From Euglena gracilis (Eukaryota), in NCBI GenBank assembly GCA_039621445.1, contig CP154954.1, positions 23,076,954 to 23,140,953 on the forward strand: 64,000 nt of DNA, given 5' to 3'. The notes below the pieces were generated by a model that saw nothing but the letters and a program-made list of their open reading frames with translations, made no database searches and had not been told where the DNA came from. A program made the position numbers and the translations under genes. Positions 1 to 64,000 of the stretch are shown one piece after another; within the stretch, counting starts at the first letter, position 1, and each line of letters starts with the position of its first letter.

Positions 1-1244
1 TAACATCCAAAGGTGTTTACCAATGGACAGTTTTACCAATGGGTGTTAAGAATGGACCAGCAATGTTTCAGCGCATGATCCAATGGGTCTTACGGGATTT
101 ACCGTTTGCGCTGGTATACATTGATGATGTTTTGGTTGGTACCCCCCCTCCTTCAGCGAATACACACGAGAATATTCTCGACATTCACTATCGTGATGTT
201 CGCGCGGTATTAGCCGCATTTCTCAAGCATAGACTTTTTGTCAAAGTGCTAAAATGCACTTATTTCGCGAAACGATGAAGTTTTTCGGTCACATTCTTAA
301 TAATGGCCAACGCCGAGCGGCGCCTAGCAAACTAGAGGCCATTAAGAAATGGACACCCGAGGTCATCAAGACCATAACCATTTGAAAGGATCTTTGGGAT
401 TAGCCCAATATTCCGCGATTTACATGAAAGATTTCGCGAAAATCGCGGTTCCTCTGACGAGGCAACTCAAAAATCACGCACCTGAGAATAAAAAAATCAA
501 ATGGGACGCAGATATGCGTGAAGCTCTAGAGAGCATTAAAAAGCTAATGCTTGAAAATGTCGTACTCGACATCGCGGATCCCTACAAGCCTTACGTGCTA
601 GAAGTCGATAGCAGCGATTATACTATAGGCGGAGTTCTAAGCCAGCATAACGCGGCTAACAAATTACGCCCTGTAGCATTCTTCAGTAGAAAGCTACAAG
701 GTGAAGAGAGCAAAGGACAAGTCCAATGGAGTATCCGTGAGAATGAAACGTACGCAATCGTACTTACTTTGCAAAAATTCCGTAGCTGGGTCGCCAGTTC
801 CTTGGTACAAATACTGGTGTTGACTGATCATGAGAGTCTTCAACATTGGTATACCGAGGATCTGAACAAAGCCATGTCATCCGTAGGCCGAAGATGCCGA
901 TGGCATGAATTTTTAAGCCAATTCAACCTAGTGTATACCCCTGGCCATACACAGAAAGTAGCAGACCCGCTTAGTCGAGCGCCCTGGCATTACCCCGGTA
1001 ACCCCGATGAAGGTGAGGACACCTTTCATGGCAGCCAAGAGGCTGATGAATATGCACGTCGATATGACGCAGCCGACGATATGTCGGATTATTTTCCCGT
1101 TTCATCGATTTTTCGTTCGTTGCCAGTCCCTCTTATACGGTGGAGAAGGCGACGAGGCCGCACTCCTGGCCCCCGTCGCATTACGCGATCTGAATCTCCT
1201 TCCCCCCTCTTCTTTCGTGAATGGGATTATTAACATGACCCTGT
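1..1244 (+). pseudogene. Ty3/gypsy family A copy 1, RT C-terminus + RNase H (segment A, runs off the left edge)
   Basis: MGVKNGPAMFQ...VYIDDVLV (RT YIDD) and LEVDSSDYTIGGVLSQ...PVAFFSRKL...LTDHESL...ADPLSR (gypsy RNase H); frameshifted; ends abruptly at ...catgaccCTGT (1244). Confidence 0.93.
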
Positions 1245-4200
1245 TTGAGGGGGTCTACTCTGGACAATACGTCCTCAGTCCAAAAAGGCTCATTGGCCTC
1301 TTGGGGGACATTTGACCTAATCGGTCTGATTGTGGGTTTGCGCTTAGCGCCTTCAGAGGCTGCAGCCCCATAGTTGGCCATGGGTATCGTGGGCCTATGG
1401 CCTGCGCCTGAGCCATTTTCACCAGAAGGTGGTGGCTCATCATCTCGCCGCTTTTCAGCTGGCTTGCAGCCTTCGGCTGAAGGTTTAGCCTTAGGCTTTT
1501 TATGTTTGCCATATCGGCGTTCTTCCCCAGGGTCTGCCGGAGGCAGTGATCTTTCCGCCGTTGGCGGTTTCGGGGCTGCCGGTTTGGCAGGAGGTGGTTG
1601 CATTTCTGCCGTTGGCGGTGCTGGTGCGGCTGGTTTAGCTTCTGGGACATCCCACTCCATTGGAGTTGTAGCCGTATCCTGTACGGCTATTGAGCTGCTG
1701 TCTGCAGCAGTAACCCTTTGGGTCTCGGGAGGGTAAGCGGCAGGTGAGCCGCAAGGGGTCAGCACTGCCGATACTGCGGACATCGCCGCAGTGAGACCCT
1801 GCAGCACACCACCTAAAACACCTGTATGTATCGTTGGTGGTGCGACAGGATCTGTCAGGGTTGGTGCCGTTGGCACTGCAGGTAAGGAGAGGGGTGGTAC
1901 CAGAGGTACTGGTGGCCGTTCGGCCTCAGATGTAGGGGATTCAGATTCGGAACTGACATCTCCTTCAGGAGGAAGGGGTGTTCTGGAGCCCATTGGGGCT
2001 GGTGGAAGGGCTGGATGCTGCGGTTCATCCGCACATATTTCTTCCAAGCCTTCCATGCGGTCTTCACCGCTCTCTCCATCACTCTCCTCACTGCCCTCCA
2101 CCGTTTCTGGAGAAGCAGCAGGTGCTGTTGGCTGTTCCGATATAGCGGTTGTCACAGTGCCTGTTTGCGCGGTCGCGCTGGTTGGTACCGCCATAGCGGG
2201 CTGGGGAGAGGAGGTATCGATAGAAGATTGACTCTCCTGAAGTCCCTTAGGGACAAAAGGTTCTGCTGTAGCCGATAGGCTTGAACCCAGGTAACGCCGA
2301 CCACGCCCGAAGACGGGTGGTGGTGTCTCACCAGGAATTCCCTGGGGGACTGACGATGCCGGTTGCGGCTGAGCTGTGACTGGTGTTGCCGGTTGCGGCT
2401 GGGTTGAGGATTCCGATGGGGGAACTTCCGGAGCCGGTTGCGGCTTTGGGCTGGGTGCCTTTGGCACCTGTCGTTTCCGTAATCGGAAAAGATCCCACGG
2501 TTTCCTTTCTTCTTCAACCATCCTGTGGTTGAAGCGCAGGAGGGGTAGGGCCATGCCCAACTCGTTCCGTCTGCCGCCTTGAAAAAACGGCTGGAACAGC
2601 GCTCTATCGAGCGTATCGCCGAATCGGCGTTTGACATAATCGTCTATGCTTTCCTTCTCGAACCGTGGCCTGATGGGGACATAATCCGGGGGAATTTCCC
2701 AATCGGGATTGAGATAATAATATATCTCCATGATCTGGCAGGTCCAAGCCCTGAACCAGAACTGCTGCAAATACAGCAGGAGTTGACGGTGGTTGCGTCG
2801 CCCGTTCGAGCTTTGATGAACATCCTTTGGATTTCTGCAAAGGTGCAGGAGCATGTTGCCCTTTGGCGCTGCCTGCGGGACACTGGCCTGTTGGCCTTCC
2901 TCCTCCTGGCCTTCGGCCTGTGGTTGAGTACTGCGTACTCCGAATCCCCAAAAGTCCACTGCAAACTTCTCGCAGCAGTGAGAGCATCGGACGATATACG
3001 TCTGGGGGAAGCGGAGGTCAATATCGACCACTTCAAAGTGATAGGCATTTTGCCAGTGGTAGAAGACTTGCAGATTGCTGCAGAACATGTTTCCCGCCAA
3101 TTTGGCGGTATTTTCAGGTAGTGGGTAGAACTCCCACTCCAGGCCTTTTGGGCCTACACTGCGAATGCAGTCGAATACTGCCTCAGCAAACCTTTACCGG
3201 TATTGTATCGGTCTTCCCGACCACAATCCAGGTAAGGATAGCCACAGGAGTTCAGGAATCTGCCGAAATTTTGGGTGGGGTATCCCGCCCAGAACCAAAC
3301 ATGCCAGAATCCCGGCAGACCGTCCAATATCGGACCGAGGATGGGATTGCCTTCAAAGGCATATAAAGTTCCATCACGGTGGAAATCACGATTTCGCTTC
3401 GTATAGAGCTGCCTGGTCACAGTCACGACGGGGGAGGCGACCAGGATTGGCAGGTTAAGTTCATTTTGGAACTTCCGCATGGTTTCGAATGCGAGGTCAT
3501 GGATGCTTTGGATGTGCTCGAATAGAGCTTCCATGTCGTCCTCATAGACGTTCCGGTATTGGCCTTTCTGGCCTTTGCCTTGGCCTTTTTGGCCCGCAGA
3601 AGGTGCTCGTTTGGGAGCACTTTTGGCTTTACCCTTGCCCGATCGGGCTTCCCATCGGGCAATCTCTTCTCTGGCTTGTTTCCAAGCATGAGGACAGAGA
3701 TTGGATGCAAAACGAGGGCCTAAAAATGCAGGATTCAAATCGCTTGTTCGTCCAAGCAATTCCTGTGGGGCATAAGCCAGTTTGGGTGATCGGTATCCTG
3801 CATTATGCTGGATTTCTGCCCTATGGTCTGTTTGGGCCAGTTCGGCTTGTTCGAGCTGTTGCTGGGTGGGATCAGGAACAGGCAGTACCTCGGTGGTGGC
3901 CTGTTGGCCTGGAGGTACCGGTGTCTCCTGGGGTGTTGTCATTGGTGTTGTCACAGACTGTGGCGCCGTTGGCGCTGCTATAGGCTGTGGCGCGACTGGC
4001 GCTGCTGCAGCTGCTGGTGGTGCTGCTTTTGCTGGCACCGGTCTGGGGGGTTGCGCCATTGGCGCTGGCTTGGCTGGCGCAGCAAACGGTACGGGCACGG
4101 GAGGGGGTGCGGCCTGTTGGCCACCCGATGCCCGACGTTGCTGTGCAGGGGTGGCCTGTCTGGCTGGGGCTGGGCCAGGGGCTGGGGGTTTCGGTCTGCC

Positions 4201-5655
4201 CATTGGGGATGACGATTCTGGCCTACCTCGTTTACTGCCTAAGTCTGCTGGCCTGTACGGCTGTGACGCATATCTGCGTTCTGCAGACCGTGGGCCCTGG
4301 ATCTGTTCCAGGGATTGGTAGTACTGGATGGCTTGCTGAGGTGATGTGAAGCGGGGGTCTGGAAGAGGTTCATGTACCCGTTGGTACATCCTCTTCCAAA
4401 TCCATACGGCCTTCGGCCTCTGCTTGCTCCAGGTTCCTGATCCACCTGCTGATCCTGTTGTGGGGGCAGCTGACTTCCAGCTACCAGATGTGCTGGAAAT
4501 GGAAATGGTGGTAGTGCCGTTGACGGTTGTGTCGTTGGCTGATACGCGTATTGTGTTGGGGGTTCCCGATATTCGGGTGGTGGCGGTCTTGGCATACGAG
4601 GAGGGGAGTGGGTATCGCGAAAAATTCGCGATGGCTGCACCACTGGTGCTGGGATATCTCCCGCCTCGCTTTCCGCCACTGGGGGACTATGGTCCCGCAT
4701 ATATTCGGTGAATGCACCTGTGTGATGTCGGATCCGCGGCATCGGCGGTACCTGGATACCCAGTGTACGCATGCTGACATCCGGAGGATATTCCCCAGGC
4801 ATGAAGTACACTTTCCCTGTCATCAGTGTTTGGCCACAAGCGCACCATTGTGCAATAGGCCTATTGGCCAGGCCCATAATCTGACGACAGTGGGTATTCC
4901 ACATCACTTGTAAGGAGGGGTCTGCTCTTTCGAGTGCGCGAACGTGCAGGGCAGTCCGCAGAGTTTTCTCTGCGAGATTCACCAATTCTGCGGTTAATAC
5001 GGCGCATGGCACTGTTGGTGCTGGCTGGGGCGTCCCATGCGCCGCAGGGATGGCATAAGGGGATATACTACTGCTGCTGACCGCGGTCTGAGCCGCATGC
5101 TCCAGACCGGGTTGAGCAGCAGGAGGGGGCATCGCCTGTACGGCGTGTACCTGTTGCGGGACACCCTGTACGGGTTGAGATTGGGGTTGTGCTTGGGGTG
5201 GTTGAGTCATAACGTACTGTGGTGTATACAGGATGGGAGGTGAGGGACCAGGCATGGCGTAATGCGCGTGCTCCATTGGAGGTGCCTGTCCCTGCCTCGC
5301 ATACTGTTGTTGTTCCATTGGAACTTGGTGTACCTGCTGGGGTTGTGACTGTTCCATTGGAACTTGATATGCCTGTTGAGGCTGTGCCGCACATGCAGCA
5401 CCCATTGGCACAGGGGCCGCATAAGCGACAGGTGGCGGCTGCGCCTGAGATGGGGGCGGCATTTGTGCCTGAGAGGGGGCTGACATATGTGACTGAGAGG
5501 GGTATGACATTTGTGCCTGAACCATTTGAGGGGGGGGGGGTGGCGCCTGAGCCGCATAAGCAGCTGGAGCGGGTTGATATACCGTATATGCGGGCGCCCC
5601 TTGGGCTTGGGGGTGCCGCCGCATAGGCGTGGGGGGGGGTAGGGAGGGATGGCAT
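1245..5655 (-). pseudogene. Family A accessory 3' ORF downstream of the chromodomain; unknown protein split into ORFs 4239-5825, 3154-4389, 1181-3100
   Basis: Three overlapping or abutting long ORFs in the same sense as pol. P/Q/A-rich linkers separate globular blocks (QWCACGQTLMTG; LPGFWHVWFWAGYPTQNFG; RCSHCCEKFAVDFWGFG; LQQFWFRAW) that recur in copy 3 at 42.8-44.3 kb. Confidence 0.7.
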
Positions 5656-5821
5656 ACTGTATAGGGTTCGGTCCTGGGCCGCGCCCTCGGTCTTGCATTG
5701 GTCCGGGGACCGAAAGCAATAAAAAAAAGTAGCTTTGATGAACTGTAGAAAAAGCAGAGAGAAATGAATTGGGTTTGGGAGAAATACACAGAGAGGGGAG
5801 GAAAAGGCCTATAGGCCGATT

Positions 5822-7244
5822 TCAAAAATTATTCACAGAAATGTCTATGTTATTTCTTTTATTCCACAGCTTCCAGTCCTGTTGGACATAACCAATAAAA
5901 CTGGAGGCTGCCTCCCAGGTGTCCTCCTCTGGCCCGTAGCCTTTCCACCTGACCTTCCAGTAGTGGACTCCTCGATCAATTTTGTGATCGAGAATTTTGT
6001 CCACCACAAAATCATCCGTTTCAGGTACCTTGGAACGGGGCTTGAAATAAAGGCACGGTAGTGATTTGGCATTAGGCGGGGAAAGGTATGGCTTGAAATC
6101 ATCCATGTGAACATGCTCGATCCCGTTGGGCAGTGCCACCCTATAGCGGCCACTGTTACCAACGCGTTCCAGAATTTCACAGGGCCTGAGCCAGAGGGGG
6201 TCTAGCTTGAAAGCTTGCATACGGATTCGGCTATTCCGAACCCATACGCGATCACCAGCACTATAGCCAACTGATTTGAATTCTTGCTAAAATTTCTTTC
6301 TCTTTTGAGAATGGATATCAGTAATGCGCTTCTGAACAATAGTTTTGAGAGACTCTACTTCGGAGAACCATGTCTCACAGGTTACGCTACTTCGAGCTGG
6401 TCTCTCTGATGGTGTATCACCAATCGCGGGCGGGTCTCGCCCAAAAACAATTTTATATGGGGAGTGCAGCAAAATTAAACCTGGTAGGGTGTTTATATAA
6501 AAGAGGGACCATGGCAAAACCTGGACCCAGGCCTGGCGCGAATCAGCCAGTGAGAGGCGGAGCATATTTACAACAGCCTTCACTGCTGCCTCGGCGAGGC
6601 GATTGCCCTTCGGGCGATATATAATGGAAAAATGCTGTTCGATTCCCAGTAAACCACATAGGGTTGGGAAGAATCGGGAAGAGATTAAATGATCTTGATC
6701 ACTGTCAACCTCATTCGGCAAGCCCATTGGGCATATGAAGTTCTCCAGAAATATCTGCGCTAAAATTTGCGCGGTCAACCCTGCCTTTTGGCATGGAATG
6801 GCTACTATGTAACCACTCAGCCTACAGACGACAACAAAAACATAATCGTAAAAATTGCCGTCTGATCCTTTGCAAGGTTCTAATTCCAGAAAATCCATGC
6901 AGAGGGACGTAAAAATGTCAGGGGGGGGGTACGAGGAAAAAATCAAGCGTACCAGGGGGGGTACCTCTGCGTGGTTTCACCGCTTGACAAACTTGGCACC
7001 GTTGCGAAATTTGCAAGCAGCGCGAATGCAAATCATTTTCCTTCAGGGTTGTACAATACCTGCGACCCACCAAAGAAAGAAGTTTGGGGGCCCCAGGGTG
7101 ACCTTGGTTGTGATAACACAAAAGTACTTCATCAACCAAGTCACGGGGTATACAATATTCATATCCCGCATCATCGCGGTAAACTAACTGTAAAGGGGAA
7201 AGGGAGTAATTATGTACAGCCTCGCCATTGCGCAGTCTGTGCAC
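5822..7244 (-). pseudogene. Family A copy 1 integrase (HHCC zinc finger, DDE core, GPY/F-like region) + chromodomain
   Basis: CYHNQGHPG...RCQVC; LCMDFLEL...VDSDQD...GNRLAEAAVK; DFVVDKILDHKIDRGVHYWKVRWKGYGPEEDTWE. Several frameshifts and stops. Confidence 0.93.
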
Positions 7245-10090
7245 TGTCGTGCTATATACAGGGTCGTGGGACTAATCCCATTCACGAAAGAAGAGGGGGG
7301 AAGGAGATTCAGATCGCGTAATGCGACGGGGGCCAGGATTGCGGCCTGGTCGCCTTCTCCACCGTATAGGAGAGACTGGCAACGAACGAAAAATCGATGA
7401 AACAGGAAAATAATCCAACATATCGTCGGCTGCGTCATATCGACGTGCATATTCATCAGCCGCTTTGGCTGACATGAAAGGTGGCCTCACCTTCATCCGG
7501 GTTACCGGGGTAATGCCAGGGTGCTCGACTAAGCGGGTCTGCTACTTTCTGTGTATGGCCAGGGGTATACACAACCACTAGGTTGAATTGACTTTAAAAT
7601 TCATGCCATCGGCATCTTCGGCCTACGGATGACATGGCTTTGTTCAGATCCTCGGTATACCAGTGTTGAAGGCTCTCATGATCAGTCAACACCAGTATTT
7701 GTACCAAGGAACTGGCGACCCAGCTACGGAATTTTTGCAAAATAAGTACGATTGTGTACGTTTCATTCTCACGGATACTCCATTTGACTTGTCCTTTGCT
7801 CTCTTCACCTTGTAGCCTTCTACTGAAGAATGCTACAGGGCGTAATTTGTTAGCCGAGTTATGCTGGCTCAGACCTCTGCCTATAGTATAATCGCTGCTA
7901 TCGCCTTCTAGCACGTAAGGCTTGTAGGGATCCGCGATGTCGAGTACGACATTTTCAAGCATTAGCTTTTAATGCTCTCTAGTGCTTCACGAATATTTGC
8001 GTCCCATTTGATTTTTGTATTCTCCGGTGCGCGATTTTTCTGTTGCCTCGTCAGAGGTACCGCGGTTCATGCGAAATCTTTCATGTAAATCGCGGAATAT
8101 TGGGCTAATCCCAAAACTCCTTTCAAAGTGGTTATGGTCTTGATGACCTCGGGTGTCCATTTCTTAATGGCCTCTAGTTTGCTACGCGCCGCTCGGCGTT
8201 GGCCATTATTGAGAATGTGACCGAAAAACTTTATCGTTTCGCGAAATAAGTGCGTTTTAGCACCTTTGACAAAAAGTCTATGCTTGAGAAATGTGGCTAA
8301 TACCGCGCGAACATCACGATAGTGAATGTCGAGAATATTCTCCTGTGTATTCGCTGAAGGAGGGGGGGTACCAACCAAAACATCATCAATGTATACCAGC
8401 GCAAACGGTAAATCCCGTAAGACCCATTGGATCATGCGCTGAAACATTGCTGGTCCATTCTTAACACCCACTGGTAAAACTGTCCATTGGTAAACACCTT
8501 TGGATGTTACAAAAGCCGTATAGGCTTGCAAATCGGGATCCAGATGCATTTGGTGGAAACCATCCTCCAGGTCGAAAATTGACCAGAAGCGGTTATCCGC
8601 TTGTTTTGCGATGAGGTCCTCTATTAGAGGTAACGGGAATGGGTCATCCTTGGTTTGTGAATTTAAGTACCGATAACCCAGTGCTAGCCTCCACTTTTTC
8701 TGACCTGATGGGTCTGGGGGCTTAGAGCCCACAAAAGCTTGGGAGGTCCATTCACTTTTGGAAGGGATGATCCACTTCCGCTCTATGAGCTTTTCAATCA
8801 TTTCATTGAGAGCTATCTCTCTTTCTCCTGAACAGCGGAAAAATTTCCGATGCATTTGCTTTGCGCCTTCCATAAGCTCAAACTTACAAACTCCAAAAGG
8901 TCCGGGGATAGCGGGATCTATATCGCAAGCGTAAACAGGTTTTTCCAAAAGACCAGAAAATTCGCGACAAACTTGGCACCGTTGCGAAAATTTCAAGCAG
9001 CGCGAAGGCAACTCTTTTTCTTTCAGGGTTGTACAATACCTGCGACCCACCAAAGAAAGAAGTTTGGGGACCCCAGGGAGATCTTGGGTGTGATAACACA
9101 AAAGTACTTCATCAACCAAGTCACGGGGTATACAATATTTATATCACGCATCATCACGGTAAACCAACCGTAAAGAGGAAAGGGAATAATTATGTACAGC
9201 CTCGCCATTGCGCAGTCTGTGCACTGTCGTGCTATATACAGGGTCATGTTAATAATCCCATTCACGAAAGAAGAGGGGGGAAGGAGATTCAGATCGCGTA
9301 ATGCGACGGGGGCCAGGAGTGCGGCCTCGTCGCCTTCTCCACCGTATAGGAGAGACTGGCAACGAACGAAAAATCGATGAAACGGGAAAATAATCCAACA
9401 TATCGTCGGCTGCGTCATATCGACGTGCATATTCATCAGCCTCTTGGCTGCCATGAAAGGTGGCCTCACCTTCATCCGGGTTACCGGGGTAATGCCAGGG
9501 CGCTCGACTAAGCGGGTCTGCTACTTTCTGTGTATGGCCAGGGGTATACACTAGGTTGAATTGGCTTAAAAATTCATGCCATCGGCATCTTCGGCCTACG
9601 GATGACATGGCTTTGATCAGATCCTCGGTATACCAGTGTTGAAGACTCTCATGATCAGTCAACACCAGTATTTGTACCAAGGAACTGGCGACCCAGCTAC
9701 AGAATATTTGCAAAATAAGTACGTTTGCGTACGTTTCATTCTCACGGATACTCCATTTGACTTGTCCTTTGCTCTCTTCACCTTGTAGCTTTCTACTGAA
9801 GAATGCTACAGGGCGTAATTTGTTAGCCGCGTTATGCTGGCTTAGAACTCCGCCTATAGTGTAATCGCTGCTATCGACTTCTAGCACGTACGGCTTGTAG
9901 GGATCCGCGCTGTCGAGTACGACATTTTCAAGCATTAGCTTTTTAATGCTCTCTAGAGCTTCACGCATATCTGCGTCCCGTTTGATTTTTGTATTCTCGG
10001 GTGCGCGATTTTTGAGTTGCCTCGTCAGAGGTACCGCGATTTTCGCGAAATCTTTCATGTAAATCGCGTAATATTGGGCTAATCCCAAAG
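6986..10090 (-). repeat. Tandemly duplicated ~1980-bp RT-RNase H-integrase zinc-finger unit of family A (one full and one partial unit)
   Basis: 6986-8110 is nearly identical to 8966-10090. At 8966 the integrase zinc finger (RCQVC) is fused back onto the RT start (REFSGLLEKPVYACDIDP). Confidence 0.9.
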
Positions 10091-11202
10091 CTGTATATAG
10101 CACGACAGTGCACAGACTGCGCAATGGCGAGGCTGTACATAATTATTCCCTTTCCCCTTTACGGTTGGTTTACCGTGATGATGCGGGATATAAATATTGT
10201 ATACCCCGTGACTTGGTTGATGAAGTACTTTTGTGTTATAAAAACCAAGATCACCCTGAGGCCCCCAAACTTCTTTCTTTGGTGGGTCGCAGGTATTGTA
10301 CAACCCTGAAAGAAAAAGAGTTGCATTCGCGCTGCTTGAAAATTTCGCAACGGTGCCAAGTTTGTCGCGAATTTTTTTTATATCCTGTTTACGCTTGTGA
10401 TATAGATCCCGCTATCCCCGGACCTTTTGGAGTTTGTAAGATTGAGCTTATGGAAGGCGCAAAGCCAATGCATCGGAAATTTTTCCGCTGTTCAGGAGAA
10501 AGAGAGATAGCTCTCAATGAAATGATTGAAAAGCTCATAGAGCGGAAGTGGATCATCCCTTCCAAAAGTGAATGGACCTCCCAAGCTTTTGTGGTTCCCA
10601 AGCCCCCAGACCCATCAGGTCAGAAAAAGTGGAGGCTAGCACTGTATTATCGGTACTTAAATTCACAAAATAAGGATGACCCATTCCCGTTACCTCTAAT
10701 AGAGGACCTCATCGCAAAACAAGCGGATAACCGCTTCTGGTCAATTTTCGACCTGGAGGATGGTTTCCACCAAATGCATCTGGATCCCGATTCGCAAGCC
10801 TATACGGCTTTTGTAACATCCAAAGGTGTTTACCAATGGACAGTTTTACCAATGGGTGTTAAGAATGGACCAGCAATGTTTCAGCGCATGATCCAATGGG
10901 TCTTACGGGATTTACCGTTTGCGCTGGTATACATTGATGATGTTTTGGTTGGTACCCCCCCTCCTTCAGCGAATACACACGAGAATATTCTCGACATTCA
11001 CTATCCTGATGTTCGCGCGGTATTAGCCGCATTTCTCAAGCATAGACTTTTTGTCGAAGGTGCTAAAATGCACTTATTTCGCGAAACGATAAAGTTTTTC
11101 GGTCACATTCTCAATAATGGCAAACGCCGAGCGGCGCGTAGCAAACTAGAGGCCATTAAGAAATGGACACCCGAGGTCATCAAGACCATAACCACTTTGA
11201 AA
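10091..11202 (+). pseudogene. Family A chimeric integrase-ZF/RT unit (segment B), inverted relative to its neighbour
   Basis: ORF 10108-11229 has HPEAPKLL...RCQVC fused at ~10366 to RT (WTSQAFVVPK, FDLEDGFHQM, YIDD); same junction as at 8966. Confidence 0.9.
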
Positions 11203-12396
11203 ACACTCGCCAGGCTAGGATCAATATGATCCGCAATAGCAGTGACTCCTGGCTGAACAAGTGGAACAAGCCCTTGTTCCACCGGGATCAGCCCGGTGTT
11301 TTTACAACCAGCCACACTTGGCGTTTTTGGAATGCAAAATCTCCAAAGGCATTTGCCCAATATTTTGGAGGAAATTTCGTCCTGGATTTCCAGGAAAATG
11401 ATCCACTACTGTGGCTATGTACAGCATGCCATAGGCTACGAAACGACATGCCCGCAGGGCATATCTGCACACGCAACCCAGATAGCATAAGCTTCCACCA
11501 TGATGCATATGTGCGCAATTGCGCAGCATTGGTTTGTGGTGAATGCCTATTGGCATGGACCACCATGGACAATTTCCGCTGGACGGAAAACGATTATGAT
11601 AAGGACATACCTGTCTGTTGCATCAACTGCCTACAGGCAGAATTCTGGTTACCTGCCACTGGCGGTATGACTAGAGTCATACCAGAAAATGAAGACCATC
11701 TGGTCAAATTAAAGCACGACCATAAGTCCCAAACCAACTTTTACCAGTCCAAGAAATTCAAAGTTGTACACAGCCACCGCACAGGCTGAATCGCCAAAGA
11801 TTTTCATCTTGACAGCGCAGCTGTCCGACTCGCAGTCGAGTCAGCAGGCAAGGCCAAAGTGCCATACATTTTGCAAGACTCCGATTGGGACAGGGTGATT
11901 TACCCACTTTTTTCGGCACAAAGCCTGCCGAACCGACGAAACTTTACATTTTTGTTTCCTGAATACCCCCGTGAAGCCTATAAGATGGAATTTTCGGATT
12001 GGGTAAGAGAAATCTTAAGGCCCTTTATAATTCGAGCGCGAGTCGCAAATTTGCATTGCAAGGCAGATACTGCCACCTTCCCGGGGATACCCCCACAGGT
12101 TCAGTGTAACCACCCCCGCCTGATTTTTTGGATCTGGCCGGCAATGTTGCCACTTTTCTTCTGGGATAACCTCCAGAATTTTCTTCATCGAGAAGCCAAT
12201 AGGCTAGGAGTACAATTCCCCGATGGCCGATGGGTATACACAAAAATGGGAATATCCCGACTTTGATGTCGATGAGCCTGAAAGGCAACTGGTAAATTTT
12301 GAACCTCCGATACTGGAGGTAGTGGAAACTCTCGAGGGATATTACGTTCGGGAGATCAGACCACCGACTCCCAGGAAATGGCCATCTGTGCCATAG
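11203..12396 (+). pseudogene. Cys-rich unknown ORF, probably the displaced C-terminal part of the family A accessory ORF
   Basis: ORFs 11163-11789 and 11859-12266 are in one frame separated by a single TGA. They contain CTACH, CGEC and CINC. A frameshifted tail (WEYPDFDVDEPE...) ends at TAG 12394-12396. Confidence 0.55.
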
Positions 12397-13489
12397 ATAC
12401 CCCAGGCTTACAGGCCACAGGTCCATGGACCATGTTCTGACCTTTCCATGAGGCCTATAGGCCCTGTATTCGGTATCCATCCCAGGCACATCTGCCATTC
12501 TGTATTTTCATTACTATATGGCCCCCCTCTCTTTTGGGCTACCGCCCGTCTATCGAGGTATAAGCCTCCGGGGATCCCCCATCGACAACATCGTGTCCGC
12601 GCCGCGCTGCGAAGCCTTCCCTCAGCGGTATATGCCGCCAGTAAGAAGACACACAGCGCACAGCGCGCACACCGTAATAATAGCTCCCAACTTGTTACTT
12701 TTCGGCTATAAGGCCACATAAGACTGCCAGACAGCAAAACTTCTACTAAGGTCTTTTGACCAGCCCCCCCACTCCTCTCTCCTTTACCACCCAGGGCAAA
12801 ATATCGCTGTCGCCGGCAGTTGGTTTTGTAAATAGGTCTTTCTCCCTGGCCAGATATGACTGGCCAGGTGCCCCCTCCTTCCACACCCTACCCTACAATC
12901 TTTTCCGATTATGGAAAGAGACCTCCCCGCGTGTCATAGACACACCCCAAACTGGGTGGATGGGACTTTCTGGAATGGAAACCTTCCAGCCCCATTTTCC
13001 AACGGGCCTTTCCACTTTCACCCCTTTGCCGCAATAAGTAGGCACCGCATAAGCGGTTAACCACTTTTGCGCGTTCTTGCGTTATTTCGCCATTTCCTTC
13101 CCACACCCCTGGTGACAGGAGACCAAAAGCCGCAAACGGCTCTGTGACAGGTCCCCGTCCCCAGGACTGTGTCTGGCATTCCGACTGGCCTGGTCCAGTA
13201 GGGAAATCGGGCATAGCCCTGGGAGGGGGACGTGTACCAGGCAGCCGTAAGGCCATGGTACTGTGTATGTAGGTATAAGCCTACGGCCAGATATAGCTCT
13301 GAGCCCCATACACAGTATTATGCTAGGTGGTATTCCTACAGATGGTCAACGGCCTGAATTAGGAATACCTAAGCCTAATTCTGGTTCTCCTCTCACAGGT
13401 GGTATTTTAATCCATTCTGGTCTTTGATTCAAGACTTGATTTTCAAGTTCGATTTTTCTCATTATGAAGTCCTGACAGGACACCCAAGT

Positions 13490-16270
13490 CACTTGGCACT
13501 TTTCCTTGTCGTAGCCCATAGGGCTTCTGCCCCGTCTTGTGCTCTGCCTCTTAATTGGTGAAAAGGGCGAACAACTTTCATATCATTCTTTTCAATTTTT
13601 CTGTTACTCCAACTTTTATTCATTTGCGCACCAAAGGGCGAAAGCGAGGAAAAGGTTGGACGTACACTAATATGCCTTTCCTCTTTCCCGTCAACCTGAA
13701 AAATGACCAAATCTGGGACTCGGCATTTTTTATGTGACGTCCCACCAAAAATCTTTCCACCAAAAAGGTGAAAATGTCTTTGGAACAGGGGATAGTGTAC
13801 TTGCACCAAAAACCCGGACACAAACGGTTTGAAAAACCCTCCACCATTCCCCAAATACGAGCGGGCTTTTTGTAGTCAAACGGACTACATTGACAAAAAT
13901 CAACGTTCAAAAAAATAAGCACTTTCAAAAATTAACGGTCCTTCATAAGGCCGTTTCGGGGAATTTTTAAAAAAAATTCTGGGGGTTGCAAAAATTGGGT
14001 GTTCGAAAGTGTCATTTTTTTGTGAGAAGCGGCATACGCCAAATTTCTTTCACACATGGTGGGGTCTTGACCATATTTCGTTTTAGGCACGGATGCAAAA
14101 GTCAAGTCCACCCCCCCCCTCCAGATTTTTTTCCTGTAAAAAACTTCAAAATAGTTTTGTATTTTTGACCCAAAAATTCGCTGGAGTTTGTCCAGAAAAG
14201 TGTTTGACTGTGGCGCAAATATTTTCTGAAACAAATTTGCGCTGGGGGCACTTGAACAAAATTGCTACCCCTGGAACGTTGGCCACCACTTTTTCCTTGG
14301 GCAGTTTCCCAACCTTTGTCATTAACATTGGTCGTCCCGTCCCCCATGCCTCGTCCTCCCCCCCATGTGCATGGGCCCCAAAACTGGTTGTGGGGGGAGC
14401 TTGATTTGCATCCAGAATTTTTGTCCAAGTTAGAGGTATTATTCCCAACCTCACCAACACTTAAACGGTGCTCTGATTACACAGGTTGTGTGGTTGGGGT
14501 TTGGGAGCGGTGCTTCTTTCACCTCTGAAGAATTTTTTGACAACGCCCCCCTTTCTTGAAAATTTCTGGTCAAATTCTGAGATAAATTCTCGTTCCGCGT
14601 TTTCTGAATGAATTTGGTCCCCCCCCATACAATCGGGGGGTTGACTCGTTTCAGGGGGGGGGGGCACCTGGCCCTTTAAATTCCATCCCCCCTCCGTTTG
14701 TTCAAGACATCCTTGTGTCATTCCCACGATTTGAGCGGGGGGGAAATGAAAATCGCTGGGGGAATGCAGCAATTTTTGTCTAAATGACCACCCATTTAGA
14801 AGAAGAAAGAAGAAAAGAAGCGAAATTTTATCCCTTGCCAACTCCTTTCTGATTACTTCTTCGTTTTGGCTTTCATTCCTCCTTTCTTTGTGAAAAATCT
14901 GGGGAAATTCCCGTCTTAGTACATGACAGGTGTCCGCATGAGATGGAGATTTGAAAAAATTCTGAATCGTCGAAAATTCTGCCTCAAAATGTTTCCAATC
15001 CTCCCCAAAAAACGTTGTGGAAACTCTGGAACGTTTTTGTGCAAAATTCAGCCAACAAAAAGAAAATTCAGGCCTGTGACCTGAAAATCTGTTGATTGTT
15101 GCCTCATTTTCCACCATACCCCAAAACGGGGTACCAAGAAAAATTGAAATGTGGCAACCAAAAACGGTGCCTTCCCCCATCATCCCTACCCCTGCCCCCA
15201 TCCCTGTGAGCAAAATTTGCACCAGGGCCATCACAGATGGAAATTTTTCGTGAGTTTCAACAGAAAATTCCAATACGCTTAGTTGGGGGGCATTCGAAAG
15301 GGGTATTGTTTGTGAGGCTGTTACTTCCAAACTTACGGAAGGAAATCCACCATTCTGGGGGAACCCAAAACAGAGTGAGGGGGGTAAAAACTTTTGTGGG
15401 TTGGGTAATGGGAACGTGCAAAGTGTGGCTTTGCCAACGGGGGGTAGATAACACCTTATGGTGCTCCTCCTCTTTGGGCAAGGCCACCACTACAGCACTG
15501 TTACCCAAAAAAGCCGCTCCCCCTACCTCTGGGTCTCGGTTGCCCGAGTAGGGAGCGACGGGGTGAAAAATTTGAAAAATTTGAAAAACCAACCCACTCA
15601 CTCTCTCTCTGGGCTTCGCCTTCTCATTCCTTCAGGTCCCAACCCAGGCCTTCTCATCGCTTCATGTCCCAACCGTGGTTCCAACCCACAGCTCAGTCCC
15701 AACCCATAGCTCGTGGGTGGGGTACTCGTCGCTGCACTGGGTGCTCCTGGGCCCCCCTGCACCGCCACCACAGCGGTGCGGGGGAGTGGGCCCCCGGACG
15801 ACGCCACCACAGCGACGCCGGGGGTCTCCCTTCCCGGGGTGTGAAAACAGAATTTGCGGCCAGTGATCTGGGCAGGGGGAAAAAACTGTGCAGGTTGACG
15901 CCCTTCCGCAATAAACTGGGATTGTGTTCGTTTGAAAATTCTGGACCCTCCAATTGAGAAAAGCTTTGCTCAATCCCAATCACCAAATGTGGAAATTTCT
16001 ACAAAACCTTTAATTTTCAGCAAAACTGCCTGAAACGGCGTTTGATTTGAGTTTTCCAAAACCCAAAGCGGGTGATTTCTCGTCAAAAAGTTCTTGCCTT
16101 TTGGCGCTATTGTCCAAAGTTAAATTGGGCTGGAATCCGGCTGAATTTTTTTTGATCACGTTTGACCAAAGCGGTTTCCATTTTTGAATCTGGGGGATCT
16201 GAAGTTTTTCCAACTTTGCCCAGGGAAAATGAAAACATTCTTCACCCAGCACTTCAAACTGAGATTTGAC
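13490..16270 (-). mobile_element. Heavily eroded family B-like element: LTR-like part, gag remnant and C5-MTase remnant
   Basis: ASVPKTKY...RNLAYAA...IPRNGLMKDR and VDFCQCSPFDYKKPARIWG align with the B1 MTase (AGVPCTEY...RNLEGAD...PRHGLLRKR; VDYCQFSDWVYQKPTRIWG). DWKHFEAEF resembles the B gag. aacccactcactctct at ~15591 resembles the B1 LTR. Confidence 0.6.
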
Positions 16271-17078
16271 AATGTAACGTAAACATTTTATTGTGTCACA
16301 TTGCGCAAGATGCTTAAAGCAAAAAAAAGGAATTTTTGATATAAAATTTTATGGTTTTCTTTGGCGGAAATTTTTCCCTCACGGGGGGGGCATAAAAATC
16401 TTCTGAGAGGGGGGGGGTGGTCGAATTTTTGTTGGTCGCTGGCGACCGATTGCTCCGACCACCAAAGGTCGCTAGCGACCACCAAAAGTTCCATGGCCAA
16501 TTTCCCTTTCGGGGGTGCTGATGCCCCCCGGAATTGACGACCCCCCCCCAATTGAACCCCCCCTACTGGCATAGGAAAAATGACATCCGGGAAAAATAAC
16601 ATCGGAGCCGCTTTCAGATGTTATTTAGTAAGATGACAATGTTCATTTTCTCCGGTGGTAAAGTGGGTAGGATGTGGAACGACGAACACGAACGACTGTG
16701 ACAATCATTGTCACGACGAAGCTATCCATCAATTCAAAACTTGCCTTTTTGAAGGAAAGAATGTCCTTGCCTTTTTGAAGTAAAGAATGTATGGTTTCCT
16801 GGGTTATGCTCTGGATACTGGCATACCGGGCGCTATTTGTTTGTGTCGGGATTAGCCAGGGATTGCAATATTTCTCGACCCCCCTCCTGGACCGGGGGGG
16901 AGTCCGACCCCCCCACCTGTCTGAAGCCCACACTGGTCAAGTGTGGGGTGTGTGTGGGGGCGACTGTGGCCAGTCTCCCCCCCAGATTATTTTTTTCAGA
17001 TGTTATTTTTTTCCAATAACAGTGATTGACCAAAAGGGGGTTCCCGTGAGAGGTCCCACGGTCAGTTGGGGGAGGGTT

Positions 17079-17389
17079 CAGGGTTCGATATGAGGGGAGG
17101 AGGTGGAGTGGACTGGACCCCCCCTGCGGGCCAGGAGTGGGGGACACCCCCCCCACCTGGTGACCGAAATTTTTTGACCCCCCAAAGCGACCAAAAGTGC
17201 CATTTTGGCCACTTTTGGGCAAAAATTGTCAAAAATGCAAAAAAAATTCGGCGCAAAGCGCCGGAGGAAAAAATTGACCCTTTTTTGGGGGGGTCCCGGG
17301 TACCCCCCGAGGGTTGGTCCGGACCTTGCAGGTGGGGGGGGTGTCCCCACCTAAACCATGTACGCACGCCCTCCTTATATCGAACCCTG
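17079..17389. mobile_element. MITE, hAT-like termini
   Basis: TIR CAGGGTTCGATAT...ATATCGAACCCTG; the internal ttcggcgcaaagcgc motif resembles one in the 18405-19083 element; no clean TSD. Confidence 0.55.
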
Positions 17390-18404
17390 GGGGGAGGTGG
17401 TAGGCAGCTCCACTGAATACAAAAAATCTGAAGCCGTATGGTGGCAAAAAAAAAACAAAAAGACAAACAGCGTGAGACGGTTTGGTTCAGGCTGTCAGTA
17501 CAACAGGACAACTCTGGGCAGTCGACTGACCCTACGGTATGACCTTGTTTCGCTCAAGGTTATCACCAAACCGGAAGTCAGGGTCATTCACTCTCGGGGA
17601 AAATGGAGAAATCATGAACGAACGAATACATGCTTCCCACAGTCAAGCTTTCAGTTGGTTTCAGGTTCATTTCATGGGGGGAAAATGACGCAACAGGGTC
17701 ATTCAAAATTTTCTGAAGAGATGGATGATTGAATGGCGGCTGCCCAGTGCTGGAACCCAAAAGTGGTGAAGCTGGCTCGGACAGAGGCACTTGTTCAGGC
17801 ACGCAATTTATCACCACACCGGAGGCACTGAACCAGTCATCACACCAGCGGTTGTTTCTTCAGGACAAAACCAGCCACAAACCTCCAAAAATGGCGGTTT
17901 GAAAATCGGAAAGCAAAAAAAAGGTCTCCCCGAAACGGGGAGTGGCGGTATCAACCACCCCACCCACCACCCTGGCTGTTTGGGCGACTCCGCTCTGAGG
18001 TGTCAGCAGCGGTGGATGGTTGGGAAGCCTTGAAGGGGGACCCCGACACGTGGGGTCGGTCGGATCCCCCCTCCTACGTCGAAACTGAGGGGGGCCGAAA
18101 ACTTTTCGATTTTATGGACAGGCAAAGGGACGGAAATCACGTCGAAACCGGTCAAAAATTTCTGATTTTTCTTTGAAAATCAACTCAAAAATGCTCATTG
18201 AACATTTTTATGGGGGGAAATTCAAGGGGCATTTTTGCTCATTTAATGCAATTTTTTGCACCTGTCAAGGCCCCTGCCAACATCTAGGACGGGGTTGGTC
18301 CTGCCACCTTAGTCTCCAGGGGTGGCCCTGCCACCCACCTAAAAACCGAAGGGCTTCCCATCCATCCCTGGTTGTCAGCTCCTTTGTCCTGGTAATGTTG
18401 GGAT

Positions 18405-19083
18405 CAGGCTTCCTTTTGAAGTCATCTGTCCCCCCCTGGGGGGAGGTGGCGGGTCAGAGGGACCCCCGGGGAGGGGGGGGGGTCCCGCTCCGGAGGCGCT
18501 GGGTATTCCCTTTCGGCGCGAAGCGCAGAAAATTTGGTACTTATCTGTTATCGTACGACGGACCCCCCCCCTTTCGGTTATGGTACGACACCATTTTTCT
18601 GGGTTATTATGGGGTTATTGAAGGAGTAGGGTTAGGTGCGCTCATGCTACAGTGCGCTACATGGCCATGTTGCGCTACATTGCCACGTTGCGCTACATGG
18701 CCGTGTAGCACAACATGGCCATGTAGCGCTATTATGGGGTTATTGAAGGAGTAGGGTTAGGTGCGCTAATGGCCATGTTGCGCTACATGGCCACGTTGCG
18801 CTACACGGCCATGTAGCGCAACGTGGCCATGTAGCGCAACGTGGCCATGTAGCGCAAACGTGCATGTGCGCACCTAACCCTATTCCTTTAATTAACCCTA
18901 AATAACCCAAAAAAAGGGTGTCGTACCATAACCGAAAGGGGGGGGGTCCGTCGTACGATAACAGATGAGTACCGAAAATTTTAGTTGCCTCAGCCTTTAA
19001 CGGCCCGATTTTGCGCGGGGTCCCCGCGCCACCCTGGTTGGGTGGGACTCCCCTCCCCCCCAGGGGTCTCAAAAAGAAGCCTG
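18405..19083. mobile_element. hAT-like MITE (host of the nested Merlin-like MITE)
   Basis: TIR CAGGCTTCCTTTTGA / TCAAAAAGAAGCCTG; 8-bp TSD GTTGGGAT (18397-18404) / GTTGGGTT (19084-19091), 7 of 8 matching. Confidence 0.7.
18536..18973. mobile_element. Merlin-like foldback MITE
   Basis: ~105-bp inverted arms starting GGTACTTATCTGTTATCGTACGACGG; perfect 8-bp TSD GAAAATTT (18528-18535 / 18974-18981); GGTAC fits the Merlin GGNRM terminus; internal 18-bp repeats TGCGCTACATGGCCATGT. Confidence 0.8.
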
Positions 19084-19335
19084 GTTGGGTTTCAATTGTA
19101 CACCATCCTGGTTCCTCAAGGGGGGTCTTCTGACTGAGGCTGAGAAGAAAAATGCTGTTTCTCATGTTTTGAAACCCCAAAATGTTGCACTTTTCGGCTT
19201 CTGCCACCCCTGGGCCCGACATGCTTTCAAAACTGGTCAGTACACATACCCGCTGGTAACACTGAAACTTTATCTAGACGACGAACAAGTGCCTCAATTC
19301 CAGTTTCAAAAAAATACAGTGGAGCTTATATGGGC

Positions 19336-20078
19336 TCACTTCTGGTCCCTCCTCTTGGAGTACATCTCCACACCTTCACCAGTCATTTCAACAACCATGT
19401 TTGCCCGCTTAATACCAGCAGCCTTGGAGCGGTCATAGTACTCCTGGTTGTTCCCACCAGATCCGATGTCTGGGTTGCCAGCAGTCTTCACGTACAGGAT
19501 GACCAAGAAGAAGGTTGGCAAGGCAATGAACAAGGCTGTGGCGATTGGCGCCTGAGAGTTCGTCTGCATGGCCCAGGCGGGTTGCGCAGCCAACATTGTT
19601 GCAGCTGGAAGAGCACCCTTGGTGTACACATCCACGGGGGCTGAAAATGAGAGGAGGAACACATTTGTAAACGACGCTCATACACACCAATGGTTGGAAC
19701 ACGCTGGACCGCTGCCCTGGCCTTGTATGCGATGGCCCCGACCAATGCACCGGTGGCAGCGGCAATGCCCGCAGCCCAGCCATTGACTCCCTGTGCCTGG
19801 GGAGCTGTGTAAACAGTCTCCACCATTTCGTCAACGGGAGCCTCCTCCACGGTGTTCACAGACATCTCGTTGGTGGCGGCCATCTGGCTGATGGGGGCTT
19901 GCACCACTGCCGGCTGGAGAGTGGTCGCAACAGGGGCATAAAGGGTGGTCTCGGCGGAGGTGGAGAAGGCGATGCCAGCGGTAACACCAACGGCCAAGGA
20001 TGCAGTAGCAACCAAGGCAACCACAGCAGTGGTGCTCCACGCCTTGCCCTCCAAGTTCTGGTATCCAGCACGTTGCAT
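19336..20078 (-). CDS. psbM: Nucleus-encoded photosystem II subunit PsbM precursor, 231 aa, exons 20078-19688 and 19640-19336
   Basis: Mature part MQTNSQAPIATALFIALPTFFLVILYVKT matches the PsbM consensus ([29 protein letters not shown]). It is preceded by an AWA lumenal cleavage motif and an N-terminal presequence with two hydrophobic segments about 60 aa apart. Splicing joins VPTI-A-PVDVY in frame (391+305=696 nt). Confidence 0.92.
19641..19687 (-). other. 47-nt conventional GT-AG intron of psbM
   Basis: GTGTGTATGAG...TTCCTCCTCTCATTTTCAG; removing it restores the reading frame between ORFs 19488-20120 and 19336-19662. Confidence 0.88.
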
Positions 20079-20089
20079 TTTTAAGTGGT

Positions 20090-20118
20090 CTGTTTGGGAA
20101 AACGTGGAGGAGAAATCC
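20090..20118 (-). promoter_or_regulatory. Polypyrimidine tract + CAG, likely spliced-leader trans-splice acceptor of psbM
   Basis: ggatttctcctccacgttttcccaaaCAG|accacttaaaaATG: the AG lies 11 nt before the start codon. Confidence 0.6.
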
Positions 20119-20124
20119 ACTCAG

Positions 20125-20846
20125 TCACCTCTGCATTTTCCTAACCTGCGGTCGCCGCCGTTTTGACAGGCCAAAAGCTTTGTCCTGAACCTGGCACAGC
20201 GAGCTGGCTTTCCTGCACGTCGAGAAGAAAAAGCTGAGGACGGAACTCGACCGGGCGATGTTTTCATCACTCGATTTGACGCAAATGGACCCGCAGCCAT
20301 TGATGTCACAGTCAGACACCCACTAGCACCCTCCAGGTCACCTCCAGCTCAGGTGGACAATTGGCACACTCGACAGGAAGAAGACAAAATTGCCAAGTAT
20401 GGGGACCCTTGCATGCGACGAGGCTGGACATTTATCCCACTGGTGATGGACTGCTACGGTGGCATGAGTGAAGCAGGCCAAGGATTCGTCTCCACATGCA
20501 TCCGCCTCCAAACAAGCCAACATAACGGCTGGGAGAGGCGGGGTGTGGAGGCCAGTGCAGGGCAGGGACTTGGAATGGCTTTGATGCGCGAGTTGGCAAG
20601 ACAACTGGCATGGGGACAGTGCCGTGAGCAACTACTTGATTGCAATAGCGGTGGTACGCATTCCCCATACTTTTGAGTGTGACTTCATCCAGTGCACCGA
20701 CCACCTCTACCACCTTCGGTGGCCCACACAGAGCAATGGCCATGAGGCCAGCTTTCTCACCTCCACTCTCGGACGGCTCTGAAACAACCCCAGGCACAAA
20801 TCAGCCACTCTCGGACGGCTGTGAAACCGCCCCAGGCACAAATCAG
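20125..20846 (+). mobile_element. 5'-truncated non-LTR retrotransposon (CRE/SLACS-like), restriction-like endonuclease C-terminus + 3' UTR
   Basis: Frame 20170-20676 reads LAQRAGF...RPGDVFI...AIDVTVRHP...EEDKIAKYG...WTFIPLVMDCYGG...ELARQL, the typical RLE signature; two 42-bp tandem repeats at 20763-20846. Confidence 0.8.
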
Positions 20847-21185
20847 CCAACCAGCCAATGACACAAACACGCCTACAGTGGCAGGCAAAGCACACACTCC
20901 CCCCCACCCCCCCCCCCGCCGCCGTATATATTGAAGATGGGACTTTCCCATTTTCCTCTAACCATGGACCGCAGGACGGGCACGGCACTCCGTACAACCT
21001 TTATGTACTTTACACCCATAGTATCTACCGGCGACCTGTGGCCGCACAGGGAGTCATGAGGAGTTTCTCCTTGTGGCGAGGGCCAAAAGAGACATCTCCC
21101 TGGGCCCGGGGCACGGTCTGGGTGAAGCTGTGCTACCCGCCGTGTTGTTGTTATGTTGTGTACAGGCCAAAAAAAAATTTGACAG

Positions 21186-21510
21186 GCCATCGAACACCCG
21201 CTGGCACCCTCACGATGGCCCCTGAACTTAACCCGAGTTCAACGTGCTTTACCGGATGCTGAAATGCACAAACGATCCCAAGCTGAAGATCGGTGCGCCC
21301 GCCACCAATGGGAGTACATTGGAGCCCTTTAACCCCTGGGGGTGCACGGGGCCAGCAGCCTCCAAACTCCTCCGTGATGTTCTCCGCCTCGCAACCAACT
21401 CGTACTCTGGAACATCCAAACAACAAAGGTTTCAAGAATTGACTTAGAACTTGGCCATCACGCTGGCCCGCGCAGTAGCACGGCAGCTGCGGGTGGCCGA
21501 AAGAGCCTCC
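21186..21510 (+). mobile_element. Second, diverged CRE-like RLE C-terminal fragment
   Basis: IEHPLAPSR...AEMHKRSQAEDRC..HQW, then (frameshift) FNPWGCTGPAASKLL...NLAITLARAVARQL; HPLAPSR and ARQL are shared with the 20.2-20.7 kb fragment. Confidence 0.65.
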
Positions 21511-21639
21511 AGAATTCATCACGCTTCCACCCTTCCCCCGGAGGATTCCGGCTGAATGAAGGTTTAGTGATTTGAGTTTTGTGCAGTGGTTGATGCTTGA
21601 AAAGTTGAAGTGGATGTTGCCTGCCACTGGGTGGGAAGA

Positions 21640-23120
21640 CAAAACCCAAGGCAAAGGAAAAACCGAAGGCGAAGCCGAAGCCGGCAAAAAGGAGGCCCGG
21701 CGTCGGGATTCGGAAAAGGTGTAGATTGCGAAAAGAGCCCGCACTCTGGTGCCACCCCTGTTTCACGGTGGGCAGGAAATTGAGCAAGGCAAAAAATTGA
21801 AAAAATTTGTCTCAAGTACAAAAACGACTGGACTAGGGAGCGTTGGAAACGTTTTGAGACAGATTTTCTCAGGTTGCGAAGTTTTGCGAAAGATGTGACC
21901 GAGGCCAACGGATATCGGTACCTAAGACGGGAAATGCCCAAAATTTTCAACAAGAAAATTGTTAGGGAATAAGAACAAGGAGGTGATTTTTTTTAACGTG
22001 GTTCACGTAAGAAAGGTGACTGTGGTGTCATCAAGGGAGAAAAGTTTGCTTCTTTCAGCCAATGGAAGAAATTTGTCAAATGTTCAAAAATTGCAAGTTT
22101 CCTCTAAAGAATATCAACTACCCCCCACGGAAATTATGGGAATGACGCACAAAATGGCTCTCGAAAAAGGAGCAAGCTGTTCCACTTAAGCGGCGTGGTT
22201 CCCCCCCGGAACGGAATCAAACAAGCCCAATGCATGAGGGTGACAGAATTTGCACGGGAACGAAAAATGAGAATTTTTCTCAAAATTCTCAAACGAGTGA
22301 AAGTGCCCCCCAACTTGTTTCTTTCGTTCGGACCCCTCTTTTTACTTTCGTTTTTTAAAATCTCCCCGAGGTTTTTCTTAGTGGAGGAGCGTTAAGGGGT
22401 CCTTAACCAACAATTTGGCCTAAAATGGTCCTGGGGCTTGGAAAATCACTGAAATTCCCATTTTGTGTTTCCGTCGGATTAAAAGTTCGGAAAAGGTTCT
22501 GTGGGTAGGCCTTTGCCTTTGAAGCCTGAACCCGTATTTTGTCATTACCGGCCTTAAATGGCAAAATTTACTGGACCAGTTGGCCGAAAGTTTCCGGTCG
22601 GGAGGAACAGAGCAAATTCCTCGTTAAGCACACCCCCAAATCGAACGACACAATTTCTAAGTCAATCTCACACACGGTTCTTCTTTACCCCTCTGACAAG
22701 TACTTTCACAAAATTTTCCACCTGTTTGGTTTGTTGTTCACAAGATTTTTTATTGTCAGCCTACAATAATAAACTCCAGGGAAGATTTCCAGGGGAAACA
22801 GTCAAGGATCTAAAAAAAAAATGTACAAAGGTAAGCAGTGCCGGCGGGTCGAACCGAAAGCCGAGGCCGGCGGACCGCAAGCCCAAAGCCGGGCAAGTCA
22901 AACACCTTTAGCGAAAAGTCCTTCGCTATGGACAAAGTGGTTTGGCATCCGCCCATTACACATTTTGGCATCCGCTATTTATATATTTTGTCAAAAGTCC
23001 ATGCTATGGACAACATCTTGGAAATCTTTGTACATCATCCTTTAGAAGGTATTTACAGAAATGTGAATGTTGTTTCGTTTGTTCCATGGTTGCTAGTCTT
23101 GTTGTATATAACCAACAAAA
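21640..23120 (+). mobile_element. Very eroded gypsy remnant (possible Dam-like, RNase H end and integrase-ZF scraps)
   Basis: TGPVGRK...SKFLVKHTP..NDTISKSIS...YPS resembles the B RNase H end (SGPVGRRARW..FSKYDLTVGYIP..NTIADILSRWAYPAS); DWTRERW...FAKDVTEANG resembles the B Dam C-terminus. Confidence 0.35.
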
Positions 23121-26100
23121 CTAGTGGCAGGGTCCCAGGTGTCCTCTTCGGGACCATCTTTTCCACCTCACCTTCCAGTGGTGTATACTCCTGTCTAATT
23201 TGTGGTCGAGGATTTTGTCAACGACAAAATCATCTGTTTCAGGCAGTTTTGACCGTGGTTTGAAGTAGAGGCAGGGTATTACTTTATCGTTTGGTGGAAT
23301 CAGGTGTGGTTCGAAATCAATCATGTGCATATCGTCGACACCGTTTGGGTGAAGCGACTTTATTGCGCCAACTTGTACCTAACCGATCGAGGATCTCACA
23401 TGGTCCGATCTAGAGGGGGTCCAACGTCGTGGATTGCGTGCGGGTTCTGTTGTTCCGAACCCACACGCGGTCGCCTGGGTTATACATCGGTGATTTGTAA
23501 TCTTGTAAGAATTGGCGTTGTTTTTGAATGTGTATAGCGACGGCGCGCTTTTGCACTTCCGTGCGAAATGATTCCACTTCAGAGAAGCATGTTTCGCAAC
23601 CCATGCTAGAACGAGCGGGTCGTTCTGACGGGATGTTGCCCATTGGTGGGGGGTCTCTCCCGAAGACGATTTTGTATGGTGAGTATTGCAATATCAAACC
23701 CGGTAAACTGTTGATATAAAATAAACATCAGGGAAACACTTGTAGCCAGGCATTGTGCGATTCGGCCAGTGAAAGTCGTAGCATGTTGACTACAGCTTTC
23801 ACTGCCCCTTCAGCGCGACCATTTCCTTTTGTACGGATAAAAACAATAAAATGCTGCTCAATTCCGAGCAAACCGCAAAGTGTTGAGAAAAATCTCGAAT
23901 AAATCAAGTGGTCTTGATCACTAACGATTTCATTCGGTAAACCCGTGAGGCAAATTAATCTTTCTGAAAACATTTGTGCCAAGACTTGTGCTGTCAGCCG
24001 TGCTTTCTGGCATGGAATGGCTCCGGTGTACCTTCTCAGCCGGCAGACGACAACAAGAACATAATCATAAATTTTGTCATCTTTTCCTTTCCAAGGTTCT
24101 AACTCCACAAATTTCCGTGCAGAGGGAATTAAAAATGTCATTCGGCACGGGGAAGGAGTCCAGCGTACCATAGGGGCCTCTGCGCGGTTTCACACCTTGA
24201 CAATTTTGGCATCGTTGCGAAAATTGTAAACAGCGCGTGTACAATTCTTTTTGGCCGGGGTTGTACAGTACCTGCGACCCACCAAAGAATGAAGTTTCGG
24301 GGCCCCAGGGTGCTCTTGATTGCGGTAACATAAAAGTACATCATCAACCAAGTCACAGGGTATGCAGTACTTGTAACCAGTATCATTCCGAAAGCAAACG
24401 TAAAGGTAGTAAGGTACAATTTTCAACCAATTCACCATTACGCAATCTTTGTACGACGTCATTGTAAAAATCCTCCTTGGAATAATCCCTTTCACCAAAA
24501 AAAGGGAGGGGCTAGAGATTCTGATCGCGTAACTCGGCGGCGGCCTGGCATTCTGCCGCGTTGTCGTTTTCCCTGTACGGGGGCAATCGGCCTTTGCCGC
24601 CAAATCCGCGAAACAGGAAAGTTGTCAAGTAAGTTGTCAGCGGCGTCTGCGCGCCTCGCGAATTCGTTGGCTTAGCGACTTCCATGGAACGTGGCATCAC
24701 CATTATCAGGGTTACCAGGGTGATGGCGAGGTGCACGGGAGATCAGGTCAGCCACTTTTTGAGTATGACCGGTGTGTAAACTACCACCAGGTTGAATTGA
24801 ATTGAATCAAAGATTCGTGCCAACGGCATCTTCGGCGAACTAAGGACATGGCGTTGTTCAAGCCTTCGGTGTACCAGTGTTGGAGTGACTCCTGATATGT
24901 CAACACTAGTATTTGTACGTGTGAACTGGCAACCTAACTTCGGAATTTTTGTAGGATAAGGACATTGGCATATGTCTCCTTTTCTCGTATGCTCCATTTG
25001 ACTTGTCCTTTTCTGTCTTCACCTTGTGACTTTCTGCTGAAGAATGCTACAGGGCGAGGTTCATTCCACGAGTTATGTTGACTCAACACACCGCCGGCAG
25101 CATAGTCACTGCTATCGGCCTCCAGTATGTCTGGTTTGTATGGATCTGCAATGTCAGGTAAAACACTGTCCAACATCAATTGTTTAAGTGTCGTTAGCTC
25201 TTCTCGCGTTGTATCATCCCATTGAATCTTTTTATTGTCAGGAGCGCGATGTTTGAGTTGCCGCGTCAGTGGTACCGCGATTTTCGCAAAATCCTTCATG
25301 TAAGTCGCGTAATGTTGCGCTAAACCCAAAACTTCTTTTAAGTCTGTGATTGTTTTGATGTTTTCAGGTGTCCACTTCTTTATAAATTCAAGTTTGCTTG
25401 GAGATGCTCTCCTTTGTCTGTTATTAAGAATGTGTCCACCAAATTTTATCGTTTCGCGAAACGAATGCATTTTCGCACCTTTGACGAAAAGCAAATCTTT
25501 TTGGAATGTTGTCAGAACTGATTGTACATCGCGGTGGTGGGTATCAAGGATATCACTACCCGAATTTTTAAGTGGAGGAGGTGTGCCTATCAGCACGTCA
25601 TCAATGTATACCATTGCAAACGGTTAATCTCGAAAAATTCATTGTATCACTCTTCTGAACATGACTGGGCCATTCATTACACCCATTGGTAACACTGTCC
25701 ACTGGTAAACTCCGCGGGAGGTTACAAATGCGGTGTATGGTAGGGAGTCAGGTTGTAAGTGCATCTGGTGAAAATCATCCTCTAAATCAAAAATCGATAA
25801 GAGGCGGTTTTCCGCTTGTTATGTAATCAGGTCTTTGATAAGTGGTAATGGAAATGGATCATCCTTTGTCCGTGAGTTCAAATATCGGTAATCCAGCACA
25901 AGTCTCCACTTCTTCTGTCCAGAAGCATCGGGAGGCCTGGGTACCACAAAAGCTTGTGAGGTCACTTGCTTTTGGAGGGTATGATCCACTTGCGTTCAAT
26001 CCCTTTTTCGATTATTGTAATGAGAACTTGTTCTCTTTCGCCTGAACAGCGAAATAAGTTTCGGTGCAAGTGCTGTGCACCTGCTTTAAGTTCAATTTTA

Positions 26101-26298
26101 CAGACACCTAAAGGTGCGCGAATTGCATATTCTATGTTATGGGCAGAGATAGGATGTTCTAGAACTTCACTGAATTCGCGATTGATCTTTGTACATAGTT
26201 CTTGTGACTAGGGGTGTTGACCACCGCTTTCTTTCACTGCGGATAGTTGGTATGTTTGGTCATTCTGACTTTTTCCGCGTAGGAATTCGTCAGTGTGG
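23121..26298 (-). pseudogene. Family A copy 2 pol (RT, RNase H, integrase, chromodomain), interrupted by element B1
   Basis: VYIDDVLIG, LEADSSDYAAGGVLSQH, QEHPGAPKL, IVSDQDHLI, DDFVVDKILDHK...WKVRWK; many stops. The host sequence resumes after the TSD at ~40756. Confidence 0.9.
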
Positions 26299-27131
26299 TG
26301 TTCACCGGTTCCGCCACCCCCGGGCTGCCGGTCGCCCCCGCGACCGCCAAGTCCCTTTGGGCCAAGGGCCCCGGGGGGTCCTCGCCGGTGGGGAGGACAC
26401 CGACAGGGGGGGTGGTGTTTCCGGGGTGGGGCCTGCGCTTTTTCCGGGGGTTGGTGGGCTCAAGTCAACCCCCTTTTTTTCACCCAGGTGGTTTCCCCAA
26501 CCCCAGCCGGTGCGTAGGATCGTTTTTTGAACGGTTTCCGAAGATTTCGTGAAAACTGAAAAATCTGCCATTTTGCTTGCAAATCTCACTTCTCTCTCTC
26601 TCTCTCACCCACTCACTCTCTTGCACACCTTGAAGGTAAAAACCAACCCACTGAAACTTGAAACTCTTGAAGTCAAAACAGAAAGAAACTTGAATTCTGA
26701 AACTCCGAGACTTGAGTGAGAACACACTTGAAACCGAAAACTGTGAAATGTGAATGTATGGAATGTGCAAACCTTGGGGCAAGGAGTGGTAGGTGATGGA
26801 GGCGAAGGCGGTGGTATAGAGGAGTGGGCGGTGGTGTTAAAGGCTCCTTCAAGGCAATGACTTCAATAGATCAATGACCAACAATGAAACTCAACTTGCC
26901 ACTTCAATTGAAAGTCCAATTGAAAAATTCAATACAATAGTATTCCTTCTTGCCAAACATTGGGGAAAACCCCTCAAGTTCTGTGAAAAAAAAAAACTCG
27001 AAGGCGCTTAGAAATTTGACCCGCTTCCAATTTAAGTCGCGGGTTTCTCTAACTGATTGGCTGTTACCCGCGACTTTGTAATTTGCGCCTTCTGGCAATT
27101 TTTGGCTGCCGGCGCAAGCCGGCGGCCGACA
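26299..27131 (-). repeat. B1 3' LTR (833 bp)
   Basis: Near-identical to 38936-39318 + 40342-40751; minus strand reads TGTCGGCCG...GGTGAACA. Confidence 0.95.
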
Positions 27132-27142
27132 CCCCCTCCCTT
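27132..27142 (-). promoter_or_regulatory. B1 polypurine tract
   Basis: AAGGGAGGGGG immediately precedes the 3' LTR on the minus strand. Confidence 0.85.
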
Positions 27143-27424
27143 GCGACCTTAGTTGGACACCAAAAATTCGCCCCCCCCCCGTTCCTCAAAAACGGGGGGG
27201 GGTGAATCCTCCATTCGGCACTCTTTTATCCAAAGCCTATGTCCCACACCCATTCTCCCTTGAATCAACGAATAGGAAACAAACTTCAGGGACTATGGCT
27301 TTCAAGTGCCTTCAAACCTTTGGGAAAGACTTGTTCCACCAACCAATGAATATTAGGCTGCCCCCCCCCCGCTTCTCACGGGTGGTATGAGGGTCTTCAC
27401 CAAGATCTGCCCCCCCCTTCCAAC

Positions 27425-28280
27425 GGGTCGGGGGATTTTTTGGTAAAAATTCGGTTGCCACCCCCTTCGGGTTGGGGGAATTTTTGGTTCAAATTCGTCA
27501 AGCCCCCCCCCCCTCCTCGGGCCGGGGGAATTTTGTCCAAAAAAACCAAGCCCCCCCCCCTCCTCGGGCCGGGGGGATTTTTGTCAAAAAAATCGGGCCA
27601 GGGAGATCTTTGTCAAAAATTCAAGACTCCCCCCCCCTCCTCGGGCCGGGGGGATTTATGTCCAAAAATTCAAGGCGCCCCCCCCCCTCGGGCCGGGGGA
27701 ATTTTGTCCAAAAAAATCAAGCCCCCCCCCTCCCTCCTCGGGCCGGGGGATTTTTGTCAAAAAATCGAACGCCCCCCCCCCCCTCCTCGGGCCGGGGGGA
27801 TTTTTGTCAAAAATCAACGCCCCCCCCACCCCCCCCCCCCCCCCCCCCCTCCCCCCCCCTCCCCCCCTCCTCGGGCCGGAGGGATTTTTGTCCAAAAAAA
27901 TCGAGGCGCCCCCCCCTCCTCGGGCCGGGGGAATTTTGTCCAAAAAAATCAAGCCCCCCCCTCCCTCCTAGGGCCGGGGGATTTTTGTCCAAAAAATCGA
28001 ACGCCCCCCCCCCCCTCCTCGCGCCGGGCGGATTTTTGTCAAAAAATCAAGCCCCCCCCCCCTCGGGCCGGGGGATTTTTGTCAAAAAATAGAGGCACCC
28101 CCCCCCCTTCTCGGGCCGGGGGAATTTTTGTCAAAAAATCAAGGCGCCCCCCCCCTCCTCGGGCCGGGGGAATTTTTTTCAAAAATTCAAGCCCCCCCCC
28201 CCTCCTCGGGCCGGGGGGAATTTTTGTCAAAAAAATCAAGGCGCCCCCCCCCCCCCTCGGGCCGGGGGATTTTTGTCGAA
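27425..28280. repeat. ~48-bp tandem array (~18 copies) inside the B1 3' region
   Basis: Unit approximately C(n)TCCTCGGGCCGGGGG(A)ATTTTTGTC(C)AAAAAATCAAG(G); core recurs at e.g. 28064, 28112, 28160, 28207. Confidence 0.9.
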
Positions 28281-28827
28281 AACTCTGTCCCCTTAACCAA
28301 CCCAGTGAGGGCTCATATTGTCACCAAGGACTCCCAACCACAGTGTAATCCATCCTCATTCACACATACGAATGATTTAGGAAGGAACCCTTTTAACACC
28401 ACCGCGTGACCGTAATGCGAGGGGAAGCTACGCAGGGGTAGGGAGAGGGAGAGGGAAGGGCGAACGGCAGTATAGGGCAGAATATAGCAAATGAGGTGAT
28501 GGTGGGTGGGAGGTACCGGGGTTCACCGGCCCAACATGGTCATGACCGGTACCCTCCCACTTTTAGCAATCACGCGCAATATATGTTGATGGTGGGGGGT
28601 TGGCCTTTGCCATAGGCCTTGCCTTTCCCCCCTTTGTTCACAAGGACGATTCTGCCCCGGGGCTTCGGTGCCTACCCCTTTGGCACCCCCCATTCAGGGC
28701 CTCCCCCCACCTTGGCCCACTTTGGCCTTCTCCCGTCTCACCCCAAGGCCTCGGTCCATACCTTCTTTCCGTTTGTGTCCCCCTCTCCCTGTGGAATATG
28801 GTGTGCCCATTCTCATCACAATCCTCC

Positions 28828-29271
28828 TCATATTGACAATCCAAACACCTTTTTTTTGTAAAGCAACCTTCTCTCCCCTTTTTCCTTGAGAGGCAAAAGA
28901 ACCGTGAACTCCCGAAAACAATTTTGGCACACTTCATACCACTCCCTTGGCTGAAAATCGGGTGTCCGAAATGGCACCCCTCTGACATCCACCCTTTCAA
29001 AGGTTTCACAATTGATGCAGAATCTTTTGAATCCCTCCTCCCCATCGTTCAAGGGAGCCAAAAAAGTGTCCTCCCCGTGGCAAACATCACATGTTTTGTA
29101 TAATCCTTGGAGCCTCTCATCCAAATTGACTTGGTTTAATTTTCCACAGCCCCCACACCTCATTATGGTGTCACTTGCCATTAATCGTCCTTGAAAGGTC
29201 TCAAAAGCTTGTAATTCTGTGGGGGTAGAGGCGGGGGAGGTGGTGGGGTTTGTGGCCGGCGAATCTGACAT
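28828..29271 (-). CDS. B1 accessory 3' ORF, ~147-aa protein with four CxxC pairs (putative zinc ribbon)
   Basis: MSDSPATNP...RCGGCG...TCDVCH...FCINCE...VCQNCF; open, same sense as pol, between chromodomain and PPT. Confidence 0.65.
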   Translation of the reverse strand: MSDSPATNPTTSPASTPTELQAFETFQGRLMASDTIMRCGGCGKLNQVNLDERLQGLYKTCDVCHGEDTFLAPLNDGEEGFKRFCINCETFERVDVRGVPFRTPDFQPREWYEVCQNCFREFTVLLPLKEKGERRLLYKKKVFGLSI

Positions 29272-29589
29272 TTTTTTGTTGTCCACTCCTTTCCCCACGT
29301 TGGGCCGGTTGTCCATGTATAAAGTGGTGCCCCCTGGTGGGGCATTCACACTCCTGGCCCCCTTGCGGGGCCTTTTTCTGCCTTTCTCCATTCTCTTTCC
29401 ATGGCAGATTCTTGTCACTTGGGTGTGAACATTCCCTCCTTCACACACTCGTGCGCATTTGCGCACACATACACACACGCACACACACAGACATGCAAAT
29501 CCGGATTTTGAATTTTAATGATGGGGGAAAAAAACAGCACTTTGCCTTCCCTCAAACTTGCATCAAGGCCTCCTAGCTCACTCAAGAGG

Positions 29590-32500
29590 TTATGGCCACC
29601 CATCAATTTTTAGTTCGGACATTACGTCCACTTTCACTTTTTTCTCACGACAATATTTCACAAACTCTTCACTGAATCTGTGAATGAAATTTCCAGCCGG
29701 TTCCCAGGTTTCCTCCCCGTCCTCATATCCGACCCACTTTGTAAAAAATTCCCATTTTCCATCTTTTCTTTTCTGATGCCTTAATATTTTTTCCACCTCC
29801 CACTCCTCAGGTAATGCCTCTTCTTCTTTTTCGGTCCGTTTATAGTAAAAAAGAGGCACCCCCTTACCTTCAACTTGGGGTTCCCGATATTCCTTCAAAA
29901 AACTCCTATGAGCTTTTGTCTCTACCCCAGGTTTCATTTCGATTACATAACTTCGTTCCCCCTCTCTACCCTTCACGACCCCAGGTCCTACCCACCTAGA
30001 GTCAAGCTTCTCACCCGACCCCTCGGGTCTCCTATACCAAACCGTCGTCCCCACCTTTAGGGGTTCCATTTCTTTCCTCCCGTTATTTATCCTTGCCACC
30101 TCCTCCTCATGCTTTTTGTTGAGTATCCTAGCCACCCTCCCATCAATGTCTTGCATCCTTCGGAAAAACTCCACCTAATCCTCACATTCTTTGGGTGGTT
30201 GGCAGGGTACCCCTGCCAATGGTCTTTCCCTTCCAGTCACAATTTAAAATGGGCTCAATCCGCTTTCCCCCTTTACGTCATGAATTCGGTCCAAAACTTG
30301 GGGTAAAGCCTCAACCCAATTAATTTTTTCCTCCACGTACAATTTTCTCAACACCTCCATTACCTGTTGTCCGGCTCTCTCAACCCTCCCGTTTGCTTGG
30401 CGGTGGTATGCTTGGGAATATGCTTGCCTAATCCCCAAAAGTGCACACATGTTTTTCCACCAAGTGCTTGTGAAATGGCTCCCTTGGTCACTTGAGATGA
30501 CCGAGGGAACCCCAAAAGCCTCCACTGATTTTTTACCATTTCCTTAGCCAACTTGGCACCGGTTAATCCCTTGTCCTTGCATGCAACCCCACAATCCAAC
30601 CCGAATGCCTATCCACACAAAGGGCCAGGGTGTCGTACTCCCCCCCATCGTGTAAAACCCTTGGCATTCGAAACAAATCGATGGCAACACTTGTCATTAG
30701 TGCAGGGGGTATGGGTGTGGACTCGATCGGTCCTTTCAAACTCTCCCCCCTCACACTCGCTTGGCATGTGGAACAATTTTTGCTGCAATTTTGGTTGAGT
30801 TGTTTTGCAGCCTTTTCATCAGCCCAAACAAAACGGATTGCCATGTGTTTCCAAACTGTTTCAGGGCCAACGTGCCCCAAAAACTCGTGATTTTCTTGAA
30901 TCACCAAGGGTTGGAAACTTTCAGGCACACACAACTTTTCCTCGAAAAACAGTTGACCGTTCAAGACTTTATAGCTTTTGGGCCAAACTGAACCACCTTT
31001 GGTAGCCTCCCATTTTTCTTTCCACGTGGGGCATCGGGAATATGCTTCCCCTTAATCACGCTCCCATACGGGCTTAGTATCCTTAGGGGTCGTACTTGGC
31101 AGGGCGTCCCCCACTTCCATACGAGTGTCCCCCCTCGAACTTTCAGCCGTCTCCGGGACAGGGGTCGTCTCCCCCCCCACTTTCTCATCCCAAAAATGAA
31201 CTCGTTTCTTTTCTTTCCTGGGCCCTTGTGAGTGGGTGTCCACAGGGGTGTCTTTTCCTCCTGGGTCTACCCCACCCTCGGTTCCCCTCCTTGTGCACTC
31301 TCCTTTTTCCTCCTCAGGTGTTACGTTTTAGCCACTACGGGTTGTCACCCCCCGTATCCAGGCATTACGTAAATTGGGCTGGTTTTTGATTCTTATCTCC
31401 AAACACTATTTTTCCTCTTCTTTTTCCTCCCGGATAAAATTTTCCATTTCATCCTTGTCTTCGGCTGACCCATGCTTACTTATATCTCTTAGGGCCTGTG
31501 AAGCTGGGTATGCCCACCGACTAAGGATATCGGCTATGGTATTTTCTTTACTCGGGATATATCCCACCGTCAAATCATACTTGGAGAAAATTTGATGCCA
31601 TCTCGCCCTCCTCCCAACCGGACCACTGTGGGTGTCTAGGACCTCCCTTGTCCAAGACTCCAAAGTTTGGGGGTCGGTTAAAACCAAAACGGGTTGCAAT
31701 CCAATCCAACTCTCCCATTTTTGTAGTGCCAAAATTATGGCGTACGTCTCCAACTCCCGGGCCCTCGGTCAATTTTCGAGACATAAAAGCCACTGGCACA
31801 GTTTTTTTCTCAATCACATCGTGGGCTGTGGGTCTTCCTCCCTCCTTCATGTGCTCTAACGTTGCCCCCACGGCGTACCCACTAGCATCAACCCTTAGCA
31901 GAAAGGGTTTATCTGGGTCTACCCGTTGCAACATCAGGCCCGAACACAACCTTTCTTTCAGCTCCTCAAAAGCTTTTAAATCCTCCCCATCAAATTCCAC
32001 AGGTTTTCGACTTCCTTTCTTTCCCACCTCCCTGGGGACTTTCAATTTGTCTTGCAGCCGGGCAGCTACTTCCGCATACATGTGAATGTATGCATTGTAA
32101 TAATTTCTGAATCCCAAAAAGGCTCTCAAAGCCGTAATTTTTTTTGGAACCTCCCACTTTTCGATCGCTCGTAACTTACCCGGTGCAGGCCTCCTAGTCC
32201 CGTTTCCTAAAATTTGTCCACAAAATTCGACCTCCTCAACGAAAAGTTTGGCTTTGAATTCATCAGCCACCAATAATTCTGTTTTGAGCACTTCCAACAC
32301 CCTCCTCAAATCTTTTTCATGTGCCCCCACTAGATCCTCCCCTTCCCCGACCGTTGTCCCCACCAGTTAGTCGTCTATGTACCCTGTGGCGATATCCCTT
32401 ACTGGTGTCAAACGGTCATCGATCATTTGCTGAAACTGCTGGGGGGCATTTGTCAAACCCATTACGTTCACCCTCCATTGAAAAATGCCTTTGGGGGTAA

Positions 32501-33640
32501 AACAACACGTTATGGGTCGACTTTCTGGGTGTAAAGGTTGTTGGTTAAAAGCTTGCTTCAAATCGATGATCGAAAACATTTGGTTTGCACCATGTTTGAC
32601 TAAAATGTCTTCAATTTTGGGTAGGAGGTAGTTGCATCGCCTTGTTTGGCTGTTTGGGCCCCTGAGGTCCACCACCCCCCTCCAAGGAAAATCGTTAGAT
32701 TTTTTTGGAACTGGAAAAGTCTGGGATAGCCATTCAGAATTTTTGGCTGTGGCTGGCTCAATGTATTTTTTGTCGAGCCAGTCTTGTGTGATTTTTTCAA
32801 GTGCCTCTTTCCTCTCACCGTGCATGAAAAAAGGCTTCTGTCTGGTTGGCTTTGCCCCCTCCTTCAAAGGTATGTATGCATAACCATATTGTCCTCTTTC
32901 GGGGGGTTCTGGAAATGGCGATGACCGAAATACCGTCCGCCGGTAATCTTCCAAAACTTGCTCCCTCAACTTCGACTACCAGTTCCTCCTCTTTTTTGTC
33001 CTACCCCTCCCTTGCAATTATCATTCGGTTGATAACTTGCACTGGGGGGTCACTTCCCTCCAAATTTGTGGCAACCTCCCCTAGGTCCTCATCGCTCAAA
33101 AATTGCAATTCCTGGTCCAACCCTTCCAATGGCAAACAAAGACCAAGTTTTTGCAACCCAAACGAAGACCCGTCTGCCACAGTCACATTGTCCACTGAAA
33201 AATTTTTGTCATCACTGAATTTTTGCGGACCCCTCCGTTTTTCAACACCCCGCAAGAAAATCAGGTCAGGGCTGTCTTTCACCAATGCCTTGTGGTGTGT
33301 AAAAATTCCCAGTTTTGTTTCTGCCAACCATGGATAAGAAAGAATTGCATCAACTTTGATGTTTGCCTCATAAAATTCAACCTCGTATTCCACACACTCA
33401 ATTTCCCTTTCCTCATTCCAATTTTGTTGTAGGATCATTTTCACCCTTGCACATCTGCTCCCCCCCGCCAAAGTTTGCCCATTGGCAGTTTCAAACCTTA
33501 ACGGGTCCTTAGCAGGATACATTAGGTGGTCCCCTATCAACCCTTGTCGAATGAGGTTTGCCTCCGCCCCCGTGTCAATCAAATTTCTGGCCGTTTTTTC
33601 TCCCCATTTGCCAACTTAATCTGGGTTTTTAACAGCAGTT
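29590..33640 (-). pseudogene. B1 pol: protease, RT, RNase H, integrase, chromodomain
   Basis: IDTGAEANL (PR); IDLKQAF...MGLTNAPQQFQ...YIDD (RT); LRVDASGYAVGA (RH); HEFLGHVG...CSTC, AIDLF, SSDQGSHF, NGRVER (IN); WVGPG; EWEVEKILRH...KWVGY..ETWEP (chromo). Scattered stops and frameshifts. Confidence 0.95.
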
Positions 33641-33759
33641 GTCTGTCCTTACCAAGTTTCTTCGATCCTCCCCGAGTTTTCGTCCCCCTCAACATTCTTT
33701 TTTTCAGCCGCACCAATTTTTTCTTCCCTGGGGCTCCCCCCCCCCTGGGAGGGTTGCCT

Positions 33760-34160
33760 TCTATCGATCAAAAAGGCCCACACCCTCCAATGGGTACCCC
33801 TCAAAATCCTCCCATCAGCCTCAAACAACTTTTTCCCCTTGGGAAAATAAATCTTTTTGACAGCCATAGCCACCAGATTTTTCACCCACCTCCTATTCCA
33901 ATCTGGGCAAATGCAAATCGCCCGACAATTGGAATTTTGCAATTTTTCAGCCACCTCAGGCCATAAAGTCCGGGGGGGATTCATCCACAACGTTTCCTCC
34001 GCCCCCCAATCCTTTTTCATGGCATCATCATCCTCCCCGTAAAACTTTTCACACCTGGCATTTTGGCTGGTTGCAAAACAACCCCGTTCCGCCTTAACCC
34101 GAAATTCCTTCTCAATTTCCTCCATACAAACTGTCCTAACAGCATAATCCTCCCTACGAT
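33760..34160 (-). CDS. B1 Dam-like amino-methyltransferase domain (6mA or 4mC type)
   Basis: REDYAV...GCFATSQNARC..FY...DAMKKDW...LWMNPP(R)...AICICPDW..RW, the motif order of the phage/DIRS Dam-like domain; within ORF 33649-35019. Confidence 0.8.
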
Positions 34161-34179
34161 ATCCGCTTTTTCGTTCCAA

Positions 34180-34775
34180 CACGGTTAACAAAAACTCCAC
34201 CAGTTGTTTGGGCATCCTCCATTTTTTCTGAGCACCAACTGTCATTCCATATCCTCCCAACTTTTCTCGGTGACTCCTCTCCACAGGAATCAAATTCGGA
34301 CAGGTCTGGCCATCACAAAGTTTGTTTTGTAGCTTGCTCAGATTTTCGCTCCCCCAGATTCGGGTGGGCTTTTGATATACCCAATCTGAAAACTGACAAT
34401 AGTCAACATCGACAAAAGTCAGATTTTGAACACAAGGTCTTTTCCGCAAAAGTCCATGACGGGGATATCCAATCCACCACAATTTTGGCTTGAAATATTC
34501 GACAATCTCCAAAGTTTTTTTGACCAGCCGATCTGCCCCCTCCAGATTTCTGACTCCCAATGTTTTCGCCAAGCTATATTCTGTACAGGGCACCCCCGCA
34601 GCGATGATCTGAAAATATCCGGGGGGGTACCTCAAATATCTCCACTCCAAAATATTTGCACAGTGGGTTGGGTTAAATCTGGGGTTTATGTCCACTGACA
34701 CAACCTTAAACCCCTGCTCTCTCAGGCAATCCCCAACCGAGCCTTTACCGCAAAAAAGGTCTAAAGCTCTTTTCT
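34180..34775 (-). CDS. B1 C5-cytosine DNA methyltransferase domain
   Basis: Motif I ALDLFCGKGS, II VSVDI, IV AGVPCTEYS (catalytic PC), VI WWIGYPR (ENP in B2), VIII YQKPTRIWG; within ORF 33649-35019. Confidence 0.88.
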
Positions 34776-37700
34776 TTAGGGAAGGCTGTGCACGACCTCT
34801 TATGAGCTCTGGTTTTTTACAGATTTGGGCTGAATCACAGACTTGCACGTCACGCACGCTCACACCCGACACACTGGACACACCTTGCGCTGATATCTCC
34901 TCGGATGGCAGATTTTTCGTCGTGGTTTCACTCGCACGAGATTTCTCATGCCACCTGGGATTTGTGTATGTCTTTGTGTGGGGCTGGGTATGCGAGCCAG
35001 GGGCGGCTCCCGCCCCCAACGGTCCACCCCGGCTGTCCTAGCCTCGGTTTCCTTTCCCCCTCCCTTTGCCTTTGCCTTTTCCACCATCCTGGCCCTTTCC
35101 CCTAGACCAGTCACTTCCATTGTTTCCTTTCCCCCAAGAATTGTTTCCTTTGCCCTTGCCTTTGCCTTTGCCTTTGCCACCACCAGACTGTGAATCAAAA
35201 TTCTGTTGATTTGAGTGCCACCACTGATTTCCCTGAAAATTGGCATTGGCATTGGAATTCCACCCAGAATTGTTTCTCCATCCCCCCCAATGGTCAAATT
35301 GGGACTGCTGGGGGGGGGTGGCAATGACTGCGATCGAACCACTGGCACTGGATTTTGCACGGGGGGGTTCACGTTTGCATTAGTCGCAGGAGCTGCCACC
35401 TGTGAATCTGATTTTCCAACGAACGGTTTTGCCACCGTTTCGCCCCCCTTTGCTGACCGTGTTGGGGAGGGTGTCCTGGACCCCTTGGCCCGATCTGCCT
35501 TAGCAGACCTGGCCCTCCGGTTTCCAAATACATTTGGCTCTTTGGAACTGTGTATCATGTCTTGAGAATCCCTGGAAGACAATTTTCGCTCAACAAAACA
35601 GAAAATTTCTGCAGCTCCCATTTTTGGCTGTTCCTCCACAATTTTGATCCTTTTATCCGTGCCTGTGATTGGTTTCCCACTGACCTCTTTCAGTTTGTCG
35701 CAAATCGTAGTGTTGGGCAAAAAGACTTCGAACTCCAGCGGTGAAACTTTCGAAACCTTGCAGGGCTTTTCCCCAGTGACACGTTCCACGGCACAAATAA
35801 TGTTTCCTCAGTTGCTGGCACTCCAGGGTACATTTTGACTTTTGGTCCACACGTTGATTTTCTTTCCTCCTCATCGGCGACCCAATGCAAAATGAACTTT
35901 GGCAATTTCCCCTTGACCAGTCTTTCTGCCTCATCGTCAGTGGCGCCTTTCACCTGTCTCCAGGCTATTCTGAAATTTATGACAAAGTCTCGCCATTCCC
36001 GTACGGTAATTTTACCTTGGTTGACGAGGTTCACGTCATACCATTTTTTCCTGGCACACTCGGACTGAGTTCCAGCATATTTCCCTTCAAGCCTGTCAAA
36101 TTCCTCCTCGAAAGATGTTTTTCCGTTCAATTCCGTTCGGAATTGTAATTCCTTTTTATTTGTGTCGTCCAGCGTCATTGCAAAAAGCTGAAGCTTGAGT
36201 GAATCAGACACATGTCCATTTTGCAAAATAACCACCGTCCTGAAATATTGATCCCAATCCCGCACAAAGGACGACCAGTCTTTTGGCTGTCCAGAAAAAT
36301 TTGGAGCTACCAGGTTTTTCATCAATTGATGCGTTGCCACTGCATTTGATCAAACCAGCCCTGAACCTGCAGGCACTGCCCCCACAGGTCGTGCACAAAC
36401 CTGCCTGACATGGTCGCATGTGACCCTGGTTCAGCGTATTCATAGCCTTCAATTTCAACCGGATTTTTCTCGATCACAGGTAAATCGTTGTAACCAAAAA
36501 GATCAAACCCTTCGATTTCTGGGTTTCCTGCTAATTTTTCTCTCGTTTCCTTTGTCAGATCCACTGTCGCAGATTTGGCAGATTCAGCTTGCTGATTTTT
36601 CATCACCAAAAACTCAGCCTGAAATAAATCCAGCTTTTGTTGCGATTTTTTCCGTTCCTGCTGTTCTTTTCGAAGTTCAACGCACTGCTGTTGCAGTAAA
36701 ACTCCAACCTGCTGTTTCATCGAATTTTCCAATTCAGCCCGAACTTTTTCAAACTGCCCCTCCCTTTCACTCAGCCTCAACCTTTCCTGCAATATTTCAC
36801 TGATAATGACTTCCAAATTCCTTCTCGCTTGCAGCCCCAACTCCCTTTGCACCTCCAACCGAATTGCTTCCTCGCTCTTGTTAATCAGGTCACAGACTTT
36901 TTCAATGGGAAAATCTTTCCGACCCAGAAAATTCTCCAACCTCCCCAAACGATCATTCAGAGCTTTGCTCTCTCGCTCCAGGGACTGTGAACATTCCTTC
37001 AATTTCTCAGCCTGTGCCTGAAAATTGGCACACTCAGTCTCCCCCAAACCTTTGCATTGCTGAAAAATGATCCCGAAGCGTCCCTCCAGACCAGAGCTTA
37101 GCTCACCGACTGCAGGTTCGACCTGATTAACAGAAATTTCCTGCTGTTTTCCCTTCTCACCCACTTGTTGCACCACCACGTGCATCTCCCCCACAGCTTT
37201 TTCCAAAAACGACAGCTTCTGAGAAAAATCCCTCTCATTTTTTCTCAACCCCTCAACCTGGGCCTCAAAAAACGTGTTTACTCCATCCTCCACTTTCGTA
37301 ACTTTTTCAGCAAACTGCCGTTCCATTTCCACACTCAACAAATGCCTTTGGCATTGGGCCAGATTTTGCACCATTTCACCATTTTGCTGAAACTGCAAAA
37401 GCAAGTCGTTCACAGTTGCACTCAGTTCAGCCTGAATGTCACGTTTCACCATTGCAATGTGATCAGCCATTCGCTGATCATGCATGACCAATGCCTCATT
37501 GACCAGATTCAATGTCTGCCCCTGTGACATGGCCAATGCCCGATTTAGCCCGTTTTCTGCCTCCCCCACCAGATTTTCAGCCGTTTTTTCACGATTTTTT
37601 CCTTCCTGCACCAAAAGCCTGCCACGTAAACATTCAATTTTGCAACTGATTTCTTCACCCCAAATGTTCCATTCATCATCAGATTGGCCATAGCCCGATT

Positions 37701-37854
37701 CCATTTCCACATCATGCTGATTTTCTGGGTTCTCGGACCCAGTTTCTGCAGAAAAACTGGTGTTTGGCTGTAAATTCTGTGGCTGGGTCTGTGGAAAATA
37801 TGGCTGAATTGGCTAAAAGTCTGGGCTGGACCTGTGTTTGAAGTCACTGGTAAC

Positions 37855-38170
37855 GCTGGCTGAAAAACCTGCCCATGCATCTGGGCTGGTCCCATGATTG
37901 CTGGAACAGATGACCCAGCCGAAAACTGCTGGGCTGGCTGAAAAACCTGTGAAGCCATCTGGGCTGGCCCCATGATTGCTGGAACAGATGACCCAGCCGA
38001 AAACTGCTGGGCTGGCTGAAAAACCTGTGAAGCCATCTGGGCTGGCCCCATGATTGCTGGAACAGATGACCCAGCCGAAAACCGCTGGGCTGGGTGAAAA
38101 ACCTGTCCAGGCATCTGGGCTGGGACAGACATGTCAGCCGAAAACGGCTGGGCTGGCTGAAAAACCTGCA
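37855..38170 (-). repeat. 78-bp coding tandem repeat (~4 copies) in B1 gag
   Basis: catgattgctggaacagatgacccagccg at 37893, 37971, 38049; encodes QVFQPAQQFSAGSSVPAIMGPAQMAS. Confidence 0.9.
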
Positions 38171-38922
38171 GCTGGGCTGCAGCTGGCTGTGATGACTGCG
38201 ATTCTGAATTTTGTGTTAACAGTAATGGTTCTGGCTGGGCTGTTAAACACAAAACTTTTTGCTCTGGCCCTGGGCTGCTGTCTCGTGACGACACAGAAAT
38301 TCGCTGAAAACCTGAAAAATTTACTGGCCACATGCCAGCAGCTTTCATCCTTTGCATAACCATTTCATGAATTATGGCGTTTTCAGCCTGTTTTTCTTCG
38401 TCTGTTTCGCTTTCGTAAGCTGGGGGTTCTGGTTCCTCATCACTGCTGTGCAGTGGAACCAGCTGAAAATTTTCTGGCCCTGCCACACGTGATGGGCCTT
38501 ATGCATGTAATTGACCCCCTCCCAGAATAAGAATCAGATTCTGACTCCTGTGTCGTTTCTGAAAATTCTGAAGATGATAACAATTCTGCAGGCTGAAAAT
38601 TGTTTTCTGCCACAGATTCCGTCACGATTTGCAATGATACCACAGGTTCTGAAAACGTGGCTGCAGAAAACTCAGTTTCGTTTTCGTTCTGAAAATAGAT
38701 TTCTGCCACAGATCTCAGAAAATTTTCACCACAATCTGAAACTCGGACAGATTGACCTGAAAACGAGCAGAGATTTCTGCAGATTCTTCTGAGTATTCAC
38801 AGACAACTGGGTTGGTGAAACTGCCCTCGTGTACCATTCTGCTGACACAGCCAACAGAACAATCCTCTGTGACCGTGTTGACCGTCTCTGAAAAACTTTC
38901 ACTGACAGAGTCAGTGAAACTA

Positions 38923-38935
38923 CCTCTGCTTACCA
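38923..38935 (-). promoter_or_regulatory. B1 primer-binding site, initiator tRNA-Met-like with one extra base
   Basis: TGGTAAGCAGAGG directly after the LTR terminal CA; compare TGGTAGCAGAGG in the TRIM. Confidence 0.8.
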
Positions 38936-39506
38936 TGTTCACCGGTTCCGCCACCCCCGGGCTGCCGGTCGCCCCCGCGACCGCCGAGTCCCTTTGGGCC
39001 GAGGGCCCCGGGGGGTCCTCGCCGGTGGGTGCGCTTTCTCCGGGGGTTGGTGGGCTCAAGTCAACCCACTTCTTTTCACCCAGGTGGTTTCCCCAACCCC
39101 AGCCGGTGCGTAGGATCGTTTTTTGAACGGTTTCTGAAAATTTGGTGAAAACTGAAAAATCTGCCATTTTGCTTGCAAATCTCACTTCTCTCTCTCTCTC
39201 ACCCACTCACTCTCTTGCACACCTTGAAGGCAAAAACCAACCCACTGAAACTTGAAACTCTTGAAGTCATAACTGAAAGAAACTTGAAATCTGAAACTCC
39301 GAGACTTGAGTGAGAACATGTATACGTTGGTTGTCACCACCCGCCGTTGGACGCAGCTCATACTACTTGCCGTGGCTCGTCCGCTAGCGAGGGGCCACGC
39401 CCGTGGTAATCCGACCGATCAACGTTCGTCCACGTGCGCAGCCTCACGCGCCGATCGATCCCCGCGGTATGCCCTCTGCCCGTACGGGATCGATCAGGAC
39501 TCACAC

Positions 39507-39579
39507 GGCAGGACCTGGGTCTCGAACCCACGACCTCCCGCGTGTGAGCCCAGCACCTTACCGAATAAGCTGCTCGAGC
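39507..39579 (-). promoter_or_regulatory. tRNA-derived Pol III promoter-like segment in TRIM 3' LTR
   Basis: CAGCTTATTCGG (A-box-like)...ctCACac...GGTTCGAGACC (B box) at tRNA spacing. Confidence 0.6.
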
Positions 39580-40198
39580 GATACTCGGCTTGGTACTACG
39601 CGCCGGCTACCAACCTCCGTAGGATCTCCCGTCTGCCGCACACACTCCCCTCCCAAGAGCCTTACTACACTAGCCCACTGCGTCACTATGGCCGTGGCCC
39701 CTGCAGCTCGGGTTATTCCTCACACGGCCCTAGTTGGCTGAGTGCCTCTCACGAGTACTGCGTCACCAGGCTGCCGACCCCTGCAGCTCGGGGTTGCTAT
39801 TGCCGGCAGTTTACGTGTTGTCGACTTCCACGGGCTCTGCCGCCTTGGAGCGTCCCCCTTAGCATCGGCCTGAGACTTTGGAACGGTGTAGGAGTTTCAG
39901 TCGCCCTAGACTCGGCGCGTCCGCCTCCGCCTTCCGGGCGCCGTGGGGTCAGGCTCTGATTTCCCGGTTCGTGTGGCATTAGACGGGTTCCTCTGCTACC
40001 ATGTATACGTTGGTTGTCACCACCCGCCGTTGGACGGCCCCGGGGCAGCTCATACTACTTGCCGTGGCTCGTCCGCTAGCGAGGGGCCACGCCCGTGGTA
40101 ATCCGACCGATCAACGTTCGTCCACGTGCGCAGCCTCACGCGCCGATCGATCCCCGCGGTATGCCCTCTGCCCGTACGGGATCGATCAGGACTCACAC

Positions 40199-40271
40199 GG
40201 CAGGACCTGGGTCTCGAACCCACGACCTCCCGCGTGTGAGCCCAGCACCTTACCGAATAAGCTACTCGAGC
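40199..40271 (-). promoter_or_regulatory. tRNA-derived Pol III promoter-like segment in TRIM 5' LTR
   Basis: TAGCTTATTCGG (A box)...ctCACac...GGTTCGAGACC (matches GGTTCGANNCC); T-arm tggg/ccca pairs, acceptor and anticodon stems are broken. Confidence 0.65.
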
Positions 40272-40919
40272 GATACTCGGCTTGGTACTACGCGCCGGCT
40301 ACCAACCTCCGTAGGATCTCCCGTCTGCCGCACACAGAACACTCTTGAAACCGAAAACTGTGAAATGTGAATGTATGGAATGTGCAAACCTTGGGGCAAG
40401 GAGTGGTAGGTGATGGAGGCGAAGGCGGTGGTATAGAGGAGTGGGCGGTGGTGTTAAAGAATCCTTCAAGGCAATGACTTCAATAGATCAATGACCAACA
40501 ATGAAACTCAACTTGCCACTTCAATTGAAAGTCCAATTGACAAATTCAATACAATAGTATTCCTTCTTGTCAAATATTGGGGAAAACCCCTCAAGTTCTG
40601 TAAAAAAAAAAACAAATTCGAAGGCTCTTAGAAATTTGACCCGCTTCCAATTTAAGTCGCGGGTTTCTCTAACTGATTGGCTGTTACCCGCGACTTTGTA
40701 ATTTGCGCCTTCTGGCAATTTTTGGCTGCCGGCGCAAGCCGGCGGCCGACAGTGGTCAACGTTCAGAATGGTCCAAGAAACAAACACGAAAATGATTTCT
40801 TTCAATGAATGTTAACGTGACACCACAAAAGTCGTCAAAAAAGGGGTGTAATTTGGAAATCCTACCGCTGAAAAATGACATACGTCAGTTGTTGGAACCA
40901 TTCCACTTCGGGATTTATA

Positions 40920-42300
40920 GGAATGAGTATGAGAGGGACTATAGTCGTGATCCGGTGTATGACACCATTGTCAGAAGACTTCGTAATGGCGAAGTGCTGG
41001 ACAATTACACACTTTCACCTTTACGGATGATTTTCGAAATGAATCGGGTTCCAAATATTGTTTCCCCCAGGACCTGGTTGTCGTTGGTGTGCCGCAGGTA
41101 CTGCACAACCTTGAGCGAAAAAGGAGCTCTACTTACGCTGTTTGCGGATAGTGCATAGGTGTCAAATTTGACAAGCGGTAAAACCTCGCAGAGGTACCCC
41201 CCCTGGTACGATGGACTTTTTCCCCGTACCCCCTGACATTTTTACATCCCTCTGCATGGATATCATGGAATTAGAACCGTTCAAAGGAACCGACGACAAA
41301 ATTTACGATTACTTTTTTGTTGTCGTCTGCAGGATGAGTGGGTACATTGTGGCCATTCCATGCCAGAAGCCAGGGTTGACTGCCCAAAGTTTGGCAGTTA
41401 CATTTTTAGAAAAATACATCTGCTTATTGGGTATACCGAATGAAATCGTGAGTGTTCAAGACCATTTGATTTCCTGAAGGGTTTTCCAAACTTTGTGCGG
41501 TTTCTTCGGAATTGAGCAACATTTTTCCATTATATACCGGCCCAAAGGCAATGATAGAGCAGAGGTAGCCGTGAAATCCGTCGTGAATATGCTTCCCCTT
41601 TCACTGGCTGACTCGCGCAGCAACTGGATATCAGTTCTACCATGGTCTTTGTTTTATATCAATACCCTACCAGGGTTGGTTTTGCCTCAATCCCCCGAAA
41701 AATTAGCTTTCGGACGGGACCCTCCGGCCATAGGGGATGTCCCTTCGAAGAGACCCGCCAGAACGAGTGTCAGTTTCGAGGCCTGGTTTGCGGAAGTAGA
41801 AAATCTACGTTCTGCAGTCCAGAAGCGAGTCACTGATGTTCATTCAACTAAAAGGAAATCGTTTTGCAGAATTTCAAAGTCACCTATGTATAGTCCCGGT
41901 GACCGCGTGTGGGTGCGGAATAGCCGTACTCGCATGCAATCTTCCAAGCTGGACCCCGGTTGGCTCGGCCCCTGTGAAGTCCTAGAAGGACTAGGTACCA
42001 GCGTGCGATGCAAGGTTGCATTACCGAATGGTGTTGAGGACGTTCATATGGACGAATTCAAGCCATACCTGTCACCGCCGGATGAGAAACCCATCCCGTG
42101 CCTGAACTTCAAGCCCCGTTCCAGATTACCTTAGACGGACGACTTTGTGTTCGGTAAAATTATCGGTCACAAAATCGACAAAGGTATGCACCTTTGGAAG
42201 GTCCATGTATCCGAGTCCGCTGGAACCTGTATCCGAGGAGGACACTTGGGAGCCAGCAACCAGTTTTGTTTGGTTTGCCCAGCAAGATGCTACCATGACA
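40920..42300 (+). pseudogene. Family A copy 3 integrase + chromodomain
   Basis: RRLRNGEVLDNYTLSP, LCMDIMEL, IVSVQDHL, GNDRAEVAVK, WLGPCEV, FVFGKIIGHKIDKGMHLWKV. Confidence 0.9.
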
Positions 42301-42439
42301 AGTTCTTGAGAACGCATTGGAAACCCATGTTGTTTTCTTTTCTTTTTTCCATTTGATTCTTGTCATTCTTTCTTTCCGCAGAAGTCTTTTTACCAGACAA
42401 TACTCAAGCGGTTACCCTTACCAACTTACAACCAACAAC

Positions 42440-45400
42440 CCAACCATCCCACCGTACCGACCCCGGGCGGTATTACGCTGCCCGGTGTAAGGGAGCCAGG
42501 CGAAGGTCCGCCTTACCACCCCGCCACTCACCGTCAACCTGACCAATATGCGTACCGATACGGTACGCAGCCACCTGCACGGACTGCGGCTCAGGGAAAC
42601 CCCGAAGCCAGCAGCAGTACCAGGTTGACACAGATGCCCGCGGAAGCGTGGCCATCTCAGCCATCAGGCCCTCATAGCCTCCCACAGTATGCGGGTGTGG
42701 TGATCCACTCCAAGGCGGAGACGATGAACCGGGTTAGGCGTATGAGCGCAAACCCGGCACCAGACCACCTCACCCAGGTATTGTGCGATGACCACTGCCG
42801 TCAGACACTGACAATCGCGAATACCCCTCCAGCCCTGTGGTGTATGTGCGCCCAGGCGATGATGACCGGTTCGGCGTATTACACCGACTCGGACACATCA
42901 GGATTCGCGGCGGACATTACCATGCGTGACATGGGCGTGGAAGTCCCTCCACAGGTAGCACCACAGGTACCGTCAGTTGGCACTTACACCGTGCATATCC
43001 GTTCTCTCTCCCCAGAGTACCCGAGGAAGAGACAGGGGAAGCACCTGTCCGGAGTGACCGACCACGCGTGAAATAAAGTGTTTTTCGATCCCCTGAGCGC
43101 ATGCCCCGGCGGGATTATCCTGCGCAGGAGCATGTGGCTCAGTACACCGTCTCTGGGGATTATCCCCAGGAGGCACCAGTGCCACGAGATCAGTACGTGT
43201 ATCCACCTCAACCCCACCCTGCCATACATGACCCTATCGCCAAGACGCCACGCGGAAGGAAACCCTTCCGCGACGTCTGACAGTACCCACAGCGCTCAAA
43301 GGAAAGGGCAAGGGCAATGGAAAAGGAAAAGGCCAGGAGAAAGGTGGGAAAGCCCCACCTGGCAAAGGCGGAAAGGCCGCTTGGCCAGCTTCAGGCAAAG
43401 GCGGAAAATCTGCCGGACCCCCAGCAGGAAAAGGCGGGAAAGCTGCCAAAACTTCGAAAACGAAGGATTACGACGTTTCCCTGGTGTTCAACTACCTTCA
43501 GGAGATCTGGTCGAAAATCGACGAGGATCTCCAGAAGTATACACGCGCAAGGAATGTGATCCACCGACCACCGGATGCGGTGCTCGAAGTGGTGCAGAAT
43601 CGTATGTACGATCACTGAAACAGATCCTTCTACAGTTCCGAACTTCATGCGTTTGAGGGATACCCTCATTCGGATGAAGTCGTCCTGGACCGGATGTCGG
43701 GTTTCTGGGAGCTGTGGTTCTGGTTGGGATACCCCTGCCATAACTTCGGCATATTTAACGACCGAAACGGTCAGACGTATATTGACTGTTTAGGAATATG
43801 TCCGGACGACGCAACGTTCGTAGCACAGTTGAAGGAAATCTTCAACCACATGTATTCCGTCGGAGCACTGGGAATCCAGTGGAAATATTACCCCCTGCCG
43901 GATAAACTCCAGGCGCAGGCCGCGCTATTTGTTCACATGCAATCTGCAAATTTACTTGGACAGCATGTATGGCACGCTGTTCAAGGTGCTGGACGTCGAC
44001 CTCGCGTACCTCCGACGGTACAAACTGGAATGCCAGTTTTGCAAAGAAGTACACATCGTTGACTTCTGGGGTTTCGGAGAACGCGGATAACCGCCTCCGA
44101 CTGCCGAAGAATGCCGGCAGCCAGCCGACCAGGAGGTTTCTCCTGCAACAGTGCCGGAATCCTCAGATCGGAGCGCAAGACCGAAAGGTGCTGAAACAGC
44201 ACCGGCAGAAAACATTTTCGCTGCAACGCTACTGGCACAGGGCGTTGATCACCTACGTCCTGGAGGTTTACATTTTTTTCCTGGAATTCATGAACACTGA
44301 TATGGATATCAATAGGAAGTGTCTACCCCGGGGATACACCGAGGTGGACGGCAGACACAATGATCCAGACCGACGCAGGATGAACCTGCGGCCGGACTAG
44401 CAGGAGGCCGAAATTGGTCTCCAGGAGCACATGGACACCAAGTTCGGGAATATCCTGGTCGGGGAAGACTTCGAAGCCTTTTATGCGGCAAACGTGGAAA
44501 AACAACCACGCTATGTTTTGCCGCTGCCCGCCTTCCAAGAATACACATGAGAATACGGCATGAGCTGCAACCGTCGACTGCAGTGGGAAGACCTCTGCAT
44601 GATCAGCGAGGACGAGCCAGAACCTCAACCCGGAAGCTGGGTAAGAGCGTCATGGCCGCCCCCATACCCCAACTCTGACAGGAGTGAAAGTATAACCTTT
44701 TATTGCCTGTTATATGCACGAGTGCGCTACAGGAGCGGAAATGGCCTGCGTTCTGCAGCACATCTGCACAGAGAGGAGTCCCCTCCGGAAGCGGAGGAGG
44801 AGGAGGAAGCGGTCCCAATGGCCGCTGATGAACCTCAGTCAGCGGAACCTCCGGCACGGGAAACCCGTAGCCCATCTGTCGTGATGCTGGAAACTGTGGC
44901 AGAAAGTGCCCAGCGCCCAGGATCGCCGGCAGGTGAAATGACACCTGTACCAAAGTCACCAACCTCACTGAGTACGACAAGCGTACCGACCCCTCTGCGG
45001 GGAAACCTGCGGGAAACGGTACCCCACACGCCTGAGGTATTCCTCCTCAAGCTCACTGTTTCCAGGGAAATCCCGTCGACAGAGGAGCCAGCGGAGGAGC
45101 CCACTTCAGATGAAGGACCTGAGCGGCGCACCTCGCTGGGCGGACGTGTATTCGGTGTTTTGCGGTCACTGATCGCAGTTGTCACTCCACGTGGCACTGC
45201 GGCCAGTTCTTCCACAGCTGCGGCGGAAACTGCCCAGCCGGCGGAAGAAACACCTGATCCTGCGGCCATGGTGGGAATGAAACTCCCCCAACGGCAGCGC
45301 CACCGCCGGTGTCGGAAGCGACACGGACGGAAGGCGAACAGACAGCATTGGCAGTGGAGACGAAACCAACCGTGCCAGTGCAGGATGAACCTGTATCTGC

Positions 45401-45530
45401 GCCGGTAGCGCCACCCGAGGCAGGGGATGAACACGTACCTCAGGGTACAGCCAGAATCACTGCACCGAAGCGTCAAGCCACACGTACACCGGCACCTGAA
45501 AAACAGGCTGATCGGACGTACAGTTTCCTG
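42440..45530 (+). pseudogene. Family A copy 3 accessory 3' ORF (diverged homolog of 1245-5655)
   Basis: LWCMCAQAMMTG; MSGFWELWFWLGYPCHNFG...YIDC; SVGALGIQWKYYPLP; ECQFCKEVHIVDFWGFG; LQRYWHRAL...LEVY; LGGRVFGVLRSL..VVTPRG. Same order as in copy 1. Confidence 0.75.
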
Positions 45531-45539
45531 AACGATGTT

Positions 45540-48410
45540 GTTTTTGCCCAGCCTTCACTGCCGGCGGTCCGTTTGGGGTTACCGGCGGGGTGGGGGGTAG
45601 GCGCGATGAACTCTGGGGAGAGGGGTAGGTTCGGGATACTCCCCTTCCCACGTAGGCGTTTTTCCCGGCGACCGAAGGCCCACCTTTTTTGTGGTGTGGT
45701 TGGAGGAGGGAGTCCCGCTTGGCGTCCCTTCCGGCAGTGGGGGGGGTTTAGGAAAAGGCCTGGTTGCCCTCCCCTAGGCTTCTTATACACCAGCACCGAC
45801 ACCTTTTTTTGCTTGTACTGCTCGTCGTGCGCCAGCAGATATCCAGTATTTTGTGATCTTGGGCTTGCTCCGCCCTTGGGATTTTTGACCTTCTTGAACT
45901 TTTGTACTTCCTTGACTCCAGTGCCTTTCTTTGAATTCCTGAAATTCCTTGAAAATTGATATAATTTGACCTTGGTCTTGATTCATTGATTGGTCTTGAT
46001 TGGTAAAGAGAGGGAGCCTGCAGTGAAAAACATAGGACAGTTAGAGAGCGGTTTGCGCTATTTTGATGCTGAATTAGCGCAGTGGTTCGCTGTATACAAC
46101 AGCAGGCTGTAATAGTAGCAACGGAAGGTGCAGCGGCCGGTCTGCCAACTCTCCCCTTCCTCGGCCTTGCCTCCGGCTGCCGGGCCTGGCCACTGCCTCT
46201 CTCGCCACCCTGCCAACGAAGGGCCGGGGCTCTCCGTGCCTTCGTTGCGCCGCTGCCTGGCGTGCCGGCTGGGGGCGGGCTCCTGTGGTCCGGGTGGGGG
46301 TGGACGCCAGCCAATCCCTGGCCGTGCTCCGCAGGCGTTCGGTGGGCGTCGCTGCTGACGTCGTCCGGCCTTGCGGGCTGGCCTCAGGAATTGGCTGGGC
46401 TTGGGCTTTAGCTCTCCTTGGCGCTTTCCTTGTTGGGTGGTCTTGTCTGGGTTCTGTTGCACCCCCCCTGTGGGGCTGGCGGTCCGCCTTTTTTTTTGGC
46501 TGGTCTGCTTGGCTTTGAATTGTACCGGAATTGCCTATGTCTCCCCCCGGGTCTTGCCTGGGTTCTTTTTTGAGAGCTGACTTAGACGGCTTGGGCGGGA
46601 ACAGAAAGCCGCAGGCAAACTCTCCCTGCTGGGCTCCGCTAGTGCCACTCTAGGGGGGGTCTGCTGGGTGGGGGGGTTTTGGCCTGCCGTGGGGGGGGGG
46701 GGGGGGGGGCGGGGGGGGGGGGGCGTGGGGGGGGGGGGGGGGCGTGGGCTTGGGTGGGGGGGGGGTCGGGCGGGGGGGGGCTGGGGGGGGGGGGGGGGGG
46801 GGGGGACGGGGGGGGGGGCCGTCGGGGGCCATGTCGGGTCACGGGCGGGGGCGGGGGGGGGGGGGGGGGCGGCCGCTTCTTTTTTGCCAGCCCCCCAGGG
46901 CCGTGCGTGCCCCCCCCCCCGGGTGGTCTTGGGCGGCCCCCTTGAGCCGTTCTTCGGCACCCCCCCCACCCCTGGGGTCTGGCCGGCCCCCCTGGGCCGC
47001 TTTTCGGCGCCCCCCCCCCCGCCCTGGGGTTGGGCGGCACCCCTGGTTCGCGTTTCTTGCACCCTCCTGCGTGGGCGGCTGCTCTTGGGTCACCCCCCCC
47101 GGGGTCTGGGAGGCCCCCAGGCCGCTCTTTTTTTTTGCTGGCCCTGCTGTGCCGTGCGTGCCCCTCCCCCCCGGGTGGTCTTGGGCAGCCCCCCTGGGCC
47201 GTTCTTCGGCGTCCCCCCCCCCCCCGGGGGCTTGGGCGGCCCCCCTGGGCAACTTTTCTGCGCCCCCCCCCCCCGGTGTCTGGGCGGCCCCCCTGGGCCG
47301 CTCTTTGCCCCCCCCCCCCCGGGGTCGGTCTGGGCGGCCCCCTGGCCACCTTCTTTTTTTTTGCCGGCCCCCCTGGGACGCGCGTCCCCTCTCTTCCCCC
47401 GGTGGTCTTGGGCGGCCCCCTGGGCCGTTCTTCGGCGCCCGACCCCCCTGGGGTCGGGGCGGCCTCCCTGGGCCTTTTTTTTTTTCGGCCCCCCCCTCCT
47501 GGGGCCTGGGCGGCCCCCCCGGGCCGCTCTTGGCCCCCCCCCCTGGGGTCGGTCTGGGCGGCTCCCTGGCCGCTTTTGTTTTTGCCGGCCACCCTGGGTC
47601 GTGTGTGCCCCCCACCCCGGGTGGGCTTGGGCGGCCACCCTGGGCCGCTTTTTCGCCCCTCTTCCTCCCCCCGGGTCTGGGTGGCCCCCCTGGGCCGTTC
47701 TTCGGCGCCCCCCCTGGGGTCTGGGCGGCCCCCTTGGGCCGCCTTTTTTCTTTCTGCCGGCCCCCCTGGGCCGTGTGAGCCCCGCCCCCTCCCCCCGGGA
47801 GGCCTTGGGCGGCCCCCCTAGGCCGCTTTTTGGCCCACCCCTTGGGTCTGGGTTGCCCCCCTGGGTTTTTTTCGGCGCCCCCCCCCCTGTCGGGTCGCGG
47901 GCGGCCCCCCCTGGGCCTCTTTTGGGTCCCCCCCGGGTCGGTCTGGGCGGCCCCCTGGCCGCTTTTTTTTTGCCGGCCCCCCTGGGCCCTGCGTGCCCCC
48001 CCCCGGGTGGTCTTGGGCGGCCCCCCCTGGGCGGCTCTTGGTGCACCTGGTCTGGGTCCTTTGGTCTTCCTTGGGTCCCCTCTGGGCCCCCTTTTGTCCC
48101 AGGGGTCGGTTGTGTCCCCCCCCGTTGGGTCCCCAGGTCGTTTCCCCTCCTTCTTTGATCGCCTCTCTCCGGGGCTTTCGCCCCCATGCTTCGTCGCTCT
48201 CCTCTCCTCCCCTGTCTCTCTCCTGTCTGCGCTCTCTCCGGTCTCCCTTCTCCTGGCTCGGACTCGGCCTGGCTCAACGTGGTTCTGCTTCGGTTGGGGA
48301 AGAGAAGGGAGGGGTGGCACACCGGTGTAAGAGGTTGGGTTGGTGGGTGAGAACCCTCCACGGTATCCATCAGGTCGGTAGGGTGTGAGCCAGCCGCCGC
48401 CGACGTCACA
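45540..48410 (-). mobile_element. Possible 5' end of another LTR element (repeat-filled LTR, leader, gag scrap)
   Basis: Interrupts the family A copy 3 and GC-rich pol contexts; begins TGTGACGTC at ~48410; PBS-like TGGCACTAGCGG at ~46636-46647. No second LTR or TSD seen. Confidence 0.3.
46680..48040. repeat. GC-rich tandem array with poly-G stretch
   Basis: Core GGGCGGCCCCCCTGGGCCG recurs about every 45-60 bp from ~46930 to 48035; near-pure G runs at 46690-46870. Confidence 0.85.
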
Positions 48411-48689
48411 GCATATCCTCATGACGGCAGCAGAGCATTATCATCCGCTCAGCTCCTTCGCGCGCGCTGCCAGCCGCCGCCAGCCGCCTGTCCTGAGCTT
48501 CGAAGGCGAGGGGAAGGAACAGAAAGATGAACCGGAACACGACCACCATGGAGAAAATCCCAGTTTGACGCCAGGCCTTTCCATTTCCCCATGGGGTGGC
48601 CTCCTTGTTGGGAAGGAAGGGCCGGGTCGCACCGTGGCCATGCAGGGGCACGCCTCCGGTGGTGGTGCCACCTCGCCGCAGGGACTGGT

Positions 48690-51600
48690 CATGGGGGTGC
48701 ACGGGAACGGGGCCCCCTGGTGGGAGGGGGGATCCCGAGCTGGGGAGTCCTTGCGGGTCGACACGCGGGGGCGGCGACCCCTACCCGTGTGGGGCAGGGA
48801 GTCTGAGGTACGCCTGGACTGCGGGGTGGGTACGCGTGTGACATGGGGAATGATGGGGTGGTGGATGGTGAGGCAGGGGCAATCGAAGCGCGGGAGAGCG
48901 CATCCCTCGCAGACGCGGATCGCACGGAGGCGCGGCGCTCGCCGCTCGCGGGCTGCCGGTGGACCCTGACCGGGTACCTGGGGTGGGCCGCGTGTTGGGG
49001 ACCCGCCGGGCCAGCGTCTCCTCCTTCTTCTTGGTCTCGATCTCCTTCGTCTCCTCCATCACCTTCATCATCGTCTCCAGAATCATCACCTTCTCGACAT
49101 ACATCTCCGTCCTCGGTGTCCTGCCACGTCCACTCCTCTGGTGGCTCCGCCCAGGACAGCCCAATCTCCTTCTCCTTCTCCTTCTCCTTCTCGATCTCCA
49201 CGGCGTGGCAGATGGCGACATGGGCTTCCTCCGGGAACCTCGAGAGGTACTTCATGATGTCCTCCTTGATGTCCTGTTCGCCGAAGTACGACAGGATCGG
49301 GGAGGCGTACCGGTGGAAGAAGTGCCGCAGCGGCTCCCACGTCTTCTCCTCATACCGCAGCCAGTTGACCAGTAACTCGAGGTCGCCGTTGGCATCGAGC
49401 CTGTGGGTGACCACCGCCTCCACCTCCCACTCGTCCAGCCGGGAACCCTCGTCCGGGCTGGACTGGCGGAAGGGGATGAGGCGGAGCGGTGGCCGCATCA
49501 GCGCTGGATCGTGGCGGTAGCTCTTGATTTGGGATCGGTGGGCAACCTGCTTCCGGCCATCCTCCATCTGGAGCAGGTAGATGTGCTCACTGGTGCGCTC
49601 TGCCACCACGCACGGCCCGATCCAGTACGTCTCCAGCTTCTCGCCGGTGCGGGTGCGCGGGCGGAGGTACCAGACCTTGTCGTTGATCTGCAGCGCCGGC
49701 AGCTGCTTCCTCCGCTTGTTGACCGTCTCGGCTGTCTTGGCGTGCTCCTCGTTCAAGGTCTTCGCGACACGATGATCGATGTCCTGCATGCGCTCGAAGA
49801 AGCACCGCGTCCTCGGCCCGCGTGGGCGGCTTGTATGGCACCCCGCTATACCACCGCTCGCGGCCGAAGAGCACCTGGAAGGGGCTCAGGCCGCTGGGCC
49901 CAGCACTGTCGTGCAGGGTCCGCAGGGCCCGCGGCAGCGCCTCTGGCAACGCCATGCCCTCCGCCGCCTTCATCTTCCTCAGCCGCTTCTGGATCTGCGC
50001 GCCGAGGATCTCCGCACGGGCGTTGCCTTCGTGGTGGTATGCTTGCGAGAAGGCATGGCGCACCCCCAGTCTTGCGCACATTGCCCTCCCCCAGGCCCCC
50101 ACGAAGTGGGGGCTCCGGTCCGACGTCATGACGCTTGGCACGCCGAACTGCGCCCACTCTGCTCATTCATCGCCTTCGCCACCGCCTCCGCCGTTAGCCC
50201 GCTGGTGTGGTGCACGGTCGCGATCGCCCAGCCGGAGTGCCGATCGATGCATGCGGCAAGCACATTCACCAGCCTGCCGCCCTCCACCTCCACCTAAGTA
50301 ATCTGGAACAGATCCACGCTCACCGAACACGTCACATGGGGCGGCACTGGCGTGGGCGTGATGCGGAGCCGGACGGGTTGGTGGGGGTGCTCTGATGCCT
50401 GGCAGAACTCACACACAGCCAGAATCTTTCCTGCCACCTCGCGTGCTCGGGAGGGCACCGCAAACTGGAAGTTCCGCCTGGCCTCATCGAGGAGGCGGTC
50501 ACCACCGACGTGCGTCGACGCCCGGTGCTGCTCTCGGATTGCCTGCTCGGTCAGGGCATCCGGCACGCACCAGACGGAATCCTTCACCAGCTTGCCTGCG
50601 TCCTTTCGGTAGCCGGTGGGCCATGGCCTGCCGCGCTTGATGGCCTGCCACGGCTCTTTGAACGTTGGGCACTTCTCATACGCCTCACTGCAGTCCATCG
50701 CCATCAAGTCCTGGTCCTCGTCTTGCGGGGCTGCGGCCGGGGTGGCTGCAGCTGGCGGCACAGCGGCTGCCACAGGCGGCACGGCGGCTGACACTGGCGG
50801 CACGGCAGGAGGGCTGGGGTGCACCCCCACCTTGGGTGGGCCGGCCGACGGCACCGCTCCCTCGGCTGGATTCTTCGGGACGATGGCACCGGGTGGCCTG
50901 GCGGCCGCCTGGCTTCGGGCGGTCACGGCGATTGCTGCGGACGGTGGTGGGATGCTGCGTGCGCTAGCAGCGGGCGGGGACGATGCTTGCTCGGCGGACG
51001 TGGATCGCACGGCGGGTGCTGCTTCCGGTGCCGCTGCTGGCCGTACGGAAAACCGCACGTTGCGTGGTATGGCGGGCTGCTGCTGCTGCTTGGGAGGCTT
51101 CGCGGACAACGCTGGGTGCTGCGGCTCCTCGGGCTGCCTTGGCGATGCCAGCGCTGTCGCACTGGGCGCTCGCACGGTCGGTGCTGCAGTCGCAGCCGGC
51201 GCGGTGGGGTTCGGTGGGGGCGGCGGTCGGATTGCCGGACTTCCGGCTGCTGGAATCCCGGCGGGCGCCGCGTCGGATGCCGGTGTCCCGGCCGATGCCG
51301 CCGTGGCTGCCGGTGTCCTGGCTGGCGGCGATGGGATGCCGCGTTTGCGGTTGGGAGGGGGCACACCTTGTCCGCCGGGTGTACTGCCTTCGGGCAGTTG
51401 CGCTCCGCGGCCTTCTCCTCTCGGATCTGCTGCTCCATCTCCTCGGCGTCCGCTGCCGTCCCGTGGCAGCAGGAGTCTCGGTACTCCTGGGCGGCCGGGT
51501 ACGCCCACCGTGACAGCGCGTCCCCCACCTCGTTCTTCTCCCCCGGCACGTACACCACCTCCACCTTGTGCTCGTTCAGCTTCGAGTGCCACCTCGCCCG

Positions 51601-53428
51601 CCGGCCTTGCGGTCCCGATCCCCGGAGACGTGCTCCTTGTACCAGCTCTCCAGGGACCGGTGGTCCGTCAGGACCAGGACCTTCCGCCCGGTGATGTGGC
51701 CGCCCCACTTGTCCAGCGCGCTCACCACCGCGTACGTTTTCTTGTTGCGCGTGTGCCACCGCAGCCGCTGCCCCTCGGTCAGCTTCTGCTCATGAAACCC
51801 ACCGCCACCGTCGCCCCGGGCTTCAGGAGCTCCACCACCGAGGGGATGACCTCCACCTTCGGTAGCTGCTCCAGCACGGCGCCCACGGCATAGTCGGAGG
51901 CGTCTGTGTGTAACACGAACGGCTTGTTCATGTCCACGTGCCACAGCTCCATGTCCGCCAGCAGCGCTGCCTTCAGCTTCTCGAACGCCTCCAGCTCGGC
52001 CGCGGACCACCCGATGGGGTGCTTACTGCCCGCCCGTGACAAATCCCGCGGCAGCTTCAGCTTCTCCTGCAGGGGGGAGGCCAGCTCCGAGTACATACGT
52101 ACATACCCCGAATAATAATTGCAGAGGCCCGGAAAGGCGCGCAAACTCGTCACTTTGGCTGGGCGTTGCCACCGCTGCACCGCCGCCACCTTGCCGCTCG
52201 CGGGCACACGCTTGCCCTCCCCCAGCACGGGCCCCACGAACTCCGCCCTGTTGCGGAACAGCTGCGCCTTCTTCTTATCCGCCACCCACCGATCCGCCTC
52301 CAGCCCCCGCAGGGTCTCGCGCAGATCCGCCGCGTGCCGCCGGATCAGCTCCTCGTCGTTCCACCCCGGCTGCCGCCTCGTGCTCACCAGGATGTCGTCG
52401 AAGTAGGGGTGGTTGTGGGCGGAGACGTTGCGGCAGGTCGCGTCGATATCCCTCTGGAGCAGCGCCGGACCAACGTTGATGCCCTGGGGCACCACGGTCC
52501 ACTGCCAGCGGCCGCCGGGCAGGTGGACGTTGGTGATGGGTCGGCTTTCCTCCGCCATGGCCACCTGGAGGAAGACGTCCCGCAGGACCACCATCGAGAA
52601 GATCTCGCACTTCGCTTGCTCGCTCACGATGTCCTCCGTCAGCGGTGGGGGCACCTGCAGCACCTTGTTGGTCAAGCTGTAGTCGCACACCAGCCTCTAC
52701 TTGCCCGACTTCTTGCGGATGGTGGAGGCGGCCGCCCTCCACGGCACCCGCCCCGCCTCCAGCTTGCCGTCCGCCAGGCAGTCCCGCTCTCAGGGCCTCC
52801 AACCGCTCGCCCTTGAGGTTGATGATCCGGCCCACCACCGGTGTTGCCCCCGGTTTCAGCCTCAGCACCGCCTTCCCAATGGTGCCCCGCGCCGGGGGAC
52901 ACGGCCACACCCGCTCACCGAACACCAGGCCTTCGAACTCGTTGATGATCTCGTCCCGCAGCTGCCGCGCCAAAGGATGGTCGACGTCGTCTTCTGTATC
53001 CACCACCCCTCGCACCGCCTTCGCCGCTTCTTCGGCCTCCTTTAGCATCATCGCCACTTCTCGGACTGCTGTTTCGTCCATGTCAGCTGCCGCATCTTCC
53101 TCACCGTGGAGAGGTGGCCGTCCAGCTCGTTTTCGTCTTCATCGCCATCTTCCTCCTTCTTCTCTTCGTCTCCACGCCGCCTCAGGATCCACTTGGGGTC
53201 CGCGTGGAGCTGCAAGGTGTCGCTACACGGCTGCACATCCATCTGGTTCTCCCGGAGCCACGGATACCCCAGAATGAGGTCCGTACTCGTACTGATGCAG
53301 CCGTCATACGCCACCACCTTCGTCGTCCACGTCCTCGGTCTCCGCTCCTCGTCGTCGGTCTGGGCCGCGAATGACAGCTTCAGCTCTGCTTCTCGTTGTC
53401 CTCTGGGTAGCGCCTCTCCACTCACCGT
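48690..53428 (-). pseudogene. GC-rich gypsy pol (protease C-half, RT, RNase H, Pro/Ala linker, integrase, chromodomain)
   Basis: DLILGYPWL; PYFDDILV; LHTDASDYAVGAVLEQ; HRASTHVG...CEFC; TSDRSPHF; GNARAE; YWIGPC; EWEVEAVVTH...VNW..YEEKTWEP. Confidence 0.93.
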
Positions 53429-55924
53429 GAGATCCAGCGGTTGGACGGTTGAGTTGGCGACCTGCAAAGTCGGGTTGCTGAAGCGGGGGCCACCACAGCT
53501 GCTTCAGTTAGCCACCTGGAGCAGTTGGTGTCCCTGCAATTTCAGCGGGTCACGGAAAACTTTCAAGGAGTGGTGGAGCAAATGGAAAGAACCCAGGCAG
53601 GGCTAGCGTCCGAGCTGGTTGAAAATGTTCAAAGGCTGCAGCAGGGGCAAAGGGAAAATTTTGCTGGGGGGATGACGGCCCTCAGCGAGCTGGTGACCAA
53701 CCGGCTGAGCGAGGGCCTCGGGACTGTGGCCCAACTAGCCTAGAGGGTCCAAGGGCTCGAGGCCATCGCCGGCCAGGGTCACCAGCCAACTGAAGGCCAG
53801 GGGTTTAACGAGGAGATGGCTGGGCGGATGAACAATTTTGAGGAGCTGCTCATCACCTCCGTCCGGACAAGAGAGGAGGTGATGAGGAGCCAGGAGCTGG
53901 CCAGTGGGCGGAAGCAGGCCCAGGCCGAGGCCCTGGACCAAAAATTAAACCGGCTGGCGGGTGAACTCGGGGGGCTGCGAGAAAGAAATGCAGGGCTTGC
54001 GCAGGCCCTGCAAAAATATCGGGTCGAACTGGACGGCCAGGCCTCAACCATCGCCGAACAACAAGGGGCCATAAAGGGGGATATAAGGGAGCTAAGGACC
54101 AGGGCTGAGGGGCAGGGCCACAGCCTTCAGGAGCTGTGGGCCGAGGTCACCACCCCCGGGCAGGTGATCCAGGCCCACAACGCCCTGCTGATGGAGGTGG
54201 ACTCAACGATAAGGGGGACACCAAAAGAAATTGCCGAAATTAAAAATTGGGCTATTCGTTTTGGAAAAGAAAAACGAAAAATTTGAAAATTTTTGCCCCC
54301 CCTCCCAGGAGCTACCGCAGCCACCCGGACGTGCGGGGCCGGAGAGCGAGGACCCCCGAGGCCCCGAAGCCAGAGTGCCCCAGGCAGTCGCGGGCTCACA
54401 GACGGCCGGGGGCCCAGAGTGTGAATGGCTCGGGTGCCACGGGGGGCAACATGCCTCCTGGCCCCCAGCACCAGCTCCCAGCCCATCCCAGTCTGCTGGG
54501 AGGCAAGGGGTCTGTGGCCCCCCAGGGGCTCTCTGCTGGCCCCAGCAGCGGGGCAGCCGAGGCAGTGCCCAGTTCCCGGGGAAGTGGTATCCCCGGGCTC
54601 AGATTCTGTGACTGCAGTTTTTCCCAGTGGGTTTTCGGGTTCTGGCTCCCAGAGGGGCGGGGCCCTGTATGCCAAAACGTCTGTGGTTTTTCCCCCTGTT
54701 CCCAGTAGCACTCCCCCGGTGGCTTGTGATGCCGCTGTGGGGGGCCAGATTCCCAGTGTTTCGCCAGTAACTGTTTTGCAAAATCCAGTTTTGTCTCAGC
54801 CGTTTTCCCTGGGTTCGGTTGGTTCGGTGGCCATGTCTCCCAGTGTTGTCCCTGGTTCTTCGGCAGGGAGGAATGCAGCGCCCCCAGCAGCTGCGGGGGG
54901 CAGTCCGGTCCAGGTCCCCGCTGCTGGAGGGTCCCCAGCTGCCCAGACACCTGGCACGTTCGGGTTTCAGGGGGCTGATTGGCAAGAAGCGGAACACCAG
55001 ATTAAAGCTCGCGGATTTTTTAATTTTTTGGCAAGGTGGGAGCCCGGGAGAAGCAGCAACAGTCTCAGCAAAGTTCACGAACGGCGGGACAGCCCAGCAC
55101 AGCGAAACCACAGGCAGCATACACAGCAGGTCTACAGGGCCATGGCAGGGATCAACCTGGGATGAAATCAGCCGAGCTCCAGTGGCCCCCCCCAGCCCCG
55201 TGGGTTCCCCGCAGGAGGACAGTTCACGGGGGCGATGGACCCTTTAACCTGGGCCCCTGAGGCTGGGGCAGCATCGTGCAGCGCTGCCCCTTTGGCCTTC
55301 GGTTCCCATGACACGGGAGCCTGGGTCCGGGGGGTCCAGGCTGCTCCGGTCCACGTGGCGCAAGCATCCCCCAGCCCAGCAGCCAGCATGTTTTTGGGGC
55401 CGCTGGCGACACTCCTCACCAAAGACCTTGTAAAACCGGAGATGAAAGGTGTTTTTCATTATTTTTTCTGTAAAGTTTCAGCTCTACATGCAGCAGGTTT
55501 CCATGGGACAGCCAGTGGGGGAGGAATTTAAAATGCTTGTTCTGACAGGCTGCCTGGACCACAGCAGCCGGCTGGAACTGCAGCGGCGGCAGGAGATGGG
55601 GGAACGGGTCAGGTTCCAAGATTTCTGGAACTGGCTGGACCAGAAATACGGCGGTGACATCCATGCCTCGCTGCATGAGCAGCTCAGGGCCGTCAGACCG
55701 GTCAACACGGGAAAGTTAACCGTCCCAGCGTGGCGTGAATATGAAAGCCAGATTAAATTAATTTTCTGCCGGATGGAAAATCCCTCAGAGGAGGAAGCAC
55801 AGGCCCCAGTTTACAGCATCTCCCAGATTCCATGCGAAGGGCCATAATCAGGGAACAGACACGGAAAATTCAGGATGCGCCCACAGCGCGGCTGTGGCAC
55901 ATCGCTGGGTTGACAGTTGTCGAC
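53429..55924 (+). pseudogene. gag fragment of a B-related family (coiled coil + capsid-like core), head-to-head with the GC-rich pol and cut by B2
   Basis: Heptad-rich ORFs 53525-53743 and 53816-54286; CLDHSSRLELQRR...LDQKYGG...GKLTVPAWREYE aligns with B1 TLDDTNKKELQFR...LEGKYAG...GKITVREWRDF. Confidence 0.75.
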
Positions 55925-56569
55925 TGTCGGGCGGCGTCCGACAGTCAAAAATGGCAGGGCGGAAGCTTTTGAAAACACGGAATTTTTCGTTCCGCACAGA
56001 ACGCGCGATCTATAGGAAAAGCCCAATATGAGGTTCCAATTCAGCACAATTTGCTTCCGCAGACTTTTGTGGGTTTCTTTGTTGCATTCAATTGAGAATT
56101 GAAGTTCTCAATAATTATTTCATTGAAGAATTGTCATTTTTGAGAATTTCAAGTTCAAAGGCCAGGCCCCACCTTTCCTCATTCACGGTGTGCCATTGCT
56201 GTTTTTTGACCACCAATTCAGTGAAGAAAACACCACCCTTACCCATTCTCAATTTTTGCATGCCGGAAGAAAGGGGGAGTGAAATGGCCTCATGGGGATC
56301 AAAGTTTGGAGAAACATTTTCAGCGCAATTTTGATTTTGTACAAGATTTCCACGAAAAAGCTAATTCGATCCTACGCACCCCCCTCTGGTCGTGGGGTGT
56401 ACCAGTGGGCGAAACGGGAGGTGACCTGAGCCCTCCACCACCCGGAAAAACACTGGGCCCTGGCCGGGGAACGGAAGCCCCAGGGGTGGGTGACGGGCAG
56501 GAGTCAGCCGGCCATGGGGCTGGGGTTTTCTGTCCGACACCCGCAGGGCGGGGGCGCCCGGGGTAAACA
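55925..56569 (+). repeat. B2 5' LTR (645 bp)
   Basis: TGTCGGGCGG... start resembles B1 TGTCGGCCGCC; ends GGTAAACA directly before PBS TGGTACGCAGAGG (56570-56582). Partner LTR lies outside the window. Confidence 0.75.
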
Positions 56570-59500
56570 TGGTACGCAGAGGAGTTATTGCCAACCCTGT
56601 TGACCAAAAAATTTTCAGCCCAGAAAATACGGACAATTTTCATGGCGCAGCCAGCAGTAATCTTGCTAAAGCTTTAAACATGATTACAGTGGTAAATTCT
56701 GCTGGTCATACCAAAAGAATCTGTGGATATTTGGGAAGCTTTGACCCTCAGCTAAACATGGTTAGGCAAGGCAGCTTCACCAACTCTGTCGGTGAAGAAT
56801 TTTTAAAATCGGCAAACCTGAATTTTTCTGAATCTGTGGAAATCAGCAATTTTCAATCAAAGTCTGGTTCTGATACGTGTTCAGAAATTTTGAACGCAGA
56901 CTTTTCAGGTTGGAACCCAGAAAACGTGTTTGGAGTTAACATGATAACGGCCAGTCCCCATGAATCACAGGGGGGGGGATGATAATCAGTTGGTGCAATG
57001 GACGGGTTCACCCCCCAGTATCAAAGCGACAGTGAAATTGACAGTGACAGGGGGTCGGGACCCAGCCAGTTTGACGAAACAGAACAAATTTTGGTGGCTG
57101 CAGGTTGGATACCCCCCAGGTTTCAGATTTTCAGTCCAAATCAGTTTTCAAATTTTGCAGCCGAAATACCACAGATTGAGGGGGTAACTCCAATTTTATT
57201 GTTGGAAGACAGGGGGATTCTCAGCCACAGCGAAATAACTGCTGATGGGCAGACATCTTTTTCGGAATCGACCAGCATAGCATGTGTTCAGAATCAAATT
57301 TTTCTGGGGTGCAATCTGCAGATCTGGGTTGTGGTGCATCATCATCGGGGTGTTAAATCTGGCAGCATCAAAAACCCAGGTGGAGGAGGACGAAGAAATG
57401 GATCCCCAGCCACCTGATTTAGGAGTTCAGGTGGGGGGGCATACTTTTCAGAGTGGGACGCATGGGATAATTGGGCCCAGGGCGTGGAATGCCAATTAGC
57501 AGAACTGAACCGAAGTTTAACTTACTGGGAAAGCATTATACCCCCCCAGGTGATTGTGGAAAATCGGCTGGAAACTTTTGGGCGAGAATTGGGGGAAAAA
57601 ATTCTCGAGCTCAAGCCCAACTTTTACATTTTTTTGAGGAAAATGTGGAACGGCGAAATGCTGAAATTAGCAGCCAGTTTGAAGAGCAAAAACAGAAAAG
57701 TCAGCAGGCAATTAAGCAGGCAGTCAGTCAATTTATTTCACAGTGCCAGCAAGGGGGGAATGCGGTGGAAAATATTGCAAACTGCCACAAACAACTTTTG
57801 TCAATCGAAGTTGAAAGACAGGTTGAAGGAAAATCCCAGATTTTTGAGAAATATGTGAAGGACTTTTTGGATGGGCAGTTGAGCGACATTTCAAAAAGGG
57901 AGAAGGAAATTGAAGTCAGATTTTCAGGACTTTTTGACCAGGTTGGGATTTGTTCTCGGGCTGTGGGAGAGAACAAATTGGAGTTGTAAAAATAAATTTC
58001 TGCACTTCAGAATGCAAACCGTGAGCTGTTCTCTGGGGTGAATTGACGCTTCACTGAAATTGCTGCTGGGCTGAAAACTGTTGGGGAGGAGTCTAAGACA
58101 AACTTTGAGACACTAGTAAGTGAAATGCAGCTGCAATTTCAGACAGTGAATCAGGAGAGCAAAGCTCTGGGGGACAGATTCACTGGGATCGAGAAATTTC
58201 TGGGCAGCCAGTTGGTGCCTTGGGACAAAGTTGTTGAAATGATGGGGAAAACAGAAGAAACGATTCAAATTCAGGTTCGGAGGGAAATGGCAGCTCATGT
58301 CAGAAAAATGATGGAAATCATGTTGACCCAAACGATGGAGTAAAAAATGAGACAAGTGCAAAAAGAAGAACATTTTGACAAGCTGCGAAGTGACATGGAA
58401 AATTGTATGAAACAGCAGTTTTGTGCGTTTTGGGCAAAATTCAAACAGATTTTTCAAAGGAAAAAAGCCATAGGGAGGTTGTCCAAAATGTGTGCAACAG
58501 TTTTGTGGCACGGTTGAAGGCCATTGAAGGGAGGGTGCAACAAGTTTTGACTAAAACGGTCCAGCCCAAGTCATCTACGGTGACACAGCCCAAGCCAGTT
58601 TTTAAGGCTAATTCTGGTTTTGTTGGAATTAAGGGAGTGAAGTCGGTTCAGCCAATTGAAATCTGGGAGCTTAATCTGGGTTAGAACGGGGCCCAGATTT
58701 AGGGGATGGATCATTAATGGTGGGCCAGGTGAGTATCAATGCCATAGGGGGGGCATCTGAACGGTCAGCAATGATGACTGTGGCGTCTGCAGCTAGACAA
58801 CAGATTTTGCGAAATGCGGTTGTCCCGAAATTTTCAGGTCATGCAGGTGATTGGCCAAACTTCAAGGATGAGTGTGGGAGATTCAATCGAAAATTCAATC
58901 AAATTTCAGAAGCTGATAAATTGGGCCTCCTGGAACTCTGTTTGGATGACTTGGGGAAAAAACAGCTGAATTTGCACTTGGATGAAATGGGGGAGGCACT
59001 TACTTTTAATGAATTGTCGGCCAAGTTGGATGCCTGGCATTCGAGAAATGAAGAGTTCGGGGCCAGAAAAAAACTTTCCGGATCTTACATTATGCCATCA
59101 AGGGAGGGTTACAAGTCGTGATTGGGAAAATTTCAAGGTTGACTTCCAGTTGTGTCGACAGAAAATTAGTGAGGGGGAGGTGAAAATAATACTCATCGAA
59201 AAAATGTCTCACTTTATTGTGCATTGGATCACCGACCAGGAAGAACGGATAAAAACCAGCCAACCAACCGTTCGAATGAACTATCCACAACCAATCACCA
59301 CAGTAATTATGGAAAATTTTGTGATGATTTTCACTGGGAAGAAACCCACAAGAGTCACCAAATTGAGTGAGTCGGAATTCGAAATTGTGTTGCCTGATAT
59401 GCAAAGTTGTGAAACACTCAAAAGTTACAATGGGAAATAATTTAATGATTCCAATGTTTTGGTTCGGGTTCGAGAAAATGAACCAAATTTGAGTTTTGAA

Positions 59501-60127
59501 GACATTTTCCGTCTCGTGACTTCAAAATTGGCACTCAGAGATCGGCAAGACTTAGTGCTAAACCCCGCCCACAGCCAAACCTCATACAGACGTTCTCGAT
59601 CGGTGGGGCGGAGGTCAAAGGGGGGACATCCAACAGTCGGGAGGGTTCTTCCTCAAAAGAAACGTTCTTTTTCTGGAAAGCAGGTGACATCTACGACACC
59701 TTCAACACCCAAGTCCACAGGTTCGGCCTTGCCCAATGCTTCGAATGGTCCTGTTCCCATTTCCACTGAAAGTCAGAACCAAAATCTTACACAAAATGCA
59801 GAACTTCCAAAGTCTGTGCCAAATACCAATGGCGGAGTTTGGGTTCAAGCACCACCAAGATCGTCTCCTTGGCCAACTTGGCAACAGCAAAATCAAAACC
59901 AAAACTCTTGGAAAGGCCAAAGTTTCAAGGGTGCTCAAAATTATCAAGGCCAAGGACGATATGGGGGAAGGGGGTCCAGCCAATCGAATGGAAATTGGAA
60001 TCAACTGTCTTCCCAAAAAGGCAAGGACAAAGGCAAAGGCCAAGAAAAAGATTCTTCCAAAGGCAACGGTTGGAAGGGAGGGGGGTACAATTCAAACCAA
60101 AATGTTTCGCCCCAAGTCCGTCTTTAG
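56569..60127 (+). pseudogene. B2 gag-like ORF (decayed)
   Basis: MVRRGV...; coiled coil with NIANCHKQLLSIEVERQ (B1 NLAQCQRHLLSVEMERQ); VPKFSGHAGDWPNF; GRVTSRDWENF; GKG-rich tail. Confidence 0.8.
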
Positions 60128-60544
60128 GGACACCGGGGTCATGGTTTTGAGGGGTTTACATCCTCGGGTATCAAAACCCCCAAACTATTTTGCATGCCAC
60201 ATCTGCATATGGACAATATTCCCATGTTGGAGAATGTGTGTCTATCTTCCAGTCCGTCTATCTCAGGTTCAAAGTCAACCAATCAAGAGAATGCAATGCC
60301 GAAGACAGGCAATGGTGTAACTGAAGACAATTCAATGAATTCATCATCAACGATTGACTCAAGAAGGCAAGTGGCCTCGAACCAATGGCAGCCCGTGTCG
60401 AGGAGGGGCAAGCCGGGCAAACCGTGGGCTCGACCCAAACCGTGGAGCAGGTGTGCAAGCCAGGAGAGTGCACGGCCCAGGCTCATCAATTATTATGGTT
60501 GTTTGAGTGGAAGAGGGTCCATCAAAGGTGTGGAAGGCAAGAGA

Positions 60545-61145
60545 ATTCCCAAGGCGTTGGATTTGTTTTCGGGAAAAGGATCTGTGGGGAGGTCTTTGGA
60601 GGAAAACTACCAGGTGGTATCTTTGGATGTCAACAGAATTTCACCCAACACATGTAACGGATATTTTGGAATGGGATTATCGCAAATACCCCCAGGGATA
60701 TTTTGAAGTTATTGCGGCCGGTGTGCCATGCACGGAGTATAGCCTTGCAAAAACGATAGGGGGTAGGGACATGCAAACGGCAGATCGCCTTGTTGAAAAA
60801 ACTTTGGAGATTGTGGAATATTTTCAACCCAAGTTGTGGTGGATGGAAAATCCCCGTACGGGATATTTACCCAAACAGCAATTTGTTCGAAATTTGAATG
60901 TCCTCGATGTTGATTATTGCCAATTTTCTGATTAGGGATACCAAAAACCAACCCGTATTTGGGGGAGTGAGAATGTCTTAAGTTTGAAGGACAAAATTTG
61001 TGATGGAAAAACCTGCCCCAACATGGTGTTGAAGGAGGGGGGCAGGTGGGCACACAAGGAGCATTTGGGTGGGAGGCACATGCACACGAGCACACATCAA
61101 AAATGGGGAATGCCTCAAAATTTGATTGAATATCTTCTTTCGGAC
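60545..61145 (+). pseudogene. B2 C5-cytosine DNA methyltransferase domain
   Basis: ALDLFSGKGS, VSLDV, DILEWDY, AGVPCTEYS, WWMENPRTG, VDYCQFSD*GYQKPTRIWG; one frameshift (~60640) and one stop (60933-60935). Confidence 0.88.
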
Positions 61146-61177
61146 CTTGATTTTAAGGAGGAGAAATTTCCCTTCAA

Positions 61178-61572
61178 AAGGGAGGACTATGCCGTGAGAA
61201 ACCCTTCTCTGAAAATGATTCAGGAGAAATTTCAAAGGAGAGCCGAAATGGATTGTTTTGCTTCAATCAAAAATTCTCAATGTGCATCTTTTTTGACAAA
61301 GGAAGAAAATGCCTTGAGTGTTGACTGGGGAAAGGGGGCGGACGGTGTGGTTGAATCCCCCATGGTCGTTATGGCATAAGGTGGCAAAAAAGTTACAAAA
61401 AACCCCGTGTGATGCAATTTGCATTGTTCCCGATTGGCAAAGGGGATGGGTGTGAGAACTCGTGCGAAAGGCGACATAAAAATTATATTTTCAGCCTGGA
61501 ACAAAGCTTTTCGAAGTGGATGGGAAACCCATGGGAGGTGTGAAGTGGGGAGTTTGGGCCTTGTTGATAGAG
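61178..61572 (+). pseudogene. B2 Dam-like amino-methyltransferase domain
   Basis: REDYAV...MDCFASIKNSQC..F...NALSVDW, then (frameshift) VWLNPPWSLW...AICIVPDW; canonical NPPW at ~61354-61365. Confidence 0.82.
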
Positions 61573-61689
61573 GGTGATAAGCCCCCCACTAGCACTAACA
61601 CGTCTAAGGAACCAAAGGTTGTGCGTTTGAAGGCGCGTATGGTGAAAAAAATGTAGTCACCCACAGGGGTTAGCAAGTTTTCCAGGGAT

Positions 61690-64000
61690 CGGCAACTTTT
61701 GATTCGCACAAAAGTAATTTTGGTCAGTGGGGAGGAACGGGATATGTATATTTTGGTAGATACGGGGGCGGAAGCAAACCTCATAAGGCAAGGATTTGTA
61801 AGAGATCACCCAATGCACTCGGCTGAAAATACCCTTAAATTCGAAACGGCTAATGGCCAAGTTTTAAGTGGGGGGACAAGGTGCACTAAGGTGAGAATGA
61901 AGTGGCTTGGGGAGGAGAATAATGGGACACCACCCGAATTTTTTGAGTATGAAGTGGAATTTTACGAAGCAAACATAAAAATGGATGCCATTTTGTCATT
62001 TCTGTGGCTTGCCCAAGCAAAACTTGGAATTTTTCCACATCACAGAGCTTTGGTTTTGGAAACCCCCGAGCTGACATTTTGTTTGGTGTGCGTGATTTCA
62101 GAAAACGGCGACACTCAAACACTTCAAAAAATTTGCCCCAAGAGGGGGGCACGGCCCATTTGCACAAATTCGGTTTCGAACTACCTTTGAGTGGGTTTGA
62201 TCAAAGAAGTCGCTTTTTAGATGACCGAACCCTGAATTTTTTGCACAAAAATTTGAACGTGTCCGAAGCAACCCTCCAATCCATCCGACGGATGATAATT
62301 GCAAGGGAGGGGGGGGATGCAAAAAATGAAGAGGAGGAAGATGAGGATGAAGGCAAGTTAAGGCTATTAAGGGAGGAAATTCAACAAAAGTATGAAGGAA
62401 CGGTTTTTAGGTTAACGGTATACCCGGACCCACCCGTAAGGGGACCCTATGGGTATGCTTTTATACCTTTGAAGGAAGGAGCAACACCAACTTGACAAAA
62501 ACCATTCTTCATGCACGGGGAGGGAAAAGAAGCTTTGGAAAAAATCACTCAAGATTGGATCGATATGAAATTCATAGAGCCAGCCACAACAAAAAATTCG
62601 GAATGGCTCTCACAAACTTTCCCTGTGCCCAAAAAGTCTCCCGATTTTCCTTGGAGGGGGGTTGTTGACATGAGGGGACCCAATAGCCAAACCCGTAGGT
62701 GCAACTACCCTCTTCCGAAAATTGAAGATATCCTGGTGAAGCATGGTGGCAACCAAATGTTCTCCATTTTGGACTTAAAACAAGCATTCCACCAACAACA
62801 GCTTCACCCGGATAGCCGGCCAATAACTTGCTCCTTCACACCAAAGGGTCTCTACCAATGGAGGGTCAATGTAATGGGGTTAACTAACGCCTCACAACAA
62901 TTTCAACAAATGATGGACGAGAGGCTAGCACCCGTAAGGGACATAGCAACCCCATACATAGATGATATTTTGGTAGGGACAACCGTTGGGGAGGGGGAAG
63001 ACCTCCTAGAGGCACACAAACGGGATTTGTGCCGAGTTTTGGATTTGTTGGCCAAATAATTTTTTGTGGTGGACCCCAAAAAAGCAAAATTGCTCATCAA
63101 AAAAGTGGAGTTTTGTGGCCAAATTTTGGGTCATGGTGCCCGATGGCCAGCACCGGGCAAACTTCGTGCCATTGAGAAATGGGAGGTTCCCACAACCATT
63201 ACCGCTTTAAGAGCTTTCCTTGGTTTTACCAACTACTACAACGCATACATCCATATGTATGCTCAAATTGCTACACCGTTGCAAGACAAATTGAAGGTGC
63301 CTAGGGATGTTGGTAAAAAGGGAAGCAAGAAAAGAGTTGAATTTGGGGAAGGGGATCTCCAAGCGTTTGAGGAGTTGCAGAAGCGTCTGTGTTCGGGCTT
63401 AATCACACAACGTGTAGACCCCGATAAACCCTTTGTATTAAGGGTAGATGCAAGTGAGTGCGCCGTGGGGGCTACACTAGAACAACTAAAGGAAGGAAAT
63501 GGTAAGCCCACACCCCAGGATGTGATGGATAAGAAAACGGTGCGTATTACCTTCATGTCCCGAAAACTTACCGTGGGGCCAAGGAAATGGACCCCTTGTG
63601 AGTTGGAGACTTATGCCATAATTTTGGCTCTCCAAAAATGGGAAAGTTAGATCGGTCTTCAACCCGTTTTGATGTTAACTGACCACCAAAGTTTGTGGGC
63701 ATGGTCAAAAGAGGTGCTCGATACCCCCAGTGGTCCGGTGGGTAGGAGGGCACGATGGCACCAGATTTTTTCAAAATATGATTTGACGGTGGGGTACATA
63801 CCGGGTAAAGAAAACACAATTGCCGACATTTTGAGTCGGTGGGCTTACCCGGCCTCACGAGCATTAAGGGACGTAAGCAAACACGGTTCAACCGAGTATA
63901 AGGAAGAAATGGAGGAACTCATAAGAGAGGAAAGGGAAGACGAAAGAAATTGTTTGTGGATTAGAGTGAAAAATCAGCCCAACAACCGTAACACGTGGGT
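61690..64000 (+). pseudogene. B2 pol: protease, RT, RNase H
   Basis: LVDTGAEANL; LDLKQAFHQ...MGLTNASQQFQ...PYIDDILV; LRVDASECAVGA; ELETYAIILAL. Confidence 0.95.

Follow-up and report, generated by a model that had tools for sequence, protein, structure and literature searches.

A genuine, complete and young TRIM is inserted in an LTR of an older chromovirus within the 64-kb stretch of DNA analysed here (the window), and both of its LTRs carry a sense-oriented segment with the marks of a tRNA. TRIMs with tRNA-derived LTR sequence were described in 2024 and named "Helenus", class TRIMp3 (Kojima 2024, Biology 13:119; PMC10886601), and the window element is a further example of that type, not a new kind. 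Its structure is very probably of the Helenus type. The best explanation overall, a Helenus-type TRIM copied in trans by autonomous LTR elements, is a broader claim, for which we regard the case as evenly poised. The TRIM and its surroundings comprise the following features:

39319-40336, minus strand: whole TRIM, 1018 bp, complete (two LTRs, PBS, PPT and TSD)
39319-39644, minus strand: 3' LTR, 326 bp, ends TG..CA (LTR-versus-LTR alignment)
40002-40336, minus strand: 5' LTR, 335 bp, ends TG..CA (LTR-versus-LTR alignment)
39984-40001, minus strand: PBS TGGTAGCAGAGGAACCCG (reverse complement of the plus strand)
39645-40001, minus strand: internal region, 357 bp, non-coding (Pfam and ORF checks)
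39645-39654, minus strand: PPT GGGAGGGGAG, adjoining the 3' LTR and upstream of it in the element sense
39314-39318, no strand: TSD GAACA beside the 3' LTR, single in the empty paralogous site
40337-40341, no strand: TSD GAACA beside the 5' LTR, matching the other flank
26720-26724, no strand: empty target site, where GAACA occurs once, within the host element's sister LTR
26299-40751, minus strand: host Ty3/gypsy chromovirus, containing the TRIM in its 5' LTR
38936-40751, minus strand: host 5' LTR, interrupted by the TRIM and now in two parts, 38936-39318 and 40337-40751 (alignment to the sister LTR)
26299-27131, minus strand: host sister (paralogous) LTR, uninterrupted, carrying the empty site
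26295-26298 and 40752-40755, no strand: host TSD GTGG, 4 bp, flanking the host element
38923-38935, minus strand: host PBS TGGTAAGCAGAGG, next to the host 5' LTR

The two LTRs of the TRIM differ by a single substitution (G at 39572 versus A at 40264, plus strand) and a 9-bp indel (40037-40045). The first 13 nt of the PBS (39989-40001) form the complement of the 3' end of a human-type initiator tRNA-Met, and the same 13 nt are printed as the human tRNA-Met(i) PBS within a published primer (PMC1797187); the first 12 nt of this motif have a single exact copy in the 64-kb window, namely the TRIM PBS. The internal region contains an imperfect direct repeat with 80-bp spacing (39677-39712 and 39757-39792). 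Pfam returned no match for any of the three stop-to-stop ORFs of at least 110 aa that overlap the TRIM, and the ATG-start ORFs on its sense strand are all 60 aa or shorter. When the halves of the interrupted host LTR were aligned to the sister LTR they overlapped at 26719-26724, and in one RNA-library contig 39318 is followed by 40355, the TRIM being absent. The original prediction of a complete young mini-element with near-identical LTRs, an initiator-Met PBS, a PPT and a 5-bp TSD GAACA was thus confirmed in each part, and the empty site was found as well.

It had also been suggested that the host element might mobilise the TRIM despite their different TSD lengths. The mismatch itself is real (GTGG, 4 bp, for the host versus 5 bp for the TRIM), and the host PBS TGGTAAGCAGAGG reads as earlier given. 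However, the host chromovirus was rejected as an unlikely mobiliser on the grounds of TSD length, the inserted base in its PBS and the lack of any sequence shared with the TRIM. The host element resembles the "EpiLTRs" with DAM, DNMT and chromodomain, for which reports to date come from Euglena gracilis and one green alga. Retrotransposon proteins were also compared in order to place the organism, an approach that was set aside: the close relatives are unnamed metagenome proteins, the best hit with a name is a partial protein in a Genlisea aurea record (51% identity), and a protein atlas returned mixed taxa.

Each LTR contains, 65 nt from its 5' end, a tRNA-like segment of 73 nt; within it, box A occupies LTR positions 73-84, the loop CTCACAC positions 97-103 and box B positions 117-127. 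The corresponding coordinates are:

40199-40271, minus strand (element sense): 5' LTR tRNA-like segment, 73 nt (Rfam tRNA, 16.9 bits, model positions 1-71)
40253-40264, minus strand: 5' LTR box A TAGCTTATTCGG, within the segment
40234-40240, minus strand: 5' LTR CTCACAC loop, within the segment
40210-40220, minus strand: 5' LTR box B GGTTCGAGACC, within the segment
39507-39579, minus strand (element sense): 3' LTR tRNA-like segment, 73 nt (Rfam tRNA, 11.7 bits over 39515-39571)
39561-39572, minus strand: 3' LTR box A, beginning CAGC, within the segment
39518-39528, minus strand: 3' LTR box B, within the segment

A sense-oriented cassette with A box, loop and B box, as originally proposed, is therefore present in both LTRs, except that box A of the 3' LTR begins CAGC and not TAGC. 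In the Infernal-type check suggested for 40199-40271, the Rfam tRNA model aligns over its positions 1-71, but the scores of the two LTRs (16.9 and 11.7 bits) are both below the gathering score of 29. The E-value for the 5' LTR, 2.6 in a search over 4227 families and 1251 bases, corresponds to ~6e-4 if the tRNA family alone is considered. Models of unrelated hairpins (miRNA) match equally well, with up to 19.5 bits. With default settings ARAGORN found no tRNA genes in the 64-kb window; at a relaxed threshold it called a tRNA-Ser at LTR positions 89-170, which was discarded since it lies in a different register and is inconsistent and accompanied by many spurious calls. As read from the Rfam alignment the cloverleaf is decayed (acceptor 4/7, anticodon stem 3/5 and T stem 4/5 pairs), and the predicted minimum free energy (MFE) fold of the region consists of two hairpins with no cloverleaf. 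Boxes A and B, spaced as in a tRNA, were observed together once in the window, in the 5' LTR, against 0.004 expected by chance; box B alone is unremarkable (three matches versus 0.77 expected).

The tRNA relationship was further studied with a degenerate 31-nt pattern from the 3' half of the segment, which matched 121 metagenome loci. At 102 of these ARAGORN called a tRNA-Val(cac) that covers the match, and the other 19 were 15 3' halves of that tRNA and four loci cut by contig ends. The 5' half of the segment, which had no part in the selection of loci, has up to 22 of 33 positions in common with those tRNA-Val(CAC) genes. None of the 121 loci is a TRIM copy, and the BLAST matches of the TRIM to them are limited to the tRNA stretch of 27-35 nt. 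Judged by sequence, these comparisons show the segment to be derived from a tRNA, with a signature closest to tRNA-Val(CAC); the cloverleaf has been lost and boxes A and B have been kept at tRNA spacing. Chance resemblance, i.e. an LTR that merely happens to contain tRNA-like motifs, is accordingly disfavoured and would be very surprising: it could appeal to the E-value of 2.6 as run, the commonness of box B on its own and the negative ARAGORN result, but it is opposed by the rarity of the two boxes in combination, by the per-family E-value, by a pattern that retrieved only tRNA-Val(CAC) genes or 3' halves at 121 of 121 loci, and by the agreement in the unselected 5' half.

The segment is not confined to the window copy. 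In sequencing run X1, 2675 contigs map onto the stretch, and contigs of three further runs (X15, X17 and X20) span the entire 3' LTR segment, with box A reading TAGC. The segment is consequently not private to this copy, and the possibility raised at the outset of a private SINE insertion can be dismissed. Together these data show that the TRIM belongs to a highly repeated family common to several sequenced sources; summed contig depth was not accepted as a measure of copy number. Relative to the window 3' LTR, the in-segment differences listed for the X15, X17 and X20 contigs are 39510 and 39572, both at the segment edges, and in the X17 contig they account for two of the seven differences listed over 537 nt. 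Among the listed contig differences, the tRNA-like segment thus appears to have no visible extra conservation. In one X1 variant contig the sequence just 3' of box B is replaced, and a reading of the junction by hand indicated that a box B of the same form persists. No further TRIM copy or similar sequence was found elsewhere in the 64-kb window, and exact-pattern scans gave no matches for the LTR anchor in metagenome contigs or for the internal-region anchor in genome contigs and in viral contigs. A leaf-litter RNA contig matches only from ~40208 to 40255, with unrelated sequence beside it.

The window TRIM has the structural features of Helenus, i.e. two LTRs, a PBS by the 5' LTR, a PPT by the 3' LTR, a TSD of 4-6 bp and no coding capacity, together with a sense tRNA-derived LTR segment that is not a functional tRNA. 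The conserved Helenus box A (TRGCY...YGG) and box B (GGTTC) are matched in the 5' LTR by TAGCT...CGG and GGTTC; the CAGCT of the 3' LTR departs from TRGCY, and the X15, X17 and X20 contigs have T at that position. At 1018 bp the element falls inside the reported range of 311-1263 bp (the cut-off of Kojima's screen was <1000 bp, yet families of up to 1263 bp are reported; PMC10886601). Its LTRs of 326 and 335 bp exceed 323 bp, the longest LTR given for the hymenopteran Helenus families, which include the longest Helenus family. Fish Helenus LTRs have likewise been aligned to tRNA-Val-CAC (Figure 2c legend, PMC10886601). In the rust Helenus LTRs compared, the segment is located close to the 3' end of the LTR, with T-rich runs behind it, whereas that of the window TRIM occupies the 5' third of its LTR and no T-run follows. 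All four window motifs searched for in DataS1 had zero occurrences, albeit in a text whose line breaks may hide matches; a further search of that file found the 11-nt box B once, in a fish family with different neighbouring sequence, and none of three other motifs. The absence of the window motifs (box B with flank, anticodon region and PBS) from DataS1 suggests a new family. Helenus taxa in Table 1 of that study are fungi, animals and Selaginella (PMC10886601), and the organism that carries the window TRIM may lie outside these groups. The fullest version of the claim, namely the first TRIMp3 in a microbial eukaryote beyond fungi, animals and land plants, at very high copy and with terminator-less Pol III read-through in which the LTR downstream of the tRNA start would be R, is in our estimation unlikely.

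The analogy to Cassandra drawn in the original prediction is correct, in that both are TRIMs with Pol III promoter boxes that stem from a small-RNA gene, in sense, in their LTRs. Cassandra is a plant TRIM with such an internal promoter and a high copy number, and the window family is likewise abundant. The promoter types differ, however: that of Cassandra is type 1 (5S A/IE/C) whereas the boxes of the window TRIM are type 2 (tRNA A/B), and Rfam gave no 5S rRNA match for the TRIM. In Cassandra, the start and the end of transcription both fall within the 5S part, and the resulting R is 18 bp long (Kojima introduction, PMC10886601); this short-R scheme is not applicable to the window TRIM, whose LTR is without a terminator. 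With SINE2 elements the window TRIM shares a tRNA head that has decayed but has A and B boxes, the lack of a cloverleaf and many copies. SINEs, in contrast, lack LTRs, PBS and PPT and depend on LINE enzymes for their copying, while the window TRIM has the full LTR-retrotransposon layout, an LTR-embedded segment and no tail. Similarly, retrozymes are non-autonomous LTR elements with hammerhead ribozymes in their LTRs (Kojima discussion, PMC10886601), and the likeness consists in a small non-autonomous element whose LTR holds a functional-RNA motif that bears no relation to the helper's LTRs. The window TRIM differs from them in that no hammerhead or other ribozyme was detected in it at Rfam thresholds.

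In the preferred reading of a Helenus-type TRIM copied in trans, boxes A and B would recruit TFIIIC and TFIIIB, and RNA polymerase III would start near position 60-66 of the 5' LTR. The 1018-nt sense strand contains no T-run of three or more, and hence no Pol III terminator within the LTR, so that the transcript would run through the whole TRIM (PBS, internal region, PPT and the entire 3' LTR) into the flank; it would stop at the first flanking T-run, and in this copy the first such run of at least four T is 83 nt away from the 3' LTR (39232-39236). All LTR sequence downstream of the start would then constitute the R used in first-strand transfer. Initiator tRNA-Met would prime reverse transcription, and integration would be carried out by an enzyme making 5-bp duplications. 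In combination, initiator tRNA-Met priming and the 5-bp TSD point to a Copia-type helper, as in fungal and plant Helenus. No autonomous partner of the TRIM was found in the 64-kb window.

The term "Pol III-driven" describes something that we infer, and whether the segment is a working Pol III promoter for the template RNA is, from its letters, close to an even call, if slightly short of one. One metatranscriptome contig spans the internal region and parts of both LTRs; the RNA evidence consists of such assembled contigs, which give no 5' ends, from libraries that can contain DNA. The ends of an RNA-library contig at 40068 and 39426 were considered as a guide to the transcription start and rejected, since contigs break at variant branch points and loose ends also occur there in X1. 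Likewise, avoidance of T-runs was set aside as evidence for Pol III, given that zero TTT occurs in 57% of dinucleotide and 11% of mononucleotide shuffles and the effect is not significant. A transcript of ~1 kb is long for Pol III. For Helenus in general, Pol III transcription is unvalidated according to Kojima (PMC10886601).

The segment could instead be a passenger, the relic of a tRNA-derived SINE or tRNA cDNA that the LTR of an ordinary TRIM captured in the past, with Pol II transcribing the element and the boxes inert. We hold this to be a tenable but less than probable account. It is consistent with the decayed cloverleaf, the sub-threshold tRNA score and the non-tRNA predicted fold, with the lack of extra segment conservation among the contig differences listed, with the absence of a Pol III terminator from the LTR, and with the loss of the first box A base in the window 3' LTR, which left the integrity of the element unaffected; the majority of the family, conversely, retains TAGC. 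An 8-bp direct repeat CGGCGCGT, at LTR positions 40-47 and again at 192-199, flanks a block of 144 nt in which the segment lies; the repeat could be an old SINE TSD, the chance of such a repeat being ~0.1-0.3 by a rough estimate. Still, neither an A-rich nor a simple-repeat tail is present in the candidate SINE block. Kojima proposed an origin of Helenus by SINE2 insertion, in line with a captured relic, but also argued for function from the same pattern of retention in many independent Helenus lineages, and this parallel retention of the boxes speaks against inertness (PMC10886601). The same is true of the consensus form and spacing that both boxes of the window TRIM keep despite the decay of the stems, and a search of the LTR for a TATA-like or AATAAA motif found none.

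A role other than that of a promoter, either in the binding of TFIIIC, as a boundary element or an integration beacon, or as a hairpin source of small RNA formed by the 3' half of the segment and the next 11 nt, is improbable. A perfect box B in an otherwise decayed segment would agree with it, as would the strong predicted hairpin GGGCUCACACG...CGUGUGAGUCC (MFE -61.6 kcal/mol over 121 nt, z-score -4.6) and the weak matches of hairpin miRNA models at 16-19.5 bits. These scores are, however, far below the gathering scores, and the hairpin is partly to be expected from the T arm and neighbouring stems. Nor is there a link between the insertion site and Pol III genes, the 64 kb containing no tRNAs and no Rfam family at threshold.

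To our knowledge, Helenus and the TRIMp3 class are known from sequence alone, and we know of no demonstration that the tRNA-like part drives transcription. The window family is a good test case in this respect, being abundant and evidently recently active, with near-identical LTRs, a preserved empty site and presence in RNA libraries. For annotation, it is noteworthy that Helenus-type LTRs inflate counts of tRNA pseudogenes. If the organism is a protist, the known range of the TRIMp3 class is widened. The question at stake is whether LTR retrotransposons can be copied from ~1-kb Pol III transcripts; if this is true of the window family, an R comprising all of the LTR from the start onwards would represent a replication scheme unlike that of Cassandra with its 18-bp R.

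On the minus strand, 39319-40336 (1018 bp) reads as a complete terminal-repeat retrotransposon in miniature (TRIM), bounded by two LTRs that were delimited by direct-repeat comparison:

39319-39644, minus strand: 3' LTR, 326 bp
40002-40336, minus strand: 5' LTR, 335 bp

Aligned in element sense, the LTRs differ by 1 substitution and one 9-bp indel, and both start with TG and end with CA. The PBS TGGTAGCAGAGGAACCCG adjoins the 5' LTR; its first 13 nt equal the PBS that pairs with human initiator tRNA-Met in the mutagenesis primer printed in PMC1797187, and its 12-nt core has one exact occurrence in the whole window. A purine run (PPT), GGGAGGGGAG, adjoins the 3' LTR, and GAACA stands at either end as a 5-bp TSD, so that each component of the complete mini-element put forward in the original prediction was verified. 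The TRIM has no coding capacity: its sense-strand ATG-initiated ORFs reach at most 60 aa, and a Pfam search of three long ORFs gave 0/3 matches. Self-comparison found no second copy elsewhere in the 64-kb window.

The element lies inside the 5' LTR of a larger Ty3/gypsy chromovirus (the host element); the sister LTR of this chromovirus (26299-27131) is unbroken. Aligned with this sister copy, the two pieces of the split LTR overlap at 26719-26724, and GAACA occurs there once. Since the sister LTR keeps the unoccupied site, it serves as an internal control that proves the insertion; likewise, a leaf-litter metatranscriptome contig spans the empty site, joining 39318 to 40355. The TRIM LTRs are nearly identical, whereas the host-LTR halves are 87% and 97% identical to the sister LTR, and the insertion is thus recent, in agreement with the young age proposed originally. 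The TRIM is demonstrably a recently inserted LTR-type retroelement, dependent on enzymes supplied in trans.

Each TRIM LTR contains, at LTR positions 66-138 and in element sense, a 73-nt tRNA-like segment (40199-40271 in the 5' LTR, 39507-39579 in the 3' LTR), in which motif reading identified:

LTR 73-84, element sense: box A, TAGCTTATTCGG
LTR 97-103, element sense: CTCACAC loop
LTR 117-127, element sense: box B, GGTTCGAGACC

The Rfam tRNA model aligned end to end with the 5' LTR segment (positions 1-71) at 16.9 bits, with an E-value of 2.6 across 4227 Rfam families, which corresponds to about 6e-4 for the tRNA family alone. The 3' LTR segment scored lower, at 11.7 bits, because its box A starts CAGC. 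Both scores are under the tRNA gathering score of 29. ARAGORN detected no tRNA in the window at default settings, and relaxed settings called other registers on the TRIM LTR. In the Rfam alignment the stems are decayed (acceptor 4/7, anticodon 3/5 and T stem 4/5 pairs). The minimum-free-energy fold of the segment comprises two hairpins and no cloverleaf, the second pairing the anticodon-loop region with the 11 nt after the segment (z-score -4.6). A long near-perfect hairpin formed by the segment 3' half and the next 11 nt is predicted at 40180-40246 on the minus strand, likewise in the 3' LTR, and several miRNA-precursor models match it weakly. The 121-nt hairpin region has a minimum free energy of -61.6 kcal/mol, and the predicted structure could be a candidate small-RNA source.

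Whether this tRNA likeness is a product of chance was weighed against the frequency of the motifs. The box B pattern alone gave 3 matches in the window vs 0.77 expected; the third, GGTTCGAGGCC (60373-60383, minus strand), has no box A upstream and is probably fortuitous. For box A and box B at tRNA spacing, 0.004 occurrences are expected per window. A 31-nt pattern from the segment 3' half, with stem positions set to N, matched 121 metagenome loci. At 102 of these, ARAGORN called a tRNA-Val(cac) spanning the match; of the remaining 19, 15 carry that tRNA's 3' half alone and 4 are truncated at contig ends. The segment 5' half, which had been left out of the pattern selection, is identical to those tRNA-Val(cac) genes at up to 22/33 positions. 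As judged from these matches, the segment is weak as a tRNA yet tRNA-derived, and not a chance likeness. The cassette originally proposed thus stands in its boxes in element sense, their spacing and a tRNA origin, and falls short in the sub-threshold Rfam scores and the CAGC start of box A in the 3' LTR.

The TRIM stretch was present, whole or in part, in 20 of 24 listed public runs (17 studies; organisms coded A, B and C plus a leaf-litter metatranscriptome), four of which were aligned to it at a likeness of at least 80% (X1, X15, X17 and the RNA library X20). In X1, 2675 contigs fall on it, and loose ends and variant joints are frequent among them; the TRIM is a member of a large, diversified repeat family. 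Contigs from X15 (record 9, 39495-39664, 2 differences), X17 (record 16, 39455-39991, 7 differences) and X20 (record 20, 39426-39792, 11 differences) cover the whole segment, which is consequently not private to one copy; a private SINE insertion is refuted and the segment is family-wide. Among the differences listed, those inside the segment relative to the window 3' LTR are at 39510 and 39572, the latter bringing back TAGC at box A in X15, X17 and X20 alike. G stands at 39510/40202 in nearly every X1 contig (62). Several X1 variants have LTR positions about 197-327 replaced with other sequence and retain the segment. In one X1 variant, the sequence just 3' of box B is replaced and a same-form box B remains, as read by hand from the junction letters. 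Among the differences listed in the contig tables, the boxes show no excess conservation over the rest of the LTR. Exact-pattern scans for family copies in metagenome, genome and viral collections gave no match. At window position 39992, within the PBS, C replaces T in about half of the X1 contig depth, so part of the family has the PBS TGGTAGCAGGGG, one mismatch from the initiator-tRNA-type sequence. An X20 contig matches only at about 40208-40255, from box A to box B, and runs on one side 151 nt into unrelated sequence; it may represent a free SINE or another family sharing the head.

From their sequence, we infer an internal Pol III promoter formed by the A and B boxes. Initiation near LTR position 60-66 of the 5' LTR would give an RNA running from there through the PBS, internal region and PPT and on across the complete 3' LTR. 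Sequence between the start and the LTR end would then be present twice, enough for first-strand transfer. Over its 1018 nt the TRIM sense strand lacks TTT, and the first run of at least four T lies 83 nt past the element end; this absence is not significant for the TRIM composition and is only permissive for Pol III read-through. Alternatively, the segment could be a passenger, a SINE or tRNA relic in an LTR transcribed by Pol II. A weak lead towards an old SINE insertion is the 8-bp direct repeat CGGCGCGT around a 144-nt block holding the segment, which may be its target duplication; the repeat is, however, not unlikely by chance, and the block has no tail. Its two units occupy 5' LTR positions 40-47 and 192-199 (window about 40290-40297 and 40138-40145). 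The segment could also serve as a TFIIIC site or through its hairpin; generic hairpin (miRNA) models equal the tRNA model in score and stay far under their own thresholds. As for the Pol III-driven LTR parasite proposed originally, its structure and the analogy with Cassandra, the plant TRIM with a 5S rRNA-derived LTR part, hold, and the Pol III drive itself is still only putative.

By analogy with the link that Kojima draws for fungal Helenus, a published TRIM type, the 5-bp TSD and the PBS for the initiator-tRNA-Met 3' end would fit Copia helpers; no Copia element occurs in the 64-kb window. The host chromovirus, originally suggested as a mobiliser, is an unlikely helper because of its 4-bp TSD (GTGG), a PBS with an extra base (TGGTAAGCAGAGG) and no sequence in common with the TRIM. 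This element (about 14.4 kb, 26299-40751, minus strand) and a related copy at 60507-63998 include:

33652-35037, minus strand, host element: Dam-type adenine methyltransferase domain, upstream of RT, RNase H, integrase and chromodomain
29593-30174, minus strand, host element: chromodomain
60507-60932, plus strand, related copy: C5 DNA methylase match
60936-61376, plus strand, related copy: Dam, then protease, RT and RNase H

In both, DAM and C5-DNMT domains precede PR-RT-RH-IN and the chromodomain, the methyltransferases lying 5' of protease and RT, and the same domain pair is common to many metagenome relatives. In DAM, DNMT and chromodomain they resemble the 'EpiLTRs' from Euglena gracilis and Cymbomonas tetramitiformis, as reported in a 2026 preprint (10.64898/2026.05.21.726589). 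Between the 3' LTR and the coding part of the host element lies a tandem-repeat array (27409-28285) with staggered self-matches of 75-81% identity.

The window consists of retrotransposons wall-to-wall, whose nearest protein relatives are metagenome proteins. Within 1-11229, a single Ty3/gypsy chromovirus (with RT, RNase H, integrase and chromodomain) recurs in nested and inverted copies, whose segments are 94-98% identical in both orientations; at 23-26 kb and 41-42.3 kb lie older relatives of about 70% identity. The 46000-54000 block, at 64-73% GC, carries long ORFs on each strand and is tandemly repetitive within 46.87-48.06 kb; a decayed gypsy element lies in it:

51579-52696: RT/RNase H
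48692-50162: weak integrase and chromodomain matches

The TRIM type is already in print. In Kojima (2024, Biology 13:119, PMC10886601), Helenus comprises TRIMs with tRNA-derived LTR sequence and forms the class TRIMp3 with Cassandra and Ajax. These elements are 311-1263 bp long, have conserved TRGCY/YGG and GGTTC motifs, usually lack a functional tRNA, and have TSDs of 5 bp in fungal and plant families and 4 bp in animal families; every structural feature given there is found in the present TRIM. For their origin Kojima suggests that a SINE inserted into an LTR, and Pol III use is described there as unvalidated; the three further papers examined that discuss Helenus elements, two of which only cite Kojima, add neither experiments nor new lineages. 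In Cassandra, according to Kojima's introduction, transcription both starts and terminates within the 5S part, leaving an 18-bp repeat, whereas the TRIM repeat would be the LTR downstream of the inferred start. Motif searches of Kojima's sequence file, where line breaks could mask matches, found none of the TRIM motifs apart from the 11-nt box B, present once in a fish family with different neighbouring sequence; the TRIM is therefore a new Helenus family. Kojima records Helenus from Pucciniales and some Agaricales among the fungi, from six animal phyla and from Selaginella; a host among protists or algae, weakly suggested by the EpiLTR likeness, would if true lie outside this range. Being young and abundant, the TRIM is chiefly of value for testing the idea of Pol III-transcribed LTR elements.

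What the first reader, a model, noticed from the sequence alone, without database searches (positions are those of the whole stretch)
60545..61700. A second, diverged family keeps the same dual-MTase cassette, in frame with protease
Seen: B2 has a different LTR and a much-diverged gag, yet both MTase domains sit at the same position. B2 retains the catalytic residues that B1 has lost (ENP vs GYP; NPPW vs NPPR), so the two copies complement each other to a fully canonical consensus. From 61501 the Dam C-terminus reads in frame into the protease (…WGVWALLIEG…RDRQLLIRTK…VDTG) apart from one TAG at 61654-61656. Inference: the MTases are a conserved part of the polyprotein under purifying selection, likely released by the protease inside the particle.
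Basis: partly seen in the sequence, partly recalled or inferred. Interest (0 to 1): 0.85.

Follow-up and report, generated by a model that had tools for sequence, protein, structure and literature searches.

The report
Retrotransposon carrying two DNA methyltransferases
This is a decayed copy of a jumping gene of the retrovirus-like kind whose replication protein begins with two DNA-marking enzymes, one for cytosine and one for adenine; such elements were first described in a 2026 preprint, so it is a further example and not a new kind.

Summary
B2 (+ strand, about 57.6 kb to the window end) and B1 (- strand, 27.1-38.9 kb) are two diverged Ty3/gypsy-type LTR retrotransposons. Both carry a compact C5 cytosine methyltransferase and then a Dam-like adenine methyltransferase directly upstream of the protease. 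B2 keeps ENP and NPPW; B1 has GYP and NPPR. Relatives show that B1's states are private defects.

The methyltransferases are under purifying selection. Synonymous sites are saturated. Non-synonymous divergence of the DNMT (0.29) equals that of protease (0.27), and Dam (0.44) lies well below gag (0.65).

TAG 61654-61656 is not a recoding site. B1 and 4 of 4 metagenomic relatives that span this linker read a sense codon there. B2's pol carries 7 in-frame stops and 3 frameshifts in all.

The conserved boundary lies elsewhere. A single in-frame TAG ends gag (60125-60127 in B2, 35038-35040 in B1), and 4 metagenomic relatives also have a single in-frame stop upstream (TAG in two, TGA in two). The methyltransferases are therefore the N-terminal part of Pol.

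Elements with DAM, DNMT and a chromodomain ('EpiLTRs') were described in a May 2026 preprint. The position before protease, the gag stop, the shuffled module order in relatives and the phage-type DNMT are additions I did not find in print.

The parts
57609..60124 (+). B2 gag (broken by stops and frameshifts), ending in a Gly/Lys/Asn-rich tail
   Evidence: Colinear tblastx matches to B1 gag at 26-37% amino-acid identity. No Pfam family.
60125..60127 (+). In-frame TAG that ends gag; the same frame continues into the DNMT. Candidate read-through site.
   Evidence: ORFs 59441-60127 and 60128-60706 share one frame. B1 has the same arrangement at 35038-35040(-). By eye's letters, 13 of the first 15 bases from the TAG match between B1 and B2 if one 1-base indel is allowed. 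L001, L002, L003 and L005 also have one in-frame stop with an open frame upstream.
60128..60550 (+). 141-codon leader of Pol with no recognisable family
   Evidence: Open in the gag frame; not alignable to B1 beyond the first codons.
60551..61157 (+). Compact C5 cytosine DNA methyltransferase domain of about 205 aa. Motif I is at 60551 onward, PC at 60726-60731 and ENP at 60847-60855. It is broken by a frameshift near 60605-60627 and by TAG 60933-60935.
   Evidence: PF00145 at E 3e-7. 63% amino-acid identity to B1. An AF2 model of relative P0003 matches the DNMT3A/3B, DNMT1 and M.HhaI catalytic domains at E about 1e-8.
61158..61584 (+). Dam-like N6-adenine DNA methyltransferase domain. NPPW is at 61354-61365. 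It is broken by a frameshift near 61331-61342 and by TGA 61453 and TAA 61477.
   Evidence: PF05869 at E 9e-7, above the cut-off. 46% amino-acid identity to B1.
61585..61734 (+). Dam-protease linker holding TAG 61654-61656, a stop not conserved in the family
   Evidence: B1 in its homologous frame, and P0002, P0004, P0005 and P0013, read sense codons here.
61735..62079 (+). Aspartic protease (DTG at 61759-61767)
   Evidence: PF13975 at E 4e-5 (24.5 bits, below the 28.2 cut-off). 61% identity to B1's protease.
62367..63998 (+). Reverse transcriptase and RNase H, running off the window end; stops at 62493, 63057 and 63648
   Evidence: PF00078 at E 8e-16 and PF17919 at E 4e-17. 79% identity to B1. 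Stops listed.
33748..34782 (-). B1 DNMT plus Dam, inside open frame 33652-35037; GYP at 34462-34470 and NPPR at 33970-33981
29593..30174 (-). B1 C-terminal chromodomain after the integrase
   Evidence: PF00385 at E 5e-10.
26299..27131 (-). B1 3' LTR. Its partner, the 5' LTR, is 38936-40751 and carries an internal duplication.
   Evidence: Direct-repeat families D8 and D10-D13 at 94-98% identity.

Best explanation
B2 is a dead copy of a very high-copy Ty3/gypsy-type (chromovirus-like) LTR retrotransposon family. Its Pol polyprotein begins with two DNA methyltransferases: a compact C5 cytosine methyltransferase of about 205 aa, whose nearest non-transposon relatives sit on phage-like contigs, and then a truncated Dam-like N6-adenine methyltransferase. 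Protease, RT and RNase H follow, and in B1 also integrase and a chromodomain.

Shown: the domain order; the continuity of the frame from the methyltransferases into protease in intact relatives; conservation of the catalytic motifs; amino-acid conservation as strong as that of protease; and a single in-frame TAG between gag and the methyltransferases in both window copies, with a single in-frame stop (TAG or TGA) in four metagenomic relatives.

Inferred: the gag TAG is read through at low frequency. The methyltransferases would then be made only as part of Gag-Pol, enter the virus-like particle through the Gag moiety and be cut free by the element's protease. There they would act on the newly reverse-transcribed DNA, or on the RNA:DNA intermediate, so that the new copy arrives already carrying 5mC and/or 6mA.

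TAG 61654-61656 is one of 7 in-frame stops in this copy's pol, which also has 3 frameshifts. It has no recoding role.
For: Domains and order.

One uninterrupted frame in relatives: P0002, P0004, P0005 and P0013 read DNMT-Dam-protease. P0129 reads DNMT-RT-RNaseH-rve-Chromo.

Motifs: PC in 34 of 34 sequences and ENP in 31 of 35. In one search, NPPW is read in 7 of the 35 rows (B2 is not a row), NPPF, NPPC and NPPG in one each, and NPPR in B1 only; most other rows lack a Dam aligned there.

dN between B1 and B2: DNMT 0.29, protease 0.27, Dam 0.44, RT-RNaseH 0.13, gag 0.65, protease-RT linker 0.70. Third codon positions differ at 52-63%.

dN in metagenomic pairs: L004/L005 give DNMT 0.231 and protease 0.226 (dS about 2.7). 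L002/L006 give DNMT 0.345, protease 0.425 and RT 0.328.

Gag stop: B2 60125-60127, B1 35038-35040 and L002 3768 are all TAG followed by G in the pol frame. L001 (TAG), L003 (TGA) and L005 (TGA) each have one in-frame stop, and the upstream frame stays open to the contig end for 91, 213 and 148 codons. B1 and B2 keep a nearly identical stretch directly after the TAG although the flanking proteins do not align (one search's letters; the MAFFT alignment marks only part of it).

Other copies in the genome: in run X1, 909 contigs lie on 60100-62200 and cover all 30 bins. At B2's stops 60933, 61453 and 61477, nearly all the depth reads another letter, which gives a sense codon.

Fold: the AF2 model of P0003 has pLDDT above 90 over the DNMT domain and matches DNMT3A/3B, DNMT1 and M.HhaI at E about 1e-8.
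Against: Read-through is not shown. Folding 100 nt from the stop gives z = -0.79 for B2 and +0.05 for B1 against shuffles; only L002 stands out, at z = -3.48. No pseudoknot search was possible.

dS is saturated, so no numeric dN/dS exists for DNMT, protease or RT. The alignments are ungapped tblastx segments, which favour conserved stretches.

Both window copies are dead, so nothing here shows current activity. RNA contigs lie on the stretch (X16), but DNA carry-over is not excluded.

The 2026 preprint reports that eukaryotic transposon DAMs expressed in E. coli did not raise 6mA (Results).

L006 has gag and protease in different frames, and L004 has too little upstream sequence to test.
Confidence: 0.75

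Rival explanations
1. TAG 61654-61656 is a programmed read-through or termination site that sets the methyltransferases apart from protease-RT as a separate translation unit.
For: It is the only stop between 61483 and the protease in that frame. No differing letter at 61654-61656 appears among the 40 rows shown by read laying, with 110 rows not shown, so sharing by B2's closest sister copies is not excluded.
Against: B1 reads a sense codon at the homologous place in its true frame. P0002, P0004, P0005 and P0013, 4 of the 4 relatives that span the linker, read straight through. B2 has six other in-frame stops in pol. Three of them were checked and are read as sense codons in nearly all other copies.
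Confidence: 0.04
2. The methyltransferase domains are neutral passengers or decaying relics with no role in the element's life cycle.
For: B1 has lost both catalytic motifs and B2 is broken in both domains. The heterologous DAM assays in the preprint were negative.
Against: The DNMT's dN equals that of protease in two pairs and is lower in a third. PC is present in 34 of 34 and ENP in 31 of 35. At 50% clustering, 222 representatives match at E<=1e-30 and 1431 at E<=1e-10. The module is kept in at least five different arrangements around the protease.
Confidence: 0.05
3. The architecture is as described, but Pol (methyltransferases included) is not made by read-through of the gag TAG. It comes from another route, such as a spliced or subgenomic RNA, reinitiation or an internal start, and the enzymes may act outside the particle on host chromatin or on RNA.
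For: B1 and B2 show no structure beyond shuffled controls downstream of the stop. The stop is TGA followed by A in L003 and L005, which differs from the TAG-G context.
Against: Gag and pol share one frame with exactly one stop between them in 6 of the 7 elements that could be tested. B1 and B2 keep nearly the same bases just after the stop where the proteins do not align. L002 is strongly structured there.
Confidence: 0.15
4. The cassette is an artefact: a nested insertion of another element, or an assembly chimera.
For: The window is a nest of retrotransposon fragments. The preprint raises nested insertions as a worry for one host.
Against: The same order and junctions occur in two copies that differ at 36-40% of the bases in these domains, and in independent metagenome contigs as single open frames.
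Confidence: 0.01

Closest known systems
'EpiLTRs': LTR retrotransposons with DAM, DNMT and a chromodomain, reported for Euglena gracilis and Cymbomonas tetramitiformis (bioRxiv 10.64898/2026.05.21.726589; I read the abstract, all of Results and the Discussion; supplements are closed)
   Same: A Ty3/gypsy-type LTR element that encodes a Dam-family adenine methyltransferase, a C5 cytosine methyltransferase and (in B1) a chromodomain. The Dam is truncated but keeps the Asn-Pro-Pro-aromatic pocket. Copy number is high.
   Different: In the preprint's text, the Cymbomonas form has the DNMT at the 3' end of pol, and the order in the Euglena form is not given. The words 'protease', 'gag' and 'readthrough' occur 0 times in its main text. 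Here both enzymes sit between the gag stop and the protease. The preprint places its DNMT as sister to DNMT4. I could not compare sequences; here the nearest non-transposon relatives are phage-borne methyltransferases of about 205-260 aa. The host of this window is not known to me.
DNMT-encoding retrotransposons of Symbiodinium (SymbioLINE-DNMT, SymbioDIRS-DNMT3) and of Klebsormidium (de Mendoza et al. 2018, PMC5890265; I read the abstract and matched passages only)
   Same: A retrotransposon-encoded C5 DNMT present in many copies, with the proposal that new cDNA copies are methylated.
   Different: Those belong to other element classes (LINE, DIRS) or carry a DNMT3-type enzyme. They have no Dam in the same element and are not placed upstream of a protease.
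DIRS retrotransposons with a Dam-like methyltransferase
   Same: The same Pfam family, PF05869. According to the preprint, the LTR-element DAMs derive from DIRS DAMs.
   Different: DIRS elements use a tyrosine recombinase and lack a protease and a DDE integrase. This element has DTG protease, an rve integrase and a chromodomain.
Gammaretrovirus-type gag-UAG-pol read-through (murine leukaemia virus; recalled, not tested against any reference here)
   Same: Gag and pol share one frame and are separated by a single UAG followed by G. In L002 a purine-rich spacer is followed by strongly structured RNA.
   Different: No pseudoknot is shown. B1 and B2 fold no better than shuffles. Two relatives use UGA followed by A.

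Membership tests
Ty3/gypsy (chromovirus-like) LTR retrotransposon | Pol order protease - RT - RNase H - integrase, with the integrase after the RT | tested here: met
   B2 has protease, RT and RNase H in order and then runs off the window. B1 has protease, RT, RNase H, the integrase zinc-binding domain (PF17921), rve and Chromo in order.
Ty3/gypsy (chromovirus-like) LTR retrotransposon | Flanking long terminal repeats | tested here: inconclusive
   B1 meets it: 26299-27131 and 38936-40751 are 94-98% identical. B2's 3' end lies outside the window, so its LTR cannot be delimited.
Ty3/gypsy (chromovirus-like) LTR retrotransposon | C-terminal chromodomain | tested here: inconclusive
   B1 has PF00385 at E 5e-10. 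B2's integrase end is not in the window.
EpiLTR (2026 preprint) | Dam-family adenine methyltransferase and C5 DNMT encoded in one LTR element | tested here: met
   PF05869 and PF00145 are both above their cut-offs in B2. In B1, Dam is above its cut-off and DNMT below it (15.9 against 22), but B1's DNMT is 63% identical to B2's.
EpiLTR (2026 preprint) | DNMT belongs to the clade the preprint places as sister to DNMT4, and DAM to the eukaryotic DAM clade | not testable with these tools
   The preprint's sequences and supplements are not available to me, and no reference DNMT4 sequence is at hand.
C5 cytosine DNA methyltransferase (PF00145) | Motif I (F-x-G-x-G), motif IV Pro-Cys with the catalytic Cys, motif VI Glu-Asn-x, and the class I methyltransferase fold | tested here: met
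   B2 has DLFSGKG, PCTEYS and ENP. The family keeps them. The fold of relative P0003 matches DNMT3A/3B, DNMT1 and M.HhaI. B1 fails motif VI (GYP). The motif names are recalled from general knowledge of the family.
C5 cytosine DNA methyltransferase (PF00145) | Catalytic activity on DNA cytosine | not testable with these tools
   This needs an enzyme assay or methylome data.
Dam-like N6-adenine methyltransferase (PF05869) | Profile match above the curated cut-off and the (D/N)PP(Y/F/W) pocket | tested here: met
   B2 scores 29.1 bits against 28.1 and has NPPW. Relatives score 31.7-44.9 bits. B1 has NPPR.
Stop-codon read-through gag-pol expression (gammaretrovirus type) | Gag and pol in one frame, separated by a single stop | tested here: met
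   B2, B1, L001, L002, L003 and L005 meet it. L006 does not: its frames differ.
Stop-codon read-through gag-pol expression (gammaretrovirus type) | Downstream stimulatory RNA structure (pseudoknot), and measured read-through | tested here: inconclusive
   z-scores are -0.79 (B2), +0.05 (B1) and -3.48 (L002). No pseudoknot tool was available and no assay was done.

The most novel reading that the evidence does not exclude
Both epigenetic 'writers' of this retrotransposon clade descend from phages. The Dam is already known to be prokaryote- or phage-like. The C5 DNMT would be a separate capture of a compact tailed-phage methyltransferase of about 205 aa (phrog_757 type) and not a derivative of any eukaryotic DNMT.

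The two enzymes behave as free-standing, protease-released cassettes. They have been shuffled into at least five orders around the protease (DNMT-Dam-PR, Dam-PR-DNMT, PR-Dam-DNMT, DNMT-PR and PR-DNMT). They always stay on the Pol side of a read-through gag stop, which doses them at Gag-Pol level inside the particle so that they mark cDNA before integration.

This clade is large and widespread in environmental eukaryotes: 1431 representatives at E<=1e-10 under 50% clustering.
Probability: 0.35. Interest if true: 0.6.

Novelty: new member of a known kind. Interest (0 to 1): 0.45.

Why it matters
Retrotransposons that bring their own DNA-methylation enzymes turn the usual picture around: the host normally uses methylation to silence transposons.

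This window gives two diverged, colinear copies. They fix the place of the two enzymes in the life cycle: on Pol, before the protease and after a single gag stop. Selection has kept them as tightly as the protease.

That makes a concrete model testable. The enzymes would be packaged with Gag-Pol and would mark the cDNA before it integrates.

The links to phage-borne methyltransferases and the shuffled module orders in metagenomes suggest a larger and more modular clade than the two host species named in print. The core idea, dual-methyltransferase LTR elements, is already published as a preprint. The gain here is detail and breadth, not a new principle.

Tried and rejected
Whole-genome census of copies: no genome is held for this window (error).

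Numeric dN/dS. NG86 gives no dS for DNMT, protease or RT-RNaseH, and YN00 fails for every region. All 15 pairs among L001-L006 are saturated too. I report dN and its bounds only.

This stays unresolved.

Expression. RNA-labelled contigs (X16, and X15 by guess) lie on the stretch, but DNA carry-over cannot be excluded and contigs give no expression level. I make no claim.

Rfam scan of the window: 0 matches.

PDB sequence search with the family profile: nothing significant for either methyltransferase. The best hit is a generic SAM-binding motif at E 0.003, and DNMT1 scores E 0.24.

Is the 620-aa N-terminus of P0129 a gag fused without a stop? BLASTP against L002's gag gives no significant match, with a best E of 3.5. 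Undecided.

B2's LTR boundaries could not be set.

One Pfam call failed because a reference I gave contained stops. I repeated it without that reference.

Host identity: run and organism names are coded and I did not pursue them.
Full report
WHAT IS THERE. The window is eukaryotic repeat DNA, and no genome is held for it. It is a nest of Ty3/gypsy-type retrotransposon fragments.

Two elements matter here. B1 lies on the minus strand between LTRs at 26299-27131 and 38936-40751, which are 94-98% identical. B2 lies on the plus strand from about 57.6 kb and runs off the window end. They are colinear from gag to RNase H. At the DNA level, however, only three stretches still align, at 68-72% identity.

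THE OBSERVATION. In B2, Pfam finds a C5 cytosine methylase (PF00145, 30.5 bits, cut-off 22) on 60507-60935. It finds Dam (PF05869, 29.1 bits, cut-off 28.1) on 60936-61379. Aspartic protease, RT and RNase H follow. In B1, one 462-aa open frame (33652-35037, minus strand) holds both methyltransferases.

B2 has ENP (60847-60855) and NPPW (61354-61365). B1 has GYP and NPPR at the matching places. From 61483 the Dam C-terminus runs in one frame into the protease, with TAG 61654-61656 as the only stop.

It is incomplete in one respect. B2's methyltransferase stretch is also broken by stops at 60933, 61453 and 61477 and by two frameshifts. B2's pol as far as the window end has 7 in-frame stops and 3 frameshifts. 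B1 is broken too: the Dam-protease linker is out of frame between two indels, and there are stops at 33003, 32369 and 31408.

IS THE CASSETTE A REAL, SELECTED PART OF THE ELEMENT? A search of the 5.8-billion-protein collection with B1's open frame gave 97 hits. Most come from metagenomes, the best is 69% identical, and many carry both Pfam families.

P0002, P0004, P0005 and P0013 read DNMT-Dam-protease as a single open frame. P0129 (2513 aa) reads DNMT-RT-RNaseH-integrase-chromodomain in one frame. An exhaustive HMMER search with the intact relative P0003 found 3486 cluster representatives at E<=1e-3, 1431 at E<=1e-10 and 222 at E<=1e-30.

In an alignment of 35 members, the Pro-Cys motif is present in 34 of the 34 with letters there. 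ENP occurs in 31 of 35, ETP in 3 and GYP only in B1. In that 35-row alignment NPPW is read in 7 rows (B2 is not among them), NPPF, NPPC and NPPG in one each, and NPPR only in B1; most other rows have no Dam aligned there. B1's two 'lost' motifs are therefore private defects.

Third positions differ at 52-63%. NG86 returns no dS for DNMT, protease or RT, and YN00 fails everywhere.

Non-synonymous divergence is still informative:
- gag 0.65 (482 codons, 32% amino-acid identity)
- DNMT 0.29 (187 codons, 63%)
- Dam 0.44 (149 codons, 46%)
- protease 0.27 (109 codons, 61%)
- protease-RT linker 0.70
- RT-RNase H 0.13 (532 codons, 79%)

With dS of at least 1.3, the lowest estimate anywhere, the ratio is at most about 0.2 for DNMT and about 0.3 for Dam.

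Two pairs of metagenomic elements agree. L004/L005 give DNMT 0.231 and protease 0.226, with dS about 2.7. L002/L006 give DNMT 0.345, protease 0.425 and RT 0.328.

Three caveats apply. The alignments are ungapped tblastx segments. Both window copies are dead, which inflates dN. And the number of pairs is small.

THE TAG AT 61654. Read in its homologous frame, B1 has a sense codon at this place. So do 4 of the 4 metagenomic relatives that span the linker.

Contigs from four public runs were laid on 60100-62200, and 909 contigs of run X1 lie on it, covering all 30 bins. At B2's stops 60933, 61453 and 61477, nearly all the depth reads another letter, which gives a sense codon. The indel sites also vary among copies.

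For 61654-61656 itself no row was shown, and 110 rows were cut. I therefore cannot say whether B2's nearest sister copies share this stop. At family level it is not conserved, and I read it as one more defect.

THE REAL BOUNDARY. In B2 the gag frame (59441-60124) ends at TAG 60125-60127, and the same frame continues for 141 codons into DNMT motif I. In B1 the gag tail (35041-35379) ends at TAG 35038-35040, and the same frame continues into the 462-aa methyltransferase frame.

Read's letters and allowing one 1-base indel, 13 of the first 15 bases from the TAG onward are the same in B1 and B2, although the proteins on either side do not align (the MAFFT alignment marks only part of this).

In L002, a 1255-codon gag frame ends at TAG followed by G, and pol follows in frame. 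L001 (TAG), L003 (TGA) and L005 (TGA) each have one in-frame stop with the upstream frame open to the contig end. L004 has too little upstream sequence, and L006 has gag and protease in different frames.

The methyltransferases thus belong to Pol and not to gag. The arrangement is the one expected for stop-codon read-through. That mechanism is inferred: RNA folding downstream of the stop is no better than shuffles for B2 (z -0.79) and B1 (z +0.05), and stands out only in L002 (z -3.48).

WHAT THE ENZYMES ARE. An AlphaFold2 model of P0003 (mean pLDDT 82.8, above 90 over the DNMT domain) matches the catalytic domains of DNMT3A/3B, DNMT1 and M.HhaI at Foldseek E about 1e-8. By sequence, no solved structure is close.

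The DNMT is unusually small, about 205 aa. Of the 66 metagenomic loci found with the family profile, 6 are retroelements (L001-L006). The other 60 match only the DNMT, at 26-46% identity. I examined 6 of those 60. In each, the match is a free-standing gene of 204-295 aa of PHROG family 757. L016 and L019 also carry tail-fibre genes, L052 a large terminase subunit and L043 a primase fragment.

The ESM Atlas lists as nearest three clusters of 219-288 aa; two carry PF00145 (64% and 46% of members), and their few taxon records are viral, Uroviricota the commonest phylum (score 0.87, a lead only). I infer that the DNMT is of the phage type. The direction of transfer was not tested.

SHUFFLED ORDERS. 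Relatives carry the modules in several orders:
- DNMT-Dam-PR: the window copies, P0002, P0004, P0005, P0013
- Dam-PR-DNMT-RT: L002, P0012
- PR-Dam-DNMT: P0010
- DNMT-PR-RT with no Dam found: L004, L005
- PR-DNMT-RT-RNaseH-integrase-chromodomain: L006, L003

COMPARISON WITH WHAT IS KNOWN. Three literature searches found one directly relevant text, bioRxiv 10.64898/2026.05.21.726589 of May 2026. I read its abstract, Results and Discussion.

It describes DAM-carrying LTR retrotransposons. Within them it describes 'EpiLTRs', which carry DAM, DNMT and a chromodomain, in Euglena gracilis and Cymbomonas tetramitiformis. B1 has all three features; its chromodomain is PF00385 at E 5e-10. B2 has the two enzymes, and its 3' end is missing from the window.

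The preprint's main text does not contain the words protease, gag or readthrough. It gives the DNMT position only for Cymbomonas, at the 3' end of pol. It places its DNMT as sister to DNMT4.

The earlier paper on DNMT-bearing retrotransposons (PMC5890265; abstract and matched passages) concerns LINE, DIRS and DNMT3-type cases.

I therefore file this as a further member of a kind already in print. The added detail comprises the place before the protease, the gag stop, the module shuffling and the phage-type DNMT. I cannot tell whether the window's host is one of the two named species.

MECHANISM. Shown: the anatomy, the continuity of the frame, the conservation and the high copy number. Inferred: read-through of the gag TAG, packaging of the methyltransferases as part of Gag-Pol, release by the protease, and methylation of the nascent cDNA before integration. 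The last step matches the model offered in the preprint's Discussion. The same preprint reports no gain of 6mA when transposon DAMs were expressed in E. coli.

VERDICT. The finding is real. TAG 61654 is not a recoding site, and the conserved stop lies at the gag end. Novelty is modest because of the 2026 preprint.

Noticed in passing
window 13713-14195 (-): A third, more diverged DNMT-like fragment (29-35% identical to the family's DNMT; tblastn E down to 5e-18), with no Dam match beside it. It sits among other retrotransposon fragments, so a third DNMT-bearing lineage may be present in this window.
   Followed up: partly
window 49241-52964 (-): Another chromovirus-like element (RT, RNase H, integrase, chromodomain; 30-51% identical to B1). 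It lies in a 60-73% G+C block, against about 45% for B2. No DNMT or Dam match was found upstream of its RT.
   Followed up: partly
window 46600-47800: Long runs of G or C and degenerate tandem repeats of about 50 bp in a block that reaches 73% G+C.
   Followed up: no
window 27450-28330: About 18 copies of a 48-bp tandem repeat inside B1, between the chromodomain end and the 3' LTR. On the + strand it is open as a proline-rich frame.
   Followed up: no
window 39353-39644 and 40045-40336: A perfect 292-bp duplication 692 bp apart inside B1's 5' LTR. It makes that LTR about 1 kb longer than the 3' LTR.
   Followed up: no
window 60125-60139 and 35040-35026 (-): By my reading's letters, the 15 bases from the gag-terminal TAG onward are nearly identical in B1 and B2 (13 of 15, allowing one 1-base indel), while the flanking protein sequences do not align. 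This suggests a signal at the RNA level.
   Followed up: partly
L002 3768-3867: Downstream of the gag TAG there is a purine-rich spacer and then strongly structured RNA (-41.2 kcal/mol, z -3.48; 1 of 200 shuffles folds as well).
   Followed up: partly
P0012 (protein): A Dam-PR-DNMT-RT protein of this family is filed at NCBI as a hypothetical protein of the plant Genlisea aurea. The preprint reports DAM-LTRs as absent from Streptophyta. It may come from a contaminating protist, or it may be an exception worth checking.
   Followed up: no
window 60100-62200 in run X1: 909 contigs lie on this 2.1-kb stretch at 88% likeness or more, with summed word depths of 10^4 to 10^5. The family is very abundant in that organism.
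   Followed up: partly
window 8070-9143 (-) and 10072-11226 (+): Two RT-bearing fragments lie head to head, with an RNase H fragment (9252-10142, -) between them. They are nested or rearranged gypsy-type elements unrelated to the methyltransferase families.
   Followed up: no
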